From an uncultured Chloroflexia bacterium (GTDB lineage: Bacteria > Chloroflexota > Anaerolineae > CG2-30-64-16), in assembly GCA_963774265.1 (NCBI GenBank), contig CAVZDU010000001.1, positions 1,184,001 through 1,248,000 of the forward strand: 64,000 bases of DNA, written 5' to 3'. Shown here one piece after another: positions 1-64,000 of this stretch. The notes beneath the pieces are model-generated. The model was given only the letters and a program-made list of their open reading frames with translations, was not told the origin of the DNA and searched no databases. Position 1 is the first letter of the stretch. Each line of letters opens with the position of its first letter. The translations under genes and the position numbers were made by a program.

Positions 1-1376
1 ACGGTCTGACCGAAGACTACCGCATCGTCCTGCCCCAGTCGCGCATCCCCACGCACTGGTACAACATCCTGGCCGACATGCCGGTGCCGCATGCCCCGGT
101 GCTGCACCCCGGCACCCGCCAGCCCGTCGGCCCGGCCGACCTGTCGCGCCGCTCTTCCCGATGGAGCTGATCATGCAGGAGGTCAGCCGCGAACGCTACA
201 TCCCGATCCCGGACGAAGTGCGCGACATCTACCGGCTGTGGCGGCCCACGCCGCTGATCCGCGCCGTGCGGCTGGAGAAGGCGCTGGACACCCCGGCGCA
301 CATCTACTACAAGAACGAGAGCGTCAGCCCCAGCGGCAGCCACAAGCTGAACACCGCGGTGCCGCAGGCCTACTACAACAAGCAGGAAGGGATCCAGAGC
401 ATCGTCCACCGAGACCGGCGCCGGCCAGTGGGGCTGTGCGCTGGCCATCGCGGGCGACATGTTCAAGATGGCCATCGACAGTCTACATGGTGAAGATCAG
501 CTACCAGCAGAAGCCGTACCGCCGCTCGGTGATGCAGGCCTACGGCGCCACCGTCACCCCCAGCCCGTCGGACCGCACGGCAGCCGGCCGCACGATCCTG
601 GCGCGGAACCCGAACAGCACCGGCAGCCTGGGCATCGCCATCTCCGAGGCGGTGGAGGTTGCCGCCACGAGCGGCGGCAAGACGAAGTACTCGCTCGGCT
701 CTGTGCTGAACCACGTCCTGCTGCACCAGACCGTCATCGGCCAGGAGGCGCTGGACGGCATGGCCGAGATCGGCGAGTATCCCGGACGTGGTGATCGGCT
801 GCGTGGGCGGCGGCTCGAACTTCGGCGGGATCGCCTTCCCGTTCTTGCACAAGACGCTGACCGAAGGGGTGAAGACCAGGTTCCTGGCCATCGAGCCGGC
901 TTCCTGCCCCACGCTTGACCCGGGGCACGTACACCTACGACTTCGGCGACACCGTCGGGCTTGACCCCGCTGGTCAAGATGTACACCCTGGGCCACGACT
1001 TCGTGCCGGCATCGATCCACGCCGGCGGCCTGCGCTATCACGGTATGTCCCCGATCATCTCAGCGCTGGTGAACGCCGGCTACATCGAGCCGCGCGCCTA
1101 CGGGCAGAACCAATGCTTCGAGGCGGCGATCATGTTCGCCCGCAACGAGGGGATCATCCCCGCGCCGGAGACCAGCCACGCCATCCGCGCGGCGATCGAC
1201 GAGGCGCTGGCCGCCAAGGAGACGGGCGAGAAGAAGGTGATCCTGTTCAACCTGTCGGGCCACGGCCACTTCGACATGGCCGCCTACGACGCCTACCTGG
1301 CCGGCCAGCTGACCGACAACGGCTTCTCCGCAGAGGCGATGGCGAAGTCGCTGGCGCCGTGCCGCAAGTGCGTAAC
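1..1376 (+). CDS. trpB2: TrpB2 (tryptophan synthase beta-like PLP enzyme); frameshifted, start at or before the window edge
   Basis: Pieces across frames: [38 protein letters not shown] (PLP Lys), [39 protein letters not shown]. The end is approximate. Confidence 0.9.
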
Positions 1377-1398
1377 GGACGATGGACGATCGACTACC

Positions 1399-1436
1399 GA
1401 CGACAGGCCGACACTGACGGTCTGTCGTCCGTTTTT
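1399..1436 (+). terminator. Probable intrinsic terminator after trpB2
   Basis: GACGACAGGCCG-loop-CGGTCTGTCGTC stem followed by a T run. Confidence 0.6.
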
Positions 1437-1526
1437 GACATTCGGCGTCGTTTTCGCGGATAATAGCAGCAGGAAGTCATTCTCGGCGCCGCGCGGCGCC
1501 GAGTTCTTTGAAGAGGGGGGAATTCG

Positions 1527-1725
1527 ATGGCTCAAGCAACTAAGATGGGTGCGGACACCGCAACCTTGGAGAAACGCCGCAAGGCACTGACCGGCCACAA
1601 TGTGCACCAAGTGCGGGCAGGATGTCGCGTTCGGCGATCTGCTGATGGTGAAGGTGATGCAGATGGAAGAAGGCCGGCCGCGTTCGCACCAGGTGATTTA
1701 TCATCGCAAGTGCTACACGATCTAG
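1527..1725 (+). CDS. Small putative zinc-binding protein (about 65 aa, one frameshift)
   Basis: SD-like GAGGGGGG before the ATG. Correcting one frameshift near 1600 gives [64 protein letters not shown] (CxxC...HxxC), followed by a terminator. Confidence 0.6.
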
Positions 1726-1748
1726 GCTGTCCTGCCAGCTCACAAGAG

Positions 1749-1783
1749 ACGCGCTTCCTTGACAAGAGGAGCGCGTTTTTGTT
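1749..1783 (+). terminator. Intrinsic terminator between convergent genes
   Basis: ACGCGCTTCCT...AGGAGCGCGT stem followed by TTTTGTTT. Confidence 0.65.
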
Positions 1784-2541
1784 TACTGTTCTCGTGCCCT
1801 TTGGAACCCCATCAAGGTTGACGCGATCATCCAGAGGATGGACCCCACTACCACGTTCACGATGACGGTGAGCAGGAAAGCGAGGGTCAACACCCGGAGC
1901 GCGTCGAGGATGTTGGCGCGCAGGGCCACGTCAAAGAAGCTGAAAGCGCCTAACACCCACGCAATAAGCAGCACGCCGCTCACGTAGAGGCTGGCCAACA
2001 GCCACGGTTTCCGATCGGCCCGGCTGGGCATCATGGCATTGCTGACCGTGAAGATGACATAGAGCCACAGCCAGAAATCCGGTGTTTGCGGCATGGTGCG
2101 CACACTGCGAAGGAAGCCATTCCAGCCTTCAACATTCCACATGCGACCCAGTGTGCCGACGTCGAACACTGTATAGCTGACGAGAAGCAATACACTTGTT
2201 CCGGCCACGAACGGCGCCACGCCTACCAGGCTATCGCGGATCGTCCCGCCCGAATATACGCTGACCGAACCCAACTCGATCGAGTTGGAGTTTTTGCGTT
2301 TTCGAGGCCCAAGCCGGAAGTCGGTCACCTTGACGCCGAGCACCTTGGCCGTCACAAAATGGCTGAGCTCATGGAGGAGGATGCCGGGGAACATCAGCAG
2401 GTAGTAGCCAATCATCGTGATGTTTTCGTCGCCACTGAGCAGCCAGCCGATGGTCTGAACCTGGCGCGTCACCCAGCGGCCCAGTTGGATCAGCACAACC
2501 AGGGTAACGGAGAAGACTATTGATTGGGAGAGCAGGGACAT
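1783..2541 (-). CDS. Membrane protein with HExxH motif (M50-like putative intramembrane metalloprotease)
   Basis: Several hydrophobic segments, PGILLHELSH, VGVAPF and late NAMMPSRAD motif. Confidence 0.65.
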   Translation of the reverse strand: MSLLSQSIVFSVTLVVLIQLGRWVTRQVQTIGWLLSGDENITMIGYYLLMFPGILLHELSHFVTAKVLGVKVTDFRLGPRKRKNSNSIELGSVSVYSGGTIRDSLVGVAPFVAGTSVLLLVSYTVFDVGTLGRMWNVEGWNGFLRSVRTMPQTPDFWLWLYVIFTVSNAMMPSRADRKPWLLASLYVSGVLLIAWVLGAFSFFDVALRANILDALRVLTLAFLLTVIVNVVVGSILWMIASTLMGFQRAREQ

Positions 2542-2567
2542 GCAGGCTTGAGCTTTCCGAGGGAATC

Positions 2568-2597
2568 GTAGGGGCGCGCTGCGCAGCCCACCCCTAC
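2568..2597. repeat. GTAG-type REP-like palindrome
   Basis: GTAGGGGCGCGCTGCGCAGCCCACCCCTAC; same GTAGGGG...CCCCTAC frame as copies at 44408 and 49618. Confidence 0.6.
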
Positions 2598-2605
2598 CTG
2601 TGTGA

Positions 2606-3367
2606 CTACTGCTTGCTGGTGATCCGCACCATCTCAGAGAATCCGTCGAGCTTGAGGCTGGCGCCACCGATGAGGGCGCCGTCGATGTCTGGCATGCTCA
2701 TCAACTCGCCGATGTTCTTCTCGTTGGCACTGCCGCCATATTGAATCCGGATGCTTTGCGCGACCGCTTCGCCGTACAGTTCGGCCAGCGCACCGCGCAC
2801 CACAATGCCGCACACTCGGTTGGCCACGGCTGATGTCGCCGTCTTGCCAGTGCCGATAGCCCAGATCGGTTCGTAGGCCACGACAGTTTTCTGCGCCTCC
2901 TCTGCGGTGATGCCCGAAAACGCAGCACGAACCTGGCCACTGACGAACTCATCGGTTTCTCCGCGCTCGTTCTGCGCCAGGTTCTCACCCACGCAGACAA
3001 TGGGGATCAGGCCATGCACCAGTGCGGCCTTGATCTTCTTGTTCACGCTTTCGTCGGTCTCAGCGAAGTATTCGCGGCGCTCTGAGTGGCCGATGATCAC
3101 GTACTCAGCCAATCCTTTGAGCATCGATGCTGAAACCTCGCCCGTGTACGCACCGCTATCAGCCCAATGCAGGTTCTGTGCGCCGACGCCGATCCTCACG
3201 CCAGCCAGCGCATCGGCCACGCCGGGCAAGGCTACGAAGGGCACGCACACAACAACTTCAACGTTCTCGTACTTGGTGATCAGCGGGCGCAGCGCCCGCA
3301 CGAACTCGACGGCCTCGGCTGGCGTCTTGTTCATCTTCCAGTTGCCGGCCAGAATGGATTTTCGCAT
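2606..3367 (-). CDS. tpiA: Triosephosphate isomerase
   Basis: [37 protein letters not shown]. Confidence 0.98.
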
Positions 3368-3400
3368 GGATCACTCCTCGATTATGTGGTGGTTCAGACC

Positions 3401-3796
3401 CTACTCGCCGCGTTCCGCCCTCAGGCGCGCCTGTTCTGCCTGCCATTGAGCGAGCAAGACCGGATATTCCTCCGACGTGATGAGCTTGCCTCCGGCCGCG
3501 TCGCTATCCAGCACCGCCTTCTTTGCCTTATCGAAATGCAGCGTGACTTCCACTGTCTGGAAGCAGTAGTACTTTCCGCTCCCCGTCAGCCCCTTACGAA
3601 CGAGCCACGTCCCGTCATCCTCTTGGCTAGCATCGTTGCGCAGGTCGATGCGTGTGCGCAGCGGCTCACCACACCGACGGCATTGAGCGTAGGTCCAATA
3701 GATCCAGTCTTCATCTCCGAAACCGCTGCGGCCACCGCCACTGGACGCGGTTGATTTGCCGCTCAACACCTTCTTCAGACTGTCCAGAAAGCCCAT
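3401..3796 (-). CDS. Hypothetical protein with CxxC motif
   Basis: SD GAGGAG before MGFLDSLKK; CRRCGE and YYC; lies co-directionally between pgk and tpiA. Confidence 0.7.
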
Positions 3797-3917
3797 GCTC
3801 TGCTCCTCTCGTGTACGCGCACCCGAAGCGCGGCGGCGTGGCACAGTTATGAAATGCCCGCTGGGATGATGGTCCGCAGCGGGCAGTGTATCACAAGACG
3901 GCGGGGCGGCCGCGGAC

Positions 3918-5098
3918 CTACTTGTCGTTCAGCGCGGCCACGCCCGGCAGCTCCTTGCCTTCGAGGAACTCCAGAGATCGCGCCGCCGCCGGTGGAGACG
4001 TGCGTCATCTTCTTGGCGACGCCTGCCTTCTTGACCGCGCTGGCGCTGTCACCGCCGCCGATGACGGTGGTGGCGCCGATCTCTGCCAGCAGCCTGGCGA
4101 TGGCGAAGGTGCCCTCGGCGAACTTCGGCATCTCGAACACACCCATCGGGCCGTTCCAGACGACCAGTTTGGCGGTCTTGAGCATATCGCCGAACAGCTG
4201 CGATGCTCTTCGGGACCGATGTCCATGATGCGCCAGCCCGCGGGCACCTTGTCGACATCGACGACCTGGCTGTTGGCCTCGGCGTCGAACTTGTCGGCCA
4301 CGACCGCATCCACCGGCAGCAGCAGCTTGTCGCCGGCCTTGGCCATGATGGCCTTGGCGGTTTCGACGGAGCTGGCCTCCACCAGGCTGTCGGCCATGTC
4401 GTAGCCTTTGGCCTGCCAGGAAGGTGTTCGCCATGCCGCCGCCGATGATCAGCGTGTCGCACTTGGCCAGCAGGTTCTCGACGACCAGGATCTTGTCGCT
4501 GATCTTGGCGCCGCCCAGGATGGCGACGTACGGTCGGGCCGGGTTGTCGGTGGCCCGGCCCAGGTACTCCAGCTCTTGCTCCATCAGGAAGCCGGAGACC
4601 GCGGGCAGGAAGCGCGCCACACCTTCGGTGGAGGCATGCGCACGGTGCGCCGAGCCGAACGCGTCGTTGACGTAGACATCGCCCAGCCCGCCATCTGCTT
4701 GGCCAAGTGCGAGATCGTTCTTTTCCTCGCCTTGTGGAAGCGCGTGTTTTCCAGCATCAGCACGTCGCCGGGCTTCAGCGCCTCAGCCATCGTCTCGACC
4801 TCGGGGCCGACGCAATCGGGCGCCATCTGCACCGGCTTGCCCAGCAGCTTGCCCAGCGCCTCGGCCGCGGCCTTCAGGCTGAACTCGGGATCGAACCCGG
4901 TGCCCTTGGGCCGACCCAGGTGGCTCATCAGGATCAGCGACGCGCCCTGCTCCAGAACGTATTGGATGGTAGGCAGCGCCGCGCGGATACGCTTGTCGTC
5001 GGTCACGACGCCTGCTCAGCCATCGGCACATTGAAATCGACGCGCATGAGCACGCGTTTGCCCTTCAGATCGATGTCGCGAACGGTTTTCTTGTTCAT
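3918..5098 (-). CDS. pgk: Phosphoglycerate kinase (frameshifted)
   Basis: [64 protein letters not shown] across frames. Confidence 0.95.
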
Positions 5099-5160
5099 GG
5101 ATCCTCGACGAGACAAAGACGTCAGGAGACGATGGTCACTGTCCATGTCCATCGTCGTAG

Positions 5161-6217
5161 TTACAGCTTGCCCGCCATCATGGCGGCGAGGTCCGCCGTG
5201 CGGACGCTGTAGCCCCATTCGTTGTCGTACCAGGTGACGACCTTGATGAAGTCGTTCTTTTCCTTGCCGAGCACCATGGTGAACGGCAGGTCAACCGACG
5301 AGCTGTGGGGATCGCCCTTGTAGTCGATGGAGACCAACGGCTCATCCACTGCGGCCAGGATGCCCTTCATGGGGCCGGCAGCCGCGTCGCGGAAGGCCTG
5401 GCGCAGCTCCTCGGTGGTGGTCGGCTTTTCGATCTGGGCGGTGAAGTCTACAACCGAGACGGTCGAGGTCGGCACACGCAGCGCATAACCGTCGAACTTG
5501 CCCTTCAGGTCGGGGATGACCAACGCGACGGCCTTGGCGGCGCCGGTGGTCGTCGGGATGATGCTCATGGCGGCGGCGCGTGCCCGGCGCAGATCGCTGT
5601 GGGGCATGTCCAGGATTTTCTGGTCGTTGGTATACGCGTGGATCGTGGTCATCAAGCCGCGCATGATGCTTGAAGTTGTCGTTGACGACCTTGGCTGCGG
5701 GCGCCAGACAGTTGGTGGTGCAGGAGGCGTTGGAGACGACATTGTGATTTACGGGATCGTACTTGTCATCGTTCACACCCATGACGATGGTGATATCCTC
5801 ACCCTCGGAGGGGGCGGAAATGATGACTTTCTTGGCGCCGCCCTTGGTGATGTGGTTCTCGGCGCCCTGGACGGTCTTGCCTTTCTTATTGACGCCGTCT
5901 TTCTTGATCGTGAAGAGGCCGGTTGACTCGACCACGATTTCGACACCCATATCACCCCATGGGATTTTGCCGGGATCGGTCTCCTTGAATGTTCTGACGG
6001 GCTTGCCGTCGATCAGCAAGCCGTTCTTCCTGAACCTCACTGTACCGTCGAAGCGTCCGTAGTTGCAGTCGTACTTCAGCAGATGCGCCATGGTCTTCAG
6101 ATCGCCGATGTCGTTGAACGCCACGACCTCGAGTGCGTTGCCGTGGTAATCGCGAATCGCCTTGAGAACCTGTCGCCCGATGCGGCCGAAACCGTTGATA
6201 CCAACTCGAACTGCCAT
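5161..6217 (-). CDS. gap: Glyceraldehyde-3-phosphate dehydrogenase type I (one frameshift near 5670)
   Basis: [48 protein letters not shown]. Confidence 0.97.
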
Positions 6218-6275
6218 ACGTAGAACCTCCTTATGCGATGCCGCTCAGATTAAATCGGATTAGAATCGACCACGA

Positions 6276-6845
6276 TCAGTCGAACTCTCGCTGGTCAAAT
6301 TGTACTGCTGCCCGGTAGTTGCGATCCAGCCGCTCGTACAGGCGGCCATTCTCGATGGCCAGGGCGCTGAGGCTGGCGATGGCTTCGGCCAACTCGCGCT
6401 CCTCCTCGCTGAATATGTGGACCTCGTCGGTGTAAACACGCAGTACGCCGATGGACAGGTCTTGCACTCGCAGGGCTGCCACCAGCACCGACACAATGCC
6501 TTCCTCCCGTGCTTCACCAGGGTACTGGAAGCGAGGATCGCTGCGCGCATCCTCGATCATTACCGGTTGGCCGCTCTGTAACGCCAGCTGGTCAATCTTA
6601 CTATTCGCTACGAGCACCGGTCCCTTGGCCCGATAGCCGGCACTTAGACCGTGCGCCGCACCGAACATCAGGTGCTTGCCATCGGGCCCTAACAGGCGAA
6701 GCGAGCACGCCCTGGCCTCGAGTGCTTCTGTGGTAGAGACAACGATGGTTTGTAGGACCTGCATGATATCAAGCGAGGAGTTAACGGTACGCGCTACATG
6801 ATAAAGGGTTTGGAAGGGGCGTCCGGAAGGCCCTATTGTGATCAT
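6276..6845 (-). CDS. Stand-alone GAF domain protein
   Basis: VNSSLD..VLQTIV, DARSDPRF, SVLVAAL..IGVLRVY..FSEEE..LA...ALAIEN. Confidence 0.85.
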   Translation of the reverse strand: MITIGPSGRPFQTLYHVARTVNSSLDIMQVLQTIVVSTTEALEARACSLRLLGPDGKHLMFGAAHGLSAGYRAKGPVLVANSKIDQLALQSGQPVMIEDARSDPRFQYPGEAREEGIVSVLVAALRVQDLSIGVLRVYTDEVHIFSEEERELAEAIASLSALAIENGRLYERLDRNYRAAVQFDQREFD

Positions 6846-6859
6846 AGCAGCCGTTCCTC

Positions 6860-8149
6860 CTAATCGCCGATCAGCGCCATGAGCGCTTGGGCAAGTTTGA
6901 TGGGATCGTGACGCCAGGGATACTGCCTATCGACCAGATCGGCCAGGATCAGACGGTATTCACCTGGCTCACCCTCCGGCGGGTGCACCCACTCCGCACC
7001 GCCACCCAACGACCTGTCGGTCATCACATTCCCATTCGCAAGCACGATAGAGAAAACGTCGCGACCGACATGGCTTGTCAGAGCTTCAACGTGGTCGGTG
7101 ACATTGTACCCAGTCGTTTCGCCTGCCTGGGTGGCGACGTTGCACACGTAAACTTTGAGCGCTGATGCGGACTGAAGCGCCGCGCGAAGATCCTGCACCA
7201 ACAGGTTCGGGAGCACGCTGGTATACAGGCTGCCTGGCCCAATCACAATCAAGTCCGCATCCAGGATCGCCCGGATTGCCTTCGGATATGCCGGCGCATC
7301 TCCGGGTTGCAGATAAACTCGCTGGATGCGACCGTTGGCGTGACCGATGTTGGACTCGCCATGCACCTGCGTTACCCGTGACCCACCGTTCGCCTGGATC
7401 AACTCGGGAGACAACACCTCAGCCGTCAATGTTAACTGCGTCAAGGTGGAAGGCATGACCCGTCCCCGCACGGCCAGCACCCGGCTAGACTCTTCCAAGG
7501 CTGCCTCGAAGCTGCCGGTGATCGCTGTCATAGCGGTCAGATACAGGTTGCCGAAGCTGTGGCCGTCGAGATCGGTGTTTTCTGCGAAACGGTACTGAAA
7601 AAGCTGAGAAACCAGCCCTTCGGCATCGGACAGTGCTGCCAGGCAATTGCGGAAGTCGCCCGGCGGCAACATCCCCAGCTCTCGACGCAGTCGACCGCTG
7701 GAACCTCCGTCGTCGGCGACGGTGACAATGGCTGTTATGTTGTCGGTCTGTTTTTTGAGACCACGCAGCAAGGTGTTCAGCCCGTGTCCGCCGCCGATGG
7801 CCACAACCTTGGGTCCACGCTGGCGCTGCCGATGGCGGTACACAACATCAACCACCTCGGCTTGATCGCTATGTCGGAACGCTGACAAAAGTGTGCGGTT
7901 CAGCTCAAAAACGGCGACCGCAACAACGACCAGCCCCACTCCCAGGAGGGTGACGACCTCAGCTATCGGGTTGACATGGGGGGTGTGGAGCCGCTGAAAG
8001 AAGCTCCAGACACCGGAGATGCGCGGTAGCCCGGTGACGGCCAGAACAAGGAGCATGAGACCGACAGCGAGCAGGGCCAACCAGCGCTTGACGCCCATCC
8101 CGGGGCGCAACCACTTCCACTGGCTGAATCGTCTCACCCACCGCCCCAT
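6860..8149 (-). CDS. yvcK: YvcK/UPF0052 gluconeogenesis factor with N-terminal transmembrane region
   Basis: GPKVVAIGGGHGL, TVADDGGSSGRLR, PPGDFRN, GHSFGNL, GPGSLYTSVLPNL, RHDP. Confidence 0.92.
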   Translation of the reverse strand: MGRWVRRFSQWKWLRPGMGVKRWLALLAVGLMLLVLAVTGLPRISGVWSFFQRLHTPHVNPIAEVVTLLGVGLVVVAVAVFELNRTLLSAFRHSDQAEVVDVVYRHRQRQRGPKVVAIGGGHGLNTLLRGLKKQTDNITAIVTVADDGGSSGRLRRELGMLPPGDFRNCLAALSDAEGLVSQLFQYRFAENTDLDGHSFGNLYLTAMTAITGSFEAALEESSRVLAVRGRVMPSTLTQLTLTAEVLSPELIQANGGSRVTQVHGESNIGHANGRIQRVYLQPGDAPAYPKAIRAILDADLIVIGPGSLYTSVLPNLLVQDLRAALQSASALKVYVCNVATQAGETTGYNVTDHVEALTSHVGRDVFSIVLANGNVMTDRSLGGGAEWVHPPEGEPGEYRLILADLVDRQYPWRHDPIKLAQALMALIGD

Positions 8150-8326
8150 CGCCACCTCGTGCACAATCTGTAACAGTATAGTCGAGAGAGACGCGAAAGT
8201 CAAAGCTACAACGCTTATTTCTTCGTGCAATTTGACACGAACGGGCCTTAAGAGTAGCAGGTGAGCGTTTGATTTGCGGCAGGATACGCATGGGTGCGGG
8301 CCGCCGCGACATTAGAAAGGAGAAAA

Positions 8327-8695
8327 ATGAAGCAGCAAATTGCAGTCAAGCCGCGTGATGGTTTCACAACCAGCCTCGGCGTCATCGCAGCCACGCTTGG
8401 TTCGGCGATTGGATTGGGCAACATCTGGAAGTTCCCATCCCTTACGGGTACAAATGGCGGTGCAGCGTTCCTGGTCTTGTATCTCGCGTGCACCCTGCTT
8501 GTGGGCTTGCCCGTCATGATCTCTGGGTTGGCCCTTGGGCGATGGGCGCGCAGCGAGGCAGTGGCTACGTTGTCCAACGATGGAATGCTGCACAACCGGC
8601 GGATGGTGCGGCTGACCCTGGGGGTAGTGAAGTTCGTGACGCCTGTGCTCGTGTTTGTGGTGTTGTTGAGCGGCTTGGGGGTAATCAAGCTGTAG
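8327..8695 (+). pseudogene. Internally deleted sodium-dependent (NSS/SNF family) transporter
   Basis: N-terminal NSS signature GSAIGLGNIWKFP..GTNGGAAFL..Y joined in frame to a C-terminal-type segment LSNDG...KFVTPVLV; only about 122 aa versus about 450 expected. Confidence 0.75.
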
Positions 8696-8771
8696 TCAGA
8701 TGTGGGGCCTGGCCACCTGGTCTGGCCCCGCATCTCTGCTCCCGATTATCGCACGATATTATCGCACTACA

Positions 8772-9110
8772 CTATCGCACGATCGCCGAAATAATCCACG
8801 TCAAGATGCTGAGCACGATTGCCGCAATCAAGGCGCCAAGGAAGCCGTTTACATGCACGCCCTTCACCAGTGCTCCCATGAGCATGATCATCAATGCATT
8901 TAGGACCAGCAAGAACAAGCCCAACGTGAGGATCGTGATGGGCAGCGACAGAAACACAAGGATCGGACGCACGAACGCGTTAAGCAGGCCCAACACCAGC
9001 GCCGCAATCAGCGTGGTGGTAAGGTCGGGGATCTGCAGGCCTAGATTCAGCCGCGAAACGATGAAGAGGCCGGCTGCCGTGATCAGAACAGTAACGATGA
9101 AATTGGTCAT
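8772..9110 (-). CDS. YvlD/DUF360 4-TM membrane protein (often annotated phage holin family)
   Basis: AALVLGLLNAFVRPIL..LSLPITILTLGLFLLVLNA signature. Confidence 0.85.
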   Translation of the reverse strand: MTNFIVTVLITAAGLFIVSRLNLGLQIPDLTTTLIAALVLGLLNAFVRPILVFLSLPITILTLGLFLLVLNALMIMLMGALVKGVHVNGFLGALIAAIVLSILTWIISAIVR

Positions 9111-9190
9111 ATTGCCCTCCCAACCATAGATTCATACACTAATACGCACGATACAGTAAGTAAGTTTCCCCCTGGTGCTATAATGTCTCC

Positions 9191-10130
9191 ATGAACGAGT
9201 ATGACGTTTGGGTGTCTCGATATATCCCGCGCATGGACGGCAAAACCATCCTCATCACGGGCGCGAACAGCGGCCTGGGCTTTGAGACTGCGAAGCTGCT
9301 GGCGACTCGGGGCGCACGCCTGATACTGGCGACCCGCAACCGCGATAAGGGCGAGGCGGCCATCGCTCGGATCTGCGAGGTGGCGCCGGACTTACAGTGC
9401 GAGCTTCTGCTTCTGGATCTGGCCGATTTGGTCTCCATCGGCCGCTTTGCGGAGAATGTGCGTGAAGCACACTCCCGATTGCATGGGCTGATCAATAGCG
9501 CGGGTGTGATGGCCATCCCTCAGCGCAACACTGTCGATGGTTTTGAGATGCAGTTCGGGACAAACCACCTCGGCCACTTTGCGCTCACCGGCCTGCTGTT
9601 GCCCCTCCTGCTGCACACACCCGGCGCGGCGGGTGGTCACCGTGTCCAGCGCGATCCACATGATCGGCCGGATCAACTTCGATGACTTGCAGAGCGTGAA
9701 CAAGTACAGTGATTGGCGCGCCTATGCACAGAGTAAGCTCGCCAACTTACTGTTCGCCTACGAATTGCAGCATCGTTTTGCAAACAACTCTGTAGATGCC
9801 ATGAGCCTGGCTGTCCAGCCCGGCTATGCCTCAACCAACCTGCAGAGTGTGAGCCCGGCCATGACCGAATCGAGGTGGCGACAGGCGATGATGCAATTGT
9901 CCAACCGTATCATCGCCCAGAGCGCAGCCATGGGCGCGCTTCCCGCCGTCTATGCCGCGACATCTCCACACGCGCACGGCGGGGATTACATCGGGCCGGA
10001 CGGTTTTCTGGGTCAGCACGGATTCCCGAAGAAGACTCGATCCAGCGCCGTCGCTCATGATGTAGAAAGTGCCAGGAAGCTGTGGCAGATATCGGAAGAA
10101 CTGACCGGCGTGCAGTATGCCTTCAAGTAA
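9191..10130 (+). CDS. Short-chain dehydrogenase/reductase, retinol-dehydrogenase-like (frameshift near 9628)
   Basis: ITGANSGLG, INSAGVM, DGFEMQFGTNHLGHF, YAQSKLAN, ARKLWQISEELTG. Confidence 0.9.
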
Positions 10131-10142
10131 GAATGGAGGGGC

Positions 10143-10197
10143 GCCACAGAGGACACCGAGTGCCTCGAAGGCTTGTTACCCCGGTGGTCTCTGTGGC
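10143..10197. repeat. GCCACAGAG...CTCTGTGGC palindromic repeat between convergent genes
   Basis: GCCACAGAGGACACCG ... CGGTGGTCTCTGTGGC; related copies at 20056, 62248, 63612. Confidence 0.65.
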
Positions 10198-10223
10198 ACC
10201 TGGCTCTCAGTTCCGCAACTCTC

Positions 10224-12137
<1,914 letters not shown>

Positions 12138-12254
12138 GGCTTTCCCTCCGCAAACGTAGCAAGTGGCTTCATACAAGTATAAATCGAATTATACATAAAT
12201 TGGTTACAAGATGCAATGCCGTACTCTTGCTAGCTTCAATATGACACGGGCTGG

Positions 12255-12301
12255 TTGACGCTTGAGAAAATGAGGCTATAATTCGTACAAATAGTAACGA
12301 A
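12255..12301 (+). promoter_or_regulatory. Sigma70-type promoter of rex with an adjacent candidate Rex operator
   Basis: TTGACG-16 bp-TATAAT (12255-12282), then the imperfect palindrome TTCGTACAAATAGTAACGAA (12282-12301) resembling TTGTGAA-n4-TTCACAA. Confidence 0.6.
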
Positions 12302-12344
12302 CTTACCCCGGTCCGTTCGACGTCCGTGGGCGAGGAGCACATCT

Positions 12345-13028
12345 ATGACCGATATCCGCTCTGTCGGCATCCCGGCACCCAGCCTCCGTCGTTTGCCGTT
12401 GTACTACCGGCATCTGAGGCAGTCCCTCGACAAGGGCCGCGGCAGCGTGTCATCCAAGGAGCTTGGCGACGCGGCTGATGTGCCTGATGCGCAGGTCCGC
12501 AAGGATTTGGGCTATCTGGCATATGAGGGTCGGCCCGGTGTAGGATATGATGCCAGGCTGCTGGCAGCGTGCCTGGAAGAGTTCCTGGGGCTGGTCAATG
12601 ACAAGGAGGCTGTTCTCGTCGGTCTTGGCAATCTGGGACATGCGCTGGTTAACTATCCGGGATTTGAGCGGTACGGTTTACATATTATCGCGGTCTTCGA
12701 CGGCGACCCGGGGAAGTTGGGCCGGCTGCCTGACGGCCGGCAGGTGTTCGCGGTGGGAAGGCTGTCCGACCTGGTGCGCCGGCTCCAGGTGCGCATCGGC
12801 ATCATCACTGTGCCGGAGTCTGCCGCACAGGCCGTTGCCGACGCCCTAATTGCCGGTGGGGTGCAGGTGATCTGGAACTTCGCTTCATGCAAGCTGAATG
12901 TCCCTGCGGATGTGCTGGTGAAGAACGAAGACCTTGCCGCTGAACTGGCGACGCTGTCGCACTATATTACGCAGCGGAAACTCGGAATCGATGAGACGCC
13001 CGGGCGCCAAGATGCCGGCATCGTCTAG
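12345..13028 (+). CDS. rex: Redox-sensing transcriptional repressor Rex
   Basis: RRLPLYYR, SSKELG, QVRKDL, GRPGVGY, VGLGNLGHAL, IWNFA. Confidence 0.95.
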   Translation: MTDIRSVGIPAPSLRRLPLYYRHLRQSLDKGRGSVSSKELGDAADVPDAQVRKDLGYLAYEGRPGVGYDARLLAACLEEFLGLVNDKEAVLVGLGNLGHALVNYPGFERYGLHIIAVFDGDPGKLGRLPDGRQVFAVGRLSDLVRRLQVRIGIITVPESAAQAVADALIAGGVQVIWNFASCKLNVPADVLVKNEDLAAELATLSHYITQRKLGIDETPGRQDAGIV

Positions 13029-13080
13029 TTCCACAGGGTGCAACTGTCAATCCTAGGTCCCAAGTCGCTCTGGAGAGTGC

Positions 13081-13326
13081 ATGCTAACGATCGTCATTTG
13101 TGTGGGTAGTTCTTGTTACGTTCGTGGATCCGAGGATCTGGCCGCGGCCTTCGACCGGCTGATCAGGGAGCGCGACCTGGCCGCGCGGATAGAGTTAACC
13201 GGCGCATTCTGTATGGATCAGTGTTCCATGGGTGTCTCGGTCCGCGTGGGCGACAGGGTGTATGGCGGCGTTGATGCGACGGATCCCGTCGGGTTCTTCG
13301 AGCGTGAAGTGGCGCCGTGTTTATGA
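13081..13326 (+). CDS. Thioredoxin-like [2Fe-2S] ferredoxin (NuoE/HfsA-like)
   Basis: ICVGSSCYVRGS ... FCMDQC..G pattern, 81 aa. Confidence 0.85.
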   Translation: MLTIVICVGSSCYVRGSEDLAAAFDRLIRERDLAARIELTGAFCMDQCSMGVSVRVGDRVYGGVDATDPVGFFEREVAPCL

Positions 13327-13394
13327 ATCCCGACAACGGCCCGCTTATCTCCATTTTGATCGGTAACGCAACAACGCCACCAAAGAGGAAGTGA
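13323..13394 (+). pseudogene. 23-aa mini-ORF, possible deletion scar of a sensory [FeFe]-hydrogenase gene (hfsB position)
   Basis: ATGA overlap with the ferredoxin stop; MNPDNGPLISILIGNATTPPKRK* fills the gap to the phosphatase gene. Identity is inferred from position only. Confidence 0.35.
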
Positions 13395-13398
13395 TTGC

Positions 13399-14559
13399 GT
13401 GGAGCCTATTGTCGAATTTGCCTGGAAAAGCCTGTGCAAGCATGGCGAAGAGTTGTGCGGGGATTGGGCTAAGGTCGTTTCAACTGACGAGGACTTGATT
13501 GTTGTGCTCTCGGATGGGTTGGGCAGTGGGGTGAAGGCCAACATCCTCGCCACGCTCAGCGCCCAGATTGCCGCGGATATGCTGCAAAAGGGCGCGAGCA
13601 TCGATGAAGTGGTCGAGACCCTGGTCGAGACACTGCCGGAGTGCCAGGTGCGCCACCTGGCGTATGCCACTTTTGCGGTCCTGCGCATCCACAAGGCGCG
13701 TGAAGCCTATCTGGCTGAGTATGACAGCCCGCCGCTTTTTCTCATTCGCGGTGGGCAGGTCGTTGGGCCGCCGATGCGTGAACGGGTCATCGCAGGACGA
13801 ACGATTCGAGAAGGGCACTTCACACTGGAGTTGGACGACTACCTCGTGCTCGTGAGCGACGGCTACATCCATGCGGGTGTGGGCGGACTATATCGGATGG
13901 GATGGGGCTGGAACAATATTGGTATCGCAGTGCAGCGTTGGGCCGCGACCAGGGGCGACACGCATCAGTTGGTCCATGCGCTCAGCCGTACGTGCCTGAA
14001 GCTATCCAAGGATACACCGGGCGACGACGCTACGGCGGTGGCTATGTGGGTGCGCCCTCAGCGCAAGGCGACCGTGCTAACGGGTCCACCCGCCGACACG
14101 ACCCGCGATTCTGAGGCGGTGCACAAGTTGATGGCCACCACCGGCGTGAAGGCCATCTGTGGCGGGACCACTGCGCAGATGGCGGCACGCGTATTGGGTA
14201 AACCGCTCAGGGTGGCCTGGCCGCCTGCCCGCCGTGGCGCCGGGCGAAAACTGCCGCCTGCAGGCTTGTTGGAAGGCGTGGACCTGGTAACCGAGGGCAT
14301 TCTCACGCTGAGTTCTGCGGTCGATTGTCTGCGCGATGTGCGAACGGTGCACGACCTATCGAACGATCAGGATGCAGCAACACAGCTGGTCCGTGCGCTG
14401 CTCGGCGCTGACCAGATTCACTTTATTGTCGGTGACGCGATCAACCCACAGCAGCTAGCCGATGTGGTACGCGGGGTGCCGATGCGCCAGATCTATCTGG
14501 ATGAGTTGGTTGCGAAGTTGCGCGAGCGGAATAAGACAGTGACAGTGGAGCATCTGTGA
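13399..14559 (+). CDS. SpoIIE/PP2C-type serine phosphatase (HfsC-like)
   Basis: KHGEELCGD, VLSDGLGSGVKANILATL, TLPECQVR.LAYATF, VSDG, PGDDAT, ICGGTTA, DLVTEGILTL. Confidence 0.88.
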   Translation: MEPIVEFAWKSLCKHGEELCGDWAKVVSTDEDLIVVLSDGLGSGVKANILATLSAQIAADMLQKGASIDEVVETLVETLPECQVRHLAYATFAVLRIHKAREAYLAEYDSPPLFLIRGGQVVGPPMRERVIAGRTIREGHFTLELDDYLVLVSDGYIHAGVGGLYRMGWGWNNIGIAVQRWAATRGDTHQLVHALSRTCLKLSKDTPGDDATAVAMWVRPQRKATVLTGPPADTTRDSEAVHKLMATTGVKAICGGTTAQMAARVLGKPLRVAWPPARRGAGRKLPPAGLLEGVDLVTEGILTLSSAVDCLRDVRTVHDLSNDQDAATQLVRALLGADQIHFIVGDAINPQQLADVVRGVPMRQIYLDELVAKLRERNKTVTVEHL

Positions 14560-14595
14560 TTGGATGTCGTAGAGGATGATCGAGTGAGGAAGGCA

Positions 14596-14949
14596 ATGGA
14601 TCCCGAGTTTCTTGTGGTCCTGGTGACCGTTTCTGACGCGGACACGGGGGTCCAACTCGGCCGGCAGCTCGTCGAAGAGCATCTGGCGGCATGCGTGCAG
14701 GTGATGCCGGTTGGCACGGCAATCTACCGGTGGCAGGGAGAACTCTATGTGGAACCCCAAGCGCAGGTGCTCATCAAGACACGGAAGACCTTGTGGGAGA
14801 GTCTGCGCGCCCGTGTGGTCGAGCTTCACCCCGACCAGGTCCCGGAGATCCTCGCACTGCCGATCGTAGATGGTCTTCCTGCGTATCTGGGCTGGCTGCG
14901 CGAGTCAACTGGGGCGCCTGACGCTTCCAATGAGTCCCTATCGCAGTGA
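14596..14949 (+). CDS. cutA: Divalent-cation tolerance protein CutA
   Basis: LVEEHLAACVQ, YRWQG, LIKT, HPDQVPEILALP, YLGWL. Confidence 0.9.
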   Translation: MDPEFLVVLVTVSDADTGVQLGRQLVEEHLAACVQVMPVGTAIYRWQGELYVEPQAQVLIKTRKTLWESLRARVVELHPDQVPEILALPIVDGLPAYLGWLRESTGAPDASNESLSQ

Positions 14950-14991
14950 TCCGGTGCGTGCGTGGCACTGGACGCGCATTTGAGGGCAACG

Positions 14992-15026
14992 AAAACCGGG
15001 CCCCGCTGTATGGGAGGCCCGGTTTT
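14992..15026. terminator. Bidirectional intrinsic terminator
   Basis: AAAACCGGGCC...GGCCCGGTTTT between convergent genes. Confidence 0.8.
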
Positions 15027-15040
15027 GAGTTGTGTGATCT

Positions 15041-15451
15041 TTACTTCAGCGACAACAGGTAGGCCACAAGATCGTTGAGTTGAGTGTCGCTTACGACACC
15101 TTTGAAAACTGGCATCACCCCTACCGCATATCCCTTGGGCGCATGCGAGTTCGGATCAACGATGGAATTGCGGATGTACTGCTCGGCCGACTGGCCCTGA
15201 ACCTCTTTACCAGCGCGCGCCCCGATGCCCTGCAGAGATGGCCCAACCAGCTTGGAACCATCCAGCGAGTGGCAAGTGACGCACCCCACATTAGCGCCGA
15301 TCGTCTGTTGCGCAAATAGCGCCTTGCCGGCGTTCACGTCGCCGGCCCCACCGGTGCTTCCGGTCGGTGTAGTCGTGCTGCTGCCACCACCGCAAGCCGC
15401 CAACAGGGCCATGCCGACTACCAGCACCACCAACAGATAACGTGTCCTCAT
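15041..15451 (-). CDS. Monoheme cytochrome c lipoprotein
   Basis: Lipobox LAAC, CVTCH heme motif, GPSL, distal Met in GVMP. Confidence 0.9.
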   Translation of the reverse strand: MRTRYLLVVLVVGMALLAACGGGSSTTTPTGSTGGAGDVNAGKALFAQQTIGANVGCVTCHSLDGSKLVGPSLQGIGARAGKEVQGQSAEQYIRNSIVDPNSHAPKGYAVGVMPVFKGVVSDTQLNDLVAYLLSLK

Positions 15452-15555
15452 AGGTTTCTCCTTAACTGACTTGATGCGCCTTCAAACGCGAATAGGACCC
15501 ACTCATTATCCCACTATTCAGGTCGAAGGCCAGTGAGTTGCTATCCAAAGAGCAT

Positions 15556-16743
15556 TTACGGCTGCAGGTTCGCCTGGATTACGCCGCGCACACCGTTTAT
15601 CAACCAATCCGGATCCTCCGCAGCGGCCTGCTCAGCCTGACCTGGGGCGAGGCCAACAATCAACTGTGACTTGAAGGTGCGCAGCGCAACGAGAGAGGCT
15701 GGAAAATAGGCTGTGGTTTCGACGAAAGACGTTGTGGGCGGCCAGTGCGCGTCGCCGACCAGTCGCCGGTAGTTGGCGTCGCCCTTGATGATGACCAGGT
15801 CCAGCCTACCAAGCGCTGTGCGGAGGTCCGCGGGCATCTCCTCGAAGAACAAGGACGAGCAGTAGAAGGCATGCGTTTGCGGCTGCAGATCGCCCGCAGC
15901 CACGTGGGCATCGATTCGGCGGCCCAGCCGCGCGGCCAGTCCGCCCGCTTCGATGAGCGCATCCGTCCCGGCAGCCAGATCGGGGATCATCGCATCGGAC
16001 ACGTAGAACGGCTGGGGCTTCAGGTGCAGGTGGATCTCGGAGGCCAGGTCAGTGCTCAGAAGGAAGTCGGCCAATGCGGCATCCATCAGCAGCTCCGTGC
16101 CCGCGTTATCAGCGATGATGCCGATGCGGCCGCCTTCATGGGCCAGGACGTGTGCCCAGACCGCCGCCCAATCATCGACCGGGAGATTCGCTCGCTCCTG
16201 GTCGGGCGCGGCCGTCGCCCCCAGATCCGCGGCCACCGTATAGCTCAGGTCCGTCCGATTGCCCCACAAACTAGCGTGGAGCAACTGCTCGAAGCGGGTC
16301 TCCATATCGCCGGACAAATTGGCCAGCAGCCGCGCGACCGCCGCAGGCGCGACGTCGCGCGCCCACTCTTTGCGCTTCGTGCTCGCGAATGGATCGAACC
16401 CGTGGAGCGGACCAGGGCCGAAGTAGCCGGTGGCCTCAAGGACGCGGCGGTAGAAATAAGCCTCCGCCCAATGCCACGGGACATCGAGCCATGTGCGGCC
16501 AAAATAGGGTGCGGAGCGCGTGTTCCAGTCGACCGCATCCGCTGACGCCTGTCGCAGTGGACGGATCCGCCCACCAATGAGTTCGGCGTGGAGGGCCTCC
16601 AATTCCTGGAGGACATCGGCCGGAAAGTCATTGGCTGCGATCATGTCTCGCAAGATGCGCGGGACACGCACCTTGAGCGTGTTGTGGGCGAATGTGCCGG
16701 CCTCGGAAGTCAGCAGAAGGGGCGGTCGATCGGGCCGGCTCAT
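15556..16743 (-). CDS. DUF89/ARMT1-family damage-control phosphatase
   Basis: PWHWAEAYFYRR, LWGNRTDLS, DNAGTEL, FYVSD, KGDANYRRL, RTFKS. Confidence 0.9.
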   Translation of the reverse strand: MSRPDRPPLLLTSEAGTFAHNTLKVRVPRILRDMIAANDFPADVLQELEALHAELIGGRIRPLRQASADAVDWNTRSAPYFGRTWLDVPWHWAEAYFYRRVLEATGYFGPGPLHGFDPFASTKRKEWARDVAPAAVARLLANLSGDMETRFEQLLHASLWGNRTDLSYTVAADLGATAAPDQERANLPVDDWAAVWAHVLAHEGGRIGIIADNAGTELLMDAALADFLLSTDLASEIHLHLKPQPFYVSDAMIPDLAAGTDALIEAGGLAARLGRRIDAHVAAGDLQPQTHAFYCSSLFFEEMPADLRTALGRLDLVIIKGDANYRRLVGDAHWPPTTSFVETTAYFPASLVALRTFKSQLIVGLAPGQAEQAAAEDPDWLINGVRGVIQANLQP

Positions 16744-16744
16744 G

Positions 16745-17683
16745 TCATCTCACCTCCTCCAGGAGCTCGCGCATTTCCAGCGGCACACCTTTGCGCTCAT
16801 CGCGGACGAGGTTCAGCGCGCCCTGCCCGCATTTGTCGACGCACACGCCGCATCCCATGCACGCTTCCCAGTCTACCTGCGAGCGTCCATCCACCAGATC
16901 GAGCGCACGGAACTGGCACGTGTCAACGCACTCGCCACAGCCTATGCACAGATCAACGTCGGCCTGGCTGACATAGCCCGAGGAAGCCAGCATCGGCACA
17001 CCGTTGAAATGAGCGTGCATCGCACCACAGCAGCACTCGCAGCAGTTGCAGATGGCGTAGAAGCGGCCCAGCATGGCGTCCTTGAAGAACGCGTGATGGA
17101 CATGTCCACGTTCGTGTTCTTCGCTCAGGATTTGTGCCGCCTCGTCCCCGTCGATCCGGCGCGACCGCTGCGGCTGATGCTCCGTGATGAAGCTGGCGAA
17201 CGGCTCCCCGACGATCAGGCACACGTCCAGTGGCTGGCAAGGGGTGGGCCGCGCGGTCCGGCAGGGGCATTGCAGGACGACGATGTGATCGGGGTTCTTG
17301 AGGATGATGTTCCGCGCCAGGGCGTAGGGGATGATCTGTTCCAGATCGCCGAGGTCGACATCGCGGCCGACCCGGACGAGCTGCGTGGCGGCCTCCAGCG
17401 TCAGCACCTTGCCGTGATACGTGTCTGCGAAGCCAACGCCCTGCGCGCTCTCTTCGGCAGCCTGGCGCGCCCCTTCCTTGCGGATCAGGCCGTCGATCCA
17501 GGCGATCAGGGGCTTCGCTTTCCTGGCAAGTGGATGCTCGCCTGTGCCGATACCGATATACAGATAGGGCCAACGCGCGTAGACATAGCCGTGGATCAGG
17601 TCGAACAAGGAGTAGCCGCGCGTGCGCCGGGCCTCGCGGATGAATGCCCGGGTGGATGACCGGGGAAGGAGCGGTATGCGCAT
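16745..17683 (-). CDS. 4Fe-4S dicluster protein with extra Cys-rich region
   Basis: CPCR, PLDVC, ICNCCECCC, CIGCGECVDTC and CMGCGVCVDKC. Confidence 0.85.
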   Translation of the reverse strand: MRIPLLPRSSTRAFIREARRTRGYSLFDLIHGYVYARWPYLYIGIGTGEHPLARKAKPLIAWIDGLIRKEGARQAAEESAQGVGFADTYHGKVLTLEAATQLVRVGRDVDLGDLEQIIPYALARNIILKNPDHIVVLQCPCRTARPTPCQPLDVCLIVGEPFASFITEHQPQRSRRIDGDEAAQILSEEHERGHVHHAFFKDAMLGRFYAICNCCECCCGAMHAHFNGVPMLASSGYVSQADVDLCIGCGECVDTCQFRALDLVDGRSQVDWEACMGCGVCVDKCGQGALNLVRDERKGVPLEMRELLEEVR

Positions 17684-17757
17684 GACAGGTCTCCTCGCAG
17701 ACGACGTGCCTGGGTGTTTGCAGGCTGGCAGCTACGCCAGGGTCCGGTCGAGGGCGG

Positions 17758-19228
17758 TCATTGAGCCACGTCGTGACGCCGGAGCGCCCAACGGCTGCCC
17801 CCGATGATGATCGCCACGCCGAGCAAGGTCCCGAAGGCGGCTGCAAGCGGGTCAGCGCGGCAGTGTGTCGGCCGCCCACAGGGCATAGGGCAACAGAAAG
17901 AGAACACCCGCGGCGACACAGATGAGCAAGGGGCGCCATATCCTAGCGGCGCCTTGCTGGAGCAACCTGACCAGGGCGATGACCGTCATGATCAGGAGGA
18001 TGACGCCCAGCACCAGCATCGCACCCAACGTCAGCATCGAGCCGTAGCCGTGGGTCAGCGCAGGCGGGAACAGGCTCACCACAGCCGCCCAGATAGCCCA
18101 CGCCACGACAAGGGCGAAGATCCAAGCGGGCTTGGCCCGGCTGAAAGCGCCGCTCGCCAGTGTGTTGAAACTCAGCAAGGCGAGACCTGCTGCCAGGAGG
18201 ATTTCTCCGACGAGCAACTGGAAGAAATCGAACGCGCCGCTGACCTCAATCGGCCGGTAAGCGCCGACCGCGATCCCTCGCCAGGCGCCACTTGGGTCCT
18301 GCACCAGCACCCCTGCATGGCCCATCGCGAAGATCGCGTTGCCGGTGCGCCGGTCGATCTTTCCATCCATCGGCGTGGGGCGCAGCTCAGCGGAAGAAGA
18401 CGATCGCTGCCGGGTGGCGGCTTCCACCGCCTCGCTCATGCTCTCGATCTGATAGACCGTACGCCAGGTCGCGCCGCCGTCCTCGGAAAGCTCGATACTC
18501 TGGCCGGGCGTGAAGCGGTAGCTGCGCAGCTCATTCCGCGGATCAGTGACCGTGATCGACCTGCCAGCCGCGTCCTGCCAAGGACTGGGGCAGGACACGG
18601 CCGGCGCGTGGGTCGGCAGTTCCCAGGTCAGCCCGCCGTCCGTGCTGAGGTAGCTGCTGTAAGTCGTGTGGGCCAGCACCTCGCCGTCGTGCTCGTCCAG
18701 GCAGTAGATGCCGGGGTCGGGCGCAGGCGAGTTCGCGACGGTCAGCAGGGCTGCCATGACCAGCGCGGCCCAGCCGGGCGCGGCCAGCTCGATCCGACCG
18801 TCCGCGGGTTCCGGGGTTCGCGCCCACAGGATGGCACTGGCGGCCAGGGCGAGCAGCGCAACGAGGTCGGTGGGGTCGCGGCGCCAGCCAACGGAGAAGC
18901 CCAGCACGCGCTCTGCCAGCGTCACAACGGCCTCATGCGCGATGGGCAGGGTCTTGGCGGCCGCGAACACGGCCGCCACCGACCCGAAGGCCAGCCACCC
19001 CACCACTGCGGAGCGCCGCGGGCCGCGGCCGGGCAGCACCAGCGCCACGAGTGCGGCCGCCAGGAGGGGCACGAAGAACAACCAGGCGAAGTCCCCCAGT
19101 TTGCCGGTGAGCGCGGACGGCCAGGCGCGGCGAAGCAGATGATCGTTGATGAGCAACAGGCCGATCGCTGCGAGCGTCGCGGGATGCACTGACAGGCGCA
19201 ATGCTTTGCGGAGCGTCGGATCGTTCAT
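17758..19228 (-). CDS. Multi-pass membrane protein with extracellular Asp-box/BNR region (probable frameshift near 17853)
   Basis: N-terminal NDH..TGKLGDF..RDPTDL membrane domain; STDGGLTW and SEDGGATW Asp-boxes; removing one base at the apparent TGA restores a last TM helix ending at 17758. Confidence 0.65.
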
Positions 19229-19343
19229 GCGGGCATTATAGCATGCGTTGACACAACCCGCCCCCCGGTGCTATCCTCGGCATGCTGGCCAAGCCAGCAG
19301 CACCACGTTGTGGGTGCGATTCAGCCACGAGAGGCCAGCCAGC

Positions 19344-20039
19344 ATGACCGAACCCTCATCCGACCTTGAACGCGTCATGGTCATCGCTGCACACCCCGAT
19401 GATCCTGAGTTCGGGTGTGCGGGTGCAGTATTGAAATGGGCCCAGGCAGGGCGCCATGTCACGTATGTCCTGATCACCAGCGGCGACAAGGGCAGCCACG
19501 ACCCCGACTTGCGGCCGGGGCAACTGGCCGCGCGGCGCGAGGGCGAGCAGCGCGCGGCCGCCGCGGACCTGGGCGTGCGCGAGGTGATCTTCCTGCACAG
19601 GCCGGATGGCCTGCTGGAGAATACGCTCGAGCTGCGCCGCCAGCTGGCAGACCTGGTGCGCCGGCAGCGCCCCCACATCGTCCTGACCATCGACCCGTGG
19701 CGGCACTATCAGCTCCATCCCGATCACCGCGCGGCGGGGCAGGCAGCGCTGGATGCGGTGTGGTCGGCGCGCGAGTGGTACATCTTCCCGGAGCAGCTCG
19801 TCGAGGGCGTGGAGCCGTGGCGAGTGCGGCAGGTCTATCTGTTCTGGACGGATAACCCCGACTATTGGGAGGACATCAGCGGTTGCCTGGATCAGCGCAT
19901 CGCGGCGCTGATGAGGCACATCAGCCAGGTGGGGACGGAGACGGAGAAGCTGGCCGAGAGGGTGCGCCAACGCGCTCGGGAAGCCGGGGAGAAGCCCGGG
20001 TACGCAGCGGCTGAGGCTTTCAAGAGGTTTGAGTTTTGA
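19344..20039 (+). CDS. PIG-L/LmbE family deacetylase
   Basis: AAHPDDPEFG, TSGDKG, RREGEQ, HPDHR, HISQ. Confidence 0.92.
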   Translation: MTEPSSDLERVMVIAAHPDDPEFGCAGAVLKWAQAGRHVTYVLITSGDKGSHDPDLRPGQLAARREGEQRAAAADLGVREVIFLHRPDGLLENTLELRRQLADLVRRQRPHIVLTIDPWRHYQLHPDHRAAGQAALDAVWSAREWYIFPEQLVEGVEPWRVRQVYLFWTDNPDYWEDISGCLDQRIAALMRHISQVGTETEKLAERVRQRAREAGEKPGYAAAEAFKRFEF

Positions 20040-20055
20040 AGGGGGCCGGTTTCTG

Positions 20056-20185
20056 GCCACAGAGAGCGCAGAGGGGCAGCTTGAGGGGGACGATGTTTCG
20101 CCACAGAGAACGCAGAGGTCTCAGAGGGGGTGCAGAGAGCCTACGCGTCCTTTGCGTCCTCTGTGCTCTCCTTGTGCTCTGTGGC
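20056..20185. repeat. Compound GCCACAGAG/CTCTGTGGC palindromic repeat overlapping the start of the glycoside hydrolase
   Basis: GCCACAGAGAGCGCAGAG, GCCACAGAGAACGCAGAG ... CTTTGCGTCCTCTGTG...CTCTGTGGC. Confidence 0.65.
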
Positions 20186-21506
20186 TCGGTCGCTCCGGCC
20201 GCGGCGGAAGGAACGACGCCCGACCCGCGGTTTGGGGTGGTGGAGGCGTTTGTCAACGCGGACGCGGCGACCGAGGCCGGGGTTGGCTACAGCCGCATCA
20301 TCCTGCGTTGGGACGTGATCCAGCCCGATGGCCCGGTGGACTGGAAGCCCGCGAACGTGCCCGACCCGTATGTGGAGGCGGAGCTGGCGGCGGGGCGGGA
20401 GGTCGTCGCGATCCTGATCGGCACGCCGAAGTGGGCCGCGGTGAACCCGGCGGACGAGCGCGCCGCGCCGTGCCCGACATGGACGCGTGGGCCACGTTTG
20501 CCAGGCGCATGGCGCAGCACTACAGGGGGCGGATCAACCACTGGATCATCTGGAACGAGCCGGACGTGTGGGAGGCCGGGCACCCGGGGCAGACGTGGGC
20601 GGGCAGCGTGGAGGACTATGCCCGGCTGCTCAAGACCGCGTACCTGGCGATCAACGATGGGCAGCCCGGGCAATTGGTATACATCGCGGGGTTGACGTAC
20701 TTCTGGGATTGGTCGCACGGCCGGCGACAGTACCTGGACCGCCTGTTGGACTTGTTGGCGGCCGACCCCCAGGCGGCCGAGCACGGCTACTACTTCGACG
20801 GGGTCGTCTACCACCTCTACTTCAAGCCATTGCAGGCGCCCAAGGTGTTGGGCGAGGCGCGGGCTCAGCCTGCAGAAGCACGGCATCAAGGGCAAAGAGC
20901 TATGGGTTAACGAGACAAATGCGCCACCATCAGAGGACAAGCTGGAACTACCATGGTCCAAACCGCGATACCGCGTCTCGCTCGACGAGCAGGCCGCGTT
21001 CGTCATCCAGGAGTTCAGCCTGGCGTTTGCCGCGGGCGCGAGCCGGGTCGAGTTCTACAAGCTACGCAACTCGGCCGACCATCCCGAATCGATCGAGCCT
21101 TATGGGCTGCTGCGGGGCGATGATTCGCGGCGGCCCGCGTTCGACCGCGTTTCAGGTTGCGACGACCTACCTGCGCGACTTTCGCAGCGCGACGCGCGAG
21201 CAGTCGGGCGCGGTCAACGCAGTGACGTTCGACCGGGGGAACGCGACGACCACGGTGGTGTGGACCACGGGGACGACGCGCCTCCGGACCACGGTGCGCG
21301 CAGTGGCCCGCGAGGCGCTGCTGGTGAACGAACGGGGGGAGACGCAGCGGATTCGGGCGCAGGGTGGGGTGTATGTGCTGGACCTGCCCGGCGCAACGTG
21401 CCTGAATCGGACGGAGTGCCTCATCGGCGGGGCGCCGCGGCTGCTGGTGGAGCAGGGGCCACGCGCGGACGGAGGGCGTTCCGGCGTAATGAAGATTGAA
21501 GATTGA
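20093..21506 (+). CDS. Secreted clan GH-A glycoside hydrolase (GH5/GH39-like), several frameshifts
   Basis: DPRFGVVE, RIILRWDVIQP, WIIWNEPD (acid/base), YHLY, LWVNETNAPP (nucleophile), C-terminal beta domain. Confidence 0.75.
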
Positions 21507-21525
21507 AGATTGAAGATTGAAAATT
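21490..21525. repeat. Heptamer tandem repeat (TGAAGAT)x4 plus a degenerate unit
   Basis: TGAAGATTGAAGATTGAAGATTGAAGATTGAAAATT. Confidence 0.85.
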
Positions 21526-21616
21526 GCTGAGCGGGTGTGGAACTTTGGAACCGGGCGAGCGTCTATGAGGTAGTGTCCCAAGGATTTATTGGTACGGTTT
21601 ATTTCGCCCGGGTGGG

Positions 21617-24172
21617 GTGGAGGATGTTATGCAGAAGGTATGGTTAGATCCTGACCTGCGGGGGAAGCTGGGCAAGATCGGTGGCATTGTTTTGCTCGTC
21701 GCGACCCTGGCTGGCGTGGCGGTCGCGGCCGGGAGCTGCGGCCTCTTGCCGCGGCTGGCGCCGGTGCAAGCGGGTCGCGGAACGCCTACCGCAACGGCGC
21801 CCGCCATCACCGGGTCGCCCATCGTCGAGATCGCGCCGGTGGCCGGCGGCTCAGGCACGCGCATCACTGTGACGGGCCGCAACTGGCAGCCGGGCAACAC
21901 GATCTTCGTGCGCCTGGAGGATGTCGAAACGGGGCAGATGCCGGGCGTGGACCAGGCGTCCGCGATCGTGACCGACCAGGGCGACTTCGTGATCCGCTTC
22001 ACCTATCCTTACGATCCGCGCTGGGCATTGCTGCCCCGCACGCTGGTGACGGTGATCGACCCGGCCACGGGGCAGCGCGCGAACGCGGAGTTCCGCATCC
22101 TGACCCCGGCGACGGCGACGCCCACCGCAACACCCACCGCCATCCTGACCGCCACGGCCCTTCCGACGCGCGTGCAGCCGACGGCTGTCGTGCCGACCCA
22201 GGTCGCACCGCGGCCGACGGCGACGCGGGTCAGGCCGACCGCAACGCGGGTCCCGCCCACGGCAGTTCCGCCGACCGCAACGCCGGCGCCCGTCATCACG
22301 GAGTGGCGCGGGGAGTACTGGACCAACCTCAACCTGACCGGGGCGCCGAACGTCGTGCGCAATGATCCGGCGGTCGACTTCAGTTGGGGCCTCGGGTCGC
22401 CGGCCAGCCAGGTGCCGGTCGACAGCTTCTCGGCCCGCTGGACGCGCACGCTGGACTTCGCCTCGGGGACCTACCGATTTACCCTGAACGTGGATGACGG
22501 CGCGCGGCTGTGGGTGGACGACCAGATTCTCATCGACGAGTGGCGGGACAACAGCGCACACGAGGTGCGCGTGGACTTCCCGCTGAGCCGGGGCCGGCAT
22601 CAGATCCGCGTCGAATACTACGAGCGCACAGGGTTGGCCCGGGTGGCGCTGCGCTGGGAGCGAACCGGCCAGATCAGCTACCCTGACTGGATGGGCGAGT
22701 ACTGGAGCAATACGGACCTGTCGGGCGCGCCGGTGCTTACGCGCAACGATCGCATGATCGACTTTGCCTGGTCGACGGGGTCTCCCGCGGCCGGGCTGCC
22801 CGCCAACAACTTCTCGGCCCGTTGGACCCGGCAACTGGTGTTCGCGCCCGGCGTGTACCGGTTCTTCAGCCTGGGCGACGACGGCATGCGCGCGTATGTG
22901 GATGGTCGACTGGTGCTGGACCGGTGGTTCGACCAGAGCGCGTCTGATCCGTATTCGGTCGATGTGAACCTGGGCGGCCCGGCCACCATCGTGGTGGAGT
23001 ACTACGAGCGCACAGGGGGTGCGACGGCGCGGTTCTGGTGGCAGCAGATCGTCGTGCCCCCGCCGCCGCCGACCGTGACGGCCACCCGGACGGCGACCGC
23101 GACGCGAACTGCGACGGCTACGTCGACCGCGACCGCGACGGCCACGGCGACGGCTACGCCGACGGCGACGGTGACATCGATCGTCACGTCGACGCCGACC
23201 GCGACGGCCACGGCGACGGCTACGTCGACCGCGACATCGATCTACACGTCGACGCCAACCGCGACGGCGACGGCGACGGCTACGCCGACGGCGACATCGA
23301 TCTACACGTCGACGCCAACTGCGACATCGACCGCGACGGCTACGCCGACGGCGACATCGATCTTTACGTCGACGCCGACTGCGACTGCGACTGCGACCGC
23401 TACCGCAACGTCGACGCCGACCGCGACCGCCACGGCGACGCCGACTGAGACTCCGACTGAGACGCCGACTGCGACAGCGACTGCTACCGAGACGCCGGAG
23501 CCAACCGCAACGCCTACTCAGACGGCTACCGCGACAGCGACCGCTACGGAAACGCCGACTGAGACGCCGACCGCGACCGCGACTGCGACCGCTACCGAGA
23601 CGCCGACTGAGACCGGCGAAACGACGCCCATCACCCAGACACCTACGGCGACCCCGAGCGCGACGGCCTCTCCGACGGCGGCCGCGCCGGCGGTGACGGC
23701 CAGGCTGAGCGAGATCCTGCCTAATCCGAAGGCCGTGAACTGGGACCGGCGCGGTAAGGCGGACGCGCAAGATGAATGGATCGAGCTCTTCAACCCGACC
23801 CGGCGGCCGGTGGACCTGGGGGGCTGGTCCGTGACGGTGCAAGCCCCGGGCAAGCGATTGGTCCAGACGTATCGTTTCGCCAGGCGAACGACGATCCCGG
23901 CGGGCGGGCACCTGGTGCTCTACCAGCGGGATACACGGCTCGTGCTGGATGACCTGACCGCGACGGTGCGGCTGCTCGACGCGGATGGCGAGGTGGTTGA
24001 CTCGGTGACTTACGAGAAGCTGGGACCGGATGAGAGCATCAGCCGGGACGCGGCCGGCGAGTGGCACGCGGGCTGGGCCCCGACGCCGGGCGAGGAGAAT
24101 GTCGCTCCGCTGCCGGCATTGAAGCGGGGGATCAGGATCACGCCTACGCCGCGGACCGGGACGCGACCGTAG
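21617..24172 (+). CDS. Membrane-anchored surface protein: Ig-like domain, two PA14 domains, Thr/Ala/Pro-rich linker, lamin-tail domain
   Basis: N-terminal TM; two WxGEYW.N..L.G.P...R.D..DF.W...FSARWTR...DDG.R..VD..EYYE units; EILPNP..DEWIELFN..VDLGGW (LTD). Confidence 0.85.
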   Translation: MEDVMQKVWLDPDLRGKLGKIGGIVLLVATLAGVAVAAGSCGLLPRLAPVQAGRGTPTATAPAITGSPIVEIAPVAGGSGTRITVTGRNWQPGNTIFVRLEDVETGQMPGVDQASAIVTDQGDFVIRFTYPYDPRWALLPRTLVTVIDPATGQRANAEFRILTPATATPTATPTAILTATALPTRVQPTAVVPTQVAPRPTATRVRPTATRVPPTAVPPTATPAPVITEWRGEYWTNLNLTGAPNVVRNDPAVDFSWGLGSPASQVPVDSFSARWTRTLDFASGTYRFTLNVDDGARLWVDDQILIDEWRDNSAHEVRVDFPLSRGRHQIRVEYYERTGLARVALRWERTGQISYPDWMGEYWSNTDLSGAPVLTRNDRMIDFAWSTGSPAAGLPANNFSARWTRQLVFAPGVYRFFSLGDDGMRAYVDGRLVLDRWFDQSASDPYSVDVNLGGPATIVVEYYERTGGATARFWWQQIVVPPPPPTVTATRTATATRTATATSTATATATATATPTATVTSIVTSTPTATATATATSTATSIYTSTPTATATATATPTATSIYTSTPTATSTATATPTATSIFTSTPTATATATATATSTPTATATATPTETPTETPTATATATETPEPTATPTQTATATATATETPTETPTATATATATETPTETGETTPITQTPTATPSATASPTAAAPAVTARLSEILPNPKAVNWDRRGKADAQDEWIELFNPTRRPVDLGGWSVTVQAPGKRLVQTYRFARRTTIPAGGHLVLYQRDTRLVLDDLTATVRLLDADGEVVDSVTYEKLGPDESISRDAAGEWHAGWAPTPGEENVAPLPALKRGIRITPTPRTGTRP
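23170..23415 (+). repeat. Four 60-bp coding tandem repeats (TSI[VYF]TSTPTATATATATPTA)
   Basis: ACATCGATC..CACGTCGACGCC recurs with a 60-bp period inside the linker. Confidence 0.85.
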
Positions 24173-24193
24173 GGACGAGGGGTTAGAGGGAGG

Positions 24194-24222
24194 GCGCCGG
24201 GATCGGAAGGTCCCGGCGTTTT
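24194..24222 (+). terminator. Intrinsic terminator after the PA14 protein gene
   Basis: GCGCCGGGATC-GGAA-GGTCCCGGCGT followed by TTT. Confidence 0.75.
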
Positions 24223-24535
24223 CGCGTTAAGCGTCGCCTGCGGTTCCGAATCGCAGGCTGAACCAGGCGCCAAACCGGCTGAAGCCGGTTGCGCAAGCCG
24301 GCGTGGCGGCCGATGCGGTCCGTTAGCCCGATGAATGAGGCTGAACGGGCGAGGTCACGCGTCCTGGCGCATTCCCGCGGCGCGATCAACCGCGGCCACG
24401 AAGCAGGCGGCGCTGTAGCGTCATATGACCACCGATATGACCTCCGGCACTGTGTTAAGTGACCGGGTTCCTATAGGATAGGGTCAAGATCAATTCGATC
24501 GAAGTATCCATCCGTTACACAATTTGGAGGTCAAA

Positions 24536-25889
24536 ATGAATCGCAAAACTCGTATCTTTACCCTGCTTACCCTGTTCGTCCTGGCCCTGTTCATCTTCGT
24601 CCCGGCGGCGTCGGCTTACGATGGCCGCAGCGGCGATAGAGTGGTGATCGGCAAGGACGAGGTCATCAATGATGATCTGTTCGTGGGCGGGACCACAGTG
24701 ATCGTGGATGGCACGGTCAATGGCGACTTGATCGCCGGGGGCCAGACCGTGATCATCAACGGCAAGGTCACCGGCAACGTGATCGCGGCCGGCTCGAGCG
24801 TCACCGTGAATGGCGAGGTGGGCCATGATGTCTTTGCCGCGGGCGCCGCGGTGACGATTGGGCCCGACGCACGGATCGGGCACAATGCCTATACGGCGGG
24901 CGCCAGCGTGGAGAGCCAGGCGGGCAGCCAGATCGGCGGCTCGCTGCTGATCGGCGCCGGCCAGGGCCTGGTCTCCGGGCAGATCACCAACGATCTGCTG
25001 GCGGGCGCCAGTCGCCTGCGCCTGGAAGGCACGGTGGGTCGCAACGCGAAGATCGCGTCGACACCTCGAACGACCGGTTCTTCGCCCAGCTACATGCTAC
25101 GGCCCGAACACGCCGCCGATGCCCTCCGTCCAGCCTGGCCTGACCTTTGGCCCTGAAGCGCACGTTGCCGGCAGCCTGGAGTACGTCAGCCCCGAGACGG
25201 TCGCAGGGCGCCGCCAGCGTATCCTCTCAGGTCACGCATACCCTGCCGCCCCAGGATCAACAGCTGTCCCGGGAGCTGGCCCAACGGCAGAGCACCTCCT
25301 CCTACGTGTTCGACGCGCTGCGCCGCCTGGTCGCCCTGCTGCTGGTTGGCCTGCTCATCGCCTGGCTGGCCCCCCGCTGGATCACCGGCCCTGCCGAGAA
25401 GCTGCTGTCCGCCCGCTGCCCAGCCTGGGGATTGGTCTGGTCGGCCTGGTCGCCGCTCCGATCAGCTGGTTCGTGGCGCTCGGCGTGGTCATCCTGATCG
25501 CGGTGATCTTCGGACTGCTGAGCCTGGGCGGCCTGACGGGCCTGACCCTGCTGGCCGGTCTTCCCGCCCTGGGCCTGGCTTTCGTCGCCATCCTGTTCGT
25601 GCTGAGCTACCTGTGCCAGGCGATCGTCGCCTACCTGGGTGGGCGCTGGATCCTCAGCCGCATCCGCCCGGAGTGGAACAGCAGGATCTACGCACCGCTG
25701 CTGATCGGCCTGCTCATCCTGGGCCTGCTCTTCGCCGTGCCGGTCGCCGGCGGCATGCTCCAGTTCCTGGTCGTCCTGGCTGGCCTGGGCGCCATCGCCC
25801 TGGTGCTCTTCCAGGGCCGCCCGGCGCCCCAGACGCCCGCCGAAGTTCCTGCGACCGTCTCAGGCGTGATCCTGGCACATCGCACGTAG
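24536..25889 (+). CDS. Bactofilin-like beta-helix domain plus C-terminal multi-TM domain (frameshifted)
   Basis: Signal peptide ending ASA; repeated V.V.G.V.GD(L/V).A.G units; hydrophobic C-terminal half. Confidence 0.75.
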
Positions 25890-25958
25890 CCAGGTGGCGG
25901 TCGTGCGCAGGTCGGCGCACAATCACCACCTGGCGGCATTTTGTGGTTTAATGGGCCT

Positions 25959-27135
25959 ATGCAGCGCTTCTCTCGTCTCGACCGGTTATCGCTTGTCGCC
26001 TATCTCACCCTGGCCGGGGTGACTGCCGCCGGCTTGTGGGAGATCGACCGCATCCTGCTGCGCTGGCTCGCCCTGGGTCTCCTGGTGGGCTTTGGCCTGC
26101 TGCACAGCCGCCTGCCGGAGCAAGATGGCTCGCCGAGAAGCCAGCGCCTGGCCAACCTGATCATCGCCCTGCAGACCGGGCTGGTGGTCGTGCTGATCGA
26201 AACCACCCGGGCCGGTTTTCCATTCGTCCTCCTGTTCTTCATCCTGAGCGTGACGGTCATGCTCTACAACCCGCTGCGCCCGGGCCTGCTGTGGCTGGGA
26301 GGCTTCATCCTGCTCACCGGCTGGTTCTTCTTCGAGCAGGAAGGCCTGGGCGGCGGGCTGCGGGCGATGGCGATCTATGCGGGCGGTTTCCTGTTCTTCG
26401 GCGTCGTCACCAATGCGCTCACCCAGGCGCGCCTGACCCAACGCCAGAACGCCCTGCTGCTGGGCGAGCTGCAGGCCAAGAACCGCCAGCTCGAAGAATA
26501 CGCCGCGCAGGTTGAAACGCTGGCGGTCGTCGAAGAGCGCAACCGGCTGGCGCGGGAGATGCACGATACCATCGGCCACCGGCTGACGACCGCGGCCGTC
26601 CAACTGGAGGGGGCCCAGCGCCTGGCGCCCAGCGAGCCCGAGCGGGCCGCCGCGATGATCGGCGCCGGCCGCCAGCAGGTGCGCGAGGCGCTGCAAGACC
26701 TGCGCCAGACGGTCGGGCGGCTGCGCGAGCCGGTCGAAATCGAGCTTTCGCTGCCGCAGGCGCTGCACCGCCTGGCCGCCAGTTTCCAGGAAGCGACCGG
26801 CCTGGCGATCCACCTGGAGCTGCCCGAAAATGCCTGCGAGGTGACTTCCGCCCAGCGCCTGGCCCTCTACCGCACCGCGCAGGAGGGTCTGACCAACATC
26901 CAGCGCCATGCCGCCGCTCACCAGGCCTGGCTGCACCTGGAATGCTCGCCCGACCAGATTCGCCTGCAGGTGATCGATGATGGCCGCGGCCTTGACGGCC
27001 GGCAACCCCAGCACCGGCTTTGGCCTGCGCGGCCTGCAAGAGCGGGCGGCCCAGCTGGGCGGCGCAATCACGCTTTCAGACCGGCCGGGCGGCGGCACGA
27101 TCCTGACGATCCAGCTCCCCATTCAGGGAGGATAA
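25959..27135 (+). CDS. Membrane sensor histidine kinase, HisKA_3/NarL-type (frameshift near 26995)
   Basis: EERNRLAREMHDTIGH, YRTAQEGLTNIQRHA, DDGRG; shifted frame continues GFGLRGLQERAAQLGG...GGGT and stops at a TAATG overlap. Confidence 0.9.
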
Positions 27136-27803
27136 TGGCCATGGAACCTATCCGTATCTTGATCGTCGATGACCAGCGCCTGATGCGTGAAGGCTTGCGC
27201 ACGCTGCTGGAGCTGGAAGGCGACCTGGCGGTCGCGGCCGAGGCTGAGGATGGCCAGGCCGCCCTCGAGCAGTACGAAGCGATCCAGCCGGATGTCGTGC
27301 TGATGGACATTCGCATGCCCCGCCTGGATGGCGTGGAGGCCACGCGCCGCCTGCGCCAGCGCTGGCCCGAGGCGCGGGTGATCATCCTGACCACCTTCGA
27401 TGACGACGCGTACGTGTTCGATGGGCTGCGTGCCGGGGCGCTGGGCTACCTGCTCAAGGATGTCTCGGGCCAGGAGCTGGCCGAAGCCGTCCGCAAAGTC
27501 GCCGCGGGTGGGGCGCTGATCGAGCCTTCGGTGGCGCGCAAAGTGCTGGCCGAGTTCTCGCGCCTGGCTGAGCCCACCCGCCCGGCCCTCGACCGCCTCC
27601 CCGAGCCGCTGTCGGAACGCGAACAGGAGATTCTGCGCCTGCTGGCGTCGGGCGCCAACAACCGCCAGATCGCCAGCCAGCTCTTCCTGGCCGAAGGCAC
27701 GGTCAAGAACTACATCTCGACCATCCTGGACAAACTGGGAGTGCAAGACCGCACCCAGGCCGCCTTGCGCGCCCGCGAGCTTGGGCTGTTGAATCCCGGG
27801 TAA
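27135..27803 (+). CDS. NarL/LuxR-family response regulator
   Basis: IRILIVDD, PDVVLMDIRMP, LTTFDDD, GYLLKD, LSEREQEILRL..G.NN.QIA..L.L.EGTVKNY. Confidence 0.95.
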   Translation: MAMEPIRILIVDDQRLMREGLRTLLELEGDLAVAAEAEDGQAALEQYEAIQPDVVLMDIRMPRLDGVEATRRLRQRWPEARVIILTTFDDDAYVFDGLRAGALGYLLKDVSGQELAEAVRKVAAGGALIEPSVARKVLAEFSRLAEPTRPALDRLPEPLSEREQEILRLLASGANNRQIASQLFLAEGTVKNYISTILDKLGVQDRTQAALRARELGLLNPG

Positions 27804-27838
27804 TCAGCCTGCGTTGACAGTCCCGTGGGGATTTGCAC

Positions 27839-29616
27839 TGTAGTGGGCAGAGAGGTTCGTCCGCTATGTAGGGTAGAGAGGTTCGACCGGGGGTGGTACT
27901 TCTTTCCACGGGCAGGTTCTGATCCAGGCGGCCTCGGTGGTGTAGATCGCCAGGCCTTCAGGAGTGGCGGCCACGCCGACGATTTGTCCTTTGTGGGCTC
28001 GCCCGACATAGTAGAAGCGTTTGTGAAAGGCAACCTGGCCCAGTTGCGTCACGCGGCGGGTCTGAAAGGGTGTGAAGGGGCGTGGCTGCGGCGGTGGGAG
28101 CTTGGCGGGTTGGGCGGTGGGCTGCGCTTGTGGGAAGAGGTGCTTGCAGGGCAGCGATTTGGTTGAGCCGTCGGGCAAAGTGACCTGCCAGCAATCGCCG
28201 ACACGCTCAAGGCACAGCTGTTGACCGATCCAGGCGATCCCGACGTAGTAGAGATAGCTGTTGAGGGCGATGTTGCCGCGTCGATTGACGATCCGTGTCA
28301 GCGATCGCGGGGACAGGGCGGGGAGAGGCAAGGCCGGGGATTGCTCGGCGGCCGGCTCCAGGTCGTAAGTGCGTTGCCAGCCGTCGCTCGCTTGGGCCAC
28401 CGCTGACCAGCCGCTCACGGTGACGGCGATGGTTTGCCGCGCATAACGCCGCTGGAAGGGGAACGTGCGCCCACACAGGCTGATCCGGCCATCGGCTTGG
28501 ACCTGGCGCGTCACCACGGTTGGCTCGAGCGTGATAGGCACCTGTGCGGGGTCGAAATCATCGGGCAAGCGCCGGGAACTCGGCTGATAGACGGTGACCG
28601 GCGGCTGATCCTGACACCGGCTATGACACCGTTCGTGGTTATAGAAGCCGCGGCTGGCCTCCATGGCCTGGGGCAAGTCAGCGCCGACCTCCGGCAAGGC
28701 GCCTTCTTCACGGCAGGTGCGGACGTAACGCTCGACCACGCCGTTCCACCAAGGCTGCTTGGGTCCCACCAGCAGATGATGGATGCCTAACGCGCTCAGC
28801 ACGCGGGTCAACAGGCTCGGCAGACCGCTGATGGCATCGAACCAGAGCTTGTCATGATCGGTCTTGACGATGGCCGGCAAGCCGTATTGGCGGGCGACCG
28901 CGAGAAAGCTCTCCACCACCAGCGCTTCGGTCAGTGTCGGCGCCGTGAGTTGCCCTAACGCGTAGCGGCTGTGCAAGTCGATCCAGTGCAACGTGTACCA
29001 GCGGGAACCGTCAGCAGGTTGACTGACCTGAATATCAGCCGCCCAGATCAAGTTGCAGCTCAGATAATCGATCTGCCGCGCCGCGGCCTTGGCCAGGGCA
29101 GCGAGCGCTGGCGCTTGCAGTTCCGGGTGGCGTGCCAGGACACACCGCACGCGGCCCTCACTGACCGAGGCGCGCCGCTGCACAGCATCGCGCATGCGCC
29201 AGCGGAGTTGTTTGGCGATCTGCCGTCGGCCCCACGCCGGATGTGCTTGCTTGAGGGTACAGATGGCCCGCTCGAGGTCCGCTGGCGTGCGTTGCGGGCT
29301 ACACTCAGGCCGTGAGGACGCATCCTGCAGGCTGCTAAGACCCTTTGCCTTATCATAACGTGCAAATGTCCGCCGCACCCACCGTGCCGGCCGCTGCAAC
29401 GTCTGCGCAATTTCCCGGCGATTGAGACCCTTCTGCTCAAGGTCAACGGCGGCGCATCGATCAGCATAATCGCGAGCTGGACAACGCGGCATGGCAGCAC
29501 CCCCTTTCCGCGTTGGGAGGTGCTGTACAGTCTAATCAGATTGTGACACCTTCAGCCATCCTGCGGTCGAACCTCTCTGCCCGGTACATAGCGGACGAAC
29601 CTCTCTGCCCACTACA
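27839..29616 (-). mobile_element. Complete IS481-like insertion sequence (1778 bp) with a 9-bp target duplication
   Basis: TGT...ACA ends; TIR TGTAGTGGGCAGAGAGGTTCGTCCGCTATGTA identical at both ends; GATTTGCAC repeated at 27830-27838 and 29617-29625. Confidence 0.9.
27864..29492 (-). CDS. IS481-like DDE transposase (HTH, rve core, three Mu-C-terminal-like repeats)
   Basis: LQDASSRP..SP, HPAWGRRQI, WAAD, KTDHD, NGVVERY, YNHER.HS. Confidence 0.88.
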   Translation of the reverse strand: MPRCPARDYADRCAAVDLEQKGLNRREIAQTLQRPARWVRRTFARYDKAKGLSSLQDASSRPECSPQRTPADLERAICTLKQAHPAWGRRQIAKQLRWRMRDAVQRRASVSEGRVRCVLARHPELQAPALAALAKAAARQIDYLSCNLIWAADIQVSQPADGSRWYTLHWIDLHSRYALGQLTAPTLTEALVVESFLAVARQYGLPAIVKTDHDKLWFDAISGLPSLLTRVLSALGIHHLLVGPKQPWWNGVVERYVRTCREEGALPEVGADLPQAMEASRGFYNHERCHSRCQDQPPVTVYQPSSRRLPDDFDPAQVPITLEPTVVTRQVQADGRISLCGRTFPFQRRYARQTIAVTVSGWSAVAQASDGWQRTYDLEPAAEQSPALPLPALSPRSLTRIVNRRGNIALNSYLYYVGIAWIGQQLCLERVGDCWQVTLPDGSTKSLPCKHLFPQAQPTAQPAKLPPPQPRPFTPFQTRRVTQLGQVAFHKRFYYVGRAHKGQIVGVAATPEGLAIYTTEAAWIRTCPWKEVPPPVEPLYPT

Positions 29617-29753
29617 GATTTGCACTTTGTTGCACCATGCCGGCTGTGCTATACTGCGCCCCCAGAAAGTGACATTGATCATCAGGATAAAGCCCCGCAC
29701 GATCGGACCGCCGTCGGGGCTGTGACCAGAGGGGCCGGGCCTTGGGCGCTCTA

Positions 29754-30873
29754 AGTAGGTAACAGAAAATTCGGGGCACTTCTTCGTTGCCTGATATACT
29801 GGGGTTACGGAGGGTGCCATGATCTATGTACGAACACCAACGGATGCTGAACTGCAAGAGCTCAAGCGAATGACCCGCCATGAGATCGGGCGGGTTAGCC
29901 AACGAGCGCAGATGGTTCTGCTCTCAGCGCAGCAGCGCACGGTGCCTGAGATCGCCGTCATCTTTGGCGTCAAGTACAAGACCGTGCGCAAATGGCTCCG
30001 CCGCTTCAATGCGGCCGGGCCGGCCGGACTGTATGATGAGCCGCGCAGTGGGCGGCCGCGGACGCTGACCGACCGTGTCCGTGACACTTTGGTCGACATG
30101 AGCGAGCAGGATCCCGAGCAGTCGGACTATCCCGCGACCTTGTGGACGGTTGCGATGCTGGCCTTAGCCTTGGCCGAGAAGATCGGCGTGTATCTGAGCC
30201 ATAGCACCCTGCGTCAGACGCTGCATGCGGCCGGCCTGGCCTGGAGCCGCCCACGACTCGCCATGCCCCGCAAGACTGATCCGCAGAAGGCGGCCAAGCA
30301 GTGGGCAATAGTGCAGGCCGTGATTGGGGCTGGCCCAGCTGCAGTCGTGCTGTACGCCGACGAATCGCGCATCCAGATGCTACCGTTGATTCGAGCAATG
30401 TGGCATCGGCTGGGCCAGCAGATCCGTGTCCCGACGCCCGGCAGCAATCAGACGCGCAGCCTATTTGGAGCGCTCAACATTCGCACGGGCCAGTGGACGT
30501 GGTTGATCCGCGAGCATATGCACAAAGAAGACTTCATCACTTTCCTGGAACACCTGTTGACGGTGTATGCCAGCGGTCCGATCATTCTGATCGTCGATAA
30601 CTACTCCAGCCATACGGCTAAGGCCATCGATGCCTGGCTGACTGAGCACCCGCGACTCCAGTTGCACTACCTGCCGAAGTACTGCTCGCATCTGAATCCG
30701 GTTGAGAACATCTGGCTGCGTCTCAAAGGCCAGACCGCCGCTGACCGCTTGTACGGTTCGCTGCATGGTCTGCTGGACGCCGTCACACGCTTCTTCGACC
30801 ATATGACGCCAGCGATGGCGTTGACCTGGGCCAGTCTCGACTGAAAAGTGACCCGTACTTTTTGTGACATACT
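29754..30873 (+). mobile_element. Complete IS630-family element (1120 bp) with TA duplication inside a CTAG target
   Basis: Imperfect TIRs AGTAGGTAACAGAAAATTCGGGGCACTT versus AGTATGTCACAAAAAGTACGGGTCACTT; flanks cTA|...|TAg. Confidence 0.9.
29819..30844 (+). CDS. IS630-family transposase
   Basis: D.PRSGRPR, YADES, IVDNYSSH, LPKYCSHLNPVENIW (DDE). Confidence 0.95.
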   Translation: MIYVRTPTDAELQELKRMTRHEIGRVSQRAQMVLLSAQQRTVPEIAVIFGVKYKTVRKWLRRFNAAGPAGLYDEPRSGRPRTLTDRVRDTLVDMSEQDPEQSDYPATLWTVAMLALALAEKIGVYLSHSTLRQTLHAAGLAWSRPRLAMPRKTDPQKAAKQWAIVQAVIGAGPAAVVLYADESRIQMLPLIRAMWHRLGQQIRVPTPGSNQTRSLFGALNIRTGQWTWLIREHMHKEDFITFLEHLLTVYASGPIILIVDNYSSHTAKAIDAWLTEHPRLQLHYLPKYCSHLNPVENIWLRLKGQTAADRLYGSLHGLLDAVTRFFDHMTPAMALTWASLD

Positions 30874-31073
30874 TAGTAAGACGATTGTGGCTCAGTTGTC
30901 TGCCCCAGGTCAAACCGAGGGCGGCCTTTGCATCTCTTGCAGATTGGCATCTTTCTGTTAGTCAAGAAGGCCGACACGTTGCTGCCTGATCGGCTTCATA
31001 TCTGAGTCCTGCTGGTCCGAGGAGCTGGGCGTTGCGGTCCTCAATGCATCACGTTTGTTCGGGACGTCAAGTG

Positions 31074-31111
31074 AGGCCGCAGCCTCTTTCTCTCTGGGGC
31101 CGCGGCCTTTT
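31074..31111 (+). terminator. Intrinsic terminator upstream of the hsdM/pglX remnant
   Basis: AGGCCGC...GCGGCCT stem followed by TTT. Confidence 0.6.
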
Positions 31112-31152
31112 GTCTTCTCCTGAAATATGTACAGGCGAGGAGAGCCACCCTA

Positions 31153-31524
31153 ATGCCACGTACCCGCAAGACCACGCCGACCTACTCCGCGACATCAGTG
31201 GGCGCATCTCTCCCGGCCCTGACAAAGGAACTCTGGCAGGCGGCGGTCAACTTGCGCGGCTCCATCGAACCGGCCGATTACAAACGCTACGTCCTGCCGC
31301 TGATCTTCCTGCGCTTCCTCTCGTTACGCTACGAGCGTCGGCGGGGCGAGTTCGAGAAGCGTCTGCTGAGCGTGATCCAGGCGGAGGTGAAGTGCGAGAT
31401 CCCCGACTGGGCCGAGGGGCCGTTCCGGAACGGCGCCTACGATCCGGTGCTGGACGACGGGGTGAAGGTGAACATCACGCTGCTGCAAGAGGCGGGGGTG
31501 CTGAGGTATGGGAAGGTGGTGTGA
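31153..31524 (+). pseudogene. Chimeric remnant: type I RM HsdM N-terminus fused to a BREX PglX-like C-terminus
   Basis: LWQAAVNLRGSIEPADYKRYVLPLIFLRFLS (HsdM_N) joined to ...YDPVLDDGVKVNITLLQEAGVL (PglX-type terminal motif); no methyltransferase core. Confidence 0.75.
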
Positions 31525-31526
31525 GG

Positions 31527-32582
31527 ATGTTCGAACCAAACTTTCAGCGCACTGACTTGCTCATCGATATGATCGCCCGGATCGAGGTGGCCCGGGACCG
31601 TATTCTGCGCGCGCCTGTTGTGCCCCGATGGGAGGCCGAGCTGCGCAGCGATGCCGTTGCTCGCAGCGCCCATCACTCGACCAGCATCGAAGGCAATCCC
31701 CTGTCGCTGCAGGAAGTTACCGACCTGTTGGCGGGTCGCGACATCCTGGCCCATCCGCGCGATCGCCAGGAAGTGCTCAATTATGCTGCGGTGTTGCGAT
31801 ACATCGATCGGAATTTCCTGGGCCAGGGTCGAGAGATTACCGAGGAGACAATCCGTCGCCTGCACGCACTCGTCGTCAAGGATGTCCTGCCGCCTCCAGA
31901 AGTTGGCCATTACCGCGGTGTGCCGGTGGTCGTAGGCGTGCCGGCAACGGGCGAAGTCGTCTTCCGGCCTCCCGGCTGGGAAGACGTTCCCGACCTGGTG
32001 GCCGACCTCGTCCTTTGGCTCAACGGCCCTGAATCAGCCGGGCTGATGCCGGTGTTGGAAGCAGGGATCGCCCACTACGAGCTGGTTCGCATTCATCCCT
32101 TTGTGGATGGCAATGGTCGCACGGCCCGGGCGTTGGCAACCCTGGTTCTGTGCCAGAGAGGTTTTGACACCAAGCGATACTTTGCCCTGGACGAGTATTA
32201 CAACCAGGATCGCGCCGGCTACTATGAAGCCCTGCGGTCCGTTGATCCAGGAACTCGGGATCTCACGGAGTGGCTGGAGTACTTCGTGCAAGGGATTGCA
32301 GTCGAGATCACGCGAGTCGAGCGCCGCGTGCAGGAAATGGCCACCCTATGGGATCTTGAGGCCCAAGCCCAACAGATATCGCTCAACGTGCGCCAGATCA
32401 AGCTGCTCGAGTTTCTGCGTCAAAGCAAGGGCGGTATCGGCAATCATGAATATCAGGGCCTGTTTCACGTCTCAAAGAGAACAGCCAGCAACGATCTGGC
32501 CGAATTGGTCAGCCACGGTCTTCTGACGGTTGAAGGCGCCGGGCCTGCGACGCGCTATCGGCTGAGCCCTGCCAGTGGCTGA
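31527..32582 (+). CDS. Fic-domain protein with C-terminal winged HTH
   Basis: STSIEGN autoinhibitory motif, HPFVDGNGRTAR catalytic motif, SKRTASNDLAELV..G HTH. Confidence 0.95.
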   Translation: MFEPNFQRTDLLIDMIARIEVARDRILRAPVVPRWEAELRSDAVARSAHHSTSIEGNPLSLQEVTDLLAGRDILAHPRDRQEVLNYAAVLRYIDRNFLGQGREITEETIRRLHALVVKDVLPPPEVGHYRGVPVVVGVPATGEVVFRPPGWEDVPDLVADLVLWLNGPESAGLMPVLEAGIAHYELVRIHPFVDGNGRTARALATLVLCQRGFDTKRYFALDEYYNQDRAGYYEALRSVDPGTRDLTEWLEYFVQGIAVEITRVERRVQEMATLWDLEAQAQQISLNVRQIKLLEFLRQSKGGIGNHEYQGLFHVSKRTASNDLAELVSHGLLTVEGAGPATRYRLSPASG

Positions 32583-32605
32583 TTGCCCGATTAATTGCTC
32601 GATTA

Positions 32606-32740
32606 TTGCCCGATAGACGATACGAGGCATTGTTGCCCCATCTGGCCAACGTCACGCTCTGGCGCTTCGAGGGCAGCCTGCTCCGCCTGCGTTACCGGCT
32701 CATCCAGCGCGCGGCCGGCGAGAGCTGGAACAATTCGATC
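32606..32740 (+). pseudogene. Short fragment resembling the N-terminal region of BREX PglZ
   Basis: PDRRYEALLPHLANVTLWRFEGSLLRLRYRL directly after fic; resemblance is from recall only. Confidence 0.4.
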
Positions 32741-32748
32741 CCCTCGCG

Positions 32749-35700
32749 TTATTTGCGCTTGCGCCGGCGGGCGAGCGCTGCGGTGACGGCGAGGAAGGCC
32801 GCGGCCAGGGCGGGCAGGGCCACCGGGGGGGCGGACGAGCCGGCGATGGCGGTCAGGTGGGCCGCGTTTGGCTCGGCGGCGACAAACGCGATGGGCGCGT
32901 GGCGCGTCCTGGCGCCGTCCAGCGCGAGGTCTTCGAGCTGATAGTAGTGGGTCGAGACGGGATCGGCGGAGGGATCGAGCCACCGGTAGGCGTGGCCCTC
33001 GCTCGAGCCGGGCGCGACCGCGGGGATCAGCGCCTGGTTGAGCTTCGTCCAGGAGCCCTGAGGCGATGACGCGCGGTAGAGGTTGAAGCCGGCGTTGTTA
33101 AACTCGGAGACGGTTTCCCAGGTGATGAGGATGCCGGCCGGCGTGAGGGCCGCATCGATGGCCGCGAGGCGCACGGCCAACGGGCCGGGTGCGAACGTGT
33201 AGTCCTCGGCTTCGCCGCCATCCGCACGGCCGATCGGCTCCAGCGACGCATCGGCTGCCTGGAGTGTCGACGGGGATGTGCAGGCGGACACCGAGGGATC
33301 GGGCGCGGGCACAAGCCGGAAGCGCATATTGTACACCGCGGTGGAGCTGATCGCGCCGATGGGGATCGCGAAGGTGACAGGTTGATCCACGCCGGGCAGC
33401 AGGGGCACGCCATCGATCACTTTCTCGGCCGCGCTCCAACGCCCATCAGGGGTGTGGGCCGAGCCTTCCCCCGGGTCAGCGCCCGTGTAGTCGAGCCAGG
33501 CGTGGAGACACGCGTATTCGCCCGGGGCGCCGGTGACCGTGACGGCAACCTCGCCCTGGCCGTCGTTCCAACTGCTTTCTCCGCGCAGCACGCCGTCGTC
33601 GGGATCGCCCCCTGATTGGTCCCCCCAGAGCGTTCCCAGGCGCAGGGCGCCCTGCCCCGTATGCCAGGCCAGTCCGTAGTCACCGCCCAGGTCGCTCCGG
33701 TCGGGGAGCAGGGCGAGTCCGATGAGGATGGGGTCATGGCTCGCCGCGCGGTAGGGATCGGCGTTGTAGAGGCCAGCCTGTTGCGCGGCGGACTTGTTTT
33801 CCACGTTGTAGTCCAGCGCGCCCGGCTCGTCGGCATTGATGTGCCACGGCTCGGCGCCGATCACCTGGGGCAGCAGCGCGGCGCTGGCCAGGCCGCGGTC
33901 GCCCGCGCCGGACAGCCCATCCCAAACGACCGTGTAAGCCGTGCTGCCGGCACCCAGGGAGAGCAGGTCCGTGTAGCCGCCCGCGACGAGCGTCCTGATG
34001 GGGGCTTCGCGGGCGAACGCGTTGGCGTCGCCGACCCACAGGAAGTCAGGATCGCCGGCCCCGGTGGGGTCGGCGGCCAGCCAGGCCAGGAGCGCCTCCG
34101 CGGCTTGCGTGCGCAGGGCGTTCCAGCAGCCCTGCCCGTCGCCCTGATCGGCATCGTCGCCACTGGCCGGACAGCCATCCCGTTGGGGGAGATCGTTCAC
34201 GACGACCGTGAGCCGCTCGCCCCACTCGCCCTCCTCGAAGGTTTGCGCCATCGGAACGTGGTCAGCCAGCGGGAGTTGCGTGAACGCGCCTGTCTCCGGC
34301 TTTGCGGGAGAACCGACCGGCGTCACCCGCGCGGGCTGATAGACGATCGCAACGGTTGCGGCGCCGCTGCCCCAGGGGACGCCCGCACCGGGAACGACGT
34401 AGGCATAGGCGCCGGGCGCCGAGGCGTTCAACCCGTCAACCAGATCGTCCAGCGCGCCGGCATCGCCGTAGCCGTCGTTTTCGATGCCCGTCACGCCCAG
34501 AATGTCCGTATCCAGGGCCAGCAACGCGGAGATCAGCTTGGCGCGCTGCCGCATGAACTCCCCGGCGCTGCCGGCGCCCAGGGAGCCGGTGAAGTCGCCG
34601 CTCCCGTCCCCGTTGAAGTAGTGACCGAGGTTCACCCCTGCCACGCGCACGTTCGCGCCGGTCAGCGCGGGGACCGAAGGACGCCCATTGGCCGGCGTGA
34701 AGGACACCGTGCCGACGGGTTGGACCCGATAGCCTCCCACCCCCTGATCGACCACGCCGGCCAGGCCTGTGGGGAGGGTGTCGCCCACACGTAGCGTGTG
34801 GCCTGCCGACAGGCCGGGATCGGGATGCACGATGGGGTCGGGGTGTTCGATGAGCACACCATCATCGAGCGTGATGCTGCGCAGGGCGATTCCCTCCTGA
34901 AACGCGGCAAAGCCAGCGACAGCGGGATCGTTCAGCTCCGTGTAGTGCCAGGGCCGATCCCCCTCCATAAGCCGGACCTGGCCGAGCGAGGCGAGCTCAT
35001 CGGTCCCGGTCACGGTGAGCAGGGAAGGGATCGTGACCAGCATGCCCTCGTAGTGCTCCCAAAGGTCTGCGGCCGACGCGGGCAGCGCGACGGCGGCCGG
35101 GGAGGGGAGGCCGGCTGAACCACAGGCGGCGAGCGATGTGATATTCGCCAGCGTTGTCAGCCCGTCAACCTCGGCCACGACGCCCGTGACGCGCACGCGG
35201 TCACCCGCCCCGACGTCCAGGGTCGACGCTGGCCCTTCGGCCACGAAGAGCGCCTCGGAGGTCAGCGGGTCAGCATCGGCGTCGGCGGCTTCCTCCTGAA
35301 CAAAGAAACCGGACAGCTTAGCAGCCCCCTGGAAGTCGCCCACGACGACGCCCTCGATGGTGCGGGTCGATCCGGCCAATGGGCTGGCGGCTGACGCGGC
35401 CTGGACCTCGTGGATGTGATCGGCGGGGTCCCCGCAGGCGTCAGGCGTGGGACCGGGGCAAGTGTGCGCCGGGGAGGCGCTGTTGCGGGGAGCAGGGGGT
35501 AGGATCTCGAAGTCGGCGGCGTTGTCGTCCGTGTCTGTGCAACCGCCGTCCCTGCGTACGGCGGCTGTGGTCGTGCTCGTGGGGGGTGTTGGCCCGGAGC
35601 CCTCCCAGTGGTTGGCGGCGCCATACCCGACATAATCGATGATATCCGGATCGCCTGCAATTTCGATGCGGTACGTGTTCGTAACCAGTGCAACTCTCCC

Positions 35701-36102
35701 ACTTAAGGGCTTCGACGTCATTCCCGCAAACTGTGCGTCGGCAGTGGGGAGAGGCAGACCTGCAGTGCCGCATTCGCCAGCTATCAGCGCGTACTGATAG
35801 GCCCCGATGCTCGCTGCCAGGGGCTTATGGACGGTGAACGTCAGCGAACCGGTACCGGTGGCTAACGCAGTCTGTAAGGACCATCCCACCAGGGACACCG
35901 GCGAGTCGCCGGCATTGAAGAGCTCGACGAAGGTGCAACTGTATGTTGAATCGAGCTTTGCCCCGCCCAGATACACCTGGCTGATACGTACATTGGGCGA
36001 GATCACTTCGGGAGCGGATGCGCCTGCGGGCGTGAAGGCGGAGAAGAGGACGAAAAGGACGACGGCGAATCGGACACGCGACGAGACGGCAGTGGGTGGC
36101 AT
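32749..36102 (-). CDS. ExeM/NucH-like extracellular nuclease homologue (LTD, OB-fold, EEP, GEVED-like, C-terminal anchor)
   Basis: Signal peptide; ISQVY..FVELFN (LTD); IEGVVVGDFQ..GFFVQE; EHYEGMLV; WHINADEP..LDYN; GEAEDY; C-terminal TM plus RRRKRK. Confidence 0.88.
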   Translation of the reverse strand: MPPTAVSSRVRFAVVLFVLFSAFTPAGASAPEVISPNVRISQVYLGGAKLDSTYSCTFVELFNAGDSPVSLVGWSLQTALATGTGSLTFTVHKPLAASIGAYQYALIAGECGTAGLPLPTADAQFAGMTSKPLSGRVALVTNTYRIEIAGDPDIIDYVGYGAANHWEGSGPTPPTSTTTAAVRRDGGCTDTDDNAADFEILPPAPRNSASPAHTCPGPTPDACGDPADHIHEVQAASAASPLAGSTRTIEGVVVGDFQGAAKLSGFFVQEEAADADADPLTSEALFVAEGPASTLDVGAGDRVRVTGVVAEVDGLTTLANITSLAACGSAGLPSPAAVALPASAADLWEHYEGMLVTIPSLLTVTGTDELASLGQVRLMEGDRPWHYTELNDPAVAGFAAFQEGIALRSITLDDGVLIEHPDPIVHPDPGLSAGHTLRVGDTLPTGLAGVVDQGVGGYRVQPVGTVSFTPANGRPSVPALTGANVRVAGVNLGHYFNGDGSGDFTGSLGAGSAGEFMRQRAKLISALLALDTDILGVTGIENDGYGDAGALDDLVDGLNASAPGAYAYVVPGAGVPWGSGAATVAIVYQPARVTPVGSPAKPETGAFTQLPLADHVPMAQTFEEGEWGERLTVVVNDLPQRDGCPASGDDADQGDGQGCWNALRTQAAEALLAWLAADPTGAGDPDFLWVGDANAFAREAPIRTLVAGGYTDLLSLGAGSTAYTVVWDGLSGAGDRGLASAALLPQVIGAEPWHINADEPGALDYNVENKSAAQQAGLYNADPYRAASHDPILIGLALLPDRSDLGGDYGLAWHTGQGALRLGTLWGDQSGGDPDDGVLRGESSWNDGQGEVAVTVTGAPGEYACLHAWLDYTGADPGEGSAHTPDGRWSAAEKVIDGVPLLPGVDQPVTFAIPIGAISSTAVYNMRFRLVPAPDPSVSACTSPSTLQAADASLEPIGRADGGEAEDYTFAPGPLAVRLAAIDAALTPAGILITWETVSEFNNAGFNLYRASSPQGSWTKLNQALIPAVAPGSSEGHAYRWLDPSADPVSTHYYQLEDLALDGARTRHAPIAFVAAEPNAAHLTAIAGSSAPPVALPALAAAFLAVTAALARRRKRK

Positions 36103-36175
36103 ATGGCTGCTCCTTTGGTAGCGTCGATGATTAGGCCAATGAAGGAGACTAACGAATCATACACCCAAATCGCGG

Positions 36176-37258
36176 CTACGGCGCAGCGGATTTCGAAGAA
36201 ATATATGTTGGATGCACCCCAAAAGTTGCAAGTTTCTCTGGATTATTGCGCCAGGCGTCCCAGGCCTCAGGTGTTTCTGTGAGCGCAGATAGCACCGACG
36301 TGAAGGCGTCATTGACGGGGGTGGGGATGCCGGCCCGTGCACCGGCCCGCGAGACCGCGCCGTTGAGCCAGGACACCTCGGAGCGCTTGCCTGACGAGAG
36401 CGCGACGTGCAGCGAAGGCATCTTGCTGCCGCGGCCGCCTGAGACGGTGGCCGCGAGGCCGCGGCCCAGCCAGGACGCGGGGAGCATCGGAACGATGGGC
36501 GCCAGGAGGGGGAGCGGATAGGAGGCCAGGCGCACGGGCCGAATGCGCTGGGCCGCCATCACGCGGAAAGCCTCCTGCCATGCGCGCGCCTCCAGCCCGG
36601 CGGTCGTCCGGTGCGCCATGACCTGGGCCGGCGTCCAATCCAGGATCGCGCATGCGGCGTTCGCGGGCAGGTTGAGCAGCAGTTTGGACCATTTGAGGCG
36701 CAGGTAGTCGTCAAAAAGATCCACAGCCAGGCCGGCCGCGACCAGGAGTCCCGCCGCACCGGCGACCGGCGCAGCGGCTGCGACCGGGGCGAGGCCGGCG
36801 CGGTAGCGCGGCCGATGCGCGGTGACGGTCCCCTGCTCGTCGAGAGAAAGGGGAGTCTCGATGGCGCCCGCGATGATGCGGTGTGGGCCGAACGCCGCGG
36901 CCAGGGACTCTTCATTGCCGACGCCATTTTGGAGGCTGAGCAGGGGGGGCGGCTCGGAAACCGCCACTGTGAGTTCCTCGATGACGGCCGCGGTATCGTA
37001 CGCCTTGACCGTCAGGAACGCGAGATCGTACTGTGAGGCAGCAAAGGCCTCAGCGAGGGTGGTGAACGCGGGCAGCGGGGGCGTCTGGCGCTCGCCACCG
37101 GGCTCGACCAGGCGGATGCCTGTGGTCCGCGCGATCTGCACGATGGAGGGGCGCCCCACCAGCGTGACGCGGCTTCCCGCGAGGGCCAGCCGTGCGCCGA
37201 TGAAGGAGCCGACTGCGCCCGCGCCGATGATCAGGACGCGAAGGTCAGAGGAGGCCAT
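36176..37258 (-). CDS. panE: Ketopantoate reductase family protein
   Basis: IIGAGAVG, TVKAYD, LQNGVG, KWSKLLLN, KMPSL..GKRSEVSWLNG. Confidence 0.85.
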   Translation of the reverse strand: MASSDLRVLIIGAGAVGSFIGARLALAGSRVTLVGRPSIVQIARTTGIRLVEPGGERQTPPLPAFTTLAEAFAASQYDLAFLTVKAYDTAAVIEELTVAVSEPPPLLSLQNGVGNEESLAAAFGPHRIIAGAIETPLSLDEQGTVTAHRPRYRAGLAPVAAAAPVAGAAGLLVAAGLAVDLFDDYLRLKWSKLLLNLPANAACAILDWTPAQVMAHRTTAGLEARAWQEAFRVMAAQRIRPVRLASYPLPLLAPIVPMLPASWLGRGLAATVSGGRGSKMPSLHVALSSGKRSEVSWLNGAVSRAGARAGIPTPVNDAFTSVLSALTETPEAWDAWRNNPEKLATFGVHPTYISSKSAAP

Positions 37259-38526
37259 ACGCCCCGGCCAGCACCTGCACGGTATGCACAACAGCCAGGC
37301 CAGAGCTGCCGGCGATGTTCCAGCGGCAGGTTTCGTTGTCGCAGATGGCGGTGGACGCGCCGGACGCCTTCAGCTTGTCGAACAGGGGCTTGCCGACGGC
37401 TTGGGCGATGGCGTGCTTTTCGTGCTTGTAGCCGTAGGTGCCGGTGATGCCACAGCAGTCGATGCCCATCTCTTCCACTTTCAGCCCGGGCACGAGCCCC
37501 AACAGGTCAAGCGCAGGGCGGCCGATGCGGTGCAGCTTCTGGTGGCAGGAGGTGTGATAGGGCATGTAGCGGCCGGCTTGGGGCTTGAAATCGGTCTTGA
37601 GCCGGCCCGCCTCGTGCTGCAACCAAAGGAACTCGTTGATGTCATAGACGTGCTCGGCCACCAGCGTCGCTTCCGGCGTGTGGATGCCCAGCAATTCGCG
37701 GTAGTCTGACTTGAGCTCGAGCCCGCAGCTCGTGCCGCCCACCACGATGGGGATGCCCTGCCGGGCGTAGGGTGCGAGCTTAGCGCAGGTTCGACCGCGC
37801 ATAGCGCCGCGCCTCAGCGAAGTTGCCGTTAGACTGCATCGGCAGGCCGCAGCAGTTTTGCGCGGGCAGGATGACCTCGAAGCCATTATGCTCCAGCACC
37901 GCGACGATGGCCTTGCCGACCTCGGCTTCGTAGTGCTGCGTCGCGCAGCCGTGGAAGTAGGCGACCTTTGGCCTTGACGTGCCGGGCACAACCGAAGCAC
38001 CCGGCACGCGAGGACGACTCGAAGAACCAGCCGCGAAACTTGCTGAAGTGGAAGGTGGGGAAGGGCGCGTCCCGGTCGATGGCGACCGTTTTCTCCATGA
38101 GGATGCGCACCGGCCTGAATCTCAGCACCGCGTTGGCCAGTGGGGCGACCCAGCCGCCGACCTGGCCCAGCACCTCGTTGTAGCCGAACGCGGTATTGCG
38201 CCACCACTTGAGGTCGAATGGGTTCTTGCGAAACTGCTGTTTGCGCAGCTCGGCCTTCGCCGACGGTGTTGATCTCCATGACCTTGACGCCGTGAGGACA
38301 AACGAGCGTACAGATGCCGCAGCCGGAGCAGTAGTCCAGGGAGGCGTCGGGCGACGGCGCGCCAGGATCGCGGAACCGTTGCGCCTGGGGACCCACGTAC
38401 TTTGGCCCGGGGAATAGATCGGTCGACGGGCACGACAGGACACGCGCTGGTGCAGATGTTGCACTTGACGCAGAGGTCCGCGGTGCGCTTGATATCCTCA
38501 AGCAGCGCTGGTGTGTAGTGTTCCAT
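37245..38526 (-). CDS. glpC: Anaerobic glycerol-3-phosphate dehydrogenase subunit C (frameshifted)
   Basis: CVKCNICTSACPV, PGPKYVGPQ, CSGCGICTLVCP, YFHGC, CCGLP, CCGITGTYGYK, ETCRWNI. Confidence 0.92.
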
Positions 38527-39972
38527 CAGATGACTTCGACGTCGTGCGGGTGGCTTTCGGCCACGCCGGCCTGGGTGATCTGGATGAATTCGGCGTTTTC
38601 CTGGAGTTCTGCAATGGAGCGAGCGCCGGCGTAGCTCAACGCGGAGCGCACGCCGCCGACGAGCTGGTTCAGCAGATCATCCACCGAGCCCCGATAGGGA
38701 ACGGCCGCTTCAACGCCCTCGGCCACGACGCGTGACCAGGACGGATCCTCGCCGTCGCCTTCGGCCTTGCGGTCCGGACGGTCCATGGTCGCGCCCAAAG
38801 ATGCCATGCCGCGGCTGACCTTCGTCCGCCGGTTGTTGCGCAGCACCACCACGCCAGGGCTTTCGTCTGTGCCTGCCAGGAGGCTGCCGATCATGACGCT
38901 CTGCGCGCCCGCGGCCAGGGCCTTGGCGACATCCCCCGAGGTGCGAATCCCGCCGTCCGCGATGATGGGCACCCCGTAGGGCGCGGCGGCCTCGGCCGCG
39001 TCAACCACGGCGGTGAGCTGCGGCACACCGAAGCCGGTCACGATGCGGGTGATGCAGATGGAGCCTGGGCCCACGCCCACCTTGACCGCATCCGCGCCGG
39101 CTTCGATCAGATCGCGCGTGCCGGCGGCCGTGGCAACGTTGCCCGCGATGATCTCGATCGCTCCGAACGCCTGACGCAGCTCAGTTACCGCATGGATCGC
39201 GTTGTCTGAGTGGCCGTGCGCGATGTCGACCACCAACGTGTCTGCGCCCGCATCCAGCAGGAGCGCCGCGCGGTCCAGGAAGCCGGCCTGTACGCCGACC
39301 GCGGCGCCGACGCGCAGCCGGCCTTTGTGGTCCTTGGTCGAGTAGGGATGCTGCAGAGAGCGCATGATGTCTTTGGTCGTGATCAGCCCGGCCAGGCGGC
39401 CATCCGAATCGAGCAGCGGCAGTTTTTCCAGCCGGTGCTCGTGGAGGATGCGTCGCGCCTCCTCCAGGCTGGCGCCTGCGGGTGCAGTCACCATGCGGCT
39501 TGCCGGCGTCATCACGGCGCACACATCAGCGTCATCGGAAGTGAATTGCAGATCCCGGTTGGTCAGGATGCCCGCGGGCTTGCCCTGTGCGTCGATCACC
39601 ACGAGGCCGCCGATGCTGTAACGCGCCATGATGGTCCGTGCTTCGTTGCACGTGGCGCCGCAGGCGATGGTGCGGGGCGACTCGACGATGTGGCTTTCGG
39701 CGCGCTTGGCTTTGCGCACCTCTTCGACCTGACGCTCAGGCGGACATGAAGCGGTGGATGATCCCGATTCCGCCGGCGCGCGCCATGGCGACAGCCATCC
39801 GGCCTTCGGTGACGGTGTCCATGTTGGCGCTGACGATGGGAATCTCCATGTGGAGATGCCGGGTCAGCATCGTCGCGGTGCTGACGTCGCCGCGCGAACG
39901 GACCGGTGAGCGCTTCGGAACGAGCAGGACATCGTCGAAGGTGAGCCCGGGGCTGGGATGTATGTTCGCCAT
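38526..39972 (-). CDS. guaB: IMPDH/GMP reductase family protein with CBS pair (frameshift near 39740)
   Basis: [61 protein letters not shown]. Confidence 0.88.
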
Positions 39973-40000
39973 AGCAGCCTCCATATCGGAAGTCTCGTGG

Positions 40001-41290
40001 TCAATCGAGCAGGGTGGACACCGCACGATACGCGGTGGCGATCCAGACCCCTTCGGTTGATCCCTCATAGGGCGCATTATATCCGCTTAGCAGCCGGCCC
40101 GCGACCCGCAGATTTTCGTAGAGCACCTGGCCATCGTCCCCGGTTGGCTGCATCCGCTGGTTGGCTGTGACGCCAACATCGTGGATCGCGTGCCTGGCCG
40201 GCAGGAAGCGATCCCCGAACCAGTCTGACATGGCCCGCGTGCCGGTGAGCGGCAACCCGAACACGGTCTCACGCAGCTCGCCGTGATGGTCGCTCGTGAT
40301 GCCGCCGCCATAGAGTCCGCCAGTGGCCAGGACTGTGGCGCGCGCCCGGTACACCCTCTCACGGACTGCGCTGCCCGCGACCTGCACAGCCGCGCCGGTC
40401 ACCGCGCTGAGGCGTGCACCTTCGACCTCGCTGCGGGACGGTTCCCAGAGGCCGCGGCCGACCGGCATGTTGAGCAGCAACTGCACACCGGCGCGTGCCA
40501 GCGCATCCTTGAAGATGTTGTACAGCCGCATGCCCGGCACACTGGGCGGCAGGGTCGGGATTTCGAAAACGGGAACACCGATGAGGTCCTGCAAGTGGCG
40601 CCACGCGTGGGGATAGTCGTTCAAGCCGAGCACCGCGGGCATGCCTACGCGGCGACTCTCTTGAGTCGCTGCGCCATTGAGCCGGGCCTTGATTTGGGCG
40701 GCCACCCGTTCGCGCACGGGGGCCTGGTCAAACAGGCGGGCCAGACCCGTCGCGAGGTTGTCGAACTTGACTGCCTGGATTTCCGGCAGGTCGAACGTGA
40801 ACGGCTCAGCCTGGAAGCCCTGGCGGCATAGATTGGCGGCACACAGCGCGGGATAGAAATCACGCCACCCCCGCGGACCGGCGATGAGCATGGGGCCGGG
40901 CTGATTGAGATCGCCGGCCGTGAAGCTTTCGGGGGCAAATGCGGCAGGTATGACCGCGCCGAGCGCGGTGGGCAGTCGTAGATTGCGCTCGAAGCCTCCC
41001 ATCAGGCGGAGGCCGGCCGGCTCACACAGGTTCTGCAGTGCTGCGACGCCGGCATGGAGCGCATCGAGTCCGGCGAGGCTGTAGGGATGGCTGGGATGCC
41101 GGCCGATCCAGTCAGCCAGCCCGCTGTCGAGATCGCCCTCCGTGTCCAGCACGCCGATCCAGCCCGGCATGACGTGGGTGGTCCCGATGCCCGTGGCGAG
41201 GAGGCGCACTTTGGCGCCTCCCTGGTGGGCGAGCCATGCCGAGAACAGCCCGGCAGGGCCTCCCCCAAAGACCAGAATGTCGTCCATCAT
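40001..41290 (-). CDS. glpB: Anaerobic glycerol-3-phosphate dehydrogenase subunit B
   Basis: [41 protein letters not shown]. Confidence 0.92.
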
Positions 41291-42867
41291 CTAAATTCCG
41301 ATGTCCAGGCGATCCAGCCCCAGGATGTCGCGGTAGATGTGCTCGTCGAGCAGCGCCTGGCGCAGGCTCTGGCCCCACAGGAGCGGACGTTGGCCCTTCC
41401 AGCGGCGCTGCGCGAAGTCAGCCAGCGCGGCGGTTGCCTGCACCGCGTCTAGCTGCGCCATTTCATGCAGGATGCCCGCCGCGCGGTAGCCGCAGAAGCC
41501 ACCCTGGCACGGCCCCATGCCCAGTCGCAGATCGCGGCGCAGGTCGTCCAGCACCCATGGCGCGGCCGGGTCGGGGTGCTGCGGCCGTCGCCTGTTCGAT
41601 CTCCGCGCGTGTGACGAGCTCGCATTCGCAGACCAACTGCCCGGGCCGGTGCTCCTCTTCCAAATGCGCCAGGCGGTGTCCCAGCCAGTGCGGCTTCGCG
41701 CCGGTAGCGGCTGCCGCACGTCGGGCAGACACGAACTCTTTCGTGACGCACGGTGCGGTCACGCCGAGCTGTGCGCAGACAAGGTCGGCGGCGCGCTCGG
41801 CCATCAGCCGGTAGGTTGTGAACTTGCCGCCGACCACCGTCACCAGGCCGCCGACACCGTCGCGCTGCAGGTGATCGAGGACGGCAAAGGTGCGCTTGGC
41901 CTCGCGGCCCAGCGCACTGCCGCCTTCTTCGTAGAGCGGGCGCACGCCGGCCCAGGCGCGCAGCGCCCGCACCTGGCTGAAGCCCGGCACCATCTTCTCG
42001 CCCTCGTCCAGCATCTCTGCGGATTTCCCAGGCCTCGACGCTCGTGTCGTTCGGATCGGGCACATTGACCGAGGTTGTGCCGATGACCGCGACGGTGCCC
42101 ACGGGCACCAGGATGTCGCCGTCGCCGGGCAGGTGACAGCGGTTGATGATGGTGTTGACGAAGCGGTAGGCCATCGCGACCATGGTGCCCTTGCTGGGCC
42201 GCACGGTGACCGGGCAGCCGGCCATGCCTGCGATCTGGCCCGCCCATGCGCCGGCAGCGTTGACGACCATGGACGTGGCGAGCCGGTGCGCTCTCACCGG
42301 TCCGCTTGTTGCGCACCGTCGCGCCGATCACGCGGCCGTCCGCGACATCCAGCGCCGACGACCTCGTGGTACGTCAGCACGGTCCCATTGTGCGGCCTGG
42401 ATCGCCGCACCGAGCGCGGTGAGCACGTCGAACGAATCGCAGGACGCATCGGGCACGCGGAAGGCACGCGAAGTGAGGGGGTTGAGGCCGGGTTCTTCCT
42501 TGAGCATCTGCGCGATCGATGATTTCCTCGGCCTCGATATCGCACGCGTGACAGGCAGCGACCCACTTGTCGGCGTAAGTCAGGATCGTCGTCGGGGCGT
42601 GGTGATGAAGAATCCGCCGGTGTCCTCGATCGCGTGTGGCACGATGCGGCGCAGGATGCGGTTTTCCTCGATGCACTCGCGCGCCGATTCGGGATCGCGC
42701 ACGGCGTAGCGTCCGCCCGAGTGCAGCAGCCCGTGGTAGCGGCCCGACGTCCCGTCGGTCAGGTCGTGCCGCTCGATGAGCGCGACACGCAGCCCGCGAA
42801 GCGCCAGATCCAGCGCGCGCGCCGCCGCCGGTTGCGCCGCCGCCGATGACGAGGACATCGTACTCAT
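41291..42867 (-). CDS. glpA: Anaerobic glycerol-3-phosphate dehydrogenase subunit A (several frameshifts)
   Basis: [58 protein letters not shown]. Confidence 0.92.
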
Positions 42868-42876
42868 GCGTTCATT

Positions 42877-44376
<1,500 letters not shown>

Positions 44377-44407
44377 GGCCTCAATCTCCTCAGTGCGGGG
44401 AACGCGT

Positions 44408-44433
44408 GTAGGGGCAGGGAAGCCTGCCCCTAC
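44408..44433. repeat. GTAG-type REP-like palindrome
   Basis: GTAGGGGCAGG-GAAG-CCTGCCCCTAC. Confidence 0.75.
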
Positions 44434-44488
44434 GATATGGTGATGTATGGCCGGCGGGGTAACGCCGCCCCGACAGCTGCATTCCAGG

Positions 44489-44989
44489 TTAGAACTTGAG
44501 GAACTTGCTGCTCGGCGAGTTGCAGACGGGGCAGCGATCGGGCGCCTCGCCTTCCATGGTGTAACCACAGACGGGGCAGACGAAGATGGCGACCACGGCC
44601 GCGTCGGCGCCGGCCGCAACCGCGTCCTTGGCGCGTGCATAGAGGGCCGCGTGCACCTTTTCCGCCTCATTGGCGTCGTGCATGCTGCCAAGCGCGCGTT
44701 TTTCGTCGTCCTGTTCGGCCATCTGCATGTACTCGGGGTACATGGTGGTGATCTCGAAGGTCTCGCCGCCGAGCGCTGCTTCGAGATTTTCCGGCGTCTT
44801 GCCGACGCCCAGCGCCTTCAGGTGGTTCGTGGCGTGAATCTGCTCGGAGTAGGACGCGGCGCGGAAAAGTCGGGCGACGTTTGCCAGACCCTCGCGCTCT
44901 GCGCGATCTGCGAACACCATGTACTTCATGTGGGCCTGGCTCTCGCCGGCGAACGCATCTTTCAGATTTTTCTCGGTAGTCTCTTTCAT
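44489..44989 (-). CDS. Rubrerythrin
   Basis: AFAGESQA..KY, E..HA, GE..E...MYP, E..H, CPVCG...CPVC. Confidence 0.93.
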   Translation of the reverse strand: MKETTEKNLKDAFAGESQAHMKYMVFADRAEREGLANVARLFRAASYSEQIHATNHLKALGVGKTPENLEAALGGETFEITTMYPEYMQMAEQDDEKRALGSMHDANEAEKVHAALYARAKDAVAAGADAAVVAIFVCPVCGYTMEGEAPDRCPVCNSPSSKFLKF

Positions 44990-45118
44990 GTCGATTCTCC
45001 TATCTCGGTTGTTGCGCGCCAAGGGGTCTTCCTCGCGCAGAACACAGGCGTGAACCCGTACACAAGCATACCACGCAAGGCGCGATCCGTACATGACTCA
45101 CAGCATATTGGGTTAGAA

Positions 45119-45748
45119 TCAGCGGAGGTCGAGCTTGGGTGCACGCGGCTCGGTGCCTTTAATCAGCCGCTTAATATTGGGACGAAGCGCCCACACTACT
45201 GCCAATGCCGCCCCCAGCGCGTAAACGACGTGCAGCCAAGGGCCCAGGCCCAGTGCGGCTCGGATGGCCAGCGATAGTGGAATCACGAGCGCTATCAATA
45301 GCGAAGTCAGTGAAGCGTAGCGGATCATGTTCAAGCCCAATGGCACCAAAGGGATGAGCCACAGGGCCGAGAGGGGCCACAGTGCAACGCATACGCCGAT
45401 GTTGGGGCCCGTGCCGGCGCCGCCCTTGAAACTGAGGTATATGGGTGCATTGTGTCCGATCACGGCGGCGATGCCGGTAAGCGCCTCAGCCCACACCAGG
45501 TTGGGGGAACCATCCATAATCCAACGGGTCACAACGATCGCGAGGAAGCCCTTCAGCATGTCTCCCACGCCCGTGAGAATGCCGGCCCACCGGCCGCCGG
45601 CCCGGAGGGCATTCGTGCCCCCCGTCCGCCCGCTGCCGGTCTGGCGGATGTCCTTCCCTTTCATGGCGTAGACCACGATATAACCTACCGGGATGGCGCC
45701 GATCAGGTAACCAAGCACTACTGCCAGAACTAACCGAAACCAATCCAT
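45119..45748 (-). CDS. plsY: Glycerol-3-phosphate acyltransferase PlsY
   Basis: YLIGAIP, DIRQTGSGRTGGTNALR, DMLKG, GHNAP..FKGG.G, NIKRLIKGTEP. Confidence 0.92.
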   Translation of the reverse strand: MDWFRLVLAVVLGYLIGAIPVGYIVVYAMKGKDIRQTGSGRTGGTNALRAGGRWAGILTGVGDMLKGFLAIVVTRWIMDGSPNLVWAEALTGIAAVIGHNAPIYLSFKGGAGTGPNIGVCVALWPLSALWLIPLVPLGLNMIRYASLTSLLIALVIPLSLAIRAALGLGPWLHVVYALGAALAVVWALRPNIKRLIKGTEPRAPKLDLR

Positions 45749-45788
45749 CGCGTATCTCTCCCATCACACGTCTGCGACACAAACGAAA

Positions 45789-45828
45789 ACGCAAAACGCG
45801 CTCGTCATGAGAAACGGGCGTTTTGCGT
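45789..45828 (-). terminator. Terminator of the hybrid ABC operon
   Basis: ACGCAAAACGC...GCGTTTTGCGT stem with a T-rich tail on the minus strand. Confidence 0.65.
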
Positions 45829-45887
45829 GGACCGCGGCCCTATTTTACACAATACTGGCGGTGGCGCATAGTTGCGCCGCGCGCTCC

Positions 45888-46628
<741 letters not shown>

Positions 46629-46641
46629 TTGGGACCGCCTC

Positions 46642-47481
46642 CTACCGTTTCTCGACCGACAGACGGCGCTCCATGGCCGTGCTGACGCGGGTGAAGAATA
46701 CGGTCAGGATCAGATAGATGAGTGCTACAACCAGGTACGTGTCGAAGCTAGCAAAGGTGCGTCCCACCCACTCACGGCCTCGCCGCGTGATATCTTCAAG
46801 GCCCAGGACGGAAACCAGGGAGCTATCCTTCAACAGCGTCACAAACTCGTTGCTGACGGGCGGCAGAATGACGCGCACCGCTTGCGGGAGGATGATATAG
46901 CGCGTCGCCTGGAGATAGTTCATGCCCAAGGAGCGCGAGGCCTCCATCTGACCCTTGGCGATCGACTGGATGCCTGCGCGAAAGATCTCGGTCATGTACG
47001 CGCCGAAGGCGAAGGTGAAGGCGACGACGGCGGCCGGGAAACCAGCAATGCGCGCATCCTTCATGCCTAACCCTTCGCGAAATAACACGGGCAGACCGAA
47101 GTAGATCCAGAGGATCCAGACGAGCACGGGCACCCCGCGTACGATCTCTACATACAGTGAGGCAATGCCTTTGAGAATTCCGACGTTGGAGACGCGGATC
47201 ACGCCCATCACCATGCCGACCACCAGGATGCAAGCAAACGAGACGGCAGTCAGCTTCAGCGTCATGAAGACGCCGTCACCATCCGCAGGCGAACCGAACA
47301 CGTAGCGGAAGATGGGTTGGTACTTTTCGGGGAAGGCGAAGAATAAGAACGCGGCAATGATGAGGGCGCCGATCAGCAATAGCCAATAGCGATCGACGTG
47401 GGCCCACCGGCCATGCTCAGACGGCCGGGATGGCACCGGCGCGGAGCCGGTGACGATGACGGGCTTCGTGGAGTCAGCCAC
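46642..47481 (-). CDS. Polar amino-acid ABC transporter permease
   Basis: [41 protein letters not shown]. Confidence 0.95.
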
Positions 47482-47572
47482 CTGTACTATCGCTCCTTCT
47501 GCGGCCTGTCAGGCCGCGTTCGACCATTTCGGATTTGAGTTCACGTTGCTGACGTCGTTGTCGCGTGATCAG

Positions 47573-48529
47573 TTATTTTCTCAAGCGCGGATCGAGCGCG
47601 TCCCGAAGACCGTCGCCCAGCAGATTGAAGCCCAGCACGGTCAGCATTATGGCGAAGCCTGGGAAAAAGACCAGGTGCGGCGAGGTGAAAACCTGGTTGC
47701 GCTCAGAGCCCAGCATGGAGCCCCACTCCGCGAGCGGCGGTTGCGCACCGAGTCCAAGGAAGGAGAGTGCAGCGGCATCCAGGATCGCGGTTGCGATGCC
47801 CAGTGTCCCCTGGACGATCAATGGCGTAAGGGTGTGTGGGAGGATGCTGCGCGTGAGGATGCGACTCCCGGGCACCCCGGTGGCTCGATCCGCCATGACG
47901 AAGTCCCACTCTTTGACGGTCAGGACACTTGCGCGCGCGACGCGCGCGTAGGCAGGGATGGAGACGATGCCGATGGCGAGCAGCGCATTAACCAAGCCCT
48001 CACCCAGCACTGTAACGATCGCAATGGCCAGCAAGAGGCTGGGGAATGCGAGCAAGACGTCCATGAACCGCATGATTATGTTGTCAGTCCATCCGCCCAG
48101 GAAACCAGCCAGCGCGCCCAAGCTGGCGCCGATCAGGATCGCAAAGCCTACCGTGGTGAAACCCACCATCAGCGATATGCGCGAGCCAAATACTACGCGG
48201 CTGAAGAAGTCGCGCACATTGCCGTCGGTGCCGAGGATGTGCTGCGGCTGGTCTGCCGGGCAGCCCAGGATATGAACGCACGGCGCCTGGCGTTTCTTCA
48301 CCGCCTCTTTGCCGATGAGCACTTGAGTGGGATCATAAGGCGCGATGGCGGGCGCGAAAATGGCGACCAGGACCAGGATCAGCAAGATCACCATGCCGGC
48401 GATGGCCGACTTTGTTCGGAAGAGCGCGCGCATGGCGTCCTGGGACGGGCTGCGCGGTGGACGGGTGATGATGACATCGGACTCGGCGCTCGCCGTGGGT
48501 TCAATAGCTGTCATCTTCGGCTTTCTCAT
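47573..48529 (-). CDS. dppC: Peptide ABC transporter permease (DppC/OppC-type)
   Basis: HILGTD..RD.FSR..FGSRISL, MRFMDVLLAFP, LSFLGLG..PP..EWG. Confidence 0.92.
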   Translation of the reverse strand: MRKPKMTAIEPTASAESDVIITRPPRSPSQDAMRALFRTKSAIAGMVILLILVLVAIFAPAIAPYDPTQVLIGKEAVKKRQAPCVHILGCPADQPQHILGTDGNVRDFFSRVVFGSRISLMVGFTTVGFAILIGASLGALAGFLGGWTDNIIMRFMDVLLAFPSLLLAIAIVTVLGEGLVNALLAIGIVSIPAYARVARASVLTVKEWDFVMADRATGVPGSRILTRSILPHTLTPLIVQGTLGIATAILDAAALSFLGLGAQPPLAEWGSMLGSERNQVFTSPHLVFFPGFAIMLTVLGFNLLGDGLRDALDPRLRK

Positions 48530-49602
48530 CCCAACCGCACACGAGGATCGAGGAATGCGTAGAGCAGATCAACGAATAGATTGATAATGACATAAGCGGC
48601 GGCGATGATGAGGGTAAACCCCTGCACGATGGAATAGTCGCGCGCCTGGATGGCATCAAACAGGATGCGGCCGACGCCGGAAAGGTTGAAAATCGTCTCT
48701 GTCAGCACCGCGCCGCCGAGCAAGCTGCCTAGGGACAGGCCAATGATCGTGACCACCGGGATGAGTGCGTTGCTCATACCGTGGCGCATCACGACGCCGC
48801 GTTCCCGCAAGCCCTTGGCGCGGGCCGTCCGTACATAATCCAGGCCCAGGACGTCCAGCAGGCTGGAGCGCGTCATGCGCGCAATAATGGCGAGCGGGAT
48901 GGTGCCCAGCGCAGCCGCGGGCAGGATCATGTGCTTGGCGGTGTCCCAGAATACCGTCCAGTTCAACGTGACCAGGCCGTTGAATAAGTGCATGTTGGAC
49001 AAGAAGTTCAGTAGCGAGTCGAGAAAACCGGGTTGCAGGCTTAAGTTCCAGGTCTCTTGCAGGGATGGCACGATCAGGCCGGGTGAGTTGCGGCCTGACG
49101 GAGGCAACTGCAAGGGTGTGTCCTTGAGCGCAAGTCCGAAAAGGTAGGCCAGCATCAAGCCCAGCCAGAAGACCGGCATCGAGACGCCGATGTTGGCGAC
49201 GACCATGGTCGCCACGTCGACGAGTGAGTTGCGTCTGTAGGCGGACCACATGCCGGCGAAAATGCCGACGATCGTGGCAAAAAGGAGCGCGCACAAGGTT
49301 AACTCGATCGTAACGGGCAGACGCTCCGCCATTATTTGTGTCACGGACCGGCCATAACGGAATGACATGCCGAGGTCGCCCTGAAAGACATCGGCGATGT
49401 AGATGGCGAACTGGGTGGGGATGGGCTCGTTGAGACCGTACCGTTCGTTGAATGCGTCGCAAACCTGGTCGGTGGCCTTTTCGCCCAACATCGCCCGGCA
49501 GGGATCACCCGGCAGCAGGCGCGCCAGTGCGAACGTGACGAACAGAATGCCGAGCAGGACGGGGATGGCAGCCAGCACGCGTTGGCTGATGAAGCGGAAC
49601 AT
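48526..49602 (-). CDS. dppB: Peptide ABC transporter permease (DppB/OppB-type)
   Basis: LPGDP, GDLGMS, SMPVFWLG, ARMTRSS, DYVRTARAKGL, GAVLTETIF. Confidence 0.92.
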   Translation of the reverse strand: MFRFISQRVLAAIPVLLGILFVTFALARLLPGDPCRAMLGEKATDQVCDAFNERYGLNEPIPTQFAIYIADVFQGDLGMSFRYGRSVTQIMAERLPVTIELTLCALLFATIVGIFAGMWSAYRRNSLVDVATMVVANIGVSMPVFWLGLMLAYLFGLALKDTPLQLPPSGRNSPGLIVPSLQETWNLSLQPGFLDSLLNFLSNMHLFNGLVTLNWTVFWDTAKHMILPAAALGTIPLAIIARMTRSSLLDVLGLDYVRTARAKGLRERGVVMRHGMSNALIPVVTIIGLSLGSLLGGAVLTETIFNLSGVGRILFDAIQARDYSIVQGFTLIIAAAYVIINLFVDLLYAFLDPRVRLG

Positions 49603-49617
49603 TGACGCTCCCGAATG

Positions 49618-49677
49618 GTAGGGGCAGGTGCAAGACCTGCCCCTACGACGCTGGGCAGGTGCAAGACCTGCCCCTAC
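49618..49677. repeat. Two tandem GTAG-type REP-like palindromes between the SBP gene and dppB
   Basis: GTAGGGGCAGGT-GCAAG-ACCTGCCCCTAC, then GGGCAGGTGCAAGACCTGCCCCTAC. Confidence 0.8.
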
Positions 49678-49686
49678 GACAACAGG

Positions 49687-52157
49687 TTATTCGGCCGGCG
49701 GTGCGTTCAGGAATTGCCCGAACAGGCCGGGGAAGTAGGTGAAGGAGCCGTCGCGGCCCACGTGCAGCGGATGCGCGGCATCCCATTGCACCGCGTAGGA
49801 CAGGATTACGTCCTTGGCATCCAGGTCACTGCCGTCATGGAACTTCACACCCTTGCGGAGCTTGAGGGTCCATTCGGTCAGGCCGGCGTTGGCTTCGTAG
49901 CTCTCGGCCAATCCGGGCTGAACCGCCGTGCCGCCGACTTCGTAGGACAACAGCGCCTCGTTGATCTGCTCGCACACGCGCAGCGACTCGCCGTCGGTCT
50001 CGTCGGCACAGTAGAGGCCAATCGGCTCAGCGTTCTGCATCCAGACGAACGTGTCCCGACCGCCCGCATCCATGACCGCGAAGCTCTCGTTGCCCAAGGG
50101 GCTGGCGTGCGCGCCGGTCACGTCGGCCTTGAAGACCGTCGCAGAACCGCCGTGCGCCACCGGCACCATCGGCACATACTTCTTGATGAGGTTATTGGCC
50201 TCGGCGTAGAGCTTGTTGCGCTCGGCCGGGTCAGACAAGGAGGCGGCTTTTTTCAAAACCGCGTGCAGGTCATCGAAGCCTTTGCCGAACGCGGGCGAGG
50301 CGCCGTCGCCGAAGTGGTAATCGAGGAAGTTGGTCTGGTCCGGGTAGTCCGCGCCCCAGCCCAAGAGATACATGCTCAACTGGCCTTGATCTGCCGCGTC
50401 CAGGAACGCGCCGGATTCCATGACCACGATGTTGACAGTGATGCCCAGCTCCTTGAGCTGTGCCTGGATGTCCTGCGCCACCAGGCCCGGCTCGGGCAGG
50501 TAACCGCGGACAACATCGCGGTAGGAGAGATCAATTGTGAAGCCCTTCTCGAAGCCGGCCTCTTTCAGCAACGCCTTGGCTGCTTCCAGATCGTAATCAT
50601 ACCACTTATCACCGTCACAACCGCCAGGAATGGCGCATGGGGTGAAGTGAGATGCGACCACAGAGCCTTCCGGATAGAAGTTGTCCACGATGCGGGCGCG
50701 ATCGAGACCGATGGCCAGCGCCTGGCGCACCTTGTCATTGTCGAGCGGGGGCTTGTCGCGGTTCATGCCCAGGTAGAAGATGTTCAACGCCTCCCGGGGG
50801 TACAGCTTCAGGTTCTTGTCAGCCGCGATCGTGGCAAAGTCATCCGGCGTGGGGTTGTCAATGCCATCCACCGTGCCGGCCTGCAACTCAAGCAGGCGGG
50901 CCGCGCCCTCCTTCTGCCAGCGGAACACCAGGGTCTTGGCCTTGGCCGGCTCACCCCAGTAGTCCTCATTGCGGGTCATAATGACGCTGTCGCCCTTTTG
51001 CCACTTCTCCAGCTTGTAGGGGCCGGTGCCGACAGGGTTGCTCGATCAGGGCGTCGCCACCACCGCCGGTGCTTTCCAGGTATTCAGAAGGATGAATCTG
51101 GAACGCAGAGAAGGCGACCTTCGAGGGGAAGGCCACATCAGAACTGCACAGCGTGAACTTGACGGTCAAGTCGTCGACTGCTTCGATCGACTTGATCTCG
51201 CCGCCGTAGTCGCAGTTGACCGCAGCGTAGCTGGTGTCGGTGACGACTGCCTGGTTTCCACCCTCCGCGGGCGCCTCAGCGGCGGCCGCACCGGGCTTCT
51301 TGCCTAACCACTTTTCGTAGATCGTGTCATATTCGCCACTGGCCTTCAGGTTTGCGAGGCCGGCGTTGAACAGCGGCAGCACGCCCTTCGGGTCGCCCTT
51401 CTGGACCGTGAGCCCGAAGGTCTCGTTGGTCGGGAGCTCCCGATGTGATCTTCAGCTTGCCCTTGAACTGCTCGGCCTGAAGCGCGTAGTTGGCCGCGAC
51501 AGGATAGTCCACAACAACCGCATCGAGGTTCCCATTGACGAGATCCTGGAGCGCAAGATCGGGTGAATCGTACTGCTTCGGGTCGACGCCGAGATCCCGA
51601 ACGGCAAACGTACCGGTGGTTTCGATCTGGGTGCCAACGCGCTTGCCGGCTAACGAGGCGCCACCGGTGATGTCGGCGTTGTCGGCCACCACCACGATGG
51701 CCTGGTTGGAGTTGAAGTAGGGATCGGAGAAGTCGTAGAGCTTCTGGCGATCTTCGCGGATGGTGACGGATGAGATGATCGCGTCATACTGGCCCGCTTC
51801 CAGGCCCGCGAAGATGCCGTCCCATGCGACGTTCTGGAACTCAATTTCGAACTTCTGGTCCGTTGCGATGGCCTTGATGAGGTCGATGTCGAAGCCGGTG
51901 AGTTCCTTGGCTTGATCGACGAACTCCATGGGCGCGAATTCCGCATTCGTGGCGACGCTGAACTTCTTCGCCGCTGCTGCAGGAACTGCAGTCGGTTTAG
52001 GGGCCTCCGTGGCCTTCGGGGCCTCGGTGGCCGCGGCAGGCTGAGCGGGGGCGGCTGTGGGCTGGGCGGCAGGGGTGGCGGGCGTGCCACACGCGGCCAA
52101 CATGCCCAGCAGCATCACCGCGACGGTCAGCAGGCTGATGAACTTAAGGTACTTCAT
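49687..52157 (-). CDS. Fused substrate-binding lipoprotein: family 3 (polar amino acid) plus circularly permuted family 5 (peptide) domain; frameshifts near 51440 and 51030
   Basis: Lipobox LAAC; FAPMEF..GFDIDL..WDGIFAGL..DFSDPY; SGEYDTIYEKW runs in frame into IEAVDDLTVKFTL; PGLAESYE..LRKGVKFHDG lies at the C-terminus. Confidence 0.85.
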
Positions 52158-52331
52158 CTTGGAAATCTCCTCCTATATATTGGTGTGTGCAAACCAAACG
52201 ATAGTGCTTGCCAACGTTAGGCGTTGGGACGGTCTCAGGCTCGTCGCACCTCCTTTCGGGGTTTCGATCGGACCGCCGTCACGCACGACGCTGTGAGGGA
52301 CGAATAGTATACGAACAGAAACGTAACCATA

Positions 52332-52359
52332 ATTATAACAGTCGTGCACTGATTGTCAA
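52332..52359 (-). promoter_or_regulatory. Sigma70 promoter of the hybrid ABC operon
   Basis: Minus strand TTGACA-16 bp-TATAAT with extended TG. Confidence 0.7.
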
Positions 52360-52390
52360 AAGAGTTTTGGAGTATGGAGAAAATCGGGGC

Positions 52391-53303
52391 TCAGGATGCA
52401 GACTGCAGCACCGTACGTCGCCAACGCAGGCTGTTGGACTCAACGAGAGGTTCGGCTTTGCCGGCGCGCTGGAGCGAAGCGAGACAGGCGAAGACGGCGG
52501 TCTGAGTGAGCCAATACGTGACGGGGTTGGCGATCATGAGGCCAAGTGAGGTGGCGGCCAGAGAGACAATTTGCCCGGTGACCTCTGCATCGGCCAGAGC
52601 GATTTCCACCGCGGCCCGGATCTCCTCTAATCGTTCGACATTAGCCCCAGCCCACTCGGCCAACGAGGACACGGCTGACCCGTGGCCGGGCACGAAGGCG
52701 CGCATATTGGCCGTCCAATTGAGGTAATGCGGACAGGGTTGCCAGCCAGGCATCCAGATCGACCATGAACGGAATGCCATGTTTTTGAAGTACGTCCGGT
52801 GCAAATACGGCATCAGAGACAAAACATGCGCCGCCGCCGGCAACCATCACCTGGTTCGGTGAGTGGCCGGGGGCAGGAATTACCCTGACCGGAACATCAG
52901 CAATCACCGCTTCGCCGGGCTGCAGCAACGCATCGATCGTGCAGGCTTCGGCCAGCGTGAACTTGTGGCGGAGCTCCGTGGGCGGCATCGCGCCTGAGAA
53001 GAGATAGAGCGGTTCCAGGATAGGATTCTCGACGATGGCGGCTTCCAGGGCTGGCGCAAAGACGGGAACGCCTGTCCGAGCCTTGATGGTTGCGGCTCCG
53101 CCGAAGTGGTCCGCGTGGGCGTGCGTGATGACGACGGCCGCCAGCCTTACCTTGAGCGCATCGATATGGCGCAGGATCTTCTTCGCCGTGTCTTTGTCCA
53201 GCCCCGAGTCGACCAGGACCGCGCGACCATCATGAACGATCAGGCCGACGTTCGATCCGCCTCGCAATAGGTAGGCGTTCTCAGTGAGTTGGACCAGGTC
53301 CAT
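52391..53303 (-). CDS. Metallo-beta-lactamase-fold hydrolase (frameshift near 52700)
   Basis: LVDSG, THAHADHFGG, PGHS, SDA, VPGHG. Confidence 0.9.
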
Positions 53304-53325
53304 AGGTTTCCTGCGGCAGAAAAAC

Positions 53326-53353
53326 GTAGAGACGTAGCATGCTACGTCTCTAC
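53326..53353. repeat. Perfect 28-bp GTAG-type palindrome after livF
   Basis: GTAGAGACGTAGCATGCTACGTCTCTAC. Confidence 0.8.
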
Positions 53354-53375
53354 AACATTGGGGAGCGCGAGATGC

Positions 53376-54087
<712 letters not shown>

Positions 54088-54921
54088 TTAGATGTCCTTC
54101 CTGACCACGCCGGCTTTGGCTACCGCGCCGCGGCCCAGGTAGGCTTCGATCACCTGCGGGTTGTCCTGGATCTCCTGCGGGGTGCCGCGCGCGATCACCT
54201 GGCCGAAGTCCATCACGGTCAGCTTCTCGCAGATGTTCATCACCAGGCGCATCTGGTGCTCGATCAGCAGGATGGTCAGGTTGAAGCGATCACGGATGAA
54301 GTGGATGTACTCCATCAGCCGGCCGATCTCGTTCGGGTTCATGCCAGCCGCCGGCTCATCCAGCAGCAGCAGCTTGGGGTCGCGTGGCCAGCGCACGCGC
54401 GATCTCGACCCGGCGCTGCTCGCCGTAGGGCAGGTTCTTGGCCACCTCGTCCTGCAGCCGGTCCAGGCCGAAGATCGCCAGGAAGTCCTGCGCCCGCTCG
54501 GTCAGCTCGCGCTCCTTGACGCTGAACTGGCCGTTGCGCGCGCAGGCCGTCGAACAATGCCGTAGCCGGCATGCGGGTGATAGGCGATGCGCACGTTGTC
54601 CAGCACGGTCAGGTTCGGGAACAGGCGGATGTTCTGGAACGTGCGGCCGATGCCCAGGTCTGCGTGATCTCGAACGGCTCCAGCCCGACCATGTGCTCGC
54701 CGTTCAACAGGATCTCGCCGCTCGGTCGGCACGTACAGGCCGGTGATCATGTTGAAGACCGTCGTCTTGCCCGCGCCGTTGGGACCGATCAGGCCGTCCA
54801 GCGCGCCCTTCTGCACCGTCAGATCGAAATTGCTGACGGCGCGCAGACCGCCGAATGCTTTGGTCAGTCCCTCGATTTCGAGAACGGGGCCAGTGTAGGG
54901 AGCAGACATCGTCGAGTTCAT
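54088..54921 (-). CDS. livG: Branched-chain amino-acid ABC ATPase LivG (frameshifted)
   Basis: GPNGAGKTT, RTFQNIRLF, LDEPAAGMN, IEHQM, VIEAYLG. Confidence 0.92.
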
Positions 54922-54933
54922 CGTTGCCCTCCC

Positions 54934-56294
54934 TCACCCGCAGCCCCGGACGGCGCCGGTGTGGCGCCCGCATCCCTGCGGACGCGGGCGAACGATCGGC
55001 TTCTTGAGGAAGCCCCATTCGACGCTGCCCAGCAGGCCCTGCGGCCGCAGCAACATCAGGAGCAGCAGCGCAATCGGATAGAGCACGAAGCGCCAGGTGG
55101 GCGCCTCGGTGCCCAGCTGGCCGAGGATCACCCGCAGCAGGCCTTCCAGGAAGAAGATCCAGCCGAACGAGGCGGCGATCGTGCCGGTCATGCTGCCCAG
55201 GCCGCCGAACACGACGATGATCAGCGGGTTGAAGCCGAGGAGGAAGTTGAAGGTGCCGGGGCTGAGGAAGCCGATGTAATGGGCATAGATGCCGCCAGCC
55301 GAGGCCGGCAAACAGGCTGCCGATGACGAACGCCAGCAGCTTGTAGTGGGCGACATCGATGCCCATCGCCTTCGCCGCCGTCTCGTCCTCGCGCACCGAC
55401 ATGATCGCGCGCCCGGTGCTGGAGTAGATCAGGTTGCGCATCACGATGATGACGAGCAGCAGGAAGATGAACGCCCAGAACCAGGTCGTCAACTTCGGGA
55501 TGCCGATCATGCCGCGGCCGCCCTTCATCTCCGGGAAGGGCAGGATCGTGTCGGAGTTGACCATCAGGGTGTAGACCACGATCGAGAACCCAGGGTCGCG
55601 ATGCCGAAGTAGTCGGAGCCCAGCGTCAGCACCGGCAGGCCGAACAGGAAACTGACTTCGGCCGCGAAGATGCCGCCGATCAGCAACGGCCAGGAAGAAG
55701 ACGATCTGCTGCGGGACATAGCCGGCCAGCGCCGGGCGCCTGGCTGCCAATAGACGGCGCCAGGGCCGGGTTGATCGCGTTGCCGATCACGACGGCCACC
55801 CAGCCTGCTAACCCGGCGCCGATCAGGTACAGCGTGAACTGCGACAGCACCGGCATCCCCTTGAAGCGGTTGACCAGCTTGCTGACGCCCCAGATCATCA
55901 GGCCGCCGAGAACGACGCCGAGGCCGGCGACCAACAGGCCGCTGGCATCGCCGTTCACCCAGCGGTAGGTGATATCGGCCGCGGCGTAGGCGCCGATACC
56001 GTAGAAGCCCCACTGGCCCAGGCTGAACTGGCCGTTGAAGCCGTAGATCAGGTTCAGCCCCAGGGCGACCATCGTCATGGTGCAGGCCTGGAAGAGCAGG
56101 CCGCTGTCGAAGTCGTTGAAGACCTGGAAGCCGCCGATGGGGGTGATGGCAAGCTGAATAATGCCGAACGCCGCAATGACGCCGGCAATCTTGACCCAGA
56201 GCTGCTTGTGCCCCAGCACCCACAGGAGGCCATACAGATAGGCCAGGACGGCGACGATCTTGAGAATCGTCGTGATCAGAAAGAAAATGCTCAT
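54934..56294 (-). CDS. livM: Branched-chain amino-acid ABC permease LivM (frameshifted)
   Basis: LGLNLIYGFNGQFSLG, DYFGIATLG, GRAIMSVREDE.AA.AMGI, GGLGS, RPQGL. Confidence 0.88.
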
Positions 56295-56306
56295 GCAGCT
56301 CCTCCC

Positions 56307-57447
56307 CTACGCCTTTTCGCCTTCGGGCTCGCCGAAGATGCCGCGTCGGCCGCACCAGCAGGACGAGGATCAGGATCGAGAAGGCTACGGCATCGCGCAT
56401 CGGCGTGGAGATGTAGCCCGATGTCAACGCCTCTGCCTGTCCCATGATCAACGCGCCCACGAATGCACCGGGGATGCTGCCGATGCCGCCCAGGACGGCG
56501 GCGACGAAGGCTTTCAGGCCCGGCAAGATGCCCATTTGCGAGGTGATCGACGGGTAGGCGATGGCGTAGAGCACGCCCGCCAGCCCGGCAAACGCCGCGC
56601 CGATGGCGAAGGTGAAGGAGATCACGCCGTCGACGTTGATGCCCATGAGCCGTGCTGTCGGTTTATCAAACGACGACGCCCGCATCGCTTTGCCGATCTT
56701 CGTCCGCCGTACAAGGAACTGGAGCACCACTTGCATCAGGACCGACGCAAGGAGAATGATGATGAAAATGTTGGAGATGGTGATCGCGCTGTCTGGAACA
56801 GCCTGCCCAGAGCGAATTTGCTGAATTCCTCCCACGCTGATGGACCAGGTGATTACGTCAAACAGGCGCTGATAGGGTATGAAACGGGGGGAGAAGACGA
56901 AGTCCAGCGCCCCGAAGTATTCCAGGAAGAATGAGACGCCGATTGCGGTGATCAGCGCGGCGATGCGTGGTGCGTCGCGCAGCGGCTTGTACGCCACCCG
57001 TTCGATGGTGACAGCCAGAATCGCACAGATGACCATGGACAGCAGGATGACGCTGAGTGAGCCGATCAGGACCACGAGCCAGGCGGGCATACCAGGGAAC
57101 ACCGCAGCAGGCCACGCAGCCAGCCCAAACCGCGACACGGCAAAGTAGCTGACAAAGGCTCCGACCATGAACACGTCACCGTGGGCAAAGTTGATGAGCT
57201 TGACGATGCCGTAGACCATGGTATAGCCGAGGGCGATCAGCGCGTAGACGAAGCCCAACTGCAGCCCATTCAAAACCTGCTGCAGAAACAGGATCGGGTT
57301 GGCGATCAGCGCTCGGCCCAGGACGAGCACGGCAAGAAGCGCCAGGAGAATGAGAAATCCCTGGCCAATCCATGCCAGCTTTGCGCCTGGGCGGCTCACC
57401 GCCACCGCGGACCGCTGAGCGGTTGATGCTTGTTGCATGGGGTACAC
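56307..57447 (-). CDS. livH: Branched-chain amino-acid ABC permease LivH (frameshift near the C-terminus)
   Basis: YALIALGYTMVYG..INFAHG, GKAMRA, LKAFVAAVLGGIGSIPGA; shifted frame ends GIFGEPEGEKA*. Confidence 0.92.
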
Positions 57448-57641
57448 CTTGCTCAGAAGGATGTGAGCTCGGGCTCACCGGCGGGCCGGAAAGCTCGCGG
57501 CAGATTAAGGTAAGGAGGGCGACGTGGCGCCGCCCTCCTTACCGAGAGTTACCAGATCATGCCCCGTCCACCCGCTCTGTGCTCAGACCGGGCAGCGGCG
57601 AAACCGAAACGGCCACGATTCGACGGGGCATTACAGCGCCC

Positions 57642-58809
57642 TTACGGGTTCACGACGGAATTGAACTTAATGCCCTCAGCGGTCACGGCCAGGATGGTGG
57701 CCGACTTCACCGGGTTGTGCTGCGCGTCGTAGGTGACCTTGCCGGAGACGCCGTTCGAACTTGATCTTTGGCCATGGCATCCTTCACCTTGGCGGCATCG
57801 TCCGCGCCGGCTTCTTTGATGCCTTGCAGCAGGATGTTGGTGGCGTCGTAGGCCAGGGCGGCCAACGCATCCGGAACCGCGCCCTTGCCAGAGCTGTCCT
57901 TGTACTTGGCGCTGAAATTCTTCAGGAAAGCCACAGCTTCGGGAGCCGTGGAGTCCTTCGGCGAGTAGTGGTTGGTGAAGTACCCGCCGGCCGCGGCCTT
58001 CAGGTCCAGGTCCGACGAGTCCCAGCCATCGCCGCCGACGAACGGGGCGGTGATGCCCTTCTCCTTGGCCTGCTTGGTCACCAGGTTGACGATGTTGTAG
58101 TAGTCGGGCAGGTAGACCACGTCAGGCTTGGCGTCGGCGACCTTCGCCAGGATGGCGGAGAAATCGGTGTCCTTGGCGGTGTAGCTTTCCTTGCCCACGA
58201 TCGTGCCGCCGCCCGCGGTGAAGGCCTTCTCGAAGAATTCGGCCAGGCCCTTGACGTAGTCGTTCGCCTGGTCGAGCATGATGAACGCGGTCTTGGCCTT
58301 CAGGTTCACCAGGGCGAAGTTGGCGCCCACCGTGCCCTGGAACGGGTCGATGAAGCAGGCGCGGAAGATGAAGTCCTTGGTCTTGCCGTCCTTGGTCAAC
58401 CGTCACGTCCGGGTTGGTCGAGGTGGGGCTGATCTGGATGCACCCCCTTGGCGTTTGCGATCTCGGAGATGGGGATGGAGGCCTTGGAGCAGACTTCGCC
58501 GATGATGTAGTGGACCTTGTCCTGGTCGATGACCTTGTTGGCGGCGTTGACCGCCGGGTCAGGGGTGCATTGGCTGTCTTCGACGATGGGCACGATCTTC
58601 TTGCCCAACACACCGCCCTTTGCGTTCCATTCGTCGATGGCCAGCAGTGCGCCATCGCGGGTCATGACGCCGAAGGTCGGCACGGGGCCCGATAGCGGGG
58701 CCAGCACGGCAACTTTGATCTCGCCGCCGGCAGTGCCTGCCGCGCCGCCACAAGACGACAAGACCATGGCCAGGATGGCCAGGACGCCTAGGATTCGAAA
58801 AGCACGCAT
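57642..58809 (-). CDS. Branched-chain amino-acid ABC substrate-binding lipoprotein (LivJ/K-type; frameshifted)
   Basis: Lipobox LSSC, APLSG, N.KGGVLGK, FRACFIDPFQG, DFSAIL, GGDGWD, GVSGKVTYD. Confidence 0.9.
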
Positions 58810-59053
58810 TGAACTTCTCCTCCAGAAAGTATAGTTTTGGCAACAGGGATGACGGATGTTCGCACCTACTGATTGTCTTTCAGGACTTGTGTACCTCCTT
58901 AATTCACCCGGGCACTGCGAAGAATGCGCCCACCAGACCGTCTTGACCGCTCTTGCAGTGAGCGCTCAAGTCGACGTCGCTGTCCAACGACCTGGCCGGC
59001 TCGCATTTCGGGGTCTTATTGAGGATCGTAAGGCTTATGTAAGCCACGGGGCG

Positions 59054-59115
59054 ATTATAGCTTGAGACTCGCTGAAATGTCAAGGGTTGACAAGGCTGCA
59101 ACGGATGTCTATAAT
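59054..59115. promoter_or_regulatory. Back-to-back consensus sigma70 promoters (liv operon and divergent gene)
   Basis: Minus strand: TTGACA (59078-59083)-18 bp-TATAAT (59054-59059). Plus strand: TTGACA (59087-59092)-17 bp-TATAAT (59110-59115). Confidence 0.8.
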
Positions 59116-59171
59116 CTCCACACAATCCTCGTAGGATGTCTATTCTTCAGTAAGAAGGAGCCCGCAAACGC

Positions 59172-59570
59172 ATGCGTCGCAGCTTCCTCACCCAGCCGCC
59201 CGTGATTATTGCTATTTTGATCCTGCAATTGATCCCGCTGTTTCTGTTTCCGGCCAAGTCGTTTTCACCCACCGGCCAGGAGTGGTGGTTGCCGATACTC
59301 CTGGTGGTGATGGTGCTTGTCGCTGACTTTCAGATCATCTTCCGCCGCAGCCCATCGGTTGGTCCGTGGCTGCTCATCGGCTTTGCCCAGGGCTTCAACA
59401 TCATCAGCCGGCTGATGATGGTCTGGCCCAATGCCACCATCGTCAGTGAAACAGGCACGGCGGTCAACTGGACTTACTTGCTTCTGACGATCATTTCGAT
59501 GGCGATATCTGCCTGGCTTCTCATGTACACGGAGAAACCGGCCACGCGGCGAGGGCCTCTTGCACGGTTA
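59172..59570 (+). CDS. Hypothetical 4-TM membrane protein (end approximate; probable frameshift near 59550)
   Basis: SD AAGGAG, own promoter, four hydrophobic segments; the longer ORF tail overlaps the convergent gene. Confidence 0.7.
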
Positions 59571-59574
59571 GCGC

Positions 59575-60024
59575 TTATGGTTCAGGAAGGGCCGGCGGGG
59601 TCGCGCTGTCGGGTCCTTCCACGCGGATCTGCTCACCTGCCGCAGGGCGCGTCGACGCAAACGGGTCGCCTGACTCGCCGCCCTGCATCACCAGCTCGCC
59701 GTGGAAGTGGGCGCCTTCGTCCAGTAAGAACGACTGAACGTTGATGATGCCCCACAGCCGGCCGCCTTCCAACAGTTCAACCCGGTCCGCCGTGATGTTG
59801 CCCTTGAACGCGCCCGCCACCGATACGGTCTTCGCCTTAATGTCGGCTATCACCCGCGCACCATCGGTGATCAGCACATTGCCCAGCGTTTCGATCGTTC
59901 CACCTTCGACCGCACCGTCCAGGCGCACGCTGCCTTCACACCGCAGCCGGCCATCGAAGGTCGCGCGGGGGCCGATAACTACGTCAATCTGATCCGGCGC
60001 AGGCCGGGAATCACGTCTGAACAC
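59575..60024 (-). CDS. Bactofilin (polymer-forming cytoskeletal protein)
   Basis: IGPRATFDGRL...VRLDG.VEG...V.I...ARV.ADI.A..V.V.G..KGNI.A..VEL. Confidence 0.9.
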   Translation of the reverse strand: MFRRDSRPAPDQIDVVIGPRATFDGRLRCEGSVRLDGAVEGGTIETLGNVLITDGARVIADIKAKTVSVAGAFKGNITADRVELLEGGRLWGIINVQSFLLDEGAHFHGELVMQGGESGDPFASTRPAAGEQIRVEGPDSATPPALPEP

Positions 60025-60041
60025 TGTTCTTCTCCGAAGTC

Positions 60042-60548
60042 TTAAGGTTGGGCCTTCGCCTTTTCGATGGCCTGTTTCTCTTCGTCTGTCAGGGGATAGA
60101 CGGAGTCCCAACTGACGAGCGGTTTGCCATAGACACGTGTGACATCACGGCTATGCAAGCTGCTCATCACGAAACCGTTGCCTTCCTGGTCTGTGAGGGC
60201 GAGCGCGAAGCTCTGATCTCCGCCCGCGTCGCGGAAAGGGTTGAAGCGCAGGAAACCCAGACGCTGGATGTGCCGCTTACCGGTGCGCTCGAGCCCGCGT
60301 GCCAGGGTGTCGAGCTCCTGGACCCGGTCTTGCGCCGCGCGTAACTCCCACAGGTGTGCGTCGAGCACCTGTTGGAGGTTGCCGCCGTCGGCGCCGGTCG
60401 TGAGCGCACGGTAATGTTGTTCAACACGGTTGAGCCGAAGGGCGAGCCAGCCGGCCAGCCCAAGGGCCACCAACGCGATCAACGTCAACGTTACGACGAT
60501 CCACCCGATATTGATCGCGACCCAACCACCTAAACCCGCTCCCTGCAT
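60042..60548 (-). CDS. DUF4446-like membrane-anchored protein
   Basis: N-terminal TM; RFNPF.D.GGDQSFALAL....GFVMSSLHSR..TRVYGK....LTDEE. Confidence 0.8.
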   Translation of the reverse strand: MQGAGLGGWVAINIGWIVVTLTLIALVALGLAGWLALRLNRVEQHYRALTTGADGGNLQQVLDAHLWELRAAQDRVQELDTLARGLERTGKRHIQRLGFLRFNPFRDAGGDQSFALALTDQEGNGFVMSSLHSRDVTRVYGKPLVSWDSVYPLTDEEKQAIEKAKAQP

Positions 60549-60549
60549 C

Positions 60550-61530
60550 CTACACCTTTGCCTCGTGCATCAGGCTGCTGATGGACTGACCGACGTGAAT
60601 GCGGCCAATGACCTCAGCCAGCAATGGCGCTACCGACACCACCGTGATTTTTGGATGGTTGAGCACCACAGGCGGCTGGCAAATGGTGTCTGAGATCACC
60701 AATCCCGCGATGCGCGGGTCTTCCAGCCGTTGAAGCGCCGAATCCAGCAGGACGCCGTGGGTGATCGCCAGGAAGACCTCCTCCCGCGCACCTGCGGCGA
60801 ACAATGCATCAACCTCCTGGAGGATGCTGCCGCCTGCGATAACATCGTCGATCAAGATCGGAATCTTGCCTTCGATGTCGCCCACGACGTGTGAGACGTC
60901 TACTTTGCTCGAGCCTTCACGGCGCTTGTGCATGACGACAAGCGGCAGATTGAGCATCTCCGCGTAAAGACCGGCCAGCTTCGCCCGGCCGACATCGGGA
61001 GAGACGACCGCCGCGTCCGCGAATTCCGGCTTATGAAAATACTCCACCAGCACCGGCAGAGCGGTCAGGGGATCCACCGGGACGTCGAAGAAGCCTTGCG
61101 TTGCCGGTGCGTGTACGTCGAAATAGATGACGCGGCCCACCCCCATGCTTTGCAGCATGGTCGCAACGACCTTGGCGCTGATGGCCTCGCGGCCGTGCGC
61201 CATACGCTCCTGGCGGCCGTAAGGGTAATAGGGGATGACGGCGGTGATTTCGTGAGCCGATGCGCGACGGAACGCGTCGATGTAAAGCATCAGCTCCATC
61301 AGGTTGTCGTTGACGGGGCGTGAGCATGGCTGGATGATGAATACATCCTGGTCGCGCACGGCCTCGTCGATGATGACGTGAATCTCAGAATCCCTCAGCC
61401 GGGTGGTCGTGCATTTCCCTAGCTGGATATCAAGGATGGAAGCGACCGATTCGGCGAGCGGCCGGTTCGCAGAGCCTGAGAAGATGCGTAACGGGTGATG
61501 TTGTCCCATGAGGTCCTCCGCAAGTCCCAT
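60550..61530 (-). CDS. prs: Ribose-phosphate pyrophosphokinase
   Basis: [48 protein letters not shown]. Confidence 0.93.
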
Positions 61531-61653
61531 AATGGTGCCTTGCTGCTATTGGAGCCTCTATGATAGCATGAGGCTTTGTACGGACCAAACAAAGAACGTT
61601 ATTTTAGCATCCTGGGCGTCGACCTTTGAGATCGCGGTGAACAGGAGAGTGAC

Positions 61654-62304
61654 GTGCGGAAACTGCTGGTGGCAACCCATAACCAGGGCAAGGTGCGGGA
61701 ATATCGGGAGTTGCTGGCGGATCTTCCGCTGGAGGTAACTTACCTTGACCCCGAGGGCATCACGACGGAAGTGGAGGAAACGGGTGCGACGTTTGAGGAG
61801 AATGCCCGGTTGAAGGCGGTTGCGTATGCAGAGCTCAGCGGCTTCTGGACATGGGCCGATGATTCCGGCCTCGAAGTGGACGCACTGGCCGGCGCGCCAG
61901 GCGTCTACTCCGCACGTTACGCGGGCCCGCACGCGACCGACTCCGATCGCTACTGCAAGCTGCTTGACGCACTCGCAGGCGTGCCCTGGGATCAACGCAC
62001 GGCCCGTTTTCGTTGCGCTGTGGCGCTGGCGACGCCTGGAGGTGAGGTTCGCACGGTGGATGGCGCCTGCGAGGGCATTATCGCGTTCGGGCCTGCTGGC
62101 GGCAATGGCTTCGGGTACGACCCGGTGTTTTACTTCCCAGAGAATGACCAGACAATGGCGCAACTGCCGCCTGAGGTGAAGAACCAGGTCAGCCACAGGG
62201 GACGCGCGGCGCAAAACGCGCTGGCCTTGTTGGGGGACATGATTTTTGCCACAGAGGACACTGAGGGCACTGAGACGGGCAAGACGACCTTGCCCCCGCT
62301 CTGA
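61654..62304 (+). CDS. rdgB: XTP/dITP diphosphatase (Ham1 family)
   Basis: ATHNQGKVRE, ENARLKA, ADDSGLEVDAL.GAPGVYSARY, GFGYDPVF, KNQVSHRGRA. Confidence 0.96.
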   Translation: MRKLLVATHNQGKVREYRELLADLPLEVTYLDPEGITTEVEETGATFEENARLKAVAYAELSGFWTWADDSGLEVDALAGAPGVYSARYAGPHATDSDRYCKLLDALAGVPWDQRTARFRCAVALATPGGEVRTVDGACEGIIAFGPAGGNGFGYDPVFYFPENDQTMAQLPPEVKNQVSHRGRAAQNALALLGDMIFATEDTEGTETGKTTLPPL

Positions 62305-62325
62305 GGTCTCTGAGCTCTCTATGGC
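62248..62325. repeat. GCCACAGAG-family palindrome spanning two convergent stop codons
   Basis: GCCACAGAGGACACTGAG ... CTCTGAGCTCTCTATGGC. Confidence 0.6.
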
Positions 62326-63090
62326 TGCTGTAAGCGATCGAGGAACACGTTGATCTCGTTGGCGACTGTCCCGGGCTGTTCCAAGACGGCCATGTGGCCG
62401 GCACCGGGGATCACCATCAGCTGCGATCCACTGATCTGTTCGTGCAGGTACTGGCTGCTTTTGAGGGGCGTCATCACGTCCGCATCGCCGCAGATGATCG
62501 CGGTGGGTGTGGTGATGCGCGCCACGTCTTCCCGGCGGTCGAACGCGTCGCAGGCGACGAAGTCGGCGTGCAGCACCTCCGGCCGCACCTCGCGCAGCCG
62601 CCGCGCTCCCAAGCTCAGCAGGTTCGGGTCTGCTGACTCGCCGTACATCCATCTGACCAGCAGATCGGCTGTTCCTCTCTGATCGTTCTGGATGCCGGTT
62701 AAGATTCCGCGGCGCGACGTGCAACCGGGCGCCTGTGCTGATGAGCACCAATCCTGCCAACTGGCCCATATGGCGCAGCGAAAACTCCAGTGCAATCGCA
62801 CCGCCCATCGAATGGCCCACTAGTACGAACGGCGGCAACTCCTGACCTTCGGCCCACTCCCTCAGCGCGTCTGCGTAGGCAGCCACATCGGTGAGGGCGT
62901 CGCCGACCGAACTCCCGTGCCCCGGCAAGTCGAGCGCGTAGACGGTGCGTCCTGCCATCCGCCGCAAGCCGGTGGGCCACTGCATCAAGTCGCCTCCGGC
63001 GCCGTGCACCAGCACAAGTGGCGGCCCTTCCCTTTGTGCTCCTGGGGTGTAGAGCCTATGGTGAATTCTCGACTGCGGAGTGATCCTCAC
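62319..63090 (-). CDS. Alpha/beta hydrolase (frameshift near 62705)
   Basis: LVHGAGG, DLPGHG, GHSMGG (nucleophile), G..D..TP, GAGHM. Confidence 0.9.
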
Positions 63091-63581
63091 GCGTCTCCCC
63101 GCTCCAGATTCGCCAGCGCGGCCCTGATCTCATCATAGGCTTGTTCAAGCGTCTGCGGGATGACACGCGTGTCACCTAACACGGACATGAAGTTCGTGTC
63201 GCCGGTCCACCTGGGGACAACGTGCAGATGGACGTGGTCCTTCACTCCAGCACCGGCGACCCTGCCGATATTCGCCCCGATGTTGAATCCCTCCGGGTTC
63301 CAGGCGCAGCGCACCGCGGTCACCCCTGCTGCGAGCAACGCCATGACCTCGGTTATCTCTTCCGAGGTCAACAACTCTACAGTATCGACATGCCGATAGG
63401 GTACTGCCATGAAGTGGCCGTTGTTGTAGGGATAGCGGTTCATGACCAGGAAGGCGTGCTCTCCGCGACGAAGGATTAATGCGGCGCTGTCTTCCATCTC
63501 CAGCATTTCGCAGAAGATGCAGCCGTCGTGTTTGGTGCTGCGGATGTAGTCCATCCGCCAGGGCGTGAACAGGTGGTCCAT
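63087..63581 (-). CDS. HIT-family hydrolase (Ap4A phosphorylase-like)
   Basis: TPWRMDYI, CIFC, NRYPYNNGH, GFNIGAN.G..AGAG, HVHLHVVPRW.GDTNF. Confidence 0.93.
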   Translation of the reverse strand: MDHLFTPWRMDYIRSTKHDGCIFCEMLEMEDSAALILRRGEHAFLVMNRYPYNNGHFMAVPYRHVDTVELLTSEEITEVMALLAAGVTAVRCAWNPEGFNIGANIGRVAGAGVKDHVHLHVVPRWTGDTNFMSVLGDTRVIPQTLEQAYDEIRAALANLERGDA

Positions 63582-63712
63582 GCACGTTCCTTTGTTGTGA
63601 AGGATGATATTGCCACAGAGATCACACAGGGAACAGAGCGTAGTGTAGCATCGCGTCACGACGCACGTCAACCGCGAGATGCATCGGGGCATTCTGTGCT
63701 AAACTGGCTCGC

Positions 63713-64000
63713 ATGTCGGATTTGAGTGCTGAAACGATCTCGCGCTTCCTGACCACGCGGCGGTTGGGGCGGCCGACGCTGTTCTTCGAGCAGATTGGCT
63801 CCACGAACGACTTGGCGCACGAGCAAGCGCGCGGCGGCGCACCGGACGGGTTGCTGGTCGTGGCGGATGAACAGACTGGGGGTCGGGGACGCCTGGGCCG
63901 CACCTGGTGGGCGCCACCAGGAACATGCCTGCTGATGTCGTTGGTTCTTCGGCCTGCGCTGCCGTTGACACGCTCGGGGCAGCTCACCATGTGCCTCGGG
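63713..64000 (+). CDS. birA: Biotin-[acetyl-CoA carboxylase] ligase, 5' part (runs off the window)
   Basis: IGSTNDLA, VVADEQTGGRGRLGRTW.APPG..LLMS.VLRP; no N-terminal HTH. Confidence 0.92.
   Translation, partial: MSDLSAETISRFLTTRRLGRPTLFFEQIGSTNDLAHEQARGGAPDGLLVVADEQTGGRGRLGRTWWAPPGTCLLMSLVLRPALPLTRSGQLTMCLG

What the first reader, a model, noticed from the sequence alone, without database searches (positions are those of the whole stretch)
49687..51230. Circularly permuted family-5 (Dpp/Opp-type) substrate-binding domain
Seen: the domain starts at CDYGGEIKSIEAVDDLTVKFTL...GTGPY..., which in DppA/OppA is the middle of the protein. The normally N-terminal block (TFVW..AEP.GL...EALLSY...PGLAESYE...WTLKLRKGVKFHDGS.L.A.DV..S) comes after the usual C-terminal end (PMVPVAH...GAHASPLG), joined by a short MDAGGR linker inside one unbroken ORF (49687-50979). 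Known: DppA order is N-block, VDDxTV, GTGP, C-lobe. Inference: this is a true circular permutation, possibly closed by a new disulfide between the Cys of CDYGG and FTLC. I cannot tell from sequence alone whether it has been described.
Basis: partly seen in the sequence, partly recalled or inferred. Interest (0 to 1): 0.78.

Follow-up and report, generated by a model that had tools for sequence, protein, structure and literature searches.

The report
Circularly permuted peptide-binding protein family
This gene encodes a nutrient-capturing surface protein whose chain is wired in a rotated order compared with its well-known relatives, and it belongs to a large, apparently undescribed family in Chloroflexota.

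Summary
The 430-aa ORF 49687-50979 (-) matches DppA/HbpA in two pieces in swapped order. The missing middle piece (CDYGG...GTGPY) lies upstream. The order is not an artefact: thousands of homologues align collinearly across the junction. Of the best 150 representatives of 50%-identity clusters, 114 cross it in one stretch. It occurs in 32 of 80 genome loci, 30 Chloroflexota and 2 Actinomycetota.

The window gene is larger than reported. It is one ~820-aa lipoprotein (52157-49687): an SBP_bac_3 domain, a linker, then the permuted SBP_bac_5 domain. Two +1 frameshifts break it. These are probably assembly errors, because PGK and GAPDH are also split and an intact 817-aa orthologue exists.

dppB, dppC, a glnP-like permease gene and a glnQ-like ATPase gene follow. 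The dipeptide-anchoring Arg and Asp are kept. AlphaFold2 models fold confidently as DppA-like.

The permutation recurs:
- A subfamily is permuted a second time (P0243).
- A Bacillota protein is permuted independently (L033).
- Tandem-domain forms exist, the intermediates expected if permutation arises by duplication.

A Cys pair near the new N-terminus co-varies, which supports the proposed disulfide. Six literature searches found no description. This is a new variant of a known kind.

The parts
49687..52157 (-). Whole gene: a lipoprotein of about 820 aa (SBP_bac_3 domain, linker, circularly permuted SBP_bac_5 domain), read in three frames because of two +1 frameshifts
   Evidence: tblastn of the intact 817-aa orthologue P0123 gives three collinear HSPs: frame -3 at 52157-51441 (aa 1-234), frame -1 at 51439-50993 (aa 235-383, meaningful to about aa 366), frame -2 at 51042-49690 (aa 367-817, 92% identity)
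52089..52157 (-). Signal peptide ending in the lipobox-like LAAC
   Evidence: Translation (MKYLKFISLLTVAVMLLGMLAAC). The lipobox pattern is recalled and not tested by a tool.
51299..51968 (-). SBP_bac_3 (polar amino-acid binding) domain, interrupted by the frameshift at 51440
   Evidence: Pfam PF00497 at 1.8e-30 on 51327-52157, with its C-terminal end on 50966-51382. In P0123 the best NCBIfam matches are the Lys/Arg/Orn and GlnH families, both below cutoff.
51440..51440 (-). Frameshift 1: one extra base within a GGG run
   Evidence: HSP 1 ends at 51441 and HSP 2 starts at 51439; sequence
51215..51298 (-). Low-complexity linker between the two binding domains
   Evidence: Translation (KPGAAAAEAPAEGGNQAVVTDTSYAAVN)
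50980..51214 (-). Block M: the new N-terminal segment of the permuted domain (CDYGG...VDDLTV...GTGPY), equivalent to about residues 120-200 of mature DppA; holds the Cys pair
   Evidence: P0001 residues 83-459 match DppA model positions 148-530.
51043..51043 (-). Frameshift 2: one extra base, position approximate, between ...ALI and the SNPVGTGPY reading
   Evidence: The frame -1 and frame -2 HSPs overlap at 51042-50993; sequence
50077..50979 (-). Blocks A and B: ORF residues 1-301, equivalent to DppA 202-502, including the ligand-anchoring Arg (DVVRGYLP) and Asp (GWGADYPD)
   Evidence: alignment; Arg and Asp columns
50053..50076 (-). Junction linker VMDAGGRD joining the old C-terminus to the old N-terminus
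   Evidence: conserved as xMxPGGRD in the A1 consensus
49723..50052 (-). Block N: ORF residues 310-419, equivalent to the N-terminal about 120 residues of DppA/HbpA
   Evidence: i-E 4.6e-10 to HbpA residues 4-120 and 9.9e-10 to DppA residues 34-118
49687..49722 (-). New C-terminal tail (FGQFLNAPPAE) and the stop codon
   Evidence: In the canonical relative P0341 the equivalent motif runs straight on into the block M start.
49622..49677 (-). Two identical 25-nt GC-rich hairpin units between the binding-protein gene and dppB
   Evidence: RNA fold of -51.6 kcal/mol, z -3.83. The window holds only these two copies.
48526..49602 (-). DppB-like permease with E41-K42 at the scoop-loop position
   Evidence: Pfam BPD_transp_1 and BPD_transp_1_N. 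NCBIfam DppB 5.5e-86, below cutoff. E. coli E41/R42 from PMC12136057.
47573..48529 (-). DppC-like permease; its start overlaps the dppB stop by 4 nt
   Evidence: Pfam BPD_transp_1 and OppC_N; NCBIfam GsiD/DppC
46642..47481 (-). GlnP/HisQ-type polar amino-acid permease
   Evidence: NCBIfam GlnP 5.6e-46; TIGR01726 at 80.7 bits, above its cutoff of 42.2
45888..46628 (-). GlnQ-type ABC ATPase; it has no oligo_HPY domain, so it is not DppD or DppF
   Evidence: Pfam ABC_tran; NCBIfam GlnQ 2.7e-99

Best explanation
The region encodes the ligand-binding domain of a cluster-C (family 5, DppA-like) ABC-transporter substrate-binding protein whose chain is circularly permuted. Divide canonical DppA into four blocks: N (about residues 1-120), M (120-200), A (200-340) and B (340-507). 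This protein then reads M-A-B-N. An 8-residue linker joins the old C-terminus to the old N-terminus. The new termini lie at about DppA residue 120, which I recall (not tested here) to be inside the 'extra' subdomain.

The permutation is a conserved trait of a large family, mostly in Chloroflexota. The fold, the Venus-flytrap ligand site and the genomic partners (DppB and DppC permeases) are all retained. The domain therefore most likely captures dipeptide-like ligands and delivers them to DppBC in the usual way.

In this window the permuted domain is the C-terminal module of one lipoprotein. That lipoprotein also carries an N-terminal SBP_bac_3 amino-acid-binding domain, and a matching GlnP-like permease and GlnQ-like ATPase are encoded in the same operon.

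The permutation most likely arose by in-frame tandem duplication followed by loss of the outer ends. It has happened repeatedly in this lineage.

Shown here: the swapped order, its conservation, the predicted fold, the synteny and the conserved ligand residues. Inferred: dipeptide specificity, the disulfide stapling the new N-terminus, the tandem-duplication route, and that the relocated N-terminus is what makes tethering and N-terminal fusions easy.
For: 1. Swapped two-piece alignment to DppA and HbpA. P0001 residues 83-459 match DppA model positions 148-530.
2. Block order by four HMMs: M-A-B-N in 96 of 97 permuted-family proteins, N-M-A-B in 39 of 41 canonical ones.
3. Conservation. The best 120 of 6967 hits cover at least 91% of the query in one local alignment at 68-91% identity. 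Of the best 150 cluster representatives, 114 cross the junction in one stretch, 16 look canonical and 20 are uninformative fragments. Of 80 genome loci, 30 are collinear and 2 more are collinear but split.
4. Predicted fold. AF2 of P0001 (91% identical to the window protein): pLDDT 87.2, pTM 0.82. Foldseek best hits are DppA 1dpp_A, GbpA 3m8u and Y. pestis DppA, at rmsd 2.1-2.5 A over 374-385 columns.
5. Ligand pair. E. coli DppA R383 and D436 bind the dipeptide carboxyl and amino groups, and their reversal abolishes binding (PMC12136057, passages read). The aligned Arg and Asp are present in the window protein and invariant in 60 close homologues.
6. Synteny. dppB and dppC follow directly in the window and in 13 of the 15 related loci scanned. 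L030 has a DNA methylase gene in between, and L002 has no permease gene downstream. L003, L015 and L019 also carry DppD and DppF.
7. The window DppB has E41-K42 where the E. coli scoop loop has E41-R42.
8. Origin. A canonical tandem (P0249), permuted tandems (P0121, P0122) and a second-order permutant (P0243) all exist. P0243 keeps a relic linker between the first-order termini and is 85% and 72% identical to P0448 in swapped halves.
9. Frameshifts are probably errors. PGK is split over 3 frames and GAPDH over 2 in the same window, and the intact orthologue P0123 is 92% identical.
Against: 1. No experimental structure or binding data exist for any member.
2. I had no model coordinates. No permutation-aware superposition was run, and neither the position of block N relative to the rest nor the Cys-Cys distance was measured.
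3. Foldseek reports only the number of aligned columns, not which residues aligned.
4. The window copy is frameshifted twice, so as assembled it would not make the protein.
5. The window holds no DppD or DppF (oligo_HPY) ATPase gene. The 8 unfused Chloroflexota loci scanned show none on the same strand (opposite strands were not scanned). What energises DppBC is therefore open.
6. The Arg/Asp pair is not kept across the whole permuted family: Arg in 57 of 97 and Asp in 67 of 97. Specificity therefore varies among members.
7. All NCBIfam DppA, OppA and NikA equivalog scores are far below cutoff, so the protein is not an orthologue of any characterised binding protein.
Confidence: 0.85

Rival explanations
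1. The swapped order is an assembly or annotation artefact: a truncated binding-protein gene runs into the start of a second one.
For: The window assembly is indel-rich, and the gene itself carries two frameshifts.
Against: The junction has no stop codon, start codon or signal peptide. The same junction and order occur in thousands of proteins from independent contigs and in 32 of 80 genome loci. The AF2 model places the whole domain in one confident globule.
Confidence: 0.01
2. The gene is a real pseudogene in this organism; the two frameshifts are biological.
For: There are two +1 frameshifts within about 400 bp. One of them (about 51043) is not in a long homopolymer.
Against: Core glycolytic genes PGK and GAPDH are also split across frames, and Pfam matches only parts or fragments of the Liv-type binding-protein and ATPase genes, the IMPDH gene and the FGGY kinase gene. 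That pattern fits sequencing error. Apart from the two shifts the reading frames are clean and 92% identical to an intact orthologue, with no stops or decay.
Confidence: 0.08
3. The permuted domain no longer delivers substrate. It acts as a sensor, or as a docking or anchoring module that holds other binding domains at the membrane.
For: It is always the C-terminal module, behind binding domains of other families (Pfam SBP_bac_3, ANF_receptor/Peripla_BP_6, SBP_bac_8, Bmp, Peripla_BP_4, OpuAC). One protein (P0237) places it outside the cell on a Ser/Thr kinase. 25 of 82 full-length representatives carry a large N-terminal extension. Many operons show DppBC but no DppDF.
Against: The ligand-anchoring Arg and Asp are invariant in the window's subgroup. 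Most members are unfused and sit directly before dppB and dppC, and complete DppBCDF operons follow it in L003, L015 and L019. The DppB scoop-loop charges are kept.
Confidence: 0.1

Closest known systems
E. coli DppA (1dpp/1dpe) and Pasteurellaceae HbpA/GbpA (3m8u, 3tpa), cluster-C dipeptide- and glutathione-binding proteins
   Same: They are the best sequence and fold matches. Both are bilobed with an extra subdomain (recalled, not tested). The ligand-anchoring Arg and Asp are conserved. Both are encoded next to DppB- and DppC-type permeases.
   Different: The chain order is rotated: M-A-B-N here, N-M-A-B there. Identity is only about 31-34% in the Foldseek alignments. The NCBIfam DppA score is 200-242 bits against a cutoff of 1005. 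This protein is a lipoprotein with a long linker and, in the window, is fused behind an SBP_bac_3 domain. The window operon has no DppD or DppF.
Treponema pallidum Tp0684 (TpMglB-2), 'Type Ic / Cluster Bc' circularly permuted glucose-binding lipoprotein (PMC4990184; abstract and passages read)
   Same: It is a natural circular permutation of an ABC-transporter binding protein that forms a family of its own. It occurs in tethered lipoproteins, and its authors suggested tethering as the reason.
   Different: It belongs to a different structural cluster (B, type I, sugar binding). Its permutation adds a fourth hinge crossover, and its permuted part has poor sequence similarity to the canonical N-terminus. 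Here the permuted block is clearly homologous (i-E about 1e-10) and the cut falls at about DppA residue 120, which I recall to lie in the extra subdomain.
Engineered circular permutants of periplasmic binding proteins (maltose- and ribose-binding proteins used for biosensors and folding studies; seen as search listings only)
   Same: They show that the fold tolerates new termini once the native ends are joined.
   Different: They are laboratory constructs from clusters B and D, not natural family-5 proteins.
Tandem substrate-binding domains of Lactococcus GlnPQ
   Same: Several binding domains sit in one polypeptide and serve an ABC importer.
   Different: In GlnPQ, two family-3 domains are fused to the permease. 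Here binding domains of different families are fused to each other in a free lipoprotein, with separate permease sets encoded in the operon.

Membership tests
SBP_bac_5 (PF00496), cluster-C substrate-binding proteins | Pfam match above the gathering score | tested here: met
   235.2 bits against a cutoff of 32.4 for ORF 49687-50979, in two stretches
SBP_bac_5 (PF00496), cluster-C substrate-binding proteins | Canonical N-to-C order of the sequence blocks (N-M-A-B) | tested here: not met
   The order is M-A-B-N. This is why I call it a variant of the family.
SBP_bac_5 (PF00496), cluster-C substrate-binding proteins | DppA-like three-dimensional fold | tested here: met
   By prediction only. AF2 of the 91%-identical P0001 has pLDDT 87.2 and pTM 0.82. 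Foldseek to 1dpp_A gives rmsd 2.5 A over 385 columns, probability 1.00.
SBP_bac_5 (PF00496), cluster-C substrate-binding proteins | Encoded with DppB/OppB- and DppC/OppC-type permeases | tested here: met
   The window has both. 13 of 15 related loci have them directly downstream.
SBP_bac_5 (PF00496), cluster-C substrate-binding proteins | Operon includes DppD- and DppF-type ATPases with an oligo_HPY domain | tested here: not met
   No oligo_HPY match among the 63 window ORFs scanned. Present in L003, L015 and L019.
DppA dipeptide-binding protein (NCBIfam NF043070 equivalog) | Score above the equivalog cutoff | tested here: not met
   200-242 bits against a cutoff of 1005
DppA dipeptide-binding protein (NCBIfam NF043070 equivalog) | Arg and Asp that bind the dipeptide carboxyl and amino termini (E. 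coli R383 and D436) | tested here: met
   They align to the R of DVVRGYLP and the D of GWGADYPD. Both are invariant in 60 close homologues. Their roles come from PMC12136057.
DppA dipeptide-binding protein (NCBIfam NF043070 equivalog) | Binds dipeptides | not testable with these tools
   Needs ITC or DSF on purified protein
Circularly permuted binding proteins of 'Type Ic / Cluster Bc' (TpMglB-2) | Cluster B (type I) sugar-binding fold with the first three N-lobe strands moved to the C-terminus | tested here: not met
   The sequence matches listed (best 60 of 87) and the fold matches listed (top 50) are almost all peptide/nickel/opine-type binding proteins; no MglB-type sugar-binding protein appears. 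It is an analogue, not a member.
SBP_bac_3 (PF00497), for the N-terminal domain of the same gene | Pfam match above the gathering score, with a cognate HisQ/GlnP-type permease and GlnQ-type ATPase nearby | tested here: met
   105.9 bits against a cutoff of 26.4. The GlnP-like and GlnQ-like genes lie at 46642-47481 and 45888-46628.

The most novel reading that the evidence does not exclude
Circular permutation is a recurrent, still-active way for this lineage to evolve. Canonical, tandem-canonical, permuted, tandem-permuted and doubly permuted forms all coexist. Selection favoured the first permutation because it moves the N-terminus to the outer subdomain, away from the hinge and the permease-docking face. 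That turned the DppA-like domain into a universal C-terminal module, behind which other binding domains can be strung on one lipid anchor. Examples are amino-acid, branched-chain, sugar and nucleoside binding domains, and even a kinase. Such multi-receptor lipoproteins would serve several ABC translocators encoded together, as the DppBC and GlnPQ genes are here.
Probability: 0.25. Interest if true: 0.75.

Novelty: new variant of a known kind. Interest (0 to 1): 0.62.

Why it matters
Substrate-binding proteins are textbook models of protein topology and evolution, and they are workhorses for biosensor design, where circular permutants are made by hand. The only natural permuted binding-protein family my searches found is the cluster-B TpMglB-2 type.

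A second, much larger natural family in cluster C would add three things:
- It carries its own disulfide staple.
- It has repeated re-permutation.
- Tandem forms survive that match each step of the permutation-by-duplication model, giving an unusually complete natural series for that model.

It would also give ready-made permutation sites for engineering peptide sensors.

There is an annotation consequence too. Pfam and NCBIfam see these proteins only as two partial or sub-threshold hits. Thousands of Chloroflexota binding proteins, and their multi-domain fusions, are therefore described imprecisely.

Tried and rejected
- **Misassembly or two adjacent genes.** Rejected on conservation.
- **Pseudogene.** Judged unlikely, because housekeeping genes in the window are also frameshifted.
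- **Permutation-aware structural superposition and Cys-Cys distance.** Not possible. Model coordinates are not exposed, and /data holds only FASTA files. As a partial substitute I folded the second-order permutant P0243. Its collinear stretch with DppA should be N-M-A. Foldseek aligned 368-386 columns, which is about the length of that stretch, but it does not report which residues aligned.
- **Single origin of the first permutation.** The careful tree places a canonical clade (the P0341 group, which includes the tandem P0249) among permuted lineages. That would imply a reversion or a second origin. However, the AU test does not reject one clade for all permuted proteins (delta lnL 3.64, p 0.336). 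I claim neither. For that tree I kept 83 of the 149 aligned rows: 26 of 86 main-clade permuted rows (16 chosen, 10 at random), 4 of 10 second-order rows, all 11 outlying permuted rows, all 41 canonical rows and L033. Three canonical-locus ORFs (L043, L079, L080) had already dropped out because they lacked a block.
- **A dedicated model for the family.** None in NCBIfam; every hit was below cutoff.
- **The 25-nt intergenic hairpin as a dispersed repeat.** The window holds only its two copies.
Full report
**What is at the locus**

The minus strand between 52157 and 49687 holds three overlapping ORFs in three frames:
- 51327-52157 (276 aa) has a signal peptide ending in LAAC, a Pro/Ala/Thr-rich linker and most of an SBP_bac_3 domain (Pfam 1.8e-30).
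- 50966-51382 (138 aa) has the end of that domain, a second linker and the stretch CDYGGEIKSIEAVDDLTVKFTLC...ALIEQP.

tblastn of an intact 817-aa homologue (P0123, found) aligns collinearly over all three frames. The HSPs are aa 1-234 in frame -3, aa 235 to about 366 in frame -1, and aa 367-817 in frame -2 at 92% identity. The locus is therefore one gene of about 820 codons. One extra base at 51440 and another near 51043 interrupt it.

**Are the frameshifts real?**

The same window has phosphoglycerate kinase split over three frames. These are 5003-5290, 4584-5015 and 3847-4782, carrying successive parts of the PGK profile. GAPDH is split over two frames, with the N domain in 5342-6244 and the C domain in 5161-5748. 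A LivJ-like binding protein is split in two adjacent ORFs. An 87-aa ORF (53376-53639) resembling the end of a Liv-type ATPase had no Pfam match at 1e-5, and the neighbouring 91-aa ORF matched only the first 51 positions of ABC_tran. IMPDH and an FGGY kinase match only part of their profiles.

Broken glycolytic genes point to an indel-rich assembly rather than gene decay. Apart from the two shifts, the binding-protein gene shows no stops or degradation. I take the frameshifts as probable errors, with a residual chance of about 8% that the gene is a pseudogene.

**Checking the permutation**

- phmmer of the 430-aa ORF against all PDB sequences gives two stretches in swapped order for the best hits. 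For HbpA (3m8u), query 310-419 matches residues 4-120 and query 4-287 matches 203-489. For E. coli DppA (1dpe), query 341-419 matches 34-118 and query 5-301 matches 202-502.
- The gap in DppA coverage (about 120-200) is filled by the upstream CDYGG...GTGPY segment. In the 91%-identical complete protein P0001, residues 83-459 match positions 148-530 of the 535-position NCBIfam DppA model.
- All of DppA is thus accounted for once, in rotated order. Eight residues (VMDAGGRD) join the old ends.
- I built four block HMMs from the family alignment: M for the middle, A and B for the two halves of the C-part, and N for the old N-terminal block. The order is M-A-B-N in 96 of 97 permuted-family proteins; the other one lacked a detectable M. 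It is N-M-A-B in 39 of 41 canonical relatives. One of the exceptions lacked M, and the other is the tandem protein P0249.

**Not an artefact: a large family**

- The word-indexed search returned 6967 proteins with E of 1e-10 or less. The best 120 cover at least 91% of the query (most 97-100%) in a single local alignment at 68-91% identity.
- The exhaustive search of 1.84 billion cluster representatives listed 150 best hits. By my count, 114 have a single aligned stretch crossing the old-C/old-N junction. This figure includes the canonical tandem P0249, whose copy-1-to-copy-2 join mimics the junction. Another 16 show the canonical two-stretch pattern, and 20 are fragments that do not reach the junction.
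- 82 of the hits are near full length, at 32-71% identity, so the family is old and diverse.
- Of the 80 best genome loci kept from 593 relatives, 30 are collinear and 2 more (L027, L032) are collinear but split. 45 are canonical, as is L045. L039 is cut by a contig end, and L033 is a special case described below.
- By record title, 30 of the 32 permuted loci are Chloroflexota: Anaerolineae, Caldilineales, Chloroflexales and Ardenticatenaceae. Two are Actinomycetota, L015 and L019.

**Predicted structure**

- AlphaFold2 on P0001 with a 60-sequence family alignment gives mean pLDDT 87.2 and pTM 0.82. Only the signal peptide and linker score low.
- Foldseek against the PDB puts DppA, GbpA/HbpA and Y. 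pestis DppA on top, at rmsd 2.1-2.5 A over 374-385 columns with TM 0.69 normalised to the target. That is the length of the collinear M-A-B part.
- No PDB chain aligned over the full domain at low rmsd. Hits with 450-487 columns have rmsd of 7-9 A. I therefore found no solved structure with this order.
- I could not run a permutation-aware superposition, because coordinates are not exposed.

**How it probably works**

The cryo-EM study of E. coli DppABCDF (PMC12136057; abstract and passages read) makes three relevant points:
- Reversing their charges abolishes binding.
- E41 and R42 of the DppB scoop loop contact the same two residues after docking.

In mature numbering these are R355 and D408. 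In the alignment they fall on the R of DVVRGYLP and the D of GWGADYPD in the window protein. Both are invariant in the 60 closest homologues (R316 and D369 of P0001). The window's DppB-like protein has E41-K42 at the corresponding positions.

dppB (49602-48526) and dppC (48529-47573) follow the gene. In 13 of the 15 related loci scanned, DppB and DppC genes also follow directly. L030 has a DNA methylase gene in between, and L002 has no permease downstream. L003, L015 and L019 continue with DppD and DppF.

The simplest reading is an ordinary Venus-flytrap receptor for dipeptide-like ligands that feeds a Dpp-type translocator. Two caveats apply:
- Across the wider permuted family, only 57 of 97 proteins keep the Arg and 67 of 97 keep the Asp. 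Other members probably bind other ligands.
- Neither the window nor the 8 unfused Chloroflexota loci scanned show DppD or DppF next to DppBC. The energising ATPase is unidentified.

**The rest of the gene and operon**

The N-terminal SBP_bac_3 domain is closest to the Lys/Arg/Orn and GlnH families, below their cutoffs. Downstream of dppC lie a GlnP/HisQ-type permease (47481-46642) and a GlnQ-type ATPase (46628-45888). One operon thus encodes parts of two importers, and their two receptors are fused into one lipoprotein. Locus L005 (71% identity) has the same gene order, including the metallo-beta-lactamase-fold gene upstream and plsY downstream.

The 'longer' search shows that such fusions are common. 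The permuted domain sits at the C-terminus behind several other domain types:
- SBP_bac_3
- ANF_receptor/Peripla_BP_6 (LivJ-like)
- SBP_bac_8
- Bmp
- OpuAC

P0032 adds Peripla_BP_4. There is also a triple SBP_bac_8 + SBP_bac_3 + permuted form (L003, 1277 aa) and a Ser/Thr kinase with the domain outside the membrane (P0237). 25 of 82 full-length representatives carry a large N-terminal extension.

**Recurrent permutation and its likely route**

- P0341, the best canonical-order relative (41% identity), shows the family's C-terminal motif running straight into its N-terminal motif (...LFGGFKGDANCRIAG...LTL). This locates the cut precisely.
- P0249 is a canonical tandem. Its first copy's C-end is fused through a short linker to its second copy's N-block. 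That is the intermediate expected for permutation by duplication.
- P0121 and P0122 are tandems of two permuted domains.
- P0243 is a complete lipoprotein with order B-N-M-A. It keeps a roughly 13-residue relic linker between the first-order termini. Its halves match the first-order protein P0448 in swapped order: 50-330 to 283-563 at 85% identity, and 344-573 to 51-280 at 72%.
- The P0243 order defines a real subfamily. About 60 of the best 120 listed clusters cover 97-100% of P0243 collinearly at 69-83% identity. In the IQ-TREE tree the subfamily nests inside the first-order family as sister to P0448, with support 100/99. Its AF2 model is confident, with pLDDT 82.1 and pTM 0.80. Foldseek aligns 368-386 columns to DppA-type structures, about the length of N-M-A, but the tool does not say which residues aligned.
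- L033 (a Bacillota MAG, 535 aa, followed by dppB and dppC) has the same B-N-M-A order but derives from canonical relatives.

At least three permutation events are therefore supported. Whether the first-order permutation arose only once is open. The free tree places the P0341 canonical clade among permuted lineages, but the AU test does not reject a single permuted clade (p 0.336).

**The disulfide idea**

Three Cys pairs co-vary in the permuted family.

| Pair | Both Cys | Neither | One only | Proteins counted |
|---|---|---|---|---|
| CDYGG Cys with FTLC Cys | 87 | 12 | 6 | 105 |
| TPC...GGC | 50 | 47 | 0 | 97 |
| YCADE...ACEQ | 70 | 24 | 2 | 96 |

None of the 41 canonical relatives has Cys at the FTLC position. 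It remains an inference from co-occurrence, not from geometry.

**Comparison with what is known**

Six full-text searches found no natural permuted family-5 binding protein. They cover open-access papers and bioRxiv only; subscription-journal papers are not covered.

The one natural precedent found is T. pallidum TpMglB-2, a cluster-B glucose-binding lipoprotein. Its authors proposed the label 'Type Ic/Cluster Bc' and suggested membrane tethering as the selective reason (PMC4990184; abstract and passages read). The present family is the cluster-C counterpart. It too consists of tethered lipoproteins, but it is larger, its permuted block is clearly homologous to the canonical N-terminus, it has been re-permuted, and it is often fused to other domains.

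From memory of the DppA and OppA structure papers, not from any call, DppA residues 34-182 form the extra subdomain. On that basis the first cut (about residue 120) lies in that subdomain and the second (about residue 340) lies in the other lobe.

**Verdict**

The feature is a new variant of a known kind. It would interest people who study protein topology evolution and ABC-importer receptors. It does not, by itself, indicate a new mechanism of transport.

Noticed in passing
window 45888-52157 (-): One operon encodes a fused SBP_bac_3 plus permuted SBP_bac_5 lipoprotein, DppB, DppC, a GlnP-like permease and a GlnQ-like ATPase, but no DppD or DppF. These are parts of two different ABC importers with their receptors fused. 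Locus L005 has the same order.
   Followed up: partly
window 3847-6244 (-), 53376-54087 (-), 57707-58809 (-): PGK is split over three frames, GAPDH over two, and a LivJ-like binding protein over two. Pfam matches only fragments of a Liv-type ATPase gene. The assembly seems rich in single-base indels.
   Followed up: partly
window 49622-49677 (-): Two identical 25-nt GC-rich hairpin units lie in tandem between the binding-protein gene and dppB (fold -51.6 kcal/mol, z -3.83). The window holds no other copies. They may be an intercistronic stabiliser or attenuator.
   Followed up: partly
L033 3437-5044 (+): A Bacillota MAG encodes a 535-aa lipoprotein of family 5 with a different circular permutation (order B-N-M-A, cut near DppA residue 340). 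It derives from canonical relatives and is followed by dppB and dppC.
   Followed up: partly
P0243 and about 60 related clusters (protein collection; no window coordinates): A subfamily of the permuted family has been permuted a second time (order B-N-M-A). It keeps a relic linker between the first-order termini, and its halves are 85% and 72% identical, in swapped order, to the first-order protein P0448.
   Followed up: yes
P0121, P0122, P0249 (protein collection): Tandem double-domain proteins exist. Two carry two permuted domains, and one carries two canonical domains joined end to start. These are the intermediates expected for permutation by duplication.
   Followed up: partly
P0237, P0352, L003 3460-7293 (+): The permuted domain also occurs as the extracellular part of a Ser/Thr protein kinase (1039 aa), in a 3461-aa protein (3 matched stretches), and in a triple fusion of SBP_bac_8, SBP_bac_3 and the permuted domain (1277 aa).
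   Followed up: no
L010, L011, L014, L021, L025 (about 4230-5500, +): A radical SAM gene lies directly upstream of the unfused permuted binding-protein gene in 5 of the 15 loci scanned.
   Followed up: no
window 27864-32582: Two transposase-like genes (rve_3/HTH at 27864-29492, minus strand; DDE_3 at 29819-30844, plus strand) lie next to a Fic-domain gene (31032-32582). Large PA14/LTD-domain proteins flank them at 21617-24172 and 32749-36102.
   Followed up: no
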